A DNA stretch of 42,701 nt from Verrucomicrobiota bacterium. Its GTDB lineage: Bacteria > Verrucomicrobiota > Verrucomicrobiia > Limisphaerales > Palsa-1400. Positions 1 to 42,701 of this stretch are shown here, in pieces (within the stretch, counting starts at the first letter, position 1; the number at the start of each line of letters is the position of its first letter). The stretch is from NCBI GenBank assembly GCA_050015895.1, contig JBEKAN010000001.1:1-42701 (forward strand), written 5' to 3'. The notes beneath the pieces were generated by a model. The model was not told where the DNA came from and did not search any database. It saw nothing but the letters and a program-made list of their open reading frames with translations. The translations under genes and the position numbers were made by a program.

Positions 1-10
1 GACAACAAAC

Positions 11-877
11 ATGTCATCCGGGCCGCTGGCCGACAAGCCAGCAGGGCTGTCGCGGGAAAATCCGGCGGCGGGGGTGGTGTGCGCCGTGTTGATGCCGCAC
101 GCGCCCATCCTGGTGCCTGAAGTCGGCGGCCAAAGAGGCGGCGCGGCGCGGGCCAGTCAGCAGGCGATGCGGGAGGCGGCGGCGGACGTGACGGGTTTGC
201 GAGCGGAGACGGTGGTGACGATTTCGCCGCACTCGCCGCGGCGGGCGCGGGCGTTCGGGGTCTGGGCCGGGGAAAGTCTGCAAGGCTCGTTCGCCCAGTT
301 CAACGCGCCCGGCGCGCGGGTGAGTCTTCCCAACGACACGGAATTTGCGCGCGCCATCGTCGCCGAGGCCAAGAAGCGCGATCTGGCGACGTGGATGATT
401 CACGAGCGGGATCTGGATCACGGCGCGCTGGTGCCGCTCTGGTTTCTGGCGGAGGCCGGCTGGGCGGGACCCACGGTGGTTCTGAGTCTGAATTACCCGG
501 AGGACGGCGGGCTGGCGGAACTGGGGCAGGCCATCGCCGCCGCGGCCCAGGCGTCCCATCGCCGCGTCGCCATCGTGGCGAGCGGCGACATGAGCCATCG
601 TCTGACGGCGGGCGCGCCGTGCGGTTTTCATCCCCAGGGGCGTCAATTCGACGAAGCCTTCATCGGTCTCCTGCGCGGGGGCGATTACGAACAGGTTGGG
701 AAGATGAATCCAGAACTGCGGGAAGTGGCGGCGGAGGACGCGGTGGACTCGACTTTGGTCGCGGCGGCGGCGGCGGATTGGAAGTCCACCGGCCACAAGG
801 TTCTCAATTACGAGGGGCCGTTCGGAGTCGGCTACGGGGTGGCGATTTTGTTCGGAGAAACGCAGAATCAGTTCTGA
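11..877 (+). CDS. LigB/Memo-superfamily (class III extradiol dioxygenase-like) protein, first gene of an AmmeMemoRadiSam-type cluster
   Basis: ATG at 11, 288 aa. LMPHAPILVPEVGG near the N-terminus and a later SGDMSHRL are typical of the LigB/Memo fold. It lies directly upstream of the AMMECR1 and radical SAM genes. Confidence 0.75.
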   Translation: MSSGPLADKPAGLSRENPAAGVVCAVLMPHAPILVPEVGGQRGGAARASQQAMREAAADVTGLRAETVVTISPHSPRRARAFGVWAGESLQGSFAQFNAPGARVSLPNDTEFARAIVAEAKKRDLATWMIHERDLDHGALVPLWFLAEAGWAGPTVVLSLNYPEDGGLAELGQAIAAAAQASHRRVAIVASGDMSHRLTAGAPCGFHPQGRQFDEAFIGLLRGGDYEQVGKMNPELREVAAEDAVDSTLVAAAAADWKSTGHKVLNYEGPFGVGYGVAILFGETQNQF

Positions 878-880
878 GTC

Positions 881-903
881 AGTGAATTAGTGAATTAGTG
901 AAG
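881..903. repeat. 8-bp tandem repeat (AGTGAATT, about 3 copies) in the 28-nt gap between gene 1 and the AMMECR1 gene
   Basis: Read directly: agtgaatt agtgaatt agtgaag. It is AT-rich against a GC-rich background. Confidence 0.6.
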
Positions 904-905
904 CA

Positions 906-1463
906 ATGAGTGACTGGCAAACAGCTCCAGAGAAGACAGCCCAGAGCGAGGGCGTCGTGCTGGCCGGTATGGCGCGGCAATCCGTCACGGCGGCGCTGGG
1001 CGGCGGCTCCAAGGTCCCGCCGGCGGCCGGCGGTCTTTATCTGGGCGCGCGCCACGCGGTTTTTGTGACCATCCGCGAGCGGAGCGGAAGGTTGCGGGGC
1101 TGCTGCGGGACGATCCTTCCTGTGTGCGCCAACGTGGTGGCGGAAACCTGGCGCAGCGCGCGCCTGGCGGCGTTTGAGGACTCGCGGTTTCCATCGGTGG
1201 AGGCGGATGAGCTTGCCAACTTGCGTTTTGAGGTGAGTGTGCTGCATTCGATGGAAAGAGCCGCCTCGGCCAGCGATCTGGATCCCGCGCGCTACGGCGT
1301 GGTGGTTTCCACCGAGGACGGCCGGCGCGGACTGCTGCTGCCGGGCATCGCGGAGATCAAGACCGTGGGGAGGCAGTTGGGTGTGGCGCGGGAGAAGGGA
1401 GGGATCGGGCCGGAGGAGCCGGTGATGTTGCAGCGATTTGAAGTGGATCATTTTGAGGAGTAG
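906..1463 (+). CDS. amrA: AMMECR1-domain protein (AmmeMemoRadiSam system protein A)
   Basis: ATG at 906, 185 aa. It has the AMMECR1 hallmark LRGCxG (here GRLRGCCGT), plus DSRFP and a GLLLPG-type segment. It is adjacent to the radical SAM partner. Confidence 0.85.
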   Translation: MSDWQTAPEKTAQSEGVVLAGMARQSVTAALGGGSKVPPAAGGLYLGARHAVFVTIRERSGRLRGCCGTILPVCANVVAETWRSARLAAFEDSRFPSVEADELANLRFEVSVLHSMERAASASDLDPARYGVVVSTEDGRRGLLLPGIAEIKTVGRQLGVAREKGGIGPEEPVMLQRFEVDHFEE

Positions 1464-1487
1464 ATTGGGTCGTTAGTTTATTCCTAA

Positions 1488-1559
1488 TCTTAATCCTAAT
1501 CCTAATCTCAATCTCATAGAGGGGGAGGATTAAGATTAAGATTAGGATTAGGATTAAGA
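1488..1559. repeat. Long imperfect hairpin built from inverted arrays of the hexamer TAATCC/TAATCT
   Basis: Manual pairing: 1488-1516 pairs with 1531-1559, 29 positions with 2 mismatches. This includes a perfect 17-bp core (1491-1507 with 1540-1556). The loop is 14 nt (tagagggggaggat). It lies between the amrA stop (1463) and the amrS start (1575). Confidence 0.8.
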
Positions 1560-1574
1560 GCAGAATCTACAGCC

Positions 1575-2651
1575 GTGAAACAAGCCCAACCCAATTATCC
1601 GGCGCGATGGTGGAAACCGCTGGCCGACGGGCGGATCGAATGCGATGTTTGCCCGCGGTTGTGCAAACTGCACGACGGGCAGCGGGGGTTCTGCTTTGTG
1701 CGCCAGAACATCGCCGGGCGAATGGTGCTGACCACTTACGGTCGAAGCAGCGGCTTTTGCGTGGACCCCATCGAGAAGAAGCCGTTGAACCATTTTTATC
1801 CGGGGACCAGCGTGCTTTCCTTCGGCACGGCGGGGTGCAATTTGGGTTGCCGGTTCTGCCAGAACTGGGACATCAGCAAGGCGCGGGAGTTCGACAAGCT
1901 GGCGGAGGAGGCGTCGCCGGAGGCCATCGCCGCGGCGGCGCGGCGGATGGGAAGCCGGTCGGTGGCGTTCACCTACAATGATCCGGTGATCTTCGCCGAA
2001 TACGCGATGGACGCGGCGGACGCCTGCCGGCGGGCCGGGGTGGCCGCGGTGGCGGTGACGGCGGGCTACATGACGGAGGAGTCGCGGCCCGAGTTCTACC
2101 GGCATATTGACGCGGCGAATGTGGATTTGAAGGGGTTCACGGAGGAGTTTTATCACCGCCAATGCTACGGCGAACTGGAGCCGGTGCTGGAGACGTTGAA
2201 GTATTTGCGGCGCCAGACCGGCGTGTGGTTCGAGGTGACGACGCTGCTGATTCCCGGCGAGAACGACAGCGAGGCGGAAATCGAGAGGGCCTCGGACTGG
2301 TTTGCGGCCAACCTGGGGCCGGACGTGCCGTGGCACTTCACGGCGTTCCATCCTGATTACAAGATGCTTGACAAACAGCCCACGCCGCCGGAGACGCTCA
2401 CGCGGGCGCGGGCCATCGCGCGGGCGCGCGGGCTGCGCTACGTCTATACCGGCAATGTGCATGACCGGGAGGGCGGGAGCACTTGGTGTCCGGGCTGCGG
2501 TCAGCGGGTGATCGAGCGCGATTGGTTTGTGATCGGCGAGTGGGGTCTGAAGGGCAACCGTTGCGCGCATTGCGGATTTGAGATCGCCGGCCGCTTTGAC
2601 AGCCGGCCCGGCTCGTGGGGCGGCGGCCGAGAGCGCGTGCGGCTGAGCTGA
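1575..2651 (+). CDS. amrS: AmmeMemoRadiSam system radical SAM enzyme
   Basis: GTG start at 1575; there is no nearby in-frame ATG. 358 aa. The CX3CX2C radical SAM motif is present (CNLGCRFCQNW). There is an N-terminal Cys cluster (CDVCPRLC...GFC) and a C-terminal CPGCG...CAHCG ribbon-like motif. Confidence 0.9.
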   Translation: MKQAQPNYPARWWKPLADGRIECDVCPRLCKLHDGQRGFCFVRQNIAGRMVLTTYGRSSGFCVDPIEKKPLNHFYPGTSVLSFGTAGCNLGCRFCQNWDISKAREFDKLAEEASPEAIAAAARRMGSRSVAFTYNDPVIFAEYAMDAADACRRAGVAAVAVTAGYMTEESRPEFYRHIDAANVDLKGFTEEFYHRQCYGELEPVLETLKYLRRQTGVWFEVTTLLIPGENDSEAEIERASDWFAANLGPDVPWHFTAFHPDYKMLDKQPTPPETLTRARAIARARGLRYVYTGNVHDREGGSTWCPGCGQRVIERDWFVIGEWGLKGNRCAHCGFEIAGRFDSRPGSWGGGRERVRLS

Positions 2652-2718
2652 TTGGCGGAGCGCATGAATCTCAGGCGGGAGATGGTGTGGGCACGCGCGA
2701 CTGTACGATAACAGCAGC

Positions 2719-2747
2719 TTGCGTTTTTGGCCGGACACAAGTAAATT
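2719..2747 (+). promoter_or_regulatory. Sigma70-like promoter candidate for the TA pair (TTGCGT-N17-TAAATT), possibly giving a leaderless mRNA
   Basis: -35 at 2719-2724 and -10 at 2742-2747. The antitoxin ATG at 2754 is only 6 nt after the -10 element. Confidence 0.3.
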
Positions 2748-2753
2748 TTCACA

Positions 2754-2954
2754 ATGAGTGTTCAGGAGATCAAAGAAGCAGTGCAATCTCTCAGCCTGCA
2801 GGAACGGGCGGAGGTCGCGGCCTGCCTTCATTCGTGGAGCGACGACGGGTGGGATGAACAGATGAAACGGGATTTGGCCTCCGGCAGACTCGACAAGGTT
2901 CTAGCCCAGGTGGATGTGGACATTGCGGAAAACAAACTTCGCGGCCTGCCGTGA
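2754..2954 (+). CDS. Putative antitoxin (addiction-module component-like)
   Basis: 66 aa and acidic. The N-terminus (SVQEIKEAVQSLSLQERAEV) resembles the 'putative addiction module component' family. Its stop overlaps the GTG start of the next ORF (GTGA). Confidence 0.65.
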   Translation: MSVQEIKEAVQSLSLQERAEVAACLHSWSDDGWDEQMKRDLASGRLDKVLAQVDVDIAENKLRGLP

Positions 2955-3220
2955 TTTCGCGGACGCACGGCCAATTTTGGGAGTGCTTCGGTGGCTTGCC
3001 GGGGGACATTCAGCGGATTGCCAGTGAGAAGTATCGGCTATGGGAACAAGACTGTTTTCATCCTTCGCTCCATTTCAAACCATTGAAGAATGATGTTTGG
3101 TCGGTCAGAATCAACCAGAGCTACCGGGCTTTGGGCCGGCGCAAAGGAGCGTTGATAGTGTGGTTCTGGATCGGCAACCACGCAGAGTACGACAAGTTCG
3201 TGAAGCACGCGTCCTTTTGA
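2951..3220 (+). CDS. ParE-like / RelE-superfamily type II toxin
   Basis: 89 aa. The C-terminal WSVRINQSYRALGRRKGALIVWFWIGNHAEYDKF matches the ParE-like toxin consensus (yRAlg...WfWIGsHaeYdk). It has a 4-nt overlap with the upstream small acidic ORF. Confidence 0.75.
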   Translation: MISRTHGQFWECFGGLPGDIQRIASEKYRLWEQDCFHPSLHFKPLKNDVWSVRINQSYRALGRRKGALIVWFWIGNHAEYDKFVKHASF

Positions 3221-3320
3221 TTCATTCAGTCTCCCGCAATCCGCTTGATCTCGCCTTCCCATTGTCCATAGGCGATGGAATTGCCGATGATTCATCCTCG
3301 AGGCGATAAATATCAGGTGG

Positions 3321-3477
3321 TTACGGCCGGCGGGTCATCGAGCGCGACTGGTTTGTGATCGGCGAGTGGGGCCTGAAGGGCAACCGCTGCGCGCGCTGCG
3401 GATTTGAGATCGCCGGCCGCTTTGACGGCCGGCCCGGCTCCTGGGGCGGCGGGCGCAAGCGTGTGCGCTTGAGTTGA
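3321..3477 (+). pseudogene. Orphan 3' fragment of an amrS-type radical SAM gene (duplicate of 2505-2651)
   Basis: In frame it reads RVIERDWFVIGEWGLKGNRCARCGFEIAGRFDGRPGSWGGGRKRVRLS*. This is 46 of 49 residues identical to the C-terminus of the intact gene. It has no start codon and no upstream gene body. Confidence 0.85.
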
Positions 3478-3520
3478 TTGCCGTTATTCAGTATGCGGCT
3501 GAGGGACCACGCCGCGAAAG

Positions 3521-3540
3521 GCGGCGGGGCGCGCCGCCGC
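3521..3540. terminator. GC-rich hairpin between convergent genes (GCGGCGG-ggcgcg-CCGCCGC)
   Basis: 7-bp perfect stem read directly. It sits between the + strand amrS fragment and the stop of the - strand giant gene. There is no clear U-tract. Confidence 0.3.
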
Positions 3541-3557
3541 AGCCGCAAAGAGAATTC

Positions 3558-6500
3558 TCACGGTTGGATCAGGACGCGATAGAAGCGACCCGAATAGGCG
3601 GCGGCCAGGGGGTCGTCAAAAAGCAGGGCGCCGGAGAACGGAGTGTTGGTTTGCAGGGAGGTCCAATCCACCAAGTTTGTGGACCCCTGGATGAGGGCCG
3701 AGGTGGCGCTTGGACCGCTGAAGGAGAATTGGAAGTGACCATTGGCGAGCAGGGTCGGGCTGGCGAGGAGCGTGGCGCGCACCACGCTCAAAGTCACCGC
3801 CGTGGCGCCGTAGGTTGTCTCCCAGGCCAAATTGCCCGGCAGGGGGGGAAGTTGCTGGGAGGCAAATTGGCCGGTCTCCGACCCGTAGGTGAGGATGGCG
3901 AAGGATTGGCCGTTGGTGGGGATGAAAGAGTTGGTCAAAACGACGGACAGAATTCCCCCCAGCGTGGCGGAACCGGCGAAGGTCTCCAGGCTGAACTGGG
4001 CGCCGGGATTCGGGCCGCCCAGGGCCAGGTTGAGCCGCGGGGAACCGGACAAAGTGTACCCGGCGTTGACGGCCAGAGTGCCGGTTTGCAAATCCACCGT
4101 CCCGAGATTGTTGAAGTTGACACCTCCATTGGCGGAGTCGAAGACCGTCGCGCCCGTCGTGATTTGTTTTCGGAACGTGCCGTTGTTGATGAAAGCCGGC
4201 TGCCCGTAGTAGCCGGCTCCGACGCCGTTGTCATAGAAAAAGCCGCTGTTCTGGATGACAAAGGTGGTGTTGTTGTTGATCGCGCTTCCACAGGAAGCGA
4301 CGATATTGCCGCCGTTCCAATAAGCCGCGCTGTTGTTCGTGAGGCTGGCGAACTGTAGGGTTTTGTCCGCCGAACCGGTCAAGTTGAAGGTGAGGTTCGC
4401 TTGCACGCCGAGGGCCGCCGCAATGACGCCGCCGGTCCAGTTGAAAGTTCCGGTTCCGCCAAAGGTTCCGGTTCCATTGACGGTTCCCCCGGCGTCGAGT
4501 TCGAAAGCGCCGCCATTGTTGAAAACCACGTTGCCGCCCAGAGACAGGCTGCCCGCGGTGAGAAGCCGGATCAGCCCGGGGCCATTGAAGCTGATGAGGC
4601 CGGGGCCGAAGAGATGAGCGCCTCCGTTGAAATCAATCCGCGACCCGGCGGCGGCGGTGAAGGCCGCAGTGGTCAAGGCCGCAGTGGCATCGCCGCCGCC
4701 GCCCCCCAGCGCCAGGAAACCGCTCTGGACACTGACCGTGCCCTGATTATTGAAGGCCACGCCGCCATTGTCCGGCGGGAACAGGGTGGTGTTGGCGCTG
4801 TTGGTCTTCACAAAGATGCCGTTGTTGACAAACACCGGTTGGCCGTAATAGCCGGCTTCGACGCCGTTGTTGGTAAAGGACGAGTCGTTCTGGACGGTGA
4901 AGGCGCCGTCGTTTTGGAAAATGCTGCCATAGCTGCAAACCACCGCTCCGGCCCCGGTCCAAAGGCCGTGGGCGGCGCTGTCCAGCGCGCCGAGAGTGAG
5001 GGTCTTCGGGCCGTCGCCGGTCACGTTGAAATTGAGGTTCGTTTGCAGGCTGAGGACCGCCGAAATGACGCCGCCGGACCAGTTGAAAGCTCCAGAGCCG
5101 CCAAAGGCCCCGGTTCCATTGAGGGTGCCAGCCGCCAGCTCGACCGTCGCTCCGAGTTGGATCATATTGGTGCCGTTGATCGTGAGGGTCCCCGCGTCCA
5201 CGCGGGTTTCGCCCGGGCCGGCAAAGACGGCGCCTCCGTTGACGTTGAACGCACCCTGCGAACTCAAAACACCGTTTTCGACGTCAATGGTTCCATTCTG
5301 GTTGAAGGTCCACCCTCCTTCGTCGGGGGCGACAATGGTGACGCCGTTGGAATTGGTTTTTTGGAGCCAGCCGTTGTTGACGAAGACCGGAAGGGAGTAG
5401 TAGCCGGCTTCGAGGCCGTTGTCATAGAAAAAGCCGCTGCTCTGGATGACAAAGTTGGCGTTGTTGTTGATCGCGCTTCCGTAGGAAGCGACGATATTGC
5501 CCCCGTTCCAATAAGCCGCGCCGTTGTTCGTGAGGCTGGCGAGGAAGAGGGTTTTGTCCGCCGAACCAGTCAAGTTGAAGGTGATGTTCGTCTGCAAACT
5601 GAGGGCCGCCGAAATGACGCCGCCGGTCCAGTTGAAAGTTCCGGTTCCGCCAAAGGTTCCGGTTCCAATCAGGTTTCCCCCGGCGTCCAGCTCGAAAGCG
5701 CCGCCATTGGTCAAGTTGACGACCCCGTTGCCGCCCCCAAAGACGCCGCCCAGATCAAGGGTTCCTGCTGTAAGAAGCCGGATCAGCCCGGGGCCATTGA
5801 ACTTGACAAGGCCGGGGCCGAAGAAGTGATCGCCCGCGGTCAGATCAATCTCCGACCCGGCGGCGACGGTGAAGGCCGCGGTGGTCGAGGTGGCATCGCT
5901 GCCGCCGCCCCCCAGCGCCAGGAAACCGCTCTGGACACAGACGGCGCCCTGATTGTTGAAGGCCACGCCGCCATTGTCCGGCGGGAACAGGGTGGTGTTG
6001 GCGCTGTTGGTCTTCACAAAGATGCCAGTATTGACAAACACCGGTTGGCCGTAGTAGCCGGCTTCGACGCCGTTGTTGGTAAAGGACGAGTCGTTCTGGA
6101 CGGTGAAGGCGCCGTCGTTCTGGAAAAGGCTGCCATAGCTGCAAACCACCGGGCCGGCCCCGGTCCAAAGGCCGTGGCCGGCGCTGTCCAGCGAGCCGAG
6201 AGTGAGGGTCTTCGGGCCGTCGCCGGTCACGTTGAAGTTGAGGTTCGTTTGCAGGCTGAGGACCGCCGAAATGACGCCGCCGGACCAGTTGAAAGCTCCA
6301 GACCCGCCAAAGGTCCCGGTTCCATTGACGGTGCCAGCCGTCAGTTCGACCGTCGCTCCGAGTTGGATCATATTGGTGCCGTTGATCGTGACGACTCCCG
6401 CGTCCACGCGCGTTTCGCCCGGGCCGGCAAAGAGGGCGCCCCCGTTGACATTGAACGCGCTCTGCGAACTGAAAGCGCCGTTTTCGACATCAATGGTTCC

Positions 6501-9479
6501 ATTCTGGTTGAAGATCCACCCTCCTTCGTCGGGGGCGACAATGAGGTCCCCATCGGAATTGGTTTTTTGGAGCCAGCCGTTGTTGACGAAGACCGGAAGG
6601 GCGTAGTAGCCGGCTTCGAGGCCGTTGTCATAGAGAAAGCCGCTGCTCTGGATGACAAAGGTGGCGTTGTTGTAGATCGCGCTTCCATAGGAAGCGAGGA
6701 TATTGCCCCCGTTCCAATAAACCGCGCCGTTGTTCGTGAGGCTGGCCAGGTAGAGGGTTTTGTCCGCCGAACCGCTGAGGTTAAGCGTCGCGCCGGCGGA
6801 CACGTTGTAAATGCCGACCAATGTCCCGCCCGACCAATTGAAGACCCCGCTGGAGGGAAGGCTGATGGCTCCGCCATTCAGCAGGCCGCCGGAGAAATTG
6901 AGATTGGTGATGAGCATGCCCGCTGTGGTAAGCGCGCCGCCGGACATGTCCAGCCGATAGAGCTGGAGGCTCCCCAATTGGCTATTGTCAGGAGAGTAGC
7001 CAGAGTTGATGATCACCTGCGCATTCGACGTGGGGACACTACCGACGTCCCAGTTGGCCGGTGTGCTCCAGTAATTATTCCAGTTGTCGGGATCGGGGTC
7101 CAGGAAGCTGCCGGCGGTGTAAACATAGACCGGATGATAATTCACCGAAAAACTCGTGATCAGGTCCGAGCTTTCGGGCGGGCATTCATTGTTGGCGACG
7201 ATGACCTCCACCTGATAGCCGGCATTCGGCAGGTCGCTCCCGCTGGGCATCGGGTTGGTCACCAGCCACGCCGCAGTTGTCGCGTTGTAACTCACCCCCA
7301 ACGAGGTGGAAACGGAGCTCCAGCTCGTGCCAGTCCAGTAGAGCACTCCGTCGCCGCTGGTGAACTGATTCAGATAAACCGTCACCGAAGCAACGCCCGT
7401 TTCCAGGTCCAAAGCCGAACCGGACAGAGGCAACAAAGCATTATTGGTAATCACGTCGCGGGAGTGGACCGTGTCCAGCGTGACCACCGGCGTCGTCGTG
7501 TCGGGAGCGGAGCGCGTGACCAGGATTTGGTTGGTAAACAGGTTGCCGGCGACATCCTCCGGGACGACCCACAGGAGGTAGGGGCCGGAACGAGTTTGGC
7601 AGCGGGTGGGCAGAGTCACACCGGTCGCCGGCGCCCAGGTTCCGCCCGAGTTGCTGGCGTCCAGATAGACGGAGGGGTCGTTTCCGTTGGAAATCCACGA
7701 AGAACCGTTCCAGAAAAGATTGTTGACGCCGCTGGGATCATACTGTTGAATCACAAACACCACAAAGGCGCTCGATTCGTTGACGGAGCCGCCGATCTGC
7801 GAAAAGTCGAAAACCACCTCGTTGTTGACCAGCGGGTTGAAATTCGCGAAAAGAGGATTGAACGTGACAGGATCGGAGGCGATGCCATTGGCGACGACCT
7901 GCATGGAAAAGTTATCCAGATGGTTGTAGATGTTCGTGGGCAGCATCGCCTCGGTGGTGACGACCCGGTCGCCCGTCATCACGCTCGTGCTGCTCCAACC
8001 GTAAGTGGTCCCGTAATAGACTTCGCCGGCGGCATTGGTCAACCGGACCAGCGGGTAGTTGCTGTCCATCTGGGCGTCGTCGCCGTAAGCCGCGCCCTGG
8101 GAGATGCCATTGAACCCCGTGCCGATCAGATGCACCGTGCCGTCCGGGTTCCACGAAATATTCTGAAGGTCCGGCTTGCCGGCCGCCAGGGGCGAGGCAT
8201 CGGGCTTGTAAACGAAAAGTTGGCCGCCCCCCAGGCTGTTGGTGCTGCCGTCGGTGAACAGGACGGTGCCGTCCGGCAGGTCGAGCATTCGGTTCGAGTA
8301 AGTCGTTCCCGCGTCGGCAAAGGTGCCGTACGGAGCAAGAATTTCCGTGAACGCGCCGACGGGGCCCGCGCTGTAGTCGTATTCAAAAAAGTAGGTGGGC
8401 GGAATGAAGACGTTGGTCGTTCTGGGCGGGCCCACACCAAAGTACGGAGTGCGAGAAAAAGCACAGAGGATTTTGCCGTTGACCATCATCGCCGCCGGGG
8501 CGTCGGGCGCACCCAGACCGGCCGGAATGTTCGGGCCGGCTGTCCAGGCGCCGGCATTGGTGGTGCCGCTGGGGACATAAATGGCGGTGTTGGAGGTGCT
8601 GCCCAGGTAAAAAGCGTTGCCGTTGGGCAGGAGAAAGGCCGCCCCGCTTTCACCGCCGACCGAATCATAGATGTTCACGGGAACATTGGCGTCGGCGATC
8701 CACTGGTTCAAGGCCGGGATGTAGCGCTCGGAAGTGTTGGTAAAGGAGTCAATTACAAGGATGCTGTCGTCGGGCAGCTTGAGCAGGCTCGCCTCGTCCA
8801 AGTCCACGCCACGATGAAGCGTCGGCCCGAGGGACATGGTGTCCGAGGAGGGATTGAAGAGAACGGTGCTGCCGTAGTAGTAGGGGACAACCGGGGTCAC
8901 CAACACGTCGCCGTTGGACAAAATCACGCTGCCGGAGTCCATGAAGCCCGTGGTGTTTGCGCCCTGCGCGTCAATCGAGTTGGTGGTTGTGAGCAGCCCG
9001 AAGGGCACGGGGATGATGGTCCAGGAATCGTGGAAGGGATCATAAACCTCGGCGTTGGTCGTGCCGTTGCCATACTCGGCGCCGGCGATGAAAACGCGGC
9101 CATCCTGAAGCACATCGGAGGAATAATAAAGCCGGGAGTAGTTCATCGAGGCGCGAGAGGACCAGGTGCCATTGGTGTAACCGCCCGTGCTGTCGGGCGT
9201 GAGCCGATACCAAATGGTGGTCGAGAGATTGCCGCCGCCTTGAGCCATCACGGTGCCGTCGGAGAGAAGCAGCATGGTGCCGATTCCATCCGGAGCCGGC
9301 TGCTGCACATTTAACCAGGTGCCTTCGGCGTTGGCGGGCGGCGGCAACAAGAAACCGCAGAGGGCCAGCGCGGCTCCAATGCGCCGCCAGCCTGGCAGCA
9401 ACCGCGAGCGGATTTTTGGTGTTGTCAACGGAGCAGGGACGCGCGGAGCACCGCGGTCACGGGTTGAGGGACGGATCAT
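3558..9479 (-). CDS. Giant secreted surface protein: beta-propeller (kelch/galactose-oxidase-like blades) + Ig-like domains + repetitive beta-helix region + C-terminal beta-sandwich tail
   Basis: The in-frame ATG at 9479 gives MIRPSTRD...RRIGAALALCGFLLPPPANAEG, a signal-like N-terminus. The ORF-track start at 9806 would run into the helicase gene. There are repeated hydrophobic-DG-x-V blades (LSDGTVMAQGG, QDGRVFIAGAEYG, LPDGTVLFTDG). Five FNW(S/T)GG-led units follow. The tail ends GHFQFSFSG...STNLVDWTSL...GRFYRVLIQP. Confidence 0.85.
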   Translation of the reverse strand: MIRPSTRDRGAPRVPAPLTTPKIRSRLLPGWRRIGAALALCGFLLPPPANAEGTWLNVQQPAPDGIGTMLLLSDGTVMAQGGGNLSTTIWYRLTPDSTGGYTNGTWSSRASMNYSRLYYSSDVLQDGRVFIAGAEYGNGTTNAEVYDPFHDSWTIIPVPFGLLTTTNSIDAQGANTTGFMDSGSVILSNGDVLVTPVVPYYYGSTVLFNPSSDTMSLGPTLHRGVDLDEASLLKLPDDSILVIDSFTNTSERYIPALNQWIADANVPVNIYDSVGGESGAAFLLPNGNAFYLGSTSNTAIYVPSGTTNAGAWTAGPNIPAGLGAPDAPAAMMVNGKILCAFSRTPYFGVGPPRTTNVFIPPTYFFEYDYSAGPVGAFTEILAPYGTFADAGTTYSNRMLDLPDGTVLFTDGSTNSLGGGQLFVYKPDASPLAAGKPDLQNISWNPDGTVHLIGTGFNGISQGAAYGDDAQMDSNYPLVRLTNAAGEVYYGTTYGWSSTSVMTGDRVVTTEAMLPTNIYNHLDNFSMQVVANGIASDPVTFNPLFANFNPLVNNEVVFDFSQIGGSVNESSAFVVFVIQQYDPSGVNNLFWNGSSWISNGNDPSVYLDASNSGGTWAPATGVTLPTRCQTRSGPYLLWVVPEDVAGNLFTNQILVTRSAPDTTTPVVTLDTVHSRDVITNNALLPLSGSALDLETGVASVTVYLNQFTSGDGVLYWTGTSWSSVSTSLGVSYNATTAAWLVTNPMPSGSDLPNAGYQVEVIVANNECPPESSDLITSFSVNYHPVYVYTAGSFLDPDPDNWNNYWSTPANWDVGSVPTSNAQVIINSGYSPDNSQLGSLQLYRLDMSGGALTTAGMLITNLNFSGGLLNGGAISLPSSGVFNWSGGTLVGIYNVSAGATLNLSGSADKTLYLASLTNNGAVYWNGGNILASYGSAIYNNATFVIQSSGFLYDNGLEAGYYALPVFVNNGWLQKTNSDGDLIVAPDEGGWIFNQNGTIDVENGAFSSQSAFNVNGGALFAGPGETRVDAGVVTINGTNMIQLGATVELTAGTVNGTGTFGGSGAFNWSGGVISAVLSLQTNLNFNVTGDGPKTLTLGSLDSAGHGLWTGAGPVVCSYGSLFQNDGAFTVQNDSSFTNNGVEAGYYGQPVFVNTGIFVKTNSANTTLFPPDNGGVAFNNQGAVCVQSGFLALGGGGSDATSTTAAFTVAAGSEIDLTAGDHFFGPGLVKFNGPGLIRLLTAGTLDLGGVFGGGNGVVNLTNGGAFELDAGGNLIGTGTFGGTGTFNWTGGVISAALSLQTNITFNLTGSADKTLFLASLTNNGAAYWNGGNIVASYGSAINNNANFVIQSSGFFYDNGLEAGYYSLPVFVNNGWLQKTNSNGVTIVAPDEGGWTFNQNGTIDVENGVLSSQGAFNVNGGAVFAGPGETRVDAGTLTINGTNMIQLGATVELAAGTLNGTGAFGGSGAFNWSGGVISAVLSLQTNLNFNVTGDGPKTLTLGALDSAAHGLWTGAGAVVCSYGSIFQNDGAFTVQNDSSFTNNGVEAGYYGQPVFVNNGIFVKTNSANTTLFPPDNGGVAFNNQGTVSVQSGFLALGGGGGDATAALTTAAFTAAAGSRIDFNGGAHLFGPGLISFNGPGLIRLLTAGSLSLGGNVVFNNGGAFELDAGGTVNGTGTFGGTGTFNWTGGVIAAALGVQANLTFNLTGSADKTLQFASLTNNSAAYWNGGNIVASCGSAINNNTTFVIQNSGFFYDNGVGAGYYGQPAFINNGTFRKQITTGATVFDSANGGVNFNNLGTVDLQTGTLAVNAGYTLSGSPRLNLALGGPNPGAQFSLETFAGSATLGGILSVVLTNSFIPTNGQSFAILTYGSETGQFASQQLPPLPGNLAWETTYGATAVTLSVVRATLLASPTLLANGHFQFSFSGPSATSALIQGSTNLVDWTSLQTNTPFSGALLFDDPLAAAYSGRFYRVLIQP
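4250..6900. repeat. Intragenic tandem repeat, period about 1191-1206 bp (unit types A-B-A-B-A), roughly 90-95 percent identical by eye
   Basis: FNW(S/T)GG codons recur at about 6838, 6287, 5633, 5081 and 4440. The shadow ORFs 4996-5400 and 6202-6606, and 4333-4617 and 5524-5829, translate to near-identical peptides. Confidence 0.85.
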
Positions 9480-9560
9480 GGTTATTGGTTTGATTTCTGG
9501 CCGGGGGTGAGGACCCGAACAGGTTTGGGCGCGTGGTTGTCCACAAGCGCAACGCAAGTG

Positions 9561-9588
9561 ACTATAACACAACGCGGAGTTTACGCAA
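9561..9588 (-). promoter_or_regulatory. Sigma70-like promoter candidate for the giant gene (TTGCGT-N16-TATAGT on the minus strand)
   Basis: -35 is the reverse complement of 9583-9588 and -10 is the reverse complement of 9561-9566. It lies about 80 nt upstream of the ATG at 9479, in the helicase/giant-gene gap. Confidence 0.3.
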
Positions 9589-9619
9589 GGGGGTGTTTTC
9601 CCCGTACACGACGCCGGGA

Positions 9620-12106
9620 TTAATGGCGGCGCAGGATAAGGCGGTGGTCCACGCGCTTGGTTTGATGATATTCGAGGGGGGGGAGTTGGGTGAGGGTGGG
9701 GGAGACGGTTTCGTGCAAGATGTCCCGCGCCAAATCGCGCAGCTTTTTCCAGCGCGCCCAATCCAGGTCGGGCGCGTGGGCGATGCGGCGCAATAAACTG
9801 CGCCATTCGATGATGATGCGGTCAATGTCGCCCGCGCCCAGAAGTTCGGTGACCCATTGGTGCTTGCTCAAGGGGTCGCGGTGAACGCCGGCCACGACCG
9901 GCCCGGCGCCAGCGCCGTATTTGGGCGGAATCCCATTTTCCAGATAACCGGGGATGGTTTGGGCGCTGTAGGTTTTTTGACAGATTTGCGCCAGACGGCC
10001 CGACCAACGACTGTCCTCGCCGCAAAAGCGGTAGGTGGCGTCCAGGTTGGCGAGGTCGTACACCAATTCTTCGACCGGATAGGTGTCATCCTCCAGCGCG
10101 GCGGCCAGGGCCAGGCCGTCGCCCTGGGAAAAAAAGCCGGCGACGCGCCCGCGCCGCGTTGGCGCGCCGGAGGCCTCGATGAGGCCAAGACGCCGCCAGA
10201 GCAGGGCGACGCCGGTGGCGGTGGGCAGCTCGCGGCAAACGGGAACCAGAGGACATTGGGCGCAGTCCGGCGGCAGGACATCGCGCTCGGGCGGTTTCCA
10301 CAAGGCCACACCGTGGCTATCCACCGGCACACGCAAGGTCAGGCCGGCGATGCTCAGGCAGGCCATGATGCGGGAGGATTCGTCCATCATGCGGACCAAG
10401 GGCATGTTTTGGGCGGCGAGTTTTTGCTCCAGCAAGGGAACGATTTTTTCGGTCCAGACCGCCAGAGGCGCCTGGCGTCCGTTCCAGGAGATCAGGCGGC
10501 GGACCCATTTGTTGAGGAGAACGCGGTGGTCGTTGAGGCGGTCGGCCACGGTGATGGCGCGGCCATAGGTTTTGCCGCGAGCGTCCTCGCCGAGGAGACA
10601 TAATTTGCCCGGGCCGACTTTTTCGAGCGCGGCGGCGTCGCCCAGGACGCTGTGAAAACGCGGCGCGGGATCGCCGGGAGCGGCGGGAGGCATGACCAGG
10701 ATTTCGCGCAGCGGAATGTCGCGTGGCGGCGGGCAATCTTCCCATTCGCCGCGGCTGTTTTGGATTTGACGGACCAGGCGGCGGACATGACGGGCGCGTT
10801 CGGCGTCCATTTTGAGGCCGCACGGGGTCTGCGGATTTTTCATCGCCTGCTCGACACCCAAGGCGACTGGTTTGGTGGTGAAAAGACGCTCCTGCACGCG
10901 CACGGCCTGGAGGAAAGGATCGCCGCCTTGATCGGCGGCGGCGGCCATCAGACCCAGAAGCGCGTTCCAATCCACCAGCCCGGCGCGGGCGAGATGGACG
11001 GGGCGGGCGTCCAGCAGGCGGAGTTGGTTGGCGGTGATGAGGATGAAGCCGGTTTCGTCCAAGCCGCGGCGTCCGGCGCGGCCGAACATTTGCAGGATTT
11101 CATCGGCGCGAAGGAGCTGCTCCTGCTGGTCGCGTTTGTAGGATTCGGCGGCGAGGGCGACGCTGCGCAGGGAGAAGTTGATTCCCGCCGCCAAACCCAT
11201 CGTGGCGACGACGACGCGCAACTGGCCGGCCTTGGCGAGGGGTTCGACGACGCCGGCGCGGGCGGCGTAGCTCAACCCGCTGTGATGAAAAGCGACGCGG
11301 GATTTCAACATTTTGGCGAGGGATGCGCCGGCAAGGGACTTTTGCTCGGCGGTCAGGCTCAGGGGATTTGGCACTGGAAGGACGCGGGCCAGTTCGGAGG
11401 CCATGGATTCGGCGGCCTGGCGGCGCGGGGCGAAGATGAGAATAGGGCCGAGGTCTTCGGCCAAAGCTTTAGCCACCAGGCCCGGCCAATAGCCCTTGAG
11501 GTCCGCGGGAAGATGGTAACTGAGATTGTTGGGGTGGACCTCCTCCAATGGAACGGGGCGCTCCTCGTGGCGGATGAGGACGGCTTGACGACCGAGGCGC
11601 TCGAGCCATTTGACGACTTGCTGGGGATTGGCGACGCTGCCGCTGAGGAGCAGAAGTTGCGTGCGGGGCGGCGCCAGCGCGAGGGCCAGCTCGTAATTCA
11701 AGCCGCGGTCCTCGTCGCCGAGCATTTGGTATTCGTCCACGACGAGCAGGGCCGGGCCGTCGCCGCGGATGAGGCGGTGCTTCTGGGTCTCCAGGGTGGC
11801 GACGAGGACCGGGGCGGAGAGGTTCTCGCTCAGATCGCCGGTGGCGATGCCGACATCCCAGCCGCGCGCGCGCCATTCGGCCAGTTTGTCATTGGCCAGA
11901 GCGCGGGTGGGAACGGTGTAAACGGCCTGGCCGCGGTTTTTTCCCTGATTGGACCAAAGCTCGAAAATCAAGGTCTTGCCCGCGCCGGTCGGGGCCTGGA
12001 CGACAACGTCCCTGCCGTCGCGCAAGGCGGTGACGGCCTGCTGCTGCCAGAGGTCGGGAAGGAGGACGCGCTGGAGGGAGGGGAGATTTTCCAACTTTTG
12101 GGCCAT
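9620..12106 (-). CDS. Ski2-like DEAD/DEAH-box superfamily 2 helicase with a long C-terminal extension
   Basis: ATG at 12106 (MAQKLENL); the track start at 12115 is GTG. Walker A is QAPTGAGKT. Motif II is VVDEYQML. SGS and FHHSGL...VVVATMGLAAGINF are helicase C-domain motifs. About 400 aa C-terminal to the core are unassigned. Confidence 0.85.
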   Translation of the reverse strand: MAQKLENLPSLQRVLLPDLWQQQAVTALRDGRDVVVQAPTGAGKTLIFELWSNQGKNRGQAVYTVPTRALANDKLAEWRARGWDVGIATGDLSENLSAPVLVATLETQKHRLIRGDGPALLVVDEYQMLGDEDRGLNYELALALAPPRTQLLLLSGSVANPQQVVKWLERLGRQAVLIRHEERPVPLEEVHPNNLSYHLPADLKGYWPGLVAKALAEDLGPILIFAPRRQAAESMASELARVLPVPNPLSLTAEQKSLAGASLAKMLKSRVAFHHSGLSYAARAGVVEPLAKAGQLRVVVATMGLAAGINFSLRSVALAAESYKRDQQEQLLRADEILQMFGRAGRRGLDETGFILITANQLRLLDARPVHLARAGLVDWNALLGLMAAAADQGGDPFLQAVRVQERLFTTKPVALGVEQAMKNPQTPCGLKMDAERARHVRRLVRQIQNSRGEWEDCPPPRDIPLREILVMPPAAPGDPAPRFHSVLGDAAALEKVGPGKLCLLGEDARGKTYGRAITVADRLNDHRVLLNKWVRRLISWNGRQAPLAVWTEKIVPLLEQKLAAQNMPLVRMMDESSRIMACLSIAGLTLRVPVDSHGVALWKPPERDVLPPDCAQCPLVPVCRELPTATGVALLWRRLGLIEASGAPTRRGRVAGFFSQGDGLALAAALEDDTYPVEELVYDLANLDATYRFCGEDSRWSGRLAQICQKTYSAQTIPGYLENGIPPKYGAGAGPVVAGVHRDPLSKHQWVTELLGAGDIDRIIIEWRSLLRRIAHAPDLDWARWKKLRDLARDILHETVSPTLTQLPPLEYHQTKRVDHRLILRRH

Positions 12107-12161
12107 TGAGAGCACAAGGAAAGAATAGCCGCAATTTGGTTTTGGGAAACGGGGAATTGTT

Positions 12162-12575
12162 TTATTTTAGGGCCGCCCATGCGTACACCACGGGCAGGTA
12201 GGCGAAGACGATGTTTGTGGCGTGGTAGCCAAGACGCCAGAAGTTGTTTTTCAAGTACGGCCGCACATCGAAGACAAAAGAGGCGACTATCAAGCGCAGC
12301 GTCCAAAACACGGCGAGGAACGCGCACCAGGCGCGAGCCAGACCGCCACCCGCCGCCAGCGTTCCCGCGAAGAGGATCGTGATCAAACCAAAGCCCGCGA
12401 GGCACAGGCCGATGAAGGCATAGTAAACCCAATAAAGCCGGCGGATGAACGGAGGCAAAACGGCGATATGCGCGCGCAGGTTGACCGCCCGGGGCATCAG
12501 CGCCCCCGCGCACATCAGGCCCAAATGGAGCACACCGGCGAATTGGAGAAGCAGAGTCAAGTTAATTGTTTTCAT
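12162..12575 (-). CDS. Small polytopic membrane protein (about 4 TM), function unknown
   Basis: The internal ATG at 12575 (MKTINLTLLLQFAGVLHLGL...) lies 9 nt after the upstream stop. The longer track ORF (to 12794) overlaps the upstream gene. The protein is hydrophobic throughout. Confidence 0.6.
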   Translation of the reverse strand: MKTINLTLLLQFAGVLHLGLMCAGALMPRAVNLRAHIAVLPPFIRRLYWVYYAFIGLCLAGFGLITILFAGTLAAGGGLARAWCAFLAVFWTLRLIVASFVFDVRPYLKNNFWRLGYHATNIVFAYLPVVYAWAALK

Positions 12576-12583
12576 GTTTCCTT

Positions 12584-13915
12584 TCAGATTGCGCCGACGG
12601 CCGAGAGCATCGGCAGAATGACGTTGTTGACGAACCACGGATGAAAAAGCCAGAACGCCGGGCCGGCGGTGACCAGCACTGTGAACAACCAGCCGCGCGC
12701 GCCACGGCCCAAGCCAATGCTCCGGCCCAGGCGCGCGCGCTCCGCCGCCACCCCCAGACCTTGCGCCAGAAAGTAGGCGGTGGGCAAACCGCACCCTCCG
12801 CGCGCCGGCAGGGAAATCACCAATTCATGCACCAAGCCCGACAAACCAAAAACCAGCAAAGTGGCGACGACCGGGCCGGCCGACCGGCAAAGCGGGCGGA
12901 ATGTGAAACGAAACACCAGTTCGTTAAATGCGGTGTTCCACCGCCTGCCCCAAAACTCCGCAAGCGAACCGGCCAAAAGCGGGTTTTGCATCAGGGGCCT
13001 GGCTGTCACTCCGGCCCGCCGCCAGACAATGGACAAAACGTGGAAGAAGCCAAAATGCAGAATGAAAATCAAACCGGTCATCCCAATCCATGCGCCCAGA
13101 ATCGGATGAGCCGGGAACGCGGTTCGGGTGATTCCCCAAAGCAACCCAACGCCGAAGAGGGTTTTCACAATGGCCATCGCCCATTCAACGCCACGCGGTT
13201 TTGCGGGGACGGTTTTTTCGTCGAGAAATTTCTCCGCGTCCATTCCCGGCCAGGCCAGAAGATAGCCGAGCGCGCGCGGCAAATTCGATGACAGCCCGCG
13301 CCTGGTCGCCTGACGGAAAGTCAGCCATTTGCATCCGGTGTAAATCGCGAATGCCATCGCCCACATGAAAAGCCAGGCGGCGAGCCGGCTCCTGAAAAGC
13401 AGAGCCGCCAAAGGCAGAAGGAGCAGCGGCAGAAAATCGAAAGAGCGAAGGCTTTCCTTTTCATCTGTCAAGTTGCGAGTTGCGCAAACGCCGCCGGCGC
13501 AATTGCGCCGACGCGCGACCCAGCGATAACCCCGCCGCGAAAGTGTTCTCACCCCCGGCACCCGGACCAATTGAGGGAGAGGCCAGGCCCACCAGTAGAG
13601 ACGGCTGATTTCAACCAGGGCGTCCGCCCCGCCGAAATTCCTTCCGTCCGGCAACAGGAGCCGCAGTTCCGACAATAACTGCGAATCGGCCAATCCGAGT
13701 TTTGCGCCGACCCAAGGCGTTTGCAGCGGCAGAAGCACGAGACGCCGGCTGGCGAGCAAATGATCAAAGCGTCGGGCGAGATCAGCGCAGAAACGACAGT
13801 CCGCGTCATAGAGCACCCATCCTTGGATTTTCGCCTGGTCTCTATTTCCAGCAGGCAACAAATCCCGTTTCGCGGGTTTCAATATGCCAGAAATATCCTG
13901 GGTGATGCGGCTCAT
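12584..13915 (-). CDS. Fusion protein: N-terminal DCC-family (DUF393) thiol-disulfide oxidoreductase-like domain + C-terminal MBOAT_2/wax-synthase-like membrane acyltransferase domain
   Basis: ATG at 13915. The N-terminus has YDADCRFCADLARRF, the CxxC motif of the DCC family. The C-terminal half has LAEFWGRRWNTAFNELV and GLVHELVISLP, which are MBOAT_2-type motifs with the conserved His, plus multiple TM helices. Confidence 0.8.
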   Translation of the reverse strand: MSRITQDISGILKPAKRDLLPAGNRDQAKIQGWVLYDADCRFCADLARRFDHLLASRRLVLLPLQTPWVGAKLGLADSQLLSELRLLLPDGRNFGGADALVEISRLYWWAWPLPQLVRVPGVRTLSRRGYRWVARRRNCAGGVCATRNLTDEKESLRSFDFLPLLLLPLAALLFRSRLAAWLFMWAMAFAIYTGCKWLTFRQATRRGLSSNLPRALGYLLAWPGMDAEKFLDEKTVPAKPRGVEWAMAIVKTLFGVGLLWGITRTAFPAHPILGAWIGMTGLIFILHFGFFHVLSIVWRRAGVTARPLMQNPLLAGSLAEFWGRRWNTAFNELVFRFTFRPLCRSAGPVVATLLVFGLSGLVHELVISLPARGGCGLPTAYFLAQGLGVAAERARLGRSIGLGRGARGWLFTVLVTAGPAFWLFHPWFVNNVILPMLSAVGAI

Positions 13916-13917
13916 GA

Positions 13918-14871
13918 TTACGAACCTCTCAACGCGTGGCAGCGCAGATCTGAAAAACTAAAGGCGCCGGGTGCCGGCAATCCGCGCCGAATTTGCTCTT
14001 CTGTGAAAGGCAGGCGCGGCGACAGATCGTCCGGCGCCCATTCGCAGGGCGGCAGCGGCTCGACGATCCCTTCGGATAAAATGCGCACTTGCGCCAGCGA
14101 AACCAGTGGCGTCCGCATGGCGCGTTCCAGCGCCCACGCCAGCGCGTAATGGAAAAACAGCGGCAGACGCACCATCACGGGCCGCTTCCCCACCACCCCG
14201 GCCACCCGCCCGACCGCCTGGCGCAACGTCATTTCCTCGGGTCCCAGCACGGCCACCGTCTGCCGCGACATCCGGCCGTCCACCAAGGCGGCGATCAAAA
14301 CTCGAACCAGATCTTCCACCGCCATCGGACGGATCAATTGGTCCTTCATTCCCACAAGCGCAAAAACGGGGAAGGTGTGAAACGCGCGGCTGAGGTGGTC
14401 GAGCATGTGATCCCCCCGCCCGTAAGTCACACCGGGCTTCAATATCGTGTGGTCCAAGCCGGAGCCACGAATGATCTCCTCGGCCGCCCATTTTGACTCG
14501 TGATAGCGCGAGCCGCAGCCGAGACGCGCCCGCAAAAAACTCGTGAAGACAATCTTTCGCACCCCCGCCTTCCGGGCCGCGCCCACCACGTTTTTCGAGC
14601 CGGCCAGATGAACCTTGTCGTAGGTCTGATCGCCGATTTCGCGGTTGATTCCGGCGCAATGCGCCACGGCCTCGCAGCCGGCGAATGCCAGCGCCAATTT
14701 CGCCTCGTCCTCCAGGCCCACCGCCTCGACCCTCGCGCCCGGGGGCGGCGCCGCCGCGCGCTTTTTCCCCGCCGGGCGCGTGACCAGCACAATCTCGTTT
14801 CCGGCCGCCGCCAGCGACTCCGCCAGACGTCCTCCGATAAAACCCAATCCCCCGGTGATGGCAATTTTCAT
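13918..14871 (-). CDS. NAD(P)-binding SDR-family protein (atypical epimerase/dehydratase, NDUFA9-like)
   Basis: ATG at 14871. It has an N-terminal Rossmann motif (MKIAITGGLGFIGGRL). 317 aa. Its stop is 2 nt before the start of the DCC-MBOAT gene. Confidence 0.85.
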   Translation of the reverse strand: MKIAITGGLGFIGGRLAESLAAAGNEIVLVTRPAGKKRAAAPPPGARVEAVGLEDEAKLALAFAGCEAVAHCAGINREIGDQTYDKVHLAGSKNVVGAARKAGVRKIVFTSFLRARLGCGSRYHESKWAAEEIIRGSGLDHTILKPGVTYGRGDHMLDHLSRAFHTFPVFALVGMKDQLIRPMAVEDLVRVLIAALVDGRMSRQTVAVLGPEEMTLRQAVGRVAGVVGKRPVMVRLPLFFHYALAWALERAMRTPLVSLAQVRILSEGIVEPLPPCEWAPDDLSPRLPFTEEQIRRGLPAPGAFSFSDLRCHALRGS

Positions 14872-14928
14872 ATTTCTTCCATTTCAGTTGTTTCAGAATT
14901 AAGAGACATTAATGCGCAAAAAAAATTG

Positions 14929-15459
14929 TTATCGCAGCCGCATGAGTTTCAAGGTCTTGTCCCCCATCCGGGCGAACTTCACAACGGCTTTGGCCGGGAG
15001 ACGCCGGACCTGGCTGTACCATCCGCTCATGGTCTCGAAGAAATCCAGGAGGGCCGCCAGGCGCTCCCGCGTGTGGGGGTCCGCCGCGCCGGGCTTGCCG
15101 GCGTCCGCGACGCATTCGCGCAGGAGGGCCAGAGTGGGGTCCACCTCGCGCTTTTTTCGCTCGTCCAGGACGATGCGGAACAGCTCCCACACGTCCTGGA
15201 CGGACTCATAATGGTCGCGGCGGTCGCCCAGGGCGTGGGTGGCGCGGATGATCCCCCAGCCCTGAAGCTCCCCGAGGCTGGTGCTGACGTTGGAGCGGGC
15301 CACGGAGAGGATTTCCGCGATCTCCTCGGCGTGGAGGGGCCTGGGGGAGAGATAGAGGAGGGCGTGGATTTGCGCGACTGTGCGGTTGATCCCCCATTGC
15401 GTCCCCATCCCGCCCCAGTGGAGGATGAATTTTTGCTGGACCGGCGTCAGTGTTTTCAT
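14929..15459 (-). CDS. GbsR/MarR-type winged-helix transcriptional regulator
   Basis: ATG at 15459, 176 aa. The segment GMGTQWGINRTVAQIHALLYLSPRPLHAEEIAEILSVARSNVSTSLGELQGWGII matches the GbsR-family HTH layout. It is the first gene of the 15459-12162 cluster. Confidence 0.8.
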   Translation of the reverse strand: MKTLTPVQQKFILHWGGMGTQWGINRTVAQIHALLYLSPRPLHAEEIAEILSVARSNVSTSLGELQGWGIIRATHALGDRRDHYESVQDVWELFRIVLDERKKREVDPTLALLRECVADAGKPGAADPHTRERLAALLDFFETMSGWYSQVRRLPAKAVVKFARMGDKTLKLMRLR

Positions 15460-15478
15460 TGTATTCTATTATTTCTGT

Positions 15479-15497
15479 CTGTACTGAAAATACAGTA
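15479..15497. promoter_or_regulatory. Candidate operator palindrome upstream of the GbsR-type regulator (CTGTACTG-aaaa-TACAGTA)
   Basis: Inverted repeats TACTG/CAGTA and CTGTA/TACAG read directly. They lie 20-38 nt upstream of the regulator's ATG, in an AT-rich stretch. Confidence 0.3.
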
Positions 15498-15578
15498 AGT
15501 ATTTCATCCTGTCAAGGGGCAATCTTCAGCGGGGGCATCGGCGCAGCCCGGACGGCCCGGCGACAGTCATTTGGTTTC

Positions 15579-15965
15579 TCAATCGAAGTCTGGTTCTTCG
15601 ATGTACGGTTTTGACACGCGAATGACTTTGTCCTCCTTCCCCGTGATGGCTCTGTTCTGATCCGCGGGATTCCTTTTGAAGTCGAACTCGACGTCCATCT
15701 TAAAATACGCGCATGTGGGATGGACGAATCGAACCGTGGAAACCCCTTGCCACCCTCCATCCTTCGCCAAGACGGCCTCAACTTCACTGCGCGTCATCCC
15801 CACCTTCACGCCCGCGAAATCATCCAAACACCTCCCAACCCACTCGACCCGCGTTGTCACGGACGCTGCCGGCTTTTCTGGTTTCAAGGCACTGTGGAAC
15901 AAACAACCGGCGATGAAAACCAAAACCGCGCCGCAAGCAGCACCGCATATCTGAGTTATTCTCAT
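15579..15965 (-). CDS. Small lipoprotein, function unknown
   Basis: ATG at 15965. The signal peptide has a lipobox-like VFIAGC. 128 aa. Confidence 0.6.
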   Translation of the reverse strand: MRITQICGAACGAVLVFIAGCLFHSALKPEKPAASVTTRVEWVGRCLDDFAGVKVGMTRSEVEAVLAKDGGWQGVSTVRFVHPTCAYFKMDVEFDFKRNPADQNRAITGKEDKVIRVSKPYIEEPDFD

Positions 15966-16007
15966 AAGGCGTCAGGGTTTGAAAATTTTGTTTCAGCAGC
16001 TCTCGAA

Positions 16008-17153
16008 TCAGGCCGCGCCGAGCAGGGCGTGAACCTTGGGCATCCAGTCGCTGACCGGGATTCTCTGGGGACAACGATCCTCGCATTCGTGGCAGGCCAG
16101 GCAGACGCCGGCGCGCGCGGGCTCCGGGATGAAAATCTGGTACTTGAAGCGCGCGCCCGGAACGTCCTCGTGCAGAAAGGCCTCGTTGTAGATTTCGAAA
16201 ACGGCCGGGATGTCCACTCCGTTTGGACAGGGCATGCAGTAGTTGCACTTGGTGCAGGGAATGGCGGCCCTTTCCTGGTATTTTTGCCGCAAGTCCGCGA
16301 TCAACTTCTGCTCCGCCGCCTGAAAGGAATGGCTGCGGGCGCGAGACGCGGATTCCAGGTTGGCCTCCACCTGCTCCATGTTGCTCATTCCGCTCAAGAC
16401 CACCGAAACTTCGGGCCGGTCCCAAAGCCATTGCAACGCCCAGTCCGCCGGGGCGCGCCTCACGCCGGCGTTTTCGATGACTTGGCGAATCGCAGACGGC
16501 GGATTGGCCAGCCTGCCGCCGAGCAGTGGTTCCATGATGACGACGGCCAGACCGTGGGCGGCGGCCAGCTCCAGTCCCTGAGTGCCGGCCTGGTTCTCGG
16601 TGTCCATGTAGTTGTACTGAATCTGGCAGAATTCCCAGTGGTCGAAACCGTTGAGGATCTCGGCGAAGCACTCGTAATTGTCGTGGAAGGAGAAACCGAG
16701 GTGGCGGACGCGGCCGTCGGCAATCGCGGCGGCGGACTTTTCCAGGAGTTTGAATTTGGGGACGGTTTCGCGCCAGCGTTTTTTGTCCAGGGCGTGGAGC
16801 AGATAGAAATCAATGTGGTCGGTCTGGAGCTTGCGCAGTTGCTCGTTCAAGATGCGGTCAAAATCGGATTCTATTTGGATGGCCCACACGGGGGACTTTG
16901 TGGCGATTTTCACCGAGTCGCGGGCGCCGCGAAGCGCCTTGCCCAGAACGGTTTCGCTGGCGCCATCGTGATAGACGTAGGCGGTGTCAAAATAGTTGAC
17001 GCCGCCGTCCAGGGCGCGGCGGATCATGCGGATGGCTTCCGGCTGGTTGATGTTTGGGCCGAGGGCATTTCCGTCCACGGTGGGAAGGCGCATGGCGCCA
17101 AAGCCCAGCACCGAGGCGTTCCAGTCCAGTTTGCCGAATTTGCGAAATTGCAT
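16008..17153 (-). CDS. Aldo/keto reductase with C-terminal 4Fe-4S ferredoxin-type Cys clusters
   Basis: ATG at 17153. The AKR N-terminus is LGFGAMRLP...GVNYFDTAYVYHDGASE. The C-terminus has CTKCNYCMPCP and CLACHECEDRCP. Confidence 0.9.
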   Translation of the reverse strand: MQFRKFGKLDWNASVLGFGAMRLPTVDGNALGPNINQPEAIRMIRRALDGGVNYFDTAYVYHDGASETVLGKALRGARDSVKIATKSPVWAIQIESDFDRILNEQLRKLQTDHIDFYLLHALDKKRWRETVPKFKLLEKSAAAIADGRVRHLGFSFHDNYECFAEILNGFDHWEFCQIQYNYMDTENQAGTQGLELAAAHGLAVVIMEPLLGGRLANPPSAIRQVIENAGVRRAPADWALQWLWDRPEVSVVLSGMSNMEQVEANLESASRARSHSFQAAEQKLIADLRQKYQERAAIPCTKCNYCMPCPNGVDIPAVFEIYNEAFLHEDVPGARFKYQIFIPEPARAGVCLACHECEDRCPQRIPVSDWMPKVHALLGAA

Positions 17154-17187
17154 GGCGGGTTTTCGGTTCGGGAGCGGGGTTGAGGTT

Positions 17188-17799
17188 TTATTCGCGCACC
17201 GGGGCGGAGGGGCGGCTGGCGGCGTGTTGATGGATCGCCTCGCCCAGCCAGGCGATGGTCTGGCCCAGGTCCCTCATGTTGCGCGAGGCTTCGTTGTCCA
17301 TCGCCACATCGCCCTTGTCAAGACCAAATCCGAGATTCCAATAGGTGGACCCCGGCACGATGGCGCCGGACATGAGGAACATGTGGTTCATGGTGTCGAA
17401 GGCGTGGGTGCCGCCGCCGCGCCGGACCGCGACCACTGCGGCGGCGATTTTGCCGCGGAACAAACCGCCGTTGGCCAGCGCCACCAGGCCCGCGCGATCC
17501 AGGAGCGCCTTCATTTCCGCGCTGACGTCGGTGAAGTAGGTGGGGGAGCCAAGGAGGATGGCGTCGGCGGCGGCCATTTTCTCGAAGCACTCGTTGAAAA
17601 CGTCGTCCTTCTGGCTGCATTGGGAGTCCTTCTTTTTGAAACAGGTGTAACAGGCCTGGCAGCCGCGGATGGGTTTGCCGCCCAGTTGGACGAACTCGGT
17701 TTCCCAGCCGGCCTCGGCCAGCGGATCCAGGACCTTTTTCAAGAGGATTTCCGTGTTCCCGCCCTTGCGGGGGCTTCCATTTATGGCAATGGCTTTCAT
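17188..17799 (-). CDS. Flavodoxin-like NADPH-dependent FMN reductase / iron-sulfur flavoprotein family
   Basis: ATG at 17799. MKAIAINGSPRKGGNT is the FMN-reductase N-terminal motif. A Cys-rich insert is present (CQACYTC...C). GSPTYF is also present. Confidence 0.85.
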   Translation of the reverse strand: MKAIAINGSPRKGGNTEILLKKVLDPLAEAGWETEFVQLGGKPIRGCQACYTCFKKKDSQCSQKDDVFNECFEKMAAADAILLGSPTYFTDVSAEMKALLDRAGLVALANGGLFRGKIAAAVVAVRRGGGTHAFDTMNHMFLMSGAIVPGSTYWNLGFGLDKGDVAMDNEASRNMRDLGQTIAWLGEAIHQHAASRPSAPVRE

Positions 17800-17978
17800 A
17801 ATGCTAATTTTTGATGAGCTGCGAATCAGATTTTCCGCTGAAAACGGGCTGTGTCAATGACGAACCAAAAGTCGCCAAGCTCCGCGGAAGAAAACTTTTT
17901 TATCCGCGAATTGCGCGAATTACGCGAAGAAGAGACTTGTTTCGTGGCGAAAATGGGAAGTCGGAATGTCATAAAATC

Positions 17979-19412
17979 CTATCGTTCGACCGAGAATGTG
18001 ATGTCGTAATGGTCCGAGTCCGTCTCGTAACCCGTCAGGTCGCCCTCCTTTTCCTTGCCGCCGTCGTCGGTGAAGTCAGCGCCGATGCTGTAAAGTAGAA
18101 AACCGCGGGCGAGTTTTTTGTAGCGCAAGGGGTTGTTGTCGAACGGGTCCAGGGGAATGGAGGGCGCGAACTCCGGGACCAAGTCGGCGAGGGAATCCGG
18201 CGCGCGCCCGCCGTGGGCCAGGCGCCAGCGCTCAATCTCGAGCGCCGCGCGGGTGACCTGCAATTTGGCGAGGGTCTCGGCGTCCGAACGAAGGTGCCTG
18301 GACCAATCCCGCGCGGCGCCAAAAAACTGCGAGGCGTAAGTGGGGGAGCCTTCGCTGGCCACTTGTTTTTTCAACCGGGCAAATTCGTCGAAGCGTTCTT
18401 TGAGAGGCAACTTGAGGGCGGCGATCTGCGCGGCTCGCACATCCAGCATCTCAATAAAGTCGTTATCCGAGTACAGCCTGCCGGACAGCCGCATGTAGGT
18501 GCCAAAAAGCTGCGCATCGGCGGCCACCTTCAGGCTGCTTTCGTTGAAATTGCTGATGCCCCATGCGCTGTTTGGCATGGATGGGATCATGATCATGCTG
18601 AAGATACTCCGGCACCGCTCCATCACAAAAGCTTCGCGAAAGCCCTCCGGGGGGTCATCCGACAACTGGCGCTCCAACGCGGCAAGCTCCTCGGCGGGAA
18701 TCTCCACCCGGTTCATAAGGCGTTCGAGAATCTCACAGCCCATTTCCTCCCTGGATTGGCGGAGGAAGTGATTCCGCATCGTGTCGCTGCGGAAGATGTG
18801 AGCCAGCGTCAGCGCGCGCCGCAAGCTCTCACCCGCCTTGGTTCCGTTGCCGGACTCGCCTTCGAGTATCGGTTCAAGTAAGAGCATTTTCGACAGCCCA
18901 TTCAGCAGACGCTGCATACTTACTGAAAGACCATCCTGCTCAAAACCAAGCGCGAAACTGGATCCGACCCAGGCGTTGGTCAGCTTGTCCCACGGTATGG
19001 CGTTCAAGGCCGCCTCATTATCGTCAAGGACCGACTGGATGTTTGTCCGCATTTGGTCAATCAAGGCCTGGGTTCCGGACGGCAATTCCACATTATTAAA
19101 GAATGGCAATTCCATTGAGGAATCCGGCAGCCGAAGCGCGGCGAGGGCGGGGGCGAGCAGGAGGGCGGCGTCCCGATCCGGCGGGGGATCGGGGTAGAGT
19201 TTTGCGAGGTCTTCCGCCGTGACTGGCTCGCCGGAGGCGCGGATGGCGTCCAGACGCTTTTGAATCTCCGCCCAGGCGCGGCGTTTCTCGACGCGGGAAT
19301 GCCAGACGACGACGACGACGCACAGAGCCAGGGCGACCGAACCAAAGAGGGCGAATTTTCCGATCTTTCGGAGTCTCGCGAATCTGGGCTTGGTTGTATG
19401 TATGTCACGCAT
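17979..19412 (-). CDS. Membrane-anchored hypothetical protein with a GspG-like C-terminal motif
   Basis: ATG at 19412. One N-terminal TM helix (FALFGSVALALCVVVVVW). The C-terminal DPFDNNPLRYKK...LLYSIGADFTDDGG resembles the conserved tail of type II secretion pseudopilins. 477 aa. Confidence 0.7.
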   Translation of the reverse strand: MRDIHTTKPRFARLRKIGKFALFGSVALALCVVVVVWHSRVEKRRAWAEIQKRLDAIRASGEPVTAEDLAKLYPDPPPDRDAALLLAPALAALRLPDSSMELPFFNNVELPSGTQALIDQMRTNIQSVLDDNEAALNAIPWDKLTNAWVGSSFALGFEQDGLSVSMQRLLNGLSKMLLLEPILEGESGNGTKAGESLRRALTLAHIFRSDTMRNHFLRQSREEMGCEILERLMNRVEIPAEELAALERQLSDDPPEGFREAFVMERCRSIFSMIMIPSMPNSAWGISNFNESSLKVAADAQLFGTYMRLSGRLYSDNDFIEMLDVRAAQIAALKLPLKERFDEFARLKKQVASEGSPTYASQFFGAARDWSRHLRSDAETLAKLQVTRAALEIERWRLAHGGRAPDSLADLVPEFAPSIPLDPFDNNPLRYKKLARGFLLYSIGADFTDDGGKEKEGDLTGYETDSDHYDITFSVER

Positions 19413-19509
19413 TGGTCGGAGCCAAAGCAGCCGTTGTTTTCACGCAAAGGCGCGAAGAGTGTCTATGTCGCTCATGGATCCCAAGGGAGGCAAGCGCTTG
19501 TTATAGTGG

Positions 19510-19539
19510 TTGACAGTGGATTGTCCATGAGATTAGTAT
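19510..19539 (+). promoter_or_regulatory. Sigma70-like promoter candidate (TTGACA-N18-TAGTAT) pointing into the repeat-rich region
   Basis: -35 at 19510-19515 and -10 at 19534-19539, read directly. No convincing downstream CDS. Confidence 0.3.
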
Positions 19540-19658
19540 GCTTGCGCGTGTATGCATTCATCGCATTTGATATTGATGGGTGGAAAAGGAATATGAAATG
19601 ATCTGCCATTTTGGGTCATGGGGGAAGTTTTTTGGTGGATCAGGGGAAAGCGCATTTT

Positions 19659-19686
19659 GGTTTGACCAGGTTTGACTGGGTTTGAC
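19659..19686. repeat. Three GGTTTGAC motifs at exact 10-bp phasing (iteron/operator-like)
   Basis: Copies at 19659-19666, 19669-19676 and 19679-19686, read directly. Confidence 0.6.
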
Positions 19687-19790
19687 GATGAGGGAGCTTT
19701 AACGATAAAGATTGGAATTCTCGATGTCTCACTTTGCGCGGCCGAAATGGCTCCTCCGCATTCGCAGTGGCTACGGCGGATGGGGAAGCT

Positions 19791-19908
19791 ATGGTGGACG
19801 TGGTGGACGTGGTGGACGTGGTGGACGTGGTGGACGTGATGGACGCGGTGGACGGGATGGACGCGGTGGACGGGATGGACGCGGTGGACGGGATGGACGT
19901 AGTGGACA
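19791..19908. repeat. Minisatellite: GTGGTGGAC x5 (9 bp), then about 3 copies of an 18-bp derivative (GTGATGGACGCGGTGGAC-like)
   Basis: Read directly. The repeat length is a multiple of 3, so it is open in several frames on both strands. It is flanked by similar 21-mers: gctacggcggatggggaagct (19771-19791) and gccacggcggacgggaaagcg (about 19924-19944). Confidence 0.9.
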
Positions 19909-20353
19909 ACATCAACTTCGGTCCCGCCACGGCGGACGGGAAAGCGACGGAGGACGGGGACGCTCCGGCGGGACAGCACGGCGGGACAAGACGGTGCGAC
20001 AAGTCCGTCTTTCCAATTGACCGGCCCCATTCCTTTCATGCGAAACACAGTATCACAATTGCTAAGGATCGTCAATTGGATAATGTAAATATTTCAGCAA
20101 CTCCGGCGGGATGGGGTGTCCTTCATGGCGGAACCCCTGGTCCACTCGCGGCCGCGAGAGGGAGGCTGTCGGCGGAGGGAGAGCAGCGCAAGCTGAGACT
20201 TGGAGATCAGCCATCGAACCAGAGTTACGCAAAATAGAACCAGAAACAGGCAGGCAAGAAGGAGCACATAATACACGGTGCGCATAGACAATGGCACTCT
20301 AGGCCGTCGGCCAAGGCTGCGCTATGGGGTGTTCTCCCCATAAGCGGCACCCT

Positions 20354-20740
20354 CTATTGGAAGGCATTTGGGACGCGGACTTGCAGAACTTCCAGAAGCG
20401 AGTCGTCCGCTGGAACTGGCGCAGGCGCGGAGTGGACTTTTTCGGGCGCAGGCTGGGCTTTGACAGGCTCAGGGTGAATTCTGCTCGTCTTCCATCTGGC
20501 GCTGGCGGCGGCTTTTGCAATTTCCTTGCGCCGGGCTGGAGAGAGGGTGGCGGCCCTGGCTTTTCCGCCTTTGCTGGCGCCAAGCCTGCCTAATGCGACG
20601 GCGGCCGGGTTTTTCTCCCTGGTTGGCGGGGGCTGGGGCTTCGGGGGTTCGTGGGTGGTAATTTGGGTGGAAATTTGGGGTGCTGGTGAGGTTGAGATTT
20701 CGGATTCGACCAAATTTTTATTGCTTGCGCGTGTAGGCAT
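20354..20740 (-). CDS. Hypothetical Pro-rich protein with a central basic motif (ALGRLGASKGGKARAATLSPARRKEIAKAAASARW)
   Basis: ATG at 20740, 128 aa. The central motif resembles a short module seen in many small phage- or island-borne proteins. The flanks are low complexity and there is no obvious RBS. Confidence 0.4.
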   Translation of the reverse strand: MPTRASNKNLVESEISTSPAPQISTQITTHEPPKPQPPPTREKNPAAVALGRLGASKGGKARAATLSPARRKEIAKAAASARWKTSRIHPEPVKAQPAPEKVHSAPAPVPADDSLLEVLQVRVPNAFQ

Positions 20741-21018
20741 GGGAAAATTTTGACCCTTCTGGAGAAAAAATCAAGAGAAATTCTGAGGGCTTGGTTTTAC
20801 AGAGCGCATCCGACCTTTTGAGATTGGTCTGAGTTTGTTCCGGGTGGCCTGGAAGGGTGACCCAACAGGTCGAGCAATCACCCGCCCCTACAGGGCTTGC
20901 CGAAGAAATGCATCCATCCCAGGGCGGCGCTCGCAGACTCGCTCTGCCCTGGGCTGTTATGTTCCGCCCCTTTGGGGCTGCCAAGAAGCAAGAGGAGCGC
21001 GTTTTGGGTGTGGGCTTT

Positions 21019-21627
21019 TCAGCGTTTGGTCAACGCGTAGTAGTGCTGGGCTGTGGCGCGAGGGATGCCATTTTGGACGAGGAGTTCGATCTGTTGGCTG
21101 GAGAACCCGTCCCAATTCTTTTTCTTCACGATCTGCATGGAGCCATCAAGCATGCTGACCTCGCGAACTAAGGGCCCCCAGGGGCGGCGAAAATGGTCGC
21201 CACCATGGCTTGAATACCGGTCAAACAGAACAGCGATGTTGAAGTCGTTCATTTGCCCCAACCCCTGAACATACACGCGGCTGCACTTTTCTTCCGGGAC
21301 ATGCCCGCCTGACGCCAGCGCGGCCTTAAAGAGACTGCCATCGTCGCCGACGCCAGTCACGAAACGCCACCCATTTTGAACATCGCCCAGGTACCCGCCC
21401 TTGACCAGCAACATCAAGGCATCGCCGAATCCGTTGGTGTCGAAAGGAAGCCTTCCCTGATGATCTTCCTCGTAAGCTCGAAAAGCGAATCCTGTCTGTA
21501 CGATACAGTGCTGATGCACATAGAAGCGCTGAAAATAAGCAAACCAACCTATGAACGCCGCAAGCACCGCCGCAACAGCCCAACAGGCCCTTTTTATCCA
21601 GCGTCTGACAGTTGGAGGAGAATTCAC
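21019..21627 (-). CDS. Membrane-anchored hypothetical protein, last gene of the MoxR/VWA operon
   Basis: GTG start at 21627, 3 nt after the thioredoxin-like stop. One N-terminal TM helix (ACWAVAAVLAAFIGWFAYF). 202 aa with protein-like composition. Confidence 0.6.
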   Translation of the reverse strand: MNSPPTVRRWIKRACWAVAAVLAAFIGWFAYFQRFYVHQHCIVQTGFAFRAYEEDHQGRLPFDTNGFGDALMLLVKGGYLGDVQNGWRFVTGVGDDGSLFKAALASGGHVPEEKCSRVYVQGLGQMNDFNIAVLFDRYSSHGGDHFRRPWGPLVREVSMLDGSMQIVKKKNWDGFSSQQIELLVQNGIPRATAQHYYALTKR

Positions 21628-21630
21628 ACG

Positions 21631-22440
21631 CTATTTCGGCGGTGCAACGTTGGTCGGATTCGCGGGCGCGCCAGGGTTTGGAATCTCGGCGGGCAGTTTG
21701 AGGCGCCATTTTTCGAGGGCGGCGGCGCGGGTGGCGGGAGCGGCCCAGGGGTCCACGTCGAAGGCGTCGCCGAGATGGTCGCGCAGGGCGTTGGCGACTT
21801 GGATGCGCGCGGCCAGGCGCGGATCGTTCAGGCCGTCCAGCAACGCCGCCGGCTGACGCGAGGCCAGCAGCTTGAGGCGTTCGGCGGCGGCGCGCGCGAT
21901 AGGCTCGTCGCGCCCGGCGCAAAGGTCGAAAAGTTTCGTGGCGCACTGGGCCGCGTCGGCGGCGTTGGTGGAGGCCAGAAGACGATCAACGTTCGTCAGC
22001 TCCTCCCGCGCGACGGCCTGGCGGATGAGGGCCTCCTTTGCATCGGAGACGCCGTTGGTGAGCCATTGCAGGAAATCGGCCGCCGGCTGGAACCCGGTGG
22101 TGCGCCGCACCTCCTCTCCAGCGGCAGAGAGCAGGACGAAGGTGGGCACGGCTTCCGCGTCGTACTTGGCGGCCAGGTCGCGGTGCTCGTCAATGTCCAC
22201 GACGACCGGCTGGACCGCCGAAAGCGCCAGCCAGACGGCCGGATCGGAGAGTGTGACGGCGGACATCATTTTGCACGGGCCGCACCAGCTTGCGGTGAGG
22301 AAAATCAGGGCCGGTTTTTGCGCGCGCGCGGCCTCGGCCAGGGCCGCGGAATAATTGGTGTCCCAGTTGGCGGGGGCGTCGGCGCGGGCGGAAAGGCCGA
22401 CGCCGAAGACCAACAAGAGGATGGCGGCTGGTTTTTTCAT
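21631..22440 (-). CDS. Secreted thioredoxin-fold protein with a C-terminal helical extension
   Basis: The internal ATG at 22440 gives the signal peptide MKKPAAILLLVFGVGLSARA. WCGPC active site is present. The start overlaps the upstream stop by 4 nt. The track's longer N-terminus is Arg/Pro-rich shadow sequence. Confidence 0.8.
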   Translation of the reverse strand: MKKPAAILLLVFGVGLSARADAPANWDTNYSAALAEAARAQKPALIFLTASWCGPCKMMSAVTLSDPAVWLALSAVQPVVVDIDEHRDLAAKYDAEAVPTFVLLSAAGEEVRRTTGFQPAADFLQWLTNGVSDAKEALIRQAVAREELTNVDRLLASTNAADAAQCATKLFDLCAGRDEPIARAAAERLKLLASRQPAALLDGLNDPRLAARIQVANALRDHLGDAFDVDPWAAPATRAAALEKWRLKLPAEIPNPGAPANPTNVAPPK

Positions 22441-23813
22441 AACGGTCGGGCGGCGGGCGGCGCCGGCTCCTTTCCATGTTTGATCAAGGGCCAGAATTGA
22501 CTCCAATCGAAGGGGCGGCTGAACTCGCCGTAATGACACCGGACGCAATCCCCCGCGCCCAGCGGGCGGAAGGTGAAATTGACGGCGGCGTCGCCCTCGC
22601 GCTGGCGCACGTGAAGGCTGCCGGGGCCGTGGCAGTCTTCGCAGCCCACGTCCACGAGTTTGGCCGCGCCAAATTCGCGGCGAAAGCCCGAAGCGGCGCC
22701 GAAGCCGACGGTGTGGCAACCGACGCATTTGGGATCGGCGTCGGCCTGGCGGGCGCGCAGGGTGGCAAAGGCGTGGGCATGGGCGGAACGACGCCAGACG
22801 GACGCCGCGCCGGGGTGGCAGGCCAGACATTGGTCCGTGCCGACATAGCTGGCGGCGGTCCGCACGCCGGGGACGGCGTCCGCGGCCAGGTTATTGGGAT
22901 CGTCCACGGCCAGGCGGGTGTGGCGGATTTCCTGGCGATAACTTTGCATCAGTTGCAGGAAGGAGGGGTCCTGCGGGATGGTGTCGCGGAGGAGGCGGAT
23001 TTCATTGGCCAGCACGGCGGGCGCGCCGCCCCGCAAGAGGCGCAAACGCAGAATTCCCAGGGCGCGCGACTCGTTGGTGACGAAATAAACCAGGCTGCGG
23101 TTTTGCCTTAGCAGTTGCTGGGCGGGCTGGCTGACTTTGCCGCCGAGAATGACCTGGCACTCGTAGAACTCGTCGGCCAGCCGCGCCAGCGCCGCCTCGT
23201 CGGCGAAGGCGAGCAGGACGATCAGATCGGCCTTGCCGCGCAGCTCCCCCAGGCAGCGGCTGATGGCGGATTCCATGTCGCCGACCGCCAGGCCGTCGCC
23301 CGGGTTTTCCACGGCGCGGGGATCCAGCACGCCAATGAGGGCGACGCGGAAAGCGCCGCGGCGCACGACACGATAGGAGTCAAAGAGCGGCTGGCGGCTG
23401 GTTTTGTCCAGCAGGTTGGCGCTGAGGATGGGGGCGGGGGAGTTTTTCTTGAGCTGACGAAGCTGCGCGGCGGAGAACCGGGCCTCGCGCGCGCCGAGGT
23501 TCAGGGCGTCGTAGCGCATCGCCGCGAAGGCGCGCAGGACATAGGCGTATTCCACCAGGTCGTAATCCTCCTTGCCGCCGACGGCGTCGCCGACATCCAC
23601 GCGCAAGGAGTCCGAGGGAGGCTCGGAGTCCAGTTCGGTTTTCAGGCGGGTCAAACCGCCGTATTGGCCGGAGAAGCAGCCGCACGGCTCCAAGCGGCCC
23701 TCAGTGTCGCAGGTGAAGTAGAGGGGCAGGTCCAGGGCCTTGGGCGGCCCCTGGCCGCAGCCGGCGACCAGCAGGAGCAGGCCCAGAACGGCCCTGTCAA
23801 TACAACACCGCAT
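22437..23813 (-). CDS. Lipoprotein with an N-terminal metallophosphoesterase/5'-nucleotidase-like domain (EPCGC motif) fused to a C-terminal tetraheme cytochrome c domain
   Basis: The internal ATG at 23813 gives MRCCIDRAVLGLLLLVAGCG, a lipobox. There are four CXXCH motifs (CLACH, CVGCH, CEDCH, CVRCH). The N-terminal domain has TCDTEGRLEPCGC and YDALNLGAREA. Confidence 0.8.
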   Translation of the reverse strand: MRCCIDRAVLGLLLLVAGCGQGPPKALDLPLYFTCDTEGRLEPCGCFSGQYGGLTRLKTELDSEPPSDSLRVDVGDAVGGKEDYDLVEYAYVLRAFAAMRYDALNLGAREARFSAAQLRQLKKNSPAPILSANLLDKTSRQPLFDSYRVVRRGAFRVALIGVLDPRAVENPGDGLAVGDMESAISRCLGELRGKADLIVLLAFADEAALARLADEFYECQVILGGKVSQPAQQLLRQNRSLVYFVTNESRALGILRLRLLRGGAPAVLANEIRLLRDTIPQDPSFLQLMQSYRQEIRHTRLAVDDPNNLAADAVPGVRTAASYVGTDQCLACHPGAASVWRRSAHAHAFATLRARQADADPKCVGCHTVGFGAASGFRREFGAAKLVDVGCEDCHGPGSLHVRQREGDAAVNFTFRPLGAGDCVRCHYGEFSRPFDWSQFWPLIKHGKEPAPPAARPL

Positions 23814-24513
23814 AGGTGAAGACATTGACGTTGACCTTGGCCGGGTCCAGGACCTCATCGCCGCCGCAGCAGCAGCAGCCGCTGGCGTGGGCCACGTCGT
23901 TGAGGCCATCCTTGGAATAGACGACGGCCAGGCGGCCGTTGATCTCCAGGCCCTCGAGCGAAACGCCTTTGCCGTGCTTCTCGGTGAGGCGTGGAATCTG
24001 ATTGACGATGGAGAAGATGGGATGGGACATGGGGATTTCCTGGAAGGGATATTCGGGGAAGCAGACTTTGATCTCGTCGCGGAAGGATTTGTCCCATTTC
24101 TCGTCCGAGCAGCCCGGGCTGACGAGGAGAAAGCCGCCCTGGGTGAGGTATTTGCGGAGCTGGTCGCGCTCCTTTTGGGAGAGGGAAAAGGGGTCGTTGC
24201 CGGACATGACGCAGAAGGGGTAGTCGAAGAGGGAGTCGGAGTCGAGGCGGACGGGGCAGAATTTTTTATTGACACGAAGATTGGTCTTCGCCTCGACGTC
24301 AGTGAGGAACTTGTCGGCGAAACAGACGGAGCTTTTGTTGCCGGCGTAGATCAGATTGCCGCATTGGAGGAGGGTGAGGTCCGAATGGACCGGAGCGGAC
24401 GGCGCGGACGGAGCGGACGGCGTGAACTGGCCGAAGCACGACACGGCCAGGAGGAAGAGCGCCGCGGCGGCCGGGGCGCATAGACACTTTGGAAGATCAG
24501 TTTTGTTTTTCAT
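23797..24513 (-). CDS. DUF4159-like secreted protein
   Basis: ATG at 24513 with a signal-like N-terminus. The segments FCVMSGNDPFSLSQKERDQLRKYLTQGGFLLVS and SGCCCCGGDE fit my recollection of DUF4159 proteins, which accompany MoxR/BatA clusters. HMM confirmation is needed. Confidence 0.75.
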   Translation of the reverse strand: MKNKTDLPKCLCAPAAAALFLLAVSCFGQFTPSAPSAPSAPVHSDLTLLQCGNLIYAGNKSSVCFADKFLTDVEAKTNLRVNKKFCPVRLDSDSLFDYPFCVMSGNDPFSLSQKERDQLRKYLTQGGFLLVSPGCSDEKWDKSFRDEIKVCFPEYPFQEIPMSHPIFSIVNQIPRLTEKHGKGVSLEGLEINGRLAVVYSKDGLNDVAHASGCCCCGGDEVLDPAKVNVNVFTYAVLY

Positions 24514-27409
24514 TGGCAGGTTTGTCCTTTCGGGAGGTGATGGCCTTGAAGTAGTTTTCGACGACGTCGTTGTATTCCGCGATGACCGCTTCGGAGGAAA
24601 CGGCGGCGGACCGTAGGTTGACGGGCTTCAACCCTTTGGTGGCGTCGGATTTGTCGGTTTCCCCCGAGCCGGCGCCGGGCAGCGCGCCCGCGCCCGAGCC
24701 GAGGCGGGCGGACTGGCGGGAGTTTTTGCCGGTGACGGGGCGGGATTCGTTGCCCATGACATTCAAGGCCGAGCCGTCCGTCATGGCGTAACCCGAATCA
24801 CCCGACTCACCCTGGCCCCGGCCTCCGGGGTGTCCGGGTTGCGAGGTGGAGCCGAACTTGCGGCTGCGGGACATCTGCGCGAAATTGTCGCCGGGCCTCA
24901 TGCCCTGCAATTTGAGATAGGCGTCCAGCTCGCCGCTGGAGGGGCGGTCGCCGCCCGAGGATTGGCCGACCATTTTTTCCATCTCGCCGCGCAGCCGGTC
25001 CGCCAACTCCGAAGCCTGATCGCCGCGGCCCGCCAGCATCTGGCTGGTGGCCTGTTCGGCCAGAGGCTCCAGGCGGGCGGAGGCCATTTGGTCCGCCAGG
25101 TCGCGCCCGCTTTGGGCGGCCTTGGGGAAAAGCTTCTGGGCCGCCGCGGCGTCCTGGCGCAGGTTGCCCGCGAGGCGGCCGAGGGAGTCGGAGACCTGTT
25201 TTTCCGTCGCGGCCAATTCCTTGAGGGCGAGCTGGTCCTCGCGGCTCAACTGCCCCGGGCGGTTGTAGGCGGCCGCCTGGGCGGCCAAATCCTGTTGCGC
25301 GCGGTAAAGGGACTCGAAGGAGTTGAAATCATTGATCAGGGCCTGCATCTGGGCCATGTCGTCCAGCTTCTGCACGACCTGCTTGTCATTGGCCTCTTGA
25401 GCGCCGCCCAGGCGGGCGACCTGCTCGTCGGAGGCCTTTTTGAGATCGTTCAGCATGTCCGGGGACAAAGTGCGACCGCCGGACGGCGGGGAGCTGCGCT
25501 GGGCGATTTGGCGGGCGGCCGCGTCGTTGGCGCTGGCGCTCTGGCGGATGGCCTCGGCCTGCTGACGGAGGGCTTCCTGGAGGTCCTTTTCCACGTCATA
25601 GAGGGGGATGTCGCGGACGAAATTGTCCATGCGGGAGGCCTCCTGATTGAGTTTCTGGTTCAACTCGTTTTGTTTGGCGATCAGGCTGTCAAGTTGCTGC
25701 GCCAGAGCCGCGCTTTGGCTGGCATCGGTTTTGGCCAGTTGATCGCCAAGCTTTTGAATTTCCCCGCCGAGCTGTTTTTGCTGGTCAATGAGTGCCTGCA
25801 ACTCGTCGTTGAGCGCGGCGTATTTGGCCTCGGCGTCGGCGATGTCGCTTTGTTCGCGGAGAAAATTGTTGTAATCCTCCACGCTGATGACTTGGAGGCG
25901 GACGGTCTGGCTGCGCGAGAGATGCGGCTGCGGGGCGGTGTCCAGCGCCTCGGCGAAGAGGGAGACGACATCGCCGGGCTGGACGCCCAGATCGGCGAAT
26001 TGGAAATCGAAGGTCTCGCGGGTGTCGCGGACGATGTTGGTGTAGCTGAAAGTTTTCGGGGCGGAAAAGACGCCGTTCAAACCGCGGTGGAGGCGGACTT
26101 GGCGCAGGCCGTAATCATCGCCGGCCTCCACGACGGCCTGGAGCTTGAAGTCCATCGCCACGAAGGCGTCTTTGTCCGGATTGGCCAGGCGGACCTCCGG
26201 GGGCAAATCGCGCGTGACCGTGAGCGCGCCCTCGCAATCGCCCTGGGAGGCGAGGCCGTCGGTGTCGGTGATGGAAAAGCGCATGCGGCCGGATTCGGCG
26301 GCGATGAAGGAGCCGGAGACTTCCTTGTCGGCGGATTTGACCAGGGCGACGTGCTGGGGCGGGGCGTCGCCGGAGGTCAGGTCCAGGCTCCCTTCGCGCA
26401 AGGGGCGATTGGAGGCGATACGGAAACGCAGTTCGCCGCCTTCCAGGGCCTGGACGCTTTTGAAGGAGTAGGGCGATTCCTCCGGTTTGATGCCGGTGTA
26501 TTCGGGGGGGGCGACGCGGACGAACATCTTTTCCAACTGGGGCGTGAGCGTGACCCCGATGCGGGCCTGCTTGGACTCCGTGACGTTGTCCTTGGTGTGG
26601 GCGAAGACGACCAGTTCGGAGTGAATGTTGTCAAGCAGTTGGTCGTAGCCCGCGCCGGTTTTGTCAAACATCGGCAGCGTGAAGGCCTGGTCGCGGCGGC
26701 CCGGCGGAAAGGCGGTGAGCAAGACCTCTTTGGGCTGATGGCCGGTGGCTTTGACTTTGACGACCAGACCCTTGTCGTAAAGGACGTTGGTGCCCGCCGG
26801 ACCCGGCTGGAGGATCTGCAAATGGGTGAAGGAATAGGGCGGATGATCGCCAAAGGGATCGGCGAAGCGGGCGATCTCGACCGCCGAGACGCGAAAGACC
26901 AGCGCCAGGACGGCGGCCAGGCCGAGCAGCGCCCAGGCCGCGCGCCTGAGCTGCCGGCCCAACGCCTCCGTGCGCGCCAGCCTTTCCATCGGCACCTCGC
27001 GCAGGCCGCCGGCGTAATCGTCCACGGCCTGCCGGGCCAGTTCGCGCGTCGCCGGGGCCAGGGAGGGGTCCTGGGTTTGGCGGCCGAGTTGAAGGAAGTT
27101 GATCAGCCGCGAGCCGAGGGCCGGGTCGCGGGTTTCCAGGAAGCGGGCGATGTGTTCGAGGCGGTTGCGCCGGACAAAGGCCAGATACCAGGCGGAGCCG
27201 GCGAGGGCGAGGACGCCGGCGATCATCGCCAGCAAAATGCCAAGACGCCAGCCCGCGGCGAGATGGAAGATGACATCGAGGATGAACGCCGGGAGGACCA
27301 CCGCGCCGGCATATTTGACCTTGCCGAGCAGGAAGAGTCCGCCCGCCTCCTTTTGATGCGCCCGGTCGGCGGCGGCCAGGCGCTCGAGTATGTTTTGGGT
27401 GTTCAGCAT
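24497..27409 (-). CDS. Large membrane protein with a long C-terminal coiled-coil (possibly DUF4175-type; unverified)
   Basis: The ATG at 27409 overlaps the upstream stop (ATGCTGA). An alternative start at 27475 would add 22 aa. There are TM helices near the N-terminus (AVVLPAFILDVIFHLAAGW, LGILLAMIAGVLALAGSAWYLAF, AAWALLGLAAVLALVF). The C-terminal third is Q/A/L/E-rich heptad-like sequence. Confidence 0.75.
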   Translation of the reverse strand: MLNTQNILERLAAADRAHQKEAGGLFLLGKVKYAGAVVLPAFILDVIFHLAAGWRLGILLAMIAGVLALAGSAWYLAFVRRNRLEHIARFLETRDPALGSRLINFLQLGRQTQDPSLAPATRELARQAVDDYAGGLREVPMERLARTEALGRQLRRAAWALLGLAAVLALVFRVSAVEIARFADPFGDHPPYSFTHLQILQPGPAGTNVLYDKGLVVKVKATGHQPKEVLLTAFPPGRRDQAFTLPMFDKTGAGYDQLLDNIHSELVVFAHTKDNVTESKQARIGVTLTPQLEKMFVRVAPPEYTGIKPEESPYSFKSVQALEGGELRFRIASNRPLREGSLDLTSGDAPPQHVALVKSADKEVSGSFIAAESGRMRFSITDTDGLASQGDCEGALTVTRDLPPEVRLANPDKDAFVAMDFKLQAVVEAGDDYGLRQVRLHRGLNGVFSAPKTFSYTNIVRDTRETFDFQFADLGVQPGDVVSLFAEALDTAPQPHLSRSQTVRLQVISVEDYNNFLREQSDIADAEAKYAALNDELQALIDQQKQLGGEIQKLGDQLAKTDASQSAALAQQLDSLIAKQNELNQKLNQEASRMDNFVRDIPLYDVEKDLQEALRQQAEAIRQSASANDAAARQIAQRSSPPSGGRTLSPDMLNDLKKASDEQVARLGGAQEANDKQVVQKLDDMAQMQALINDFNSFESLYRAQQDLAAQAAAYNRPGQLSREDQLALKELAATEKQVSDSLGRLAGNLRQDAAAAQKLFPKAAQSGRDLADQMASARLEPLAEQATSQMLAGRGDQASELADRLRGEMEKMVGQSSGGDRPSSGELDAYLKLQGMRPGDNFAQMSRSRKFGSTSQPGHPGGRGQGESGDSGYAMTDGSALNVMGNESRPVTGKNSRQSARLGSGAGALPGAGSGETDKSDATKGLKPVNLRSAAVSSEAVIAEYNDVVENYFKAITSRKDKPANEKQN

Positions 27410-29625
27410 AGGCCCCACCGCCTTCGCAAGAACCAGTCCAGACCCAACAATAACCCAGCCAGGTAAAAAACCCAAGCCTCATTCCACACCGGGCGCAGGA
27501 TGGTCTTGGGCGTCTGGTCGGCCTTCAGGCCGCTGACATCCTTGAGCAATTTCGGCAGCTCGTCGGGTTGGATCAGCCGTCCGCCGCTGCTTTCGCACAG
27601 CTTTCGCAGATACACGGTGTCCGCGGCCACTTCGGTCTCCTCGAGATTTTCCGCGAAGACGATGAAACGGGATTCCTGCGTCGTGCCGTCGGGCAGAGTG
27701 ACTGAGGCGCGATAGCGACCGGGGCGTTCGGGCAGAAAATCCCCCGCCAGCCTGCCGGCGCTCTCCGGGACGGCCGTCAGGTTCACGCGGCCCACTTCGG
27801 CGTCGCCGAAGGAAACGGTGACGGGCGCGGTTTGCAATTGCAGATTGGGCTGGCGCAAGGCCATGCGGAAATAGACCTTTTCCCCCAGCAAAATGTCGGC
27901 GGAGTTGAGGCGGAAGGAAACCTGGCGATTGGGGTTGAAATCGCGTCCGGCCAGCAGCCACAAAAGCATCTGGTCCCAAAAGCGGTCGAACGGGGAATTG
28001 ACCCCCTGGACTTTGGAGGCCAGCGCCCAGCGCCACAAGCCGGCCACGCCGATGCTGACGACCTGGCCGCGGCCGAAACGCCGGTGGATGATCGCCGCCT
28101 GCGCGCCGGCGTCATCGCGGCCCGCGGCGACGGCGAAGGTGGAAGTCAGCGGCTTGAGTTCGGAGGGAGTTTTTGCGTCCAGCAAATCCGGCAGCGCGTC
28201 CAGCCCGCCCTCGGCGTCGTTCAAAACCTGAAAGGGGGACATCGCGCGGCCTTCGGCGGTGACGTCCAGGTGAACGCGGTCGCGCGATTTGCCCCCCCAC
28301 AAGACCGGTTCCAGATCGCTGGCCGAATTGGCCGCGAAGGCGCGGCCGCGGCTGAAAATGACCGTGCCGCCGGCTTCGCTGACATATTGATCGAGCAAAC
28401 CCATCGGCGCGCCGGCGGAGGCGGCGCTGGAGGGCGGGGACAAGGGGAGGAGCGAATCCACAGCGCGGCCCAGAATGATGACGTCGTAGGCGCTGAGTTG
28501 ATCGAGGGTCCGCGGCGCCCGCAGTTCGCCGGCGCCGGGGGATTTGCGAATGGCCCGGACATGGTTGGGGCCGAACTGGATGAGGGCGTCGAGGTCAATC
28601 TTGTCGTTGCGCAGGAGAGAGCGCTGCAGGAAAGTGGAGTCCCAATAGGGATCGCCCTCGAGGAGCAAGACGCGGATTTGGTCGTCCAGCACATTGAGGT
28701 AGGTGATGGCGCTGTTGTTGGCGGTGTCCACCTCGTTTTCCAGCGGCGGCACGCGGACCTCGTATTCGTATTGGCCGATATCCGGTTCGCTGACCTCAAA
28801 TTCGACCGGCAGCTCCTGAAGCTGCTGGGCGTTGACCTGTTTGGTCTGGACCACCTGCCCCTGGCGCAGCAACTGGACGGTCAGGTCCTCCAACTCGCAA
28901 CCGATCAGGCGGAGCGTCGCGTTGATGCGGGCCTTTTGTTTGACGTAGCAATAGGGCTGAAAACCGGTGATATGGACGCTGACATCGCGCACGTTGCCCT
29001 GCCTGCCCAGCGCCACGGCGTAAATCGGCGTCCGGCGATTTTGCGCCAGCGCGCCGGTCTTGACGGGATTGACCAGATCAAAATCATGGCCGTCGGTGAG
29101 CAAAATCAGAGCGTTGGCCGCCTCGTCGGCCGGGGTCGCGCCCAACATGGTGCCCACTGATTTGTGAATGCGGGTGGTCCGGCCCTCGGGCGCCAGGTCC
29201 ATGATGGATCGGGTGATGGGCCGGGCGTCGTCGCTGAATTCAAACAAGCGCAGGAGGGGATCGGCCGCCAGTCCGCCGGGGGAAACCGCGCCGGCCTCCA
29301 GCAGCAGGCCGCGGGCGGCGTCGAAGCGGGTTTTGTCGCCCGCGTCGCGCTGTTTCATGCTCAACGAGCTGTCCAGGCCGATCAAGGTGACCTGGTCCCG
29401 CGTCGGCGGCGGGAGGAACTGGCGCCGGGAGGGTTGGAGGAGCAGCGCGAGGACCAGAGCCAGGCCCGCCAGGCGGAAGATCATCAGCGCCAGCGCGCGC
29501 CCGCGCCCGACGCTGGCGCAGACGCTCCAATAAATCCGCACGGTCAGATACAAGAGCAGCAGGCCCATCAGCGCGACGACCGGCGGCGGGAGAATTGGAT
29601 CCAGGATGACGCCGCTGGAGGTCAT
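27403..29625 (-). CDS. Membrane protein with a VWA-like domain (MIDAS-like DSSLS) and a large C-terminal domain
   Basis: The internal ATG at 29625 (MTSSGVILDPILPPPVVALMGLLLLYL...) overlaps the upstream stop by 4 nt. TLIGLDSSLSM is a DxSxS motif. There is a C-terminal TM helix (AWVFYLAGLLLGLDWFL). The track's N-terminal 388 aa are shadow sequence over the neighbouring gene. Confidence 0.75.
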   Translation of the reverse strand: MTSSGVILDPILPPPVVALMGLLLLYLTVRIYWSVCASVGRGRALALMIFRLAGLALVLALLLQPSRRQFLPPPTRDQVTLIGLDSSLSMKQRDAGDKTRFDAARGLLLEAGAVSPGGLAADPLLRLFEFSDDARPITRSIMDLAPEGRTTRIHKSVGTMLGATPADEAANALILLTDGHDFDLVNPVKTGALAQNRRTPIYAVALGRQGNVRDVSVHITGFQPYCYVKQKARINATLRLIGCELEDLTVQLLRQGQVVQTKQVNAQQLQELPVEFEVSEPDIGQYEYEVRVPPLENEVDTANNSAITYLNVLDDQIRVLLLEGDPYWDSTFLQRSLLRNDKIDLDALIQFGPNHVRAIRKSPGAGELRAPRTLDQLSAYDVIILGRAVDSLLPLSPPSSAASAGAPMGLLDQYVSEAGGTVIFSRGRAFAANSASDLEPVLWGGKSRDRVHLDVTAEGRAMSPFQVLNDAEGGLDALPDLLDAKTPSELKPLTSTFAVAAGRDDAGAQAAIIHRRFGRGQVVSIGVAGLWRWALASKVQGVNSPFDRFWDQMLLWLLAGRDFNPNRQVSFRLNSADILLGEKVYFRMALRQPNLQLQTAPVTVSFGDAEVGRVNLTAVPESAGRLAGDFLPERPGRYRASVTLPDGTTQESRFIVFAENLEETEVAADTVYLRKLCESSGGRLIQPDELPKLLKDVSGLKADQTPKTILRPVWNEAWVFYLAGLLLGLDWFLRRRWGLC

Positions 29626-31700
29626 GCCGGTCTCCTCCGCAGGAGAAACTGGAAGCCGCTTTCCAGCAGCAGGAAGGCGAGCGCGCCCGCGATGAACCAG
29701 TGGTAGATGGGCCGGCCGCGGGCCAGTTGGTCGTAATCGTCGCCGCCCGCGACCAGATGCGCCTCGTGGTTGTCGGCGAACTCCGTCGGCAACAGGCCCA
29801 GGTCCATGGGCCGCAAGTCGGATTGGTCGGTGGCGGCGTTGACGGCGAAGGCATAGGCCGGGCGGGGCGCGCCCAGCGTGTAGAATCCAAGCTGGTCGGG
29901 CGTGAAGGAGAGGCTGCAGCGCTCGCCGTTCAACTCCCGTGTGTTGGCGACGGCCGTTCCGGCGGGACTGAGGAGATCGTCGCGCATCTCCGCGCGCCAG
30001 ATTTCCGTCTGCAAGGTTTCCCCGAAGGTGTGCGAGGAGGGAGGCGGCTCGGAGGTGGCTAGGGCTTTGACCAAGTCCTGCATCCACGCCGGGAAAATCC
30101 GCTGGCGGGCCAGGTTGCTGGAGAATTCGCCGGCGGAAAAATTGAGCAGGAGCATCTCGCCCAGCCCGTGATGGAGGGCCGCCATGGCGGGGGAGCCGTC
30201 CCCGAACTCCAGCAGCACGCCGCCCGCGCTGGTCGCGCCGGCCTGGTAATAATCGTAAAACTCCAGCAGCGCCAGGTCCTGGCGCGTGGTGCCCTGGAAT
30301 AATTTCAGGTAGGGCGAATTGAAATCGCCGCGGACGATTTGCTGCGCGCCGGCGGTCACGTTCGTGGCCACGTTGCGCCGGGACAACCGCATGGGCATCG
30401 AGTTTGTGCCGATGGCCTTCTCCAGCCCGGCCAGGTTTTCCGCGTCCGCCGGGCCGTCCAGAAAATAGACCAGCCCGCCGCCGCGAAAAATAAATTTCCC
30501 CGCCGCGTCGCAGGCCTCCGGGGCGAGGCGGTTGATCCGGGTGAAGAAGACCTTTTCCACCCCGGCCAGGCGCGCCGGGGAAAGTTCGGCGGAGGAGACG
30601 ACCCGCGGCAGGAGGGAGCCGGCGTCGTTCTCGAAGGGGTTGAGGGCGGTCTTGAGATAATACGCGCCGGCGCGCGGGTCGTCCGCCGCGTCGGTGACGA
30701 TCAGCACCTCCTCCTTCTCCAGGACGGACAGAGTCAAGTAAAAGTGGTTGTCGTACTCCAGCGCGTCGGGGGGCAGGCGGACCTCGCAAAAATGGACTCC
30801 CGGACCGCCGACGGAGACGGGCACGGTGACTTTTTCCTCCGCCCAGGGCGCCATGGAAACCTCCTGGTCAAAACTATATTTTTTGTCGAGCGTGGCGGTG
30901 ACGCGGCCGACGAAGGGATCGGGGCTGTAATTGCCGATGGAGATTTCCAGGGGCACCGTGTCGCCGGCCAGCATTTGGGTTTGCGAGGGCCGCGCGTCCA
31001 GAATCGCGCGGTTGTCGCGGCGGGCCGGGCCGACATTCTCGAAGAACAATTTTGCGGACGGCGGGAGCATTTTGAAGTTCACGCTGGCCCATTTTTTGCG
31101 CCCGAAATCGGAGATGTAATGGATCTCGGGCCGCGGGGCTTTTCGGCCGAGGAGCCGCGCCGCGGCGGTGTTCGCGGCGTTGACATCGGCGCGGCCAAAC
31201 CCGGGCTTGAGCTGGTCCAGAAACCGTCTCGCCCCGGCGAAGTCTTTGGAGAACGAGGCGAAGCACGTCCGCAAACCCGGCTCCATGAGAAGGAGGTTCA
31301 CGCTGTCGGCCGCCCCGAGCGAATCCATCAGTTTGGCCGCCTCGTGGGCGGCGCGCTCGCGGGAAGGCGGGCCGTCGCCTTTGTCCTCCATGCTGACCGA
31401 GTGATCGAGCACGATGAGTATTTGGCGGCCGGTTTGATCGGCTGGATTGGAGCCCAACCGGCGGAGGACGGGCTGAAGAAAGGCCAGCAGGAGCAGGGCC
31501 AAAACGACGGTGCGCAGCAGCAACAAGATCCAATGCCGCCACTTTTGCAATTTGGAGCGGCGCGCCATCGTCGCCCGGATCAGTTCAATGGAGGGAAATC
31601 TGAAGTGGCGGGGAAAGCCCTTGTTGAGGAGATGCAGCACCAAGGGGAGTCCGATCAAGGGAATCAAAACCGCCAACAAGGCTGGGCTTAAAAAGGACAT
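29622..31700 (-). CDS. BatA-type protein (aerotolerance-regulator N-terminal membrane domain + VWA domain)
   Basis: ATG at 31700. MSFLSPALLAVLIPLIGLPLVLHLLNK is the BatA N-terminal signature. ILIVLDHSVSM is a MIDAS DxSxS motif. 692 aa. Confidence 0.8.
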   Translation of the reverse strand: MSFLSPALLAVLIPLIGLPLVLHLLNKGFPRHFRFPSIELIRATMARRSKLQKWRHWILLLLRTVVLALLLLAFLQPVLRRLGSNPADQTGRQILIVLDHSVSMEDKGDGPPSRERAAHEAAKLMDSLGAADSVNLLLMEPGLRTCFASFSKDFAGARRFLDQLKPGFGRADVNAANTAAARLLGRKAPRPEIHYISDFGRKKWASVNFKMLPPSAKLFFENVGPARRDNRAILDARPSQTQMLAGDTVPLEISIGNYSPDPFVGRVTATLDKKYSFDQEVSMAPWAEEKVTVPVSVGGPGVHFCEVRLPPDALEYDNHFYLTLSVLEKEEVLIVTDAADDPRAGAYYLKTALNPFENDAGSLLPRVVSSAELSPARLAGVEKVFFTRINRLAPEACDAAGKFIFRGGGLVYFLDGPADAENLAGLEKAIGTNSMPMRLSRRNVATNVTAGAQQIVRGDFNSPYLKLFQGTTRQDLALLEFYDYYQAGATSAGGVLLEFGDGSPAMAALHHGLGEMLLLNFSAGEFSSNLARQRIFPAWMQDLVKALATSEPPPSSHTFGETLQTEIWRAEMRDDLLSPAGTAVANTRELNGERCSLSFTPDQLGFYTLGAPRPAYAFAVNAATDQSDLRPMDLGLLPTEFADNHEAHLVAGGDDYDQLARGRPIYHWFIAGALAFLLLESGFQFLLRRRPA

Positions 31701-31703
31701 GGG

Positions 31704-32783
31704 TCACCGGGCGGAAAAGTTGTTTCTGCCGCGAAAGCCGATATGGGCCTCGATGGCGTCCAGATACGGGCGGTTGGTGTGCACCAGCGCGTGGTTGATG
31801 CACCGGTTGTCCGCCTCCCGCGCCAGGGCGTCCGTCCGCCGCCGCGCCGAGTCGCGGTAGGAGGCGCGGATTTCCGCCGTCTCCACCTCCACCACCTCGC
31901 CGGTCTCCATGTCCTGAAAGCGGGCGGCCTCCACGCCGGGCAGATCCAGTTCGTGCGGATGGACGACCTGGAGGAGGAGGATTTCAAATTTGCGGTGGAG
32001 GAAGCGGCTCAAGGAGTCAAACATTTTTTCCGGGTCGTCCCAAAAATCGGAGAGCACGATCAGGCGTCCGCGCTTGCGGAAGAGCAGATCACACTGGGAC
32101 AAGGCGGCGGCGATGCCGGTGCCGGAGGCCGGGACGGCGCCTTCCAACTCGCGCACCAGATTGTGGAGGTGCCCGCGCGTGCCGCCGGGCGGGAGGAAGC
32201 GCAGCATCCGCTCGGCGAACAGGGCCAGGGCGGCTTTGTCGCCTTGATGGATCATCAACCAGGCCAGGGCGGCGGCGATTTTGGCGGCGAGCACAAACTT
32301 GGACTCGCGTCCGTCGCCGGCGTAGTTCATGGAGTTGCTGGCGTCCACCAGCAGATAGATGACCATGTCGGTTTCCGCCTCGTATTGACGGACGTACAAC
32401 CGGCGGGACCGGCCGTAGGCGCGCCAGTCAATGCGCTTGGGGTCGTCCCCGGCGATGTACTCCTTGTAGTCGGTGAACTCGACGGAGGAGCCGCGATGGG
32501 GCGATTTGTGTTTGCCGGCAAAATACCCCTCCACCGTGGAGCGGGCGAAAACCAGCAGGTTGCCAAACCGCTCCAGTTCCTCGGGGGAGAGCAGGGAGGG
32601 TCTGGGCGCGGGCTTGTAACGGTTTAACGCCGAAAGCGCCACGCGTTGGCCGGGCGGCAGGCGCGGCGGAACTTGGATCGGGGGCGGCGTGCCGACGGTC
32701 GCGCTCCAGTTCATCACGCGCTCGCGCGCGGCGGTCGTCACGCGCTCGCGCGCGGCGGCGTTTCCAGGCGCGGTATCAGGCAT
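31704..32783 (-). CDS. DUF58 family protein (VWA-like, MoxR partner)
   Basis: HRGSSVEFTDYKEYIAGDDPKRIDWRAYGRS and LLVDASNSM are typical DUF58 motifs. The start is uncertain: ATG at 32783 or ATG at 32714. Confidence 0.85.
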   Translation of the reverse strand: MPDTAPGNAAARERVTTAARERVMNWSATVGTPPPIQVPPRLPPGQRVALSALNRYKPAPRPSLLSPEELERFGNLLVFARSTVEGYFAGKHKSPHRGSSVEFTDYKEYIAGDDPKRIDWRAYGRSRRLYVRQYEAETDMVIYLLVDASNSMNYAGDGRESKFVLAAKIAAALAWLMIHQGDKAALALFAERMLRFLPPGGTRGHLHNLVRELEGAVPASGTGIAAALSQCDLLFRKRGRLIVLSDFWDDPEKMFDSLSRFLHRKFEILLLQVVHPHELDLPGVEAARFQDMETGEVVEVETAEIRASYRDSARRRTDALAREADNRCINHALVHTNRPYLDAIEAHIGFRGRNNFSAR

Positions 32784-32813
32784 GGGATTGGATCGGCATG
32801 GTCATGCCGGGGG

Positions 32814-33797
<984 letters not shown>

Positions 33798-33982
33798 TTT
33801 ACACTCCCGATTTTTTGTCCGAGGAAGGGATACAGGAGAATGTTCCGAATTTCAATGAGAAATGAACTTTTGTTCCAGGGCGGTGGCGGCGGTTTCGGCG
33901 ATTTGCTGACAACACAAACGCGCCACAAGAAAAGTGTCCAAGTGGTTCAATCGGTTATGGCGGTTTGCGAGAATTGCCCGCC

Positions 33983-34008
33983 GTGGCGGCGAACTGGTTC
34001 GCCGCCAC
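33983..34008. terminator. Perfect 11-bp stem hairpin (GTGGCGGCGAA-ctgg-TTCGCCGCCAC) 20 nt downstream of the GH105-like gene stop
   Basis: Read directly. There is no U-tract on either strand, so its role as an intrinsic terminator is uncertain. Confidence 0.4.
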
Positions 34009-34027
34009 CTCCGTTAGGCCCCCACCC

Positions 34028-35122
34028 CTACCTCAGCAGCGCCACCGCGCACCAGAGCACCGGGGCCTGGCCGTGGGGATTCCCCTTTTGCGTCGGCCGG
34101 GTCAGGTAGAATTCGAGCCTCTTGTCCTGGCCCGTTCCGACGCACACCTTGTCCACCAAGCCGTCGGCGTCGATGTAAGTCTGCAAGCCCAGCCAGCCTT
34201 TGCGCGCCGCTTCGGCGTAAGCCGGGTCCGTCAGCCAGCCCTTCTTGACGCCCGTGATGAATGCATAAGTGAACATCGCCGTGCAGGAGGTCTCCTTGTA
34301 GGACTCCGGGTGGTCAATGAGCTGGTGCCACATCCCGTCCGTGTCCTGGTACTTGAGCAGCCCCGCCATCATCTTCTTGTAGCCTTCCATGATCCGCGCG
34401 CGCTTGGGATGGTCGGCCGGCAGCTCGCCGAGCAGTTCCGGCATTCCCGCCGCAAACCAACCGTTGCCCCGACCCCAGAAGAACGGGAAATCAACCCCGT
34501 GATAGAACAGCCCGTTGGTCTGCTGGAGCTTGTCCAGGTAGGCCGCCATCTCCATCGCCGCGCGATCCAAATATATCTTGTCCCCCGTCGCGCGGAAGGC
34601 CTGCACCTGCAACATCGTGATCATGTACATGTCGTCCACCCAAAACCGCGTCTCGTCCGTCAGCCCGTCGGCGTTGGTCTTCGCCCACTGGAAGTCGGCC
34701 AGCTTCTTGCCGAAGTCCAGGTATCTCTTGTCCTGGGTCTGCATGTAGATCTCCAGGGGCACGATGCCGAAAATGTTGTGGTCCACGTGGCGCCGGACGG
34801 ACTCGAAAGCGGTTTGTCCCTCGGGGGTCAAGACGGGATCAAAGTGTTTGATCAGCGAGGCCTTGAGTTCCTCGTCTTTGGTCAGGGCCGCGAACTTCAG
34901 GGCCGTCATCCACGTCGAGTCTTCGGCGTAATGCGCCCCGGGCCCGGACGCGAACCAGCGGGGCTGCATGTGGGTGGCCACCTTCTTGCCGATCTCCGCC
35001 GGCGATTGCCCCGCCGGCCAGTCGGTGAAGGCCTTGGGTTGCGTTGGGGTTTGCGCGAAGCACTGGCAAAGCGCCAAATTGGCCAGCGCCAGAATCATCC
35101 ATCCATACACGGTCTTCTTCAT
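34028..35122 (-). CDS. Glycoside hydrolase family 105/88-like (unsaturated rhamnogalacturonyl/glucuronyl hydrolase-like), secreted
   Basis: ATG at 35122 with a signal peptide (MKKTVYGWMILALANLALCQCFAQ). RFWVDDMYM and WGRGNGW motifs are typical of the YteR/GH105 fold. Confidence 0.85.
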   Translation of the reverse strand: MKKTVYGWMILALANLALCQCFAQTPTQPKAFTDWPAGQSPAEIGKKVATHMQPRWFASGPGAHYAEDSTWMTALKFAALTKDEELKASLIKHFDPVLTPEGQTAFESVRRHVDHNIFGIVPLEIYMQTQDKRYLDFGKKLADFQWAKTNADGLTDETRFWVDDMYMITMLQVQAFRATGDKIYLDRAAMEMAAYLDKLQQTNGLFYHGVDFPFFWGRGNGWFAAGMPELLGELPADHPKRARIMEGYKKMMAGLLKYQDTDGMWHQLIDHPESYKETSCTAMFTYAFITGVKKGWLTDPAYAEAARKGWLGLQTYIDADGLVDKVCVGTGQDKRLEFYLTRPTQKGNPHGQAPVLWCAVALLR

Positions 35123-35290
35123 GCTTGTCCTTTCGGGATTACGGAAAAAATGCTGTTCTTCTCATGCTGCCAGACCCCGCGAAGTCGTCAAGCGCCAAGT
35201 TTCTTCGTGGCGGCCAACGGGTGCGCGACAAAATTCTTCGCCGGGCGATACTTGCCCAGGGAACGTATATGTGTCGTGCCCGCGCGTTCT

Positions 35291-35316
35291 CTCTCTCCCC
35301 GCTTGCGGGGAGAGAG
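35291..35316. repeat. Perfect 10-bp stem hairpin (CTCTCTCCCC-gcttgc-GGGGAGAGAG) in the divergent promoter region
   Basis: Read directly. It is followed by the related ccggagagagggg. It looks like a short REP-like element. Confidence 0.5.
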
Positions 35317-35463
35317 CCGGAGAGAGGGGTTCCCATACCCTTCAAAGTCTAGGCATGAAGAATCTTGTCCCACACCCGACTTCCCGTCTGCCCCCACATT
35401 CTCCTTGACCTTCCCTCTCCCCGCGCGGCGTAATACCTCCAATCTTTATCCCGGAATCAGCCT

Positions 35464-37395
35464 ATGAAACACATCACAGCATTGACATCTTGGGCGCTGT
35501 TGGCGGGCGCGGTCCTCGCCTCTCCGGCGCCGGCCCGGGCGCAGGCCCAGCCCCGGGGCAGCTACAAAAACTTCCGCGTCGCCATGTACGTCTTGCGGGG
35601 CGACGTGACCCGCTGGGCCAACCCCCAGGCGCAGGCCGCCGCGTACGAGCAGATGACCAACCAGATCAAGTTCGACAAGGTCTATCTCGAATTCGCCGGC
35701 GGCCGCCAGGTCGTCAGCGAGGCGACCCTCGATCCGATCAAGAAGTTCTTCACCGACCGCGGCATTCTCGTCTCCGCCGCCATTGTGCCCAATGGCCTCT
35801 CCTACGCCAACCAGGCCGACCGCGACTGGCTCCAGAGCACCGTCGAAATGGCCGCCCGCCATTTTGACGAGGTCATCTTCGACGACTGGCTCTTCACCGC
35901 CTCCAAGACGGCGGCCGACATCGCCGCCAAGGGCGACAAAAGCTGGACCCAATACCGCCTGGACGCCCTCGACGACGCCTCCCAAAACCTGCTCATCAAA
36001 CCCGGCAAGGCCGTCAATCCCAACTTCAAGCTCATCATCAAATACCCCAATTGGTACGAGCACTACCAGGGCCTGGGCTACGACGTGGACGTGGAGCCGA
36101 AGATCTTCGACGCCGTGTACACCGGCGTCGAGACCCGCGACGCCATCGCCAGCGAGCAGCATCTCCAGTCCTACGAGAGCTACAGCCTGGTGCGCTATTT
36201 CGAGAACGCCAAGCCGGGCGGCAACGCGGGCGCCTGGGTGGACCAGGGCGACACGCGCTACATTGACCGCTACGCCGAGCAGTTTTGGGACGCCGGCTTC
36301 GCCAAGGCGCGCGAGTTGACTCTCTGGCATTGGGCCAACGCGCTGCAACCCATCAACATTGGCGCGCGCCCCTGGGAGGCGGCCCAGACCAGCCTCAACC
36401 TCCAAAAGGTCCGCGATTCCTACAAGGGGCCGGCTGTCGGCGCGGGCGCCTTGACCGGCCGCGTGGCCGGCTATGCGATGGAGCAGCTCGACACCTTCCT
36501 CGGCAAGCTCGGCAATCCCATCGGCATTCCCGGCTATCGCCCGCCCCATGCCATCGGCGAGGAATTCCTTTACGATTACCTGGGCATGATTGGCATCCCC
36601 ATTGATCTCCATCCCACCTTCCCCACCAACGGCGGCGTCTGCCTGCTCACCGAGGGCGCCAAATACGATCCGGACATTGTCAACAAAATCAAGGCCCAGT
36701 TGAGCGCGGGCAAGAACGTCGTCATCACGTCGGGCCTGCTCCGCGCCCTCAGCGGCAGGGGCATTGAGGACATCAGCGAGTTCGAGGTCACCGACCAGCG
36801 GGTCGGCGTCACCGGCTTCCAGGGCCGCGGCGGCCGGGACATCCCCGGCTCCTCGTTGGATTCGCCCATCCTCATCCGCGTCATTCATTTTCTCACCAAC
36901 CAATCCTGGGACCAGGTCAGCGGTTACGACGCCAAGTCCCCTTGGAACGCCTATCCCCTGGTCATCAGCGACGTCTATGACCGCGGCACCCTTTACGTGC
37001 TGGTGATTCCGGACAACTTCGCCGATCTCTACCGTCTGCCCGCGCCGGTCCTCAACGCCATCCGCAACCAGATCATGGGTTCCTTCCCCTGTCGCCTGAC
37101 CGACGCCCCCGCCCAGGTCAGCCTCTTCGCCTACGACAACAACGCCTTCGTCGTCCAGTCCTTCCTGCCCGCCGAGGTCACCGTGACAGTGACCGTCGCC
37201 GCCAATGCCGGACAGACCCCCGGCACGACCAGCGCAATTACAGATCTGCTCAGCGGCGACACCATTTCCCGCGCCCCCGCCCCGCCCGCGGGCGCGGGCC
37301 GTCGCGGAGGCCGTGGCGGCTCCGGCGCGCCCGGAACCAGCTATATAATCACCATTCCCCCCCACTCCTACCGCGCCTTCACCACACAGAACTGA
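35464..37395 (+). CDS. Secreted hypothetical protein, possibly a glycoside-hydrolase-like TIM-barrel protein
   Basis: ATG at 35464 with signal peptide MKHITALTSWALLAGAVLASPAPARAQA. 643 aa of ordinary composition. It is divergent from the GH105-like gene. The antisense 639-aa ORF is Gly/Ala/Asp-rich shadow. Confidence 0.75.
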   Translation: MKHITALTSWALLAGAVLASPAPARAQAQPRGSYKNFRVAMYVLRGDVTRWANPQAQAAAYEQMTNQIKFDKVYLEFAGGRQVVSEATLDPIKKFFTDRGILVSAAIVPNGLSYANQADRDWLQSTVEMAARHFDEVIFDDWLFTASKTAADIAAKGDKSWTQYRLDALDDASQNLLIKPGKAVNPNFKLIIKYPNWYEHYQGLGYDVDVEPKIFDAVYTGVETRDAIASEQHLQSYESYSLVRYFENAKPGGNAGAWVDQGDTRYIDRYAEQFWDAGFAKARELTLWHWANALQPINIGARPWEAAQTSLNLQKVRDSYKGPAVGAGALTGRVAGYAMEQLDTFLGKLGNPIGIPGYRPPHAIGEEFLYDYLGMIGIPIDLHPTFPTNGGVCLLTEGAKYDPDIVNKIKAQLSAGKNVVITSGLLRALSGRGIEDISEFEVTDQRVGVTGFQGRGGRDIPGSSLDSPILIRVIHFLTNQSWDQVSGYDAKSPWNAYPLVISDVYDRGTLYVLVIPDNFADLYRLPAPVLNAIRNQIMGSFPCRLTDAPAQVSLFAYDNNAFVVQSFLPAEVTVTVTVAANAGQTPGTTSAITDLLSGDTISRAPAPPAGAGRRGGRGGSGAPGTSYIITIPPHSYRAFTTQN

Positions 37396-37458
37396 TGAAC
37401 TGTGTTAAACGAACATATAATGCAATTCGACACTAAAAACGATTCCACCTTCTCCTAA

Positions 37459-37730
37459 TTAGTACATTGTGTGGAGGCCTGATCTTCGCGTCAGGAACTC
37501 CTGGCCTCCGGGCTGCGGGTAGGCGCGCTGGTTTTTCCGGGTGTCCGGCAAGCTCACGCCAGTGCCACCGATCACCGTGACGCGCAAACCGTGCAAGAGT
37601 TGGCCCGCCCGGTCGGCCCGCGCGGGCAGGGCGCAGCGGAGCCGGGGCAAGAGGTCCCAGGACAGACGTTGTCGGGCCTGGCGCAGGTTGCTGAAGATGA
37701 GGACGAAAACCGCCTGAAAACAAAACTGTG
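37459..37730 (-). pseudogene. Remnant of an IS4-family (DDE) transposase gene, truncated at both ends
   Basis: The minus-strand frame reads ...LLHGLRVTVIGGTGVSLPDTRKNQRAYPQPGGQE.... This resembles the IS4 N-terminal catalytic block (W.G.R..A.DGT...LPDT.EN...Y/F). The expected catalytic D of DGT is G here. There is no start codon and the downstream reading frame is lost. Confidence 0.45.
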
Positions 37731-37766
37731 CATAGCCGCCGACTTGTATTATCCTCCACCTTAGCG

Positions 37767-40700
37767 ATGACTAGCCGCACATCACCAAAACCGACGAAGA
37801 AAGCGCTTGATCTCTATGATGAGTCCGTCGCCGAGTTTCGTCAGCGAGGGGTTCAGCATGAAGGCGCTGTCCGCTCAGCGTTCCAAGTGCTCCTTGACGG
37901 TTGCGCGCGGCAATGCGGGTGGAAACTCGTTCCAGAGTATCCGGTCCTTCGGCGGGGCCGACGCCCCTTGCGCGTTGATGGCGCTCTTGTCGATCAATTT
38001 AATCTTTCACATGGCCTGTGGGAGGCTAAGGACAGTGCAGACGATCTGGAGAAAGAGATCAAAGCTAAGTTCGCCCTCGGGTACCCGCAGTGGAATATTC
38101 TTTTTCAGTCGCCCGACCGTGCCGTCCTCTATCAAAACGGCAAAAGAGTGCTCGACTCCTGCCTCGTGCATCCGCAGCAGCTCACCGACACTCTATGCGC
38201 ATTTCTGAGCTATCAAGAGCCCGCCCTCGACGAGTGGGAAAAGGCCAGCATCGAGTTTAAGGAACGCATCGCCGAGCATGGGCGGGCACTGAAGGAAATC
38301 ATCGAGGTCGAGCGCACCCAGAACAGCGCCTTCCAGATCGCCTTCACCGGGTTCGTCACCCTCTGCCACGCCTCGTTGAACCCGGCCCTCTCGGAAGCCG
38401 CTGTGGAGGAGATGCTCATCCAGCACATCCTCACCTGGCGCATATTTCGGAACATTTTCAAGGCCGGCGACTTCATGCAGAAGAACGTCATCGCTGTGGA
38501 GATCGAGAAAGTCGTTAACGCGCTGACTTCCCGCAGTTTCTCACGCGAGGATTTCCTCGAAAAGCTCGACCACTTCTACGTCGCCCTTGAGCACGCTGCG
38601 GAGACGATATCTGACTTCTCGGAAAAGCAGAAGTTCCTCAACACAGTCTATGAGCGGTTCTTTCAGGGCTTTGCCGTCACGCAGGCCGATGCGCTCGGCA
38701 TCGTCTACACGCCGCAGCCTATCGTCGATTTCATGGTCGCGAGCGTCGATTGCTTGCTCAAGAAACAATTCGAAAAGAAGAGTGGCATCGGTGCTCACGA
38801 CGTGCATGTTCTCGACGGCTTCGTCGGTACAGGAAATTTCATCGTCAACCTCATGCGAGCGCTCCCACCCTCCACGTTAAAGCACAAGTATGCCTGCGAA
38901 TTGCACTGCAACGAGGTCATGCTGCTGCCGTACTACGTCGCTTCGATGAACATCGAGCACGAGTATTTCGGCGCCACGGGGGAATACCGGCCCTTTGAGG
39001 GCATTTGCCTCGTGGACACCTTCCAAATCGCGGAGGAACACACCGGCGGCGGCGTGCAAGGGGGCTTTGAGTTCTTCTCCAAAGCCAACACCGACCGCAT
39101 CAAACGCCAGCGGGCGACACCCATCTTCGTCTGCATCGGCAACCCACCCTACAATGCGGGCCAACTCAACGAAAACGACAACAACAAGAACCGCAAATAC
39201 CCGGAACTCGATGCCCGTGTCTCCGCCACCTACGGAGGCGCGTCGCGTGCCACGCTCCTGCGTAAACTCGCCGATCCCTACGTCAAAGCCATCCGCTGGG
39301 CAACCGACCGCATCGGCGACGCTGGCATCGTGGCCTTCGTGAACAACAACAGTTACGTCGATGAAATCTCTTTTGACGGAATGCGCCAGCATCTCGCGCG
39401 CGATTTCGATCTCATCTACGTGCTCGATCTCGGCGGCAATGTGCGCAAGAACCCGAAGCTCTCCGGAACGACGCACAACGTCTTCGGCATCCAAGTTGGC
39501 GTGAGCATCAATTTCTTCATCCGTCTGCCGGGCAAGGCGAAGCAGACACCTCGGCACGCAAAGATCCTGTATCATTCGGTGGCGGGTGATTGGCGCAAAG
39601 AGCAGAAGTATGATTTGCTCGAGCGGGCCAAAACCATCGCCGACATCCAGTGGCGGGAACTAACGCCCGACGCGAAAAACACGTGGCTGACCGGCGAGGC
39701 CGACGCGGAGTTCGACGGGTTCGTTCCGATCGGGTCGAAGGAGGCGAAGGCCGATGCTACCTCGAAACAGCCAGTGATTTTCCAAAGCTACTCACTTGGC
39801 GTTTCGACTAACCGTGACAGCATCGTCTATGATTTCGATCGTGACCGACTCGCCCATCGGGTGGAGGGGTTCTGCAATGACTACAACGCCGAACTGCTTA
39901 GGTGGATAAACGAAGGTTCTCCGAAGGAGTTAGATTCGTTCCTTAGCACCGACCGCATTAAATGGAGCCGAGATCTTAAGCTCAAGTTAAGTCGCCGGAC
40001 CGAGGCTGCATTCTCAGCCACTCAAATCCGGCAGGCCCTTTACCGACCTTTCACGATCAAGTGGCTGTACTGCGACCCAGTTGTCGTCGATCGCATCGGT
40101 CCAGCGCAGGCATTCTTCCCCGCGGACGACAACCTCGCGATCTGTCTGCCAGGGCCCGGAAACCGACAGCAGTTTGGCTGTGTTGTTACGAGGCTGTTAC
40201 CATCCCTGGATCTGGCATTTGAAAAATGCCAGTGCTTCCCTTTCTACGCCCATGACGAAGGCGGTAGGAACAGAGAAGAGAACATCCCGCGTGCAACGCT
40301 GGTGCGTTTCCAAAGCCACTACGGCGACGAACGCATCACCAAATGGGACATCTTCCATTACGTCTATGCATTGTTGCACCATCCCGACTATCGCAAGCGT
40401 TTCGGCGCGAATCTTAAGCGCGAACTGCCGCGCCTCCCGCTGGCGCCTCGGTTCCACGCTTTTGCCAAGGCGGGCAAGGAGCTGGCCGACCTGCACCTCG
40501 GCTACGAAGGTGCCGCCGAGTATCCGCTCCAGCGCATCGAGCACCGTGGCGTTCCCTTTAGGCTGCGGGTCGAGAAGATGAAGCTGACACCCGACAAGCG
40601 TGACCTAATTTACAACGAATCGCTTACGCTCGCCGGCATTCCGCCGGCGGCCTTCGACTACAAGCTCGGCAACCGCTCGGCGCTGGAATGGATCATCGAC

Positions 40701-40979
40701 CAATATCAGGTCTCCGCCGACCCGCGCAGCGGCATCCAGAGCGATCCAAATCGGCCGGATGATGAAGGCTACATCGTCCGCCTTATCGGTCAGGTCGTCA
40801 CCGTAAGCCTTGAGAGCCTCAAGATTATCCATGGTCTGCCGACAGATTTCGGCGCGGAAGGGGAGGAAACAACGCATGACAATCAACTCCAAACATGGCG
40901 CCTGAATCAGCGCTTACCGAACTCAGAATTCGCGCGGCAGCAGCGGGAGCAGCTCCGGAAGCAGGTCGAATCTCGCTAG
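37767..40979 (+). CDS. Single-polypeptide restriction-modification enzyme (Type IIG / Type ISP-like without helicase): PD-(D/E)XK nuclease-like N-terminus + gamma-class N6-adenine methyltransferase + C-terminal target-recognition region
   Basis: ATG at 37767 (MTSRTSPK); another ATG 13 codons upstream, at 37728, is also possible. VDG-X14-WEAKD lies at nt 37977-38030. AdoMet motif I is VLDGFVGTGNF. The catalytic motif GNPPYN is at 39141-39152. The C-terminal FHYVYALLHHPDYRKRFGANLKRELPRLPL resembles the Type ISP/IIG C-terminal domain. Confidence 0.85.
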   Translation: MTSRTSPKPTKKALDLYDESVAEFRQRGVQHEGAVRSAFQVLLDGCARQCGWKLVPEYPVLRRGRRPLRVDGALVDQFNLSHGLWEAKDSADDLEKEIKAKFALGYPQWNILFQSPDRAVLYQNGKRVLDSCLVHPQQLTDTLCAFLSYQEPALDEWEKASIEFKERIAEHGRALKEIIEVERTQNSAFQIAFTGFVTLCHASLNPALSEAAVEEMLIQHILTWRIFRNIFKAGDFMQKNVIAVEIEKVVNALTSRSFSREDFLEKLDHFYVALEHAAETISDFSEKQKFLNTVYERFFQGFAVTQADALGIVYTPQPIVDFMVASVDCLLKKQFEKKSGIGAHDVHVLDGFVGTGNFIVNLMRALPPSTLKHKYACELHCNEVMLLPYYVASMNIEHEYFGATGEYRPFEGICLVDTFQIAEEHTGGGVQGGFEFFSKANTDRIKRQRATPIFVCIGNPPYNAGQLNENDNNKNRKYPELDARVSATYGGASRATLLRKLADPYVKAIRWATDRIGDAGIVAFVNNNSYVDEISFDGMRQHLARDFDLIYVLDLGGNVRKNPKLSGTTHNVFGIQVGVSINFFIRLPGKAKQTPRHAKILYHSVAGDWRKEQKYDLLERAKTIADIQWRELTPDAKNTWLTGEADAEFDGFVPIGSKEAKADATSKQPVIFQSYSLGVSTNRDSIVYDFDRDRLAHRVEGFCNDYNAELLRWINEGSPKELDSFLSTDRIKWSRDLKLKLSRRTEAAFSATQIRQALYRPFTIKWLYCDPVVVDRIGPAQAFFPADDNLAICLPGPGNRQQFGCVVTRLLPSLDLAFEKCQCFPFYAHDEGGRNREENIPRATLVRFQSHYGDERITKWDIFHYVYALLHHPDYRKRFGANLKRELPRLPLAPRFHAFAKAGKELADLHLGYEGAAEYPLQRIEHRGVPFRLRVEKMKLTPDKRDLIYNESLTLAGIPPAAFDYKLGNRSALEWIIDQYQVSADPRSGIQSDPNRPDDEGYIVRLIGQVVTVSLESLKIIHGLPTDFGAEGEETTHDNQLQTWRLNQRLPNSEFARQQREQLRKQVESR

Positions 40980-41641
40980 CAGAGCGACTCGCGCTGGAAC
41001 GGGATGTCCTCGTAGCATGGGCGCGAGAGAAAAACGTCGTGATCGCGGCGGAATCCTGCCTGAGCCGCGTCGAGGGAACCCACGGTGAACATCACGTCTA
41101 TTTCAATATCGAGCGGGACAGGTATTTCAAAATCACTCACGGAGCAGACACAGCTAACGCTGGTTTTGCGCTTACGGTAGATACCGAGTTTCGCATCGGA
41201 AAAAAAACGCAACGCTATATCGCTGTTCCTTGGCTGCGAGAAGCAACGCCTTTTGAATACCTGGCGCGTCTGCAACTGTTCAATTTGACATTCCGGGATG
41301 ACGTTGAAATTGAAGGCGTCATTGTCGAGCCCGGGAGGCAAGCGATTGTCGTCTCGCAGCGGTTCATTTCAGGCGGCGCGGCAACCGCTGCCAAAGTAGC
41401 TGCGTTCATGTTTCAGCGTGGTTTCGTCGCCCTCCCCGGTGTAACTGTCGGGCGAGGAAACTCCGCGTCCTATGTGCATCCGGAAGAGGCGATCGCCGTT
41501 TTTGATACTCACGGGCAAAACTTCCTGGTTTCTGGGGAGGGGATTATCCCGATCGATGCGCTGATCCTGCGCGCAAGCGAAGATCTGCTCGCCTATCTAG
41601 CGATGTCTCCCGCTGAACGAGCGGCGGAGACAGGATGTTAG
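40895..41641 (+). CDS. Hypothetical protein with a protein-kinase-like catalytic signature (DxHxxN ... ID)
   Basis: The only ATG in frame is at 40895, 85 nt inside the upstream gene. 248 aa of protein-like composition. Motifs are GEHHVYF...YFKITH (candidate N-lobe Lys), FDTHGQN (41504-41521) and IPID (41552-41557). Family assignment is unverified. Confidence 0.6.
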   Translation: MAPESALTELRIRAAAAGAAPEAGRISLAERLALERDVLVAWAREKNVVIAAESCLSRVEGTHGEHHVYFNIERDRYFKITHGADTANAGFALTVDTEFRIGKKTQRYIAVPWLREATPFEYLARLQLFNLTFRDDVEIEGVIVEPGRQAIVVSQRFISGGAATAAKVAAFMFQRGFVALPGVTVGRGNSASYVHPEEAIAVFDTHGQNFLVSGEGIIPIDALILRASEDLLAYLAMSPAERAAETGC

Positions 41642-42012
41642 GGTCATGTTAGGGTCAGGCCTAGGATCTTGGTGTCCGTTCATCTGGTCCTCCTCGCGCT
41701 CTTGTCCAAAAACTCCCGTTTGACATGGTTTGTTGATATTGGCGCAAGCGGGCGCGTCTCATGGTCCGAGGCCCCCGGCTGGCGTCGGTGGAGAAATCCA
41801 AGCAAACTCCTCGCGCAAAGTTCTCAAAACCCCAGCCCGACAGGCAACAGGCCGTCTCGCATTTTGTTCTCATATCAATTCCCGGCCCAGTCTCAAAAAC
41901 TCCTCCGCAACCGCGCAATGAACAACTGGGACATGGTTTTTATCCTCCAATTCGCCGAGGATTGCAACACTATTTTTCCAGAATCAACAGTCCTGAGGTT
42001 TGTGTCCTGAGG

Positions 42013-42104
42013 TTGCGACCTGGGGCCATTCGTGTTCATTGGCGAAATTCGCGGATCACCCATCCATTGCTGTTTCTGTGGGTCTTCATCGGAAGCGCTT
42101 CATT
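42013..42104. repeat. Copy A of a 92-bp dispersed/direct repeat
   Basis: It aligns by eye to 42337-42428 with about 10 mismatches. The shared core is attggcgaaattcgcggatcacccatccattgc.gtttctgtgggt.ttcatcggaag.gcttcatt. Confidence 0.85.
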
Positions 42105-42336
42105 ATCAAGGAGTTGTGAATCCGTGAACCGGCTTTCAGTCTTCCAATTTGAAGCCGGGGTCGAGCCGCTGTCGGTCCTCGCTATTGACACTTTTTGAAA
42201 ACGTCCTCGCTTTATCTGTGTTCATCTGAGTCAATCTGTGGCCGAAGCAGTCAGCGTGAATTCAGAAATCCGGGGGCCGCTTTTGCGACTTTGCGCTTCC
42301 CGCGACTTTGCGATTATTCAGTCGCCGTGACCGCCT

Positions 42337-42428
42337 TTGCGACCCGGATCAATTCGTGTGAATTGGCGAAATTCGCGGATCACCCATCCATTGCCGTTTC
42401 TGTGGGTTTTCATCGGAAGTGCTTCATT
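42337..42428. repeat. Copy B of the 92-bp repeat (324 bp downstream of copy A)
   Basis: See copy A. Both copies are preceded by TTGCGAC motifs and followed about 210 nt later by a ...CATC(C)TG..AATCTGTGG motif. Confidence 0.85.
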
Positions 42429-42662
42429 CTTAGTGAGTTACAGCATCAGGAGGTGGTTTTGCGCGTCTTGCTCCTTTCGCCCTGCCCGCGTCTGCGAGAA
42501 AAAGTCCCTCTGTCCGCCCCCTTTGAGTTCCGCGGCAATCCGTGTCATCCTGCAATCTGTGGTTAAAAGCTTGGATAGCCCTGAATATGGGCGTCCAATC
42601 AAATCATAAGCTTCTCAATCATAATGCTTATCTTTCCAACCTCCTTGCGGAATTTCTTTCCC

Positions 42663-42691
42663 AATTCCCTATTCCCTATTCACAATTCCCT
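42663..42691. repeat. Short AT-rich tandem heptamer repeats (ATTCCCT-like) at the window edge
   Basis: Read directly: aattccct attccct attcac aattccct. The array may continue beyond the window. Confidence 0.5.
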
Positions 42692-42701
42692 CTTCTGACG
42701 G

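Follow-up and report, generated by a model that had tools for sequence, protein, structure and literature searches.

A toxin-antitoxin pair between two diverged copies of the amrS 3' end in a Verrucomicrobiota genome: a possible remnant of an integrative element

In a Verrucomicrobiota genome, the 3' end of the radical SAM gene amrS is present twice, once as the working end of the gene and once as a truncated fragment further downstream, and a predicted toxin-antitoxin (TA) pair of foreign origin lies between the two copies. Both tails have diverged under purifying selection, none of the sampled relatives carries the arrangement, and we found no recombinase in or around it. Our tentative reading, to which we give a probability of roughly 0.45, is that the insert derives from an integrative element that has decayed or is non-autonomous; the tail now in use (copy A) would have been supplied by the element, and the downstream tail (copy B) would be the displaced native end.

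The amrS locus and its insert

The window (i.e., the whole 42.7-kb stretch of DNA that we analysed) belongs to a host from peat bog. Its amrS encodes a full-length AmmeMemoRadiSam radical SAM enzyme that matched TIGR04337 over model positions 1-349 of 349 (617 bits; cut-off 220) and also Pfam Radical_SAM, and the genes for its partners AmrA and AmrB are adjacent (Table 1). The insert amounts to 826 bases and comprises an amrS tail in one of its two versions, a left flank of 60 nt, the TA operon with its upstream region, and a right flank of 94 nt. Its GC content is 0.50-0.60, compared with 0.62-0.65 in the host.

Table 1 Features of the amrS locus (positions are those of the window)
Feature	Position	Strand	Description
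amrB	11-877		Upstream of amrS; LigB/Memo-like; TIGR04336 at 22.2 bits, below the cut-off of 26
amrA	906-1463		Upstream of amrS; AMMECR1/TIGR04335 at 99.8 bits (cut-off 99)
amrS	1575-2651	+	AmmeMemoRadiSam radical SAM enzyme, 358 aa, intact; its last ~50 codons are copy A
Copy A	2504-2657	+	Tail in use: last 49 codons of amrS, stop codon and 6 nt; weak homology back to 2493
Left flank of TA unit	2658-2717	+	GC 0.60; homologous DNA lies left of the TA copy in L123
TA core	2718-3224	+	507 nt, GC 0.54: 36-nt upstream block, antitoxin, toxin, 4 nt
Putative antitoxin	2754-2954	+	66 aa, without a family match
ParE-like toxin	2951-3220	+	89 aa, PF24732 ParE_like
Right flank of insert	3225-3318	+	GC 0.50; seen only in this strain
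Copy B	3330-3483	+	Truncated amrS tail without start or body; weak homology from 3319
GC-rich hairpin	3494-3547		Between copy B and the stop codon of the convergent 2082-aa gene
Giant gene	3558-9806	-	2082 aa, convergent with amrS; described as a surface-protein gene

The left flank shares 41 of its 60 positions with the corresponding flank in L123, another locus with the TA pair (score 36; shuffles gave -4 ± 7, with a maximum of 21), and by this comparison the TA-associated DNA starts exactly at 2658, directly 3' of copy A. The end of the right flank (3302-3317, given as its last 15 nt) weakly resembles 2660-2675 (p ~0.1). Overall, the two flanks showed no significant similarity to each other or to the DNA 3' of copy B. 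They also contain no attC-like fold (folding was no better than in shuffles; z +0.5), and terminal inverted repeats are lacking both at the TA core and at the insert boundaries.

The hairpin beyond copy B has a minimum free energy of -22.7 kcal/mol (z -2.2), which was matched by 3 of 200 shuffled sequences, and folding revealed nothing comparable after copy A. A consensus scan called no terminator at the hairpin, which is probably the native terminator region. A tRNA scan of the window and of the related loci was empty, as was an Rfam search.

Two tails diverged under purifying selection

The preliminary description had reported that the amrS tail (2504-2655) recurs at 3330-3481, and our comparisons agree with this almost to the base. 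A repeat search returned a direct repeat of 165 nt (2493-2657 and 3319-3483) with 88% identity and an offset of 826, and copies A and B matched each other by blastn with an E value of ~3e-55. When compared base by base, clean homology spans 154 nt (2504-2657 vs. 3330-3483), that is, up to the stop codon and 6 nt past it. The 5' edge of the longer repeat (2493-2503 vs. 3319-3329) is degenerate, with 7 of 11 bases matching, and there copy B has a Tyr in place of the conserved Cys of the CPGCG motif and an Arg in place of a Gln. Comparison of both flanks detected no similarity between the copies upstream of 2493 or downstream of 2657. The identical blocks at the 5' edge of the repeat are GCGGGT (2504-2509) and ATCGAGCGCGA (2511-2521), and no identical core longer than 6-11 nt was found there.

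Across 48 codons (2505-2648) the copies differ at 15 positions, 11 of them third codon positions. Twelve of the differences are synonymous and three are not (H/R, S/G, and E/K), which leaves 45 of 48 residues identical; the about 15 mostly synonymous third-position differences and the three residue changes claimed previously are thus accurate. The Nei-Gojobori estimates were dS 0.45 and dN 0.028 (dN/dS 0.06), and the probability that at least 12 of 15 changes would be synonymous under neutrality is 1e-5. The dS value is about the same as the distance from L028, the nearest relative, and orthologous amrS tails at comparable dS carry 10-21 non-synonymous differences. The dN/dS of 0.06 between copies A and B is low against a range of 0.18-0.45, a contrast to which saturation may contribute. 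The tails differ at a third of their synonymous sites, and about eight of the 45 kept residues are lineage-specific. The longest identical run is 30 nt. The near-identity that would have pointed to a recent duplication is not there, and the earlier interpretation of purifying selection instead of a fresh duplication holds.

Polarising the changes with five outgroups placed derived and mostly synonymous changes on both copies, at synonymous to non-synonymous ratios of ~6:1 for copy A and 4-5:1 for copy B. Together with the low dN/dS, this indicates that copy B has been a fragment for only a short part of the time since the two tails split. A crossover mosaic at 2547-2560 that appeared when L028 alone was used (copy A ancestral on the 5' side, copy B on the 3' side) dissolved with the five outgroups.

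Which of the copies is native was expected to follow from a phylogeny of each 3' end; copies A and B are equidistant from every sampled relative, however, and phylogeny therefore favours neither. GC3 (0.81 in copy A, 0.875 in copy B, and 0.84 in the amrS body) likewise does not discriminate between the copies or set either apart from the body of the gene. The evidence for copy B comes from its surroundings, namely the hairpin that follows it and not copy A, and the downstream gene order, which is the same beyond copy B as downstream of amrS in L028 (85% nucleotide identity).

Absence of the arrangement from relatives

In the five nearest relatives (L028, L029, L109, L110, and L112), amrS is uninterrupted and the TA pair is absent. 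The tail-TA-tail arrangement was found neither in these genomes nor in the 85 amrS loci that we examined. It is therefore not ancestral, let alone universal in the clade. The uninterrupted amrS that the preliminary description had proposed to look for in related genomes thus exists, and so does an unoccupied target site, in relatives that are all at only 81-86% protein identity. A search with full-length AmrS returned nothing between 100% and 86% identity, a scan of genome contigs yielded relatives of at most 81% identity, and a same-species empty site was not found. We set aside two apparent traces of the event: a lone "skip" joint in Logan contigs that looked like an empty site belongs to the relative L028 (85% identical), and a second tail match in L029 that looked like a scar is a convergent paralogous radical SAM gene.

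A predicted ParE-type toxin-antitoxin pair found in several contexts

The two TA genes are the only open reading frames (ORFs) of the insert. The toxin matched Pfam PF24732 ParE_like (E 1.8e-10; 41.1 bits, cut-off 24.4) and had no match among PDB sequences, NCBIfam, or PHROGs; its AlphaFold model is of low confidence (pLDDT 49). For the antitoxin, Pfam, NCBIfam, and PHROGs gave no family match at E values up to 10. The antitoxin ORF is always found paired with the toxin, its end overlaps the toxin start by 4 nt (GTGA), and between contexts dN/dS is 0.25-0.31 for the antitoxin and 0.10-0.15 for the toxin. These features suggest a conserved, translationally coupled pair under purifying selection. 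Given that the toxin matches a curated toxin family, we predict a type II TA module of the ParE/RelE superfamily. Within the 36-nt upstream block, TTGCGT (2719-2724) and TAAATT (2742-2747) can be read by eye with a 17-nt spacer; a consensus promoter scan did not call the block.

The TA core also has copies of ~84% identity in at least three further chromosomal contexts. Specifically, copies with 83-84% nucleotide identity are located next to GH2/MgsA genes (L009-L026 and L116-L124) and at a locus with a DegT gene (L027), where the seeming overlap of the TA pair with the DegT gene is a frameshift artefact of that assembly. All of these copies sit in intergenic DNA and have no flanking repeats; diverged gene-end repeats surround the TA pair only at the amrS locus, and the proposed search for the same cassette next to amrS elsewhere turned up none among 85 amrS loci. 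The lack of repeats in the other contexts argues that what integrates is not the TA core by itself and that the pair can move without the amrS-tail mechanism. Taken together, the sequence comparisons point to a mobile TA unit. It resembles other ParE/RelE type II TA islets in its small overlapping genes conserved as a unit, its occurrence in several contexts, and its lower GC than the host, and differs from typical ones in the absence of a recognisable antitoxin family and in the gene-end repeats at this one locus. More distant homologues occur on one phage contig and on plasmids, and the phage homologue of the toxin has a different, unrelated ORF as its upstream partner. By what route a 0.5-0.6-kb TA unit that lacks recombination genes reaches four or more chromosomal sites is a puzzle that bears on the general question of TA mobility, and the amrS locus, where the two tails provide a built-in molecular clock, could help to address it.

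A possible decayed element with a replacement gene end

The idea already put forward for this locus was that of an element that integrates into the 3' end of a gene and brings a replacement end with it. This is borne out in its anatomy, which by analogy would be of the attL/attR type known for e14 and phage 21 in icd of Escherichia coli (the e14 locus is described in PMC13626634); it is not borne out with regard to an integrase, an excised or circular form, and an empty site in the same species, none of which was found. In our own measurements, icd and the icdC fragment share 165 nt at 93% identity with 12 differences, 10 of which are synonymous (dS 0.36, dN 0.016), compared with 154-165 nt, ~90%, and 12 of 15 for the amrS repeat. 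The 5' boundary is abrupt in both systems and the homology ends a few nucleotides after the stop codon (2 nt in icd/icdC). In both, the target gene is intact, with its last ~50 codons apparently coming from the insert, and a truncated second tail (icdC or copy B) lies at the far end. However, e14 is 15.2 kb long, has genes for an integrase (IntE) and an excisionase (XisE) besides its phage genes, and excises on SOS induction, whereas the amrS insert is 0.83 kb, carries only the TA pair and no recombinase, and shows no sign of excision in the available data.

With regard to recombination genes, no integrase, transposase, or other recombinase domain was detected within the insert, among the large ORFs of the 42.7-kb window, or over 10 kb of upstream sequence, as the preliminary description had said of the small cargo. 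Thus, of the features that characterise elements with replacement gene ends, direct repeats of the target-gene 3' end and an intact target are present, and an encoded recombinase is not. Neither an excised joint (a skip of 826 nt) nor the back-joint of a circle was seen in Logan contigs from 8 runs, a kind of data in which rare variants are dropped. Searches of limited sensitivity found no second element at the amrS tail in 85 amrS loci with flanks of up to 4 kb, and no AmrS tail in IMG/VR viral contigs or GenBank phages; the search for an attP with an AmrS tail on a phage or plasmid was likewise negative.

Considering that no recombinase is left, the likeliest history would be that an integrase-bearing element inserted 826 bp of foreign DNA at the amrS 3' end through a site-specific recombination event at the repeat's 5' edge, where the two identical blocks are candidate att cores, and that it later decayed to an integrase-less stub. 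Copy A would then be the working replacement of the last ~50 codons that keeps amrS whole, on the attL side. Copy B would be the original tail, pushed downstream and still beside its native hairpin and the convergent giant gene, on the attR side, as the counterpart of icdC. The TA module, if active and addictive, may have been the part most resistant to deletion and may have stabilised what is left of the insert. Loss by homologous recombination between the tails would also be limited, because they share no identical run longer than 30 nt.

Such a stub would be comparable to cis-mobilizable elements (CIMEs), which are decayed ICEs or IMEs that kept attL and attR but no longer have genes for integration and transfer (PMC5704250). 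The definition of a CIME requires a cognate ICE or IME at the same att site, however, and for amrS we found no cognate ICE, IME, or phage; recognition of the amrS repeats by an integrase is putative. The amrS insert is also smaller than CIMEs, and it is in Verrucomicrobiota and not in Firmicutes. Islands in tRNA and tmRNA genes provide another comparison, since they too integrate at the 3' end of a gene, bring a replacement end, and leave a displaced partial copy at the other border. In contrast to these islands, the amrS insert has no integrase, there is no tRNA in the window or the related loci, and the target codes for a protein, which is why its replacement end diverges at synonymous sites. 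Two further classes can be rejected. An integron gene cassette is not consistent with the lack of an attC-like structure and an integrase, and a transposon, insertion sequence, or MITE is not consistent with the lack of terminal inverted repeats and a transposase, nor with a repeat of 154-165 nt that is too long and too diverged for a target-site duplication.

If the locus does derive from an integrative element, it would be a very small case of gene-end-replacing integration and would extend the phenomenon to Verrucomicrobiota and to amrS as a new target gene. It would moreover provide a clear natural example of a TA pair as the last surviving cargo of a mobile element, as the addiction/anti-deletion hypothesis predicts. 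For annotation, it suggests the rule that a truncated, synonymously diverged gene tail shortly downstream of the gene marks an integration scar, even where no integrase is encoded.

Alternative explanations

The main rival, which we consider less likely, is that recombination brought in DNA from a sister lineage in a single event, without the help of a dedicated element. In one variant, the TA pair first landed in intergenic DNA 3' of the native amrS, and DNA of a relative later replaced the downstream region including the giant gene, with a fragment that began ~160 nt inside the donor amrS and was joined illegitimately on its left. In the other, a fragment of a relative with "amrS tail + TA" entered by a homologous crossover in amrS and an illegitimate event at its other end. 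Import by a small circle could have occurred through a single Campbell-type crossover within the tail. None of these routes needs an integrase, which matches the absence of a recombinase, and the plain intergenic DNA around the TA core in other contexts is consistent with the first of them. In addition, the gene 3' of amrS differs in every relative (the giant protein recognisably shares with L028 only its C-terminal 64 aa), which points to a hotspot of replacement, and the degenerate edge at 3319-3329 could be a microhomology joint.

Nonetheless, import requires an illegitimate joint that duplicates recipient sequence; in homology-facilitated illegitimate recombination, such joints are less common than those that delete it. 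At this divergence, two orthologous intergenic regions might also be expected to keep some similarity, whereas the tail homology ends 6 nt past the stop codon with nothing detectable beyond, a pattern more in keeping with a dedicated replacement end. Polarisation did not yield a clean crossover mosaic, and the donor lineage of the second tail is not among the sampled sequences; a search with the 49-aa copy-B peptide was clearly insensitive, its sole match being the 40-aa ORF within copy B. The peat samples in which the strain occurs, those behind L001-L008, include SRR5825479, ERZ27249811, ERZ27249700, ERZ27249854, and JGI 3300041955. All contigs of the window type have the same sequence over 12.6 kb, and consequently there are no strain SNPs with which recombination could be mapped. 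If import were the correct explanation, the locus would be an unremarkable outcome of gene exchange among strains of the peat bog.

We regard as improbable that the insert is a living minimal integrative cassette, in which an att site is combined with a replacement tail for amrS and with an addictive TA pair, and for which the genome or a helper element would provide the recombinase in trans. The replacement tail would then have co-evolved with the AmrS of its host lineage, which could explain how a dS as high as 0.45 goes together with 45 of 48 residues kept.

There is little to recommend an ancient in situ duplication of the amrS tail, in which copy B was retained for a function of its own, for instance through a 40-aa ORF (3355-3477), and the TA pair inserted between the copies at some point. 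Copy B is free of frameshifts and stops and shows a single derived amino-acid change, gene callers predicted the 40-aa ORF on two contigs, and the long branch to the nearest relative at 85% nucleotide identity would leave room for an old lineage-specific event. However, the first CxxC of the zinc-ribbon-like motif is missing from copy B, which has also lost the edge Cys to Tyr, and no relative carries such a small ORF. The stretch at 3330-3354 is outside the ORF, as no in-frame start codon follows the stop at 3307 before the GTG at 3355, and its differences are nevertheless of the synonymous type only. Tandem duplication also leaves unexplained why foreign DNA of lower GC lies exactly between the copies.

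Lastly, an assembly artefact in which two strain variants of the amrS tail were stitched together is hardly credible: chimeric contigs that join window-type and GH2-type TA copies do exist at the locus (L115, whose TA pair has 87% nucleotide identity, and L119), but the locus is identical in eight independent assemblies from three pipelines (ENA, Logan, and JGI) and different samples, and these contigs, some of them 21 kb and 101 kb long, agree at 100% (one contig at 99.9%) across both junctions and the unique TA pair between them.

A diverged second amrS tail flanks the toxin-antitoxin pair

The window opens with an AmmeMemoRadiSam operon comprising amrB, amrA, and amrS, and the 3' end of amrS occurs twice. 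A repeat search of the window returned a 165-nt repeat (2493–2657 and 3319–3483; 88% identity, offset 826), and base-by-base comparison placed the clean homology at 2504–2657 in the tail in use (copy A), ending 6 nt past the stop codon, with its counterpart in the truncated second tail (copy B). At the 11-nt edge (2493–2503), 7 bases match, and in copy B a Tyr would take the place of the conserved Cys in CPGCG, a motif of the intact tail; no similarity was found outside the repeat limits on either side. The inserted DNA is 826 bp with one tail included (formally 2504–3329 or 2658–3483), and a toxin-antitoxin (TA) pair lies between the copies. The repeat coordinates, the 15 differences between copies, and the three changed residues of the preliminary description were all reproduced.

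Features of the window and other locations of the TA core
Feature	Position	Basis or remark
amrB, LigB/Memo-like	11–877	Domain match
amrA, AMMECR1	906–1463	Domain match
Hairpin, amrA/amrS interval	1479–1559	32-nt arms of TAATCC/GATTAG-type hexamer repeats (inverted repeats I1–I3)
amrS	1575–2651	TIGR04337, full length, 617 bits (cut-off 220)
66-aa ORF, putative antitoxin	2754–2954	No family assignment; overlaps 89-aa ORF
89-aa ORF, toxin	2951–3220	Pfam ParE_like, above curated threshold
Giant gene	3558–9806 (minus)	2082-aa repeat protein; internal repeats of ~1.2 kb, 78–93% identity
BatA/VWA/DUF58/MoxR operon	29622–33797	
Type ISP restriction-modification enzyme, then gene with polyvalent-protein kinase domain	37728–41641	Type_ISP_C, ISP_coupler, N6_Mtase
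TA core, GH2 glycosidase gene/mgsA interval		Related Verrucomicrobiota group (L009–L026, L116–L122, L124)
TA core, after DegT gene		L027
TA core, further locus		L123

In the nearest relatives (Verrucomicrobiota/Limisphaerales from peat and similar sources; 81–86% protein identity), amrS is uninterrupted, the genes that follow it differ from those of the window, and the TA pair is absent, which shows that the arrangement is neither ancestral nor universal in the clade. Among 85 amrS loci with flanks of up to 4 kb, none had a second tail copy. An extra tail match in the relative L029 was rejected as a scar, as it belongs to a paralogous radical SAM gene (5105–6427, minus strand) convergent on amrS, whose 440-aa product is extended at its N-terminus and ends in a CxxC...CxxC tail of similar type. 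In the nearest relative, L028, gene order matches that beyond copy B: a gene for a giant surface protein is convergent with amrS, and the last 64 aa of its product are homologous to the C-terminus of the giant protein in the window. The sequence after copy B contains a GC-rich hairpin (z −2.2), which has no equivalent after copy A. Together, this synteny and the hairpin indicate that the region adjoining copy B on its right side is the old chromosomal neighbourhood.

We also noted that the L028 protein in the giant gene's position is 2385 aa long, with resemblance limited to those 64 residues, and that the downstream neighbour of amrS is a different gene in every relative. Upstream, amrB (288 aa) and amrA (185 aa) are two separate genes in the window and one fused gene of 478 aa in three relatives (L028, L109, and L110); a fourth (L112) has a 357-aa product on record with both domains. 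The split falls in the linker (875–905), where a stop is followed by a short GTGAATTA tandem.

Selection on the two tails

Across the 48 shared codons, copies A and B differ by 12 synonymous and 3 non-synonymous changes (dS 0.45, dN 0.028, dN/dS 0.06), a synonymous excess with P = 1e-5 under neutrality. When differences were polarised with five relatives (L028, L029, L109, L110, and L112), derived changes fell on both copies and were mostly synonymous (~6 to 1 on A, 4–5 to 1 on B), which indicates that, for almost the whole time since they separated, both tails belonged to functional genes. This excludes a fresh duplication followed by decay, in agreement with the earlier claim of divergence under purifying selection, and so copy B would have turned into a fragment only recently. 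The tails have 45 of 48 residues in common, and the 120 best AmrS homologues share at most 37 of 48 with either, which places the common origin of the tails within this otherwise unsampled lineage. About eight derived residues are common to both tails and absent from the five relatives.

Over the same codons (2505–2648 and 3331–3474), all orthologous tail pairs among the relatives gave dN/dS of 0.18–0.45, with 10–27 non-synonymous differences at dS 0.42–1.4, compared with only three at similar dS between A and B. The low A/B ratio may partly reflect under-corrected saturation (gene GC3 = 0.84). If it is real, the protein sequence specific to this lineage was maintained in both tails as their synonymous sites diverged. 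Such a ratio would be expected if an element-borne tail had long co-evolved with a single host lineage, and equally if an early burst of change had given way to stasis; we therefore counted it as evidence for neither model.

The TA unit in other contexts

The TA core (2718–3224; 507 nt) consists of the two genes with a conserved block of 36 nt before them and 4 nt after them. Toxins at least 83% identical occur in dozens of contigs, and the core was found at several other places with 83–84% nucleotide identity, none of which (GH2/mgsA, DegT, and L123) has flanking repeats. The left flank (2658–2717) is also present in L123 (41/60 bases match; score 36 vs. −4 ± 7 for shuffles), and thus TA-associated DNA starts exactly where the tail homology stops. 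Comparison between contexts shows purifying selection on both genes (dN/dS 0.10–0.15 for the toxin, 0.25–0.31 for the antitoxin). GC content is 0.60 in the left flank, 0.54 in the core, and 0.50 in the right flank (host, 0.62–0.65). Distant toxin homologues were found on cyanobacterial plasmids and on an IMG/VR phage contig. The TA unit is mobile.

On the phage contig (L113, UViG_3300044708_000022; 4765–5261), which derives from a tailed phage, the toxin homologue (48% identity) has the large terminase gene on one side and the major head gene on the other, and the 79-aa ORF before it is unrelated to the window antitoxin, which suggests partner swapping within the family. At the DegT locus, an apparent overlap of the TA pair with DegT was rejected, as it stems from an artefactual frameshift in the assembly. 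Directly after the TA pair comes another pair of small genes (L027, 6427–6787; a weak DUF433 match and a 64-aa ORF), so TA-like modules cluster in this context.

Two contigs are reciprocal chimeras of window-type and GH2-context TA loci: L119 (1458 nt) is 100% window-type to 2838 and GH2-type beyond, and L115 (765 nt) is GH2-type in its left part and window-type in its right part. These are either MEGAHIT chimeras of 84%-identical sequences or real recombinants. In three Logan metagenome runs (X1, X2, and X4), depths of GH2-context and window-type contigs were nearly equal (8.5 vs. 7.6, 4.5 vs. 4.55, and 6.9 vs. ~6), and it is possible that one genome carries both TA copies.

Origin of the arrangement

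Our preferred reading, to which we give a probability of roughly 45%, is that an integrative element with the amrS 3' end as its target brought a replacement tail and left this locus as its scar, the element now being decayed or non-autonomous with the TA pair as surviving cargo. Copy A is fused directly to TA-associated DNA and would therefore be the element's own end; copy B, which adjoins the native hairpin and the giant gene whose position is shared with L028, would be the displaced native end. The abrupt stop of tail homology 6 nt past the stop codon favours this reading, as does the close match to e14 of E. coli K-12, whose locus and excision have been described (PMC13626634). Measured in the same way, homology of the icd tail to the icdC fragment spans 165 nt, with 12 differences (10 synonymous; dS 0.36, dN 0.016) and an abrupt 5' boundary, and stops 2 nt past the stop codon. 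The window anatomy is alike in every measurable respect, but e14 holds 15.2 kb with intE, xisE, and phage genes between its copies, whereas the window holds 0.67 kb with the TA pair and nothing else. The locus would then be a gene-end-replacing scar of a known kind, similar to CIMEs, decayed elements that kept attL and attR and lost their integration genes (PMC5704250), and unusual in its small size, TA-only cargo, host phylum, and target gene.

A less probable, though serious, competitor is that sister-lineage DNA was imported once, by recombination. In the likeliest version of this import, the intergenic DNA following amrS received the TA unit, in the way seen at the other loci, and a later swap of the hypervariable downstream region carried in ~160 nt of amrS from the donor. 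The absence of a second instance speaks for import, as does that of a recombinase: in line with the preliminary description, no recombinase domain was found in the insert, the window's other large ORFs, or 10 kb upstream. The sharp end of the tail homology counts against it. The integrating element first proposed is thus supported in part, by its e14-like gene-end anatomy and by diverged tails under purifying selection, but not by a recombinase or a second instance.

Searches for related structures returned no tRNA or Rfam match, no attC-like fold in the flanks, no AmrS tail in viral contigs or phage genomes, and no excision or circle joint in contigs of eight peat/wetland runs, although contigs cannot show rare forms. 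GCGCATGAATCTCAGG (2660–2675, just 3' of copy A) resembles GCGATAAATATCAGG (3302–3317, just 5' of copy B), a likeness that is not significant (p ~0.1); the two would bracket the tail in a circular form.

An old duplication in place, with copy B functional, is very unlikely. An assembly artefact is hardly credible, as both junctions are matched by short and long contigs (some of 21 kb and 101 kb) from ENA MEGAHIT assemblies, one Logan assembly, and four JGI metagenomes, the junction-spanning contigs being 100% identical to the window except for one mismatch in a Logan contig (L003), and the arrangement first described is thereby confirmed across independent assemblies. Since window-type contigs are all identical, they offer no strain SNPs for recombination mapping.

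Other features of the window

At the amrA/amrS hairpin, Logan contig depth was ~10-fold that of adjacent bins in 4/4 runs, a sign that these peat metagenomes are rich in a repeat family of this kind. Genes in two of the GH2-context contigs (L009 and L022) are flanked by a comparable repeat, GCATTCT. The Type ISP enzyme and the gene following it may form a defence islet.

Follow-up and report, generated by a model that had tools for sequence, protein, structure and literature searches.

A DrdV-type restriction-modification enzyme gene and an overlapping gene for a predicted minimal Kinase-PolyVal protein in a mobile two-gene cassette of Verrucomicrobiota

Results

A single-chain restriction-modification (RM) enzyme of the DrdV type (A) and a small standalone kinase of the Kinase-PolyVal family (B), whose gene starts within the 3' end of the enzyme gene, form a conserved pair that is inherited and transferred together. 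The enzyme type itself is already well understood; the pairing appears to be new, no paper describing the A–B pair having been found in a literature search. The pair lies in a stretch of 42,701 nucleotides from a Verrucomicrobiota bacterium (GCA_050015895.1, JBEKAN010000001.1:1-42701), here called the window, in which both open reading frames were confirmed (Table 1).

Table 1. Position of the genes, domains and other features in the window.
Feature	Position	Strand	Basis or remark
Mobile two-gene cassette	37716..41658	.	3,943 bp; homology block common to otherwise unrelated genomic context
Gene A, predicted DrdV-type Type IIL single-chain RM enzyme, 1070 aa	37767..40979	+	phmmer against PDB; PADLOC
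Predicted N-terminal PD-ExK nuclease domain	37767..38261	+	gap-free alignment to DrdV
Predicted nuclease residues E32, D71, E86, K88, K101	D71 37977-37979; E86 38022-38024; K88 38028-38030	+	DrdV alignment
Helical coupler/connector domain (aa 174-283)	38286..38615	+	Pfam PF22240 ISP_coupler, 9.5e-16
N6-adenine methyltransferase core (aa 289-479)	38631..39203	+	Pfam N6_Mtase, 1e-7
NPPY (aa 459-462)	39141-39152	+	aligns with DrdV N448-Y451
Target-recognition domain (aa 671-997)	39777..40757	+	Pfam Type_ISP_C, 5.9e-94
Clade-specific tail at the C-terminus of A (aa 1027-1070)	40845..40976	+	DFGAEGEETTHDNQLQTW...; holds the B start
A/B overlap, 85 nt	40895..40979	+	B frame is the A frame shifted by -1
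Gene B, predicted standalone minimal protein kinase (Kinase-PolyVal), 248 aa	40895..41641	+	Pfam PF18762, AF2, fold matches
Key residues of B: K79, E121, Q155, D204, N209, D221	K79 41129-41131; D204 41504-41506; N209 41519-41521; D221 41555-41557	+	
103-nt direct repeat	42013-42115 and 42337-42439		copies 87% identical

In a phmmer search of the PDB, residues 27–1026 of A matched residues 20–1026 of the 1029 of DrdV from Deinococcus wulumuqiensis (7LO5/7LVV; E = 2e-205), and the PADLOC model REase_MTase_IIG PDLC03621 matched A over its full length (4.5e-180), the scores of the PADLOC IIG models ranging from 1e-180 to 1e-216. DrdV belongs with MmeI and BpuSI to the Type IIL/IIG single-chain RM enzymes, and A shares its order of nuclease, helical connector, N6-adenine methyltransferase and target-recognition domain. 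The DrdV active site consists of E25, D64, E79, K81 and K94, a K81 mutant being dead, and all five residues have intact counterparts in A (E32, D71, E86, K88 and K101; PD-ExK motif D71...E86-A-K88). A and DrdV do not differ at the nuclease and NPPY residues, and the AdoMet motif of A reads LDGFVGTGNF. Within the target-recognition domain a segment at about 39820-40204 is hypervariable, nucleotide alignments breaking there even against a 90%-identical locus (L021), as would be expected of DrdV/MmeI/BpuSI-type enzymes. Pfam and PADLOC found no helicase or ATPase domain in A. The motifs that the earlier note had read from the large ORF (PD-(D/E)XK, AdoMet motif I, NPPY and the C-terminal region) are all present and are backed by homology beyond pattern, and its description of the enzyme as self-contained also holds; judged by these alignments, A is a complete, full-length DrdV homologue of Type IIL. 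Its start was placed at the ATG at 37767, the frame being open also from an upstream GTG at 37728.

The label 'Type ISP/IIG-like', which the same note had given to the C-terminal region, can be narrowed for the enzyme to DrdV-type Type IIL, Type ISP proper falling away. Residues 187–1026 of A, covering coupler, methyltransferase and target-recognition domain, do match LlaGI and LlaBIII, both Type ISP (E = 1e-137 to 1e-147), but the match begins only at their residues 579 and 743, A has 1070 aa against 1406–1578, and the RecA-like ATPase/translocase that these enzymes carry between nuclease and coupler is missing. Likewise, the ISP-length model of PADLOC was matched only from model position 732 onward. 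Being too short, partially matched and devoid of an SF2 ATPase/translocase, A was rejected as a Type ISP enzyme. Relatives of A carry the NCBI label 'type ISP restriction/modification enzyme'.

B belongs, by HMM and by fold, to Kinase-PolyVal, the family of kinase domains known from polyvalent proteins of phages and conjugative elements. It was matched by Pfam PF18762 with 38.0 bits (E = 2.1e-9), above the gathering score of 27 bits, and a precomputed PF18762 match is present in 33 of the 40 proteins listed as its close homologues. The confident AF2 model (pLDDT 90.7) stops a short way past the Mg loop. In BFVD it was matched best by kinase domains of polyvalent proteins from phages (E = 3.5e-12), and nearly all of its best 50 matches in the PDB are Ser/Thr/Tyr protein kinases, matched weakly (E at least 0.02, TM about 0.2), with no aminoglycoside, choline or lipid kinase among those 50. 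The kinase fold that had been proposed for the 248-aa protein was thus recovered by Pfam and BFVD and, weakly, by the PDB. The catalytic set, namely the ATP-binding Lys K79 (in YFKITH), the alphaC Glu E121, the catalytic Asp D204 and the Asn N209 (both in FDTHGQN) and the metal-binding Asp D221 (in IPID), does not vary among 20 close homologues, nor do E65 and Q155; K79, D204, N209, D221, E65 and Q155 are still invariant in 20 distant standalone relatives. The suggested N-lobe lysine and the IPID aspartate have therefore stood up in both sets; of the reading of FDTHGQN as DxHxxN, the Asp and Asn are retained but the His is not, as H206 varies in the wider family. The kinase passages of Iyer et al. 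2017 (PMC5512222) give as hallmarks of the family a Glu before strand 2, a Gln in the final N-lobe strand and loss of the C-lobe, and judge the retained core to be nearer to protein kinases. B has these hallmarks in E65, Q155 and the absence of a C-lobe, and it appears to be a catalytically intact minimal kinase, with predicted activity, that consists of an N-lobe with catalytic and Mg loops and lacks the substrate-binding C-lobe.

The phyletic centre of Kinase-PolyVal, Verrucomicrobia, is also that of B. Unlike the kinases of polyvalent proteins, B is a chromosomal protein of 248 aa fixed 3' of a restriction enzyme gene, and it does not form part of a large polyvalent protein with several domains. 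Standalone members are frequent in the family, and the kinase passages of Iyer et al. 2017 name such forms for Bacteroidetes and do not mention a kinase next to a restriction enzyme; the function of the family is there a prediction, namely that the polyvalent-protein kinases of phages and plasmids phosphorylate proteins of the opponent. PADLOC v2.0.0 matched no family to B at E up to 1, nor to its homologue at L047, so that no known defence kinase backs a defence role for B by homology.

The overlap of the two ORFs is exactly 85 nt, as first described, and measures 85–193 nt in relatives, in which the ATG of B and its place in the T/E-W codons of A are conserved. The first 16 nt of the overlap, ATGGCGCCTGAATCAG, are almost invariant; no Shine-Dalgarno sequence was found at a normal distance from the ATG. 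It is in its conserved 44-aa C-terminal tail, and in the overlapping downstream kinase gene, that A differs from DrdV. The tail is acidic, and a Ser/Thr at aa 1035, followed by acidic residues, is conserved in it. Among the 120 best clusters of A homologues about 33 have the tail and the others lack it, and within this set it appears to be confined to the kinase-linked clade. Changes in LPxDFGAEGE lie mainly at the third position of codons read in the A frame, a pattern that points to purifying selection on the tail at the protein level. Since B starts inside a tail found only in the kinase clade, A and B are probably co-transcribed, with both proteins made from one transcript.

The pair occurs in about 20 loci that are not identical and that have, between them, 11 unrelated flanks (L001, L003, L005, L014-16, L020-31, L034, L040-42 and L047). 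Wherever the DNA upstream sufficed to tell, a B homologue with 47% identity or more lies directly downstream of an A homologue on the same strand, and the start codon of B sits within the tail of A in every linked locus; one 48% homologue, for which only 509 nt upstream were available, had no A there. The recurrent neighbourhood of the 248-aa protein with a methyltransferase-nuclease, put forward earlier as a check, is thereby established. The identities of A and B correlate across 19 loci (r = 0.84), B diverging faster than A. The flanks include housekeeping genes, a nif cluster, a phage-like region (L003) and a conjugative element (L005), the majority of cassettes lying in plain chromosomal surroundings without other mobile-element genes. 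The cassette of the window aligned by blastn with positions 4705-8643 of L001 at 92.9% identity and without any alignment of the flanks, so delimited that nothing but A and B is enclosed, with a margin of about 50 nt on the upstream and 17 nt on the downstream side. As a unit of 3.9 kb, A and B are transferred together and constitute a horizontally mobile two-gene RM cassette.

The homologues of A in other phyla (at most 58% identity) have neither a kinase nor the LPxDFGAEGE... tail, and no kinase was found at the tail-less homologues examined (L048, L050 and L044-46). Conversely, B-like kinases with intact catalytic residues and no adjacent A occur at L007 (44%), L008 (40%) and L033 (48%), as do others of about 31% identity (L011-13 and L037), and in L009, L014 and L015 a frameshifted or degraded A lies beside an intact B. 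B can therefore persist without A, and the orphans suggest that it is not toxic without A. No close relatives of B were found in the IMG/VR, phage and plasmid collections. The distribution of the cassette, so far soil Verrucomicrobiota and mainly Chthoniobacterales, is narrow and limits how far the pairing can be generalized.

The lower GC noted for the region is real, at 0.55-0.59 against 0.60-0.68 in the rest of the window; both GC and GC3 of the cassette lie below those of the genes around it, GC3 being 0.72 in A, 0.55 in B and 0.80-0.87 in neighbouring genes. The adjacent IS remnant fared less well, as a minus-strand ORF of 63 aa (37459-37650) matched IS4-family transposases by tblastn (E down to 1e-4) but had no match in Pfam, and the 'repeat-rich DNA' comes down to a single pair of direct repeats (Table 1).

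Pgl/BREX type 2 resembles the pair in combining an N6-adenine methyltransferase with a Ser/Thr/Tyr-type kinase in one methylation-based defence locus, and comprises the methyltransferase PglX, the kinase-nuclease PglW, the BrxC-like ATPase PglY, and PglZ. B, at 248 aa, lacks the NERD nuclease, pseudokinase and wHTH modules of PglW, and A differs from PglX in having its own nuclease and in fitting Type IIG models best. This system was rejected, in agreement with the earlier note, as PglY, PglZ, BrxD and BrxHI are absent, PADLOC matching neither B nor the ten other largest ORFs of the window, and as the mobile unit has two genes only. MADS (mad1-mad8) was also rejected; only mad2 is weakly similar to A (1.6e-17), with no mad match in B or the neighbours.

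Discussion

Type IIL/IIG enzymes are regarded as systems of one gene that need no partner, and this locus will be called simply 'RM type IIG' by annotation tools. The conserved overlapping kinase gene and the partner-specific tail suggest a coupling of some restriction enzymes to protein phosphorylation, which could control the hazardous cut-or-methylate decision of enzymes that methylate one strand or add a second immune output. For Kinase-PolyVal, so far a matter of predictions on phage polyvalent proteins, the cassette provides a small two-gene context open to simple genetics.

We tentatively favour a reading, at somewhat less than even chances, in which B is an accessory effector coupled functionally, and probably physically, to A. 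By homology with DrdV, the target-recognition domain of A would bind an asymmetric site, its gamma-class methyltransferase would methylate one adenine and so mark host DNA, and its PD-ExK nuclease would cut once several A molecules on unmodified sites assemble. The acidic, Ser/Thr-bearing tail would be the likeliest docking or acceptor site for B, which may act by phosphorylating proteins inside the infected cell or on A-bound DNA and thus form a second layer backing up restriction. B would be dispensable for cleavage and methylation themselves; DrdV is active alone in vitro, its paper reporting no partner gene, and because DrdV works alone the kinase is seen as an add-on. That the pair is a defence module follows for A from its family assignment; for B we infer it, as we do its protein substrate. 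EcoprrI-PrrC, in which a Type I enzyme keeps the anticodon nuclease PrrC latent, is similar in concept, a second enzyme in or beside an RM locus serving as back-up when restriction is challenged, but the partner here is a kinase and the restriction enzyme Type IIL.

In a bolder form of coupling, A would be the sequence-specific sensor and DNA anchor of a promiscuous B, and the complex on unmethylated foreign DNA would bring about abortive infection by phosphorylating DNA-associated proteins of the phage or proteins of the host. We consider this unlikely. If true, part of immunity would be executed by phosphorylation and not by cleavage, mirroring on the host side what T7 kinase does and offering a means of overcoming phages that inhibit or escape the cutting of their DNA. 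T7 protein kinase (gp0.7/T7K), cited as a precedent for polyvalent kinases in the kinase passages of Iyer et al. 2017, is likewise a small conflict-system kinase; it is promiscuous, is directed by a DNA-binding domain to DNA-associated proteins and can decide defence outcomes. In contrast to B, it is of another kinase lineage, phage-encoded and anti-defence, and has its own DNA-binding domain, so that the DNA targeting of B, which has no such domain, would have to come from A.

The main rival, to which we give perhaps one chance in four, is that B regulates A post-translationally, phosphorylating for instance the Ser/Thr of the tail and so setting the balance of methylation and cleavage. For a single-chain enzyme, B would take the part that controller (C) proteins play in two-gene Type II systems on entry of a cassette into an unmethylated host or after replication. 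A clade-specific, protein-selected tail with Ser/Thr and acidic residues, present only where the kinase is present, fits this, as do the strict overlap and co-divergence, yet a conserved tail suits a regulator and an effector equally. DrdV-type methylation of one strand creates a self/non-self problem after replication, and a mobile cassette has to establish itself repeatedly in naive hosts. However, most DrdV-like enzymes, 58%-identical ones included, do without a kinase, orphan B homologues persist without A, and relatives in the family act in polyvalent proteins without an A-like partner. We also consider it unlikely that B, travelling with the restriction gene, is a selfish factor of mobile elements that serves establishment or anti-defence, a role proposed for polyvalent-protein kinases and shown for T7 kinase; it would phosphorylate host proteins, possibly rival defences, to the advantage of the cassette or of the element carrying it and not in order to stop phages. 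Polyvalent proteins of phages and conjugative elements are the typical setting of the family, the cassettes at L005 and L003 fit such a carrier, and T7 kinase disarms defences through promiscuous phosphorylation; the plain chromosomal setting of most cassettes and the lack of close B relatives in the virus, phage and plasmid collections speak against it, and it leaves the strict coupling to one enzyme clade and that clade's tail unexplained.

Many protein-kinase-like folds phosphorylate non-protein substrates, and B might in practice act on a small molecule, a nucleotide or a nucleic-acid end, for example on nucleotide pools or on DNA ends made by A. The missing C-lobe, which binds peptide substrates in classical kinases, and the weakness of the PDB matches would allow this, but the identity of nearly all of those matches and the placement of the core by Iyer et al. 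2017, in the passages on the kinase, argue for a protein kinase, and we hold the idea to be improbable. That A and B are mere neighbours in a defence island without a functional link is effectively refuted by the conservation data: the start-in-tail overlap recurs in all of the roughly 20 loci, the unit transferred has almost nothing beyond the two genes, and A and B co-diverge. Restriction genes do often adjoin unrelated defence genes; on a Geminocystis plasmid, a SoFic gene directly follows a DrdV-like gene.

A conserved, mobile two-gene cassette

The large restriction-modification ORF (gene A) and the overlapping kinase ORF downstream of it (gene B) were both present as the earlier note had described them; they have 85 nt in common, and B is read in frame -1 with respect to A. 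The lower GC content remarked on there was borne out by measurement, at 0.55-0.59 in the cassette region against 0.60-0.68 elsewhere in the window; GC3 was 0.72 in A and 0.55 in B, compared with 0.80-0.87 in neighbouring genes.

Fifty-one (51) loci were collected from context look-ups and from scans of genomes and metagenomes. At every locus with adequate upstream DNA and a B homologue at least 47% identical, tblastn with A and B located a homologue of A immediately before that of B and in the same orientation, the sole apparent exception being L033 (B 48% identical), where the 509 nt of upstream DNA available hold no A. The linked set amounts to approximately 20 non-identical loci, and the recurrent adjacency of B to a methyltransferase that the earlier note had proposed as a check was thus found. 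Flanks were unrelated across the 11 loci for which they were available (see table), and homology to the 93%-identical locus L001 extends only from 51 nt before the ATG of A to 17 nt past the stop of B (37716-41658), limits which define a 3.9-kb two-gene mobile unit. The identities of A and B to the window were correlated (r = 0.84, 19 loci), with faster divergence in B. The ATG of B falls at the same place within T/E-W codons of the tail of A, so that the two genes overlap by 85-193 nt. Named source organisms of the loci found with B, linked and orphan alike, were Verrucomicrobiota (Chthoniobacter, Chthoniobacterales, Udaeobacter and others), and two JGI metagenome contigs match the 3' end of the cassette with 100% identity.

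Fusion of A and B by frameshifting was rejected because no X_XXY_YYZ heptamer or homopolymer occurs within 40845-40979 and because the ATG and N-terminus of B are conserved, in orphans and polyvalent proteins included. Over the opening 48 nt of the overlap, codon-position counts did not tell the two frames apart, since the sequence there is almost invariant. A promoter and terminator scan returned no more sites than shuffled sequence, and the flanks gave no match in tRNA or Rfam scans. A possible upstream ORF of nine codons (MTINSKHGA) opens in the third frame at ATG 40876, 9 nt downstream of a Shine-Dalgarno-like GGAGG (40862-40866), and its TGA stop (40903-40905) lies 6 nt past the ATG of B; to judge from this arrangement, it could couple translation of B through termination-reinitiation. 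Many related loci, though not all, have a start in this frame; L003, the locus in a phage-like region, lacks it.

Features of the window and of related loci
Feature	Coordinates	Strand	Remarks
Gene A	37767-40979	+	1070 aa from ATG; GTG at 37728 also open
ISP_coupler	A aa 174-283	+	Pfam
N6_Mtase	A aa 289-479	+	Pfam
NPPY	A aa 459-462	+	aligned to DrdV N448-Y451
Type_ISP_C	A aa 671-997	+	Pfam, E 6e-94
Gene B	40895-41641	+	248 aa
63-aa ORF	37459-37650	-	tblastn to N-terminal part of IS4-family transposases, E 1e-4 to 3e-2, 50-56% identity over ~35 aa
103-nt direct repeat	42013-42115 and 42337-42439		copies 87% identical, 324 nt apart
Tandem repeat	19792-19907		9-nt unit, 12.9 copies, 85% matches; alternatively 36-nt unit, 3.2 copies
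Cassette flanked by housekeeping genes	L001, L014-16, L041, L042, L047		
Cassette within nif cluster	L040 3867-7789		mid-cluster; Oxidored_nitro genes on both sides, Radical_SAM/Nitro_FeMo-Co gene downstream
Cassette in phage-like region	L003		
Cassette in conjugative element	L005		
SoFic defence gene	L045 4425-5510		Geminocystis plasmid pGM04, 110 nt downstream of DrdV-like enzyme; PADLOC 7e-112

Gene A encodes a DrdV-type enzyme with a partner-specific tail

The best match of A among PDB sequences was DrdV (7LO5/7LVV, 1029 aa; E 2e-205, residues 27-1026 against 20-1026), and the nuclease active site given in the DrdV paper (E25, D64, E79, K81 and K94) is kept in full as E32, D71, E86, K88 and K101 in a gap-free N-terminal alignment. 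The PADLOC Type IIG model PDLC03621 was matched over its full length (4.5e-180), whereas A covers only the C-terminal halves of the longer ISP-type models; similarity to LlaGI and LlaBIII begins only at the coupler. A has no ATPase and is therefore not a Type ISP enzyme. On sequence grounds it is a complete DrdV-type Type IIL enzyme that is predicted to be active and is unexceptional within its known family. By homology with DrdV, it would recognize an asymmetric site, methylate one adenine and cleave upon assembly of several enzyme molecules at unmodified sites. Nucleotide alignment to relatives, even to the 90%-identical locus L021, breaks within the recognition-domain segment (~39820-40204) and holds on both sides, a pattern expected of specificity diversification that suggests swapping or rapid change of recognition specificity.

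The DrdV-like family is very large, with at least 7,898 clusters at E values up to 1e-50 among the candidates scored. A C-terminal extension is carried by about 33 of the 120 best A-homologue clusters, the others stopping a few residues past 'LP', and it comes in two subtypes, LPxDFGAEGE...TWRLNQ... and ...RKELREWRMSQTHW.... At every locus inspected, presence of the tail predicted presence of the kinase, which accompanies the tail-bearing homologues P0080, P0092, P0095 and P0098 and is absent beside the tail-less P0108 and P0137 and the plasmid homologues H1-H3. Variation in the part of the tail upstream of the ATG of B falls mostly at third positions of the A frame, which indicates selection on the peptide of A; a Ser/Thr at aa 1035 is conserved in the tail and is followed by acidic residues. 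A Fic protein was considered as an analogous partner and discarded: on a Geminocystis plasmid, the Fic gene downstream of a DrdV-like one proved to be a SoFic defence gene, hence an independent neighbour and no evidence for a general 'protein-modifier partner' theme. The two genes there form a small defence island that has no connection with the kinase pairing.

Gene B encodes a Kinase-PolyVal protein

B matched the Pfam family PF18762 (Kinase-PolyVal) with 38 bits, above the gathering score of 27 (E 2.1e-9), and had no match in PADLOC or NCBIfam. Residues K79, E121, Q155, D204, H206, N209 and D221 are invariant among 20 close homologues; among 20 standalone relatives that are more distant (25-47% identity), the invariant residues are W42, E65, H66, K79, Q155, D204, N209 and D221, and H206 varies. 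These residues agree with the account of Kinase-PolyVal in the kinase passages of Iyer et al. (2017; PMC5512222), in which the C-terminal kinase subdomain is gone, the catalytic residues are retained, a Glu before strand 2 and a Gln in the last N-lobe strand are hallmarks, and protein phosphorylation like that of the T7 kinase is predicted.

The AF2 model of B was confident (pLDDT 90.7, pTM 0.89). Its best structural matches were phage proteins, headed by a 'large polyvalent protein' (E 3.5e-12, TMq 0.59) and including a large 'Type I restriction enzyme' protein and a 'PolyVal Ser/Thr/Tyr kinase'. Against the PDB, Foldseek returned protein kinases for nearly all of the top 50 (RET, PknB, MK2, JAK2 and others), all weak at E values of at least 0.02, and a profile search of PDB sequences gave nothing meaningful. 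An exhaustive profile search found 1,205 representatives (E up to 1e-3), some of them standalone proteins about 230-260 aa long, others polyvalent proteins of 1,300-6,000 aa. The N-terminal helices of the profile were matched in both, so ATG 40895 is the real start of B; the shorter products of many gene callers (174-209 aa) were rejected, the N-terminal 60 residues being conserved across the family and folding as confident helices. Pfam found no informative partner domains in the nearest multidomain relatives, and no relatives were found by tblastn in plasmid and phage collections or in the IMG/VR scan.

Intact B genes lie beside a frameshifted or truncated A at L009, L014 and L015, where the damage could be true decay or assembly error; in either case B is evidently able to persist without A. 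More distant B-like proteins stand without A at L007 (44%), L008 (40%, in a MAG labelled Akkermansia) and, within its 509 nt of upstream DNA, L033 (48%), and at L039 the match lies within a 1,507-aa polyvalent-type ORF, again without A. Standalone genes at about 31% identity sit between pdhA-like and mnmG/gidA-like genes (L011 5826-6368, L012 6001-6543 and L037 5001-5603), a housekeeping position conserved in Prosthecobacter and Verrucomicrobiaceae, and look like a domesticated orphan kinase lineage.

Possible roles of the kinase

We propose that B would be made from the same transcript as A and would act as a protein kinase. Our favoured reading, held tentatively, is that it may be a tethered accessory effector which adds a phosphorylation output to restriction: DrdV-type enzymes function without a kinase, relatives of B are predicted in the kinase passages of Iyer et al. 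(2017) to be effectors against an opponent's proteins, and B has no substrate-binding lobe of its own and A has acquired a selected, partner-specific tail. The T7 kinase, in which a DNA-binding module can steer a promiscuous kinase to DNA-associated proteins and decide defence outcomes, offers by analogy a precedent for such a DNA-directed kinase. The main rival is that B regulates the cut-or-methylate balance of A or the establishment of the cassette. The tail fits that explanation equally well. Orphan kinases, and the large number of enzymes that lack a kinase, weigh somewhat against it, and we regard it as rather doubtful. It is improbable that B is a selfish anti-defence or establishment factor, very improbable that it acts on a non-protein substrate, and hardly credible that A and B are merely adjacent.

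BREX type 2 (Pgl), MADS and Type ISP systems were ruled out, their defining components being missing. PADLOC matched neither B nor any of the ten largest remaining ORFs in the window, which excludes Pgl/BREX type 2, as the earlier note had argued, and MADS as system assignments; the similarity of A to mad2 is marginal beside its matches to IIG models. A non-exhaustive literature search found no published case of a Type IIL/IIG enzyme paired with a Kinase-PolyVal protein, and a restriction-enzyme context is not mentioned in the kinase passages of Iyer et al. (2017). As A itself is of a known kind, the novelty is the conserved overlapping kinase partner together with the partner-specific tail. 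As far as computation goes, interpretation as a candidate two-gene defence module is supported, and the observation behind it is confirmed. The finding would gain in interest should the kinase turn out to act in immunity under the guidance of the restriction enzyme.

Other features of the loci

At L003, in a Chthoniobacter MAG, a 735-aa protein with Prok-E2_A, ThiF (E1-like) and Prok-JAB domains is encoded about 2 kb downstream of the cassette (10436-12643) with a GpA-type terminase after it; the arrangement may represent either a ubiquitin-like conjugation defence or a phage region. On the short metagenome contig of L038 (1436-1976), the N-terminus (aa 8-107) of a homologue of A runs straight into the C-terminal half (aa 130-211) of a homologue of B, a junction that looks like an internal cassette deletion or a misassembly.

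The IS remnant suspected in the window retains some backing from the weak IS4-family transposase similarity of a 63-aa ORF just beyond the cassette boundary at 37716. This ORF had no Pfam match; going by sequence similarity, it may be what decay has left of an IS. Downstream of the cassette, a 103-nt direct repeat sits in apparently non-coding DNA of lower GC; it had no Rfam or tRNA match, and the two copies share an exact 31-nt core that is found at no other place in the window. The tandem repeat codes for a (V/M)D(V/A/G)-rich stretch of the ORF at 19734-20237.
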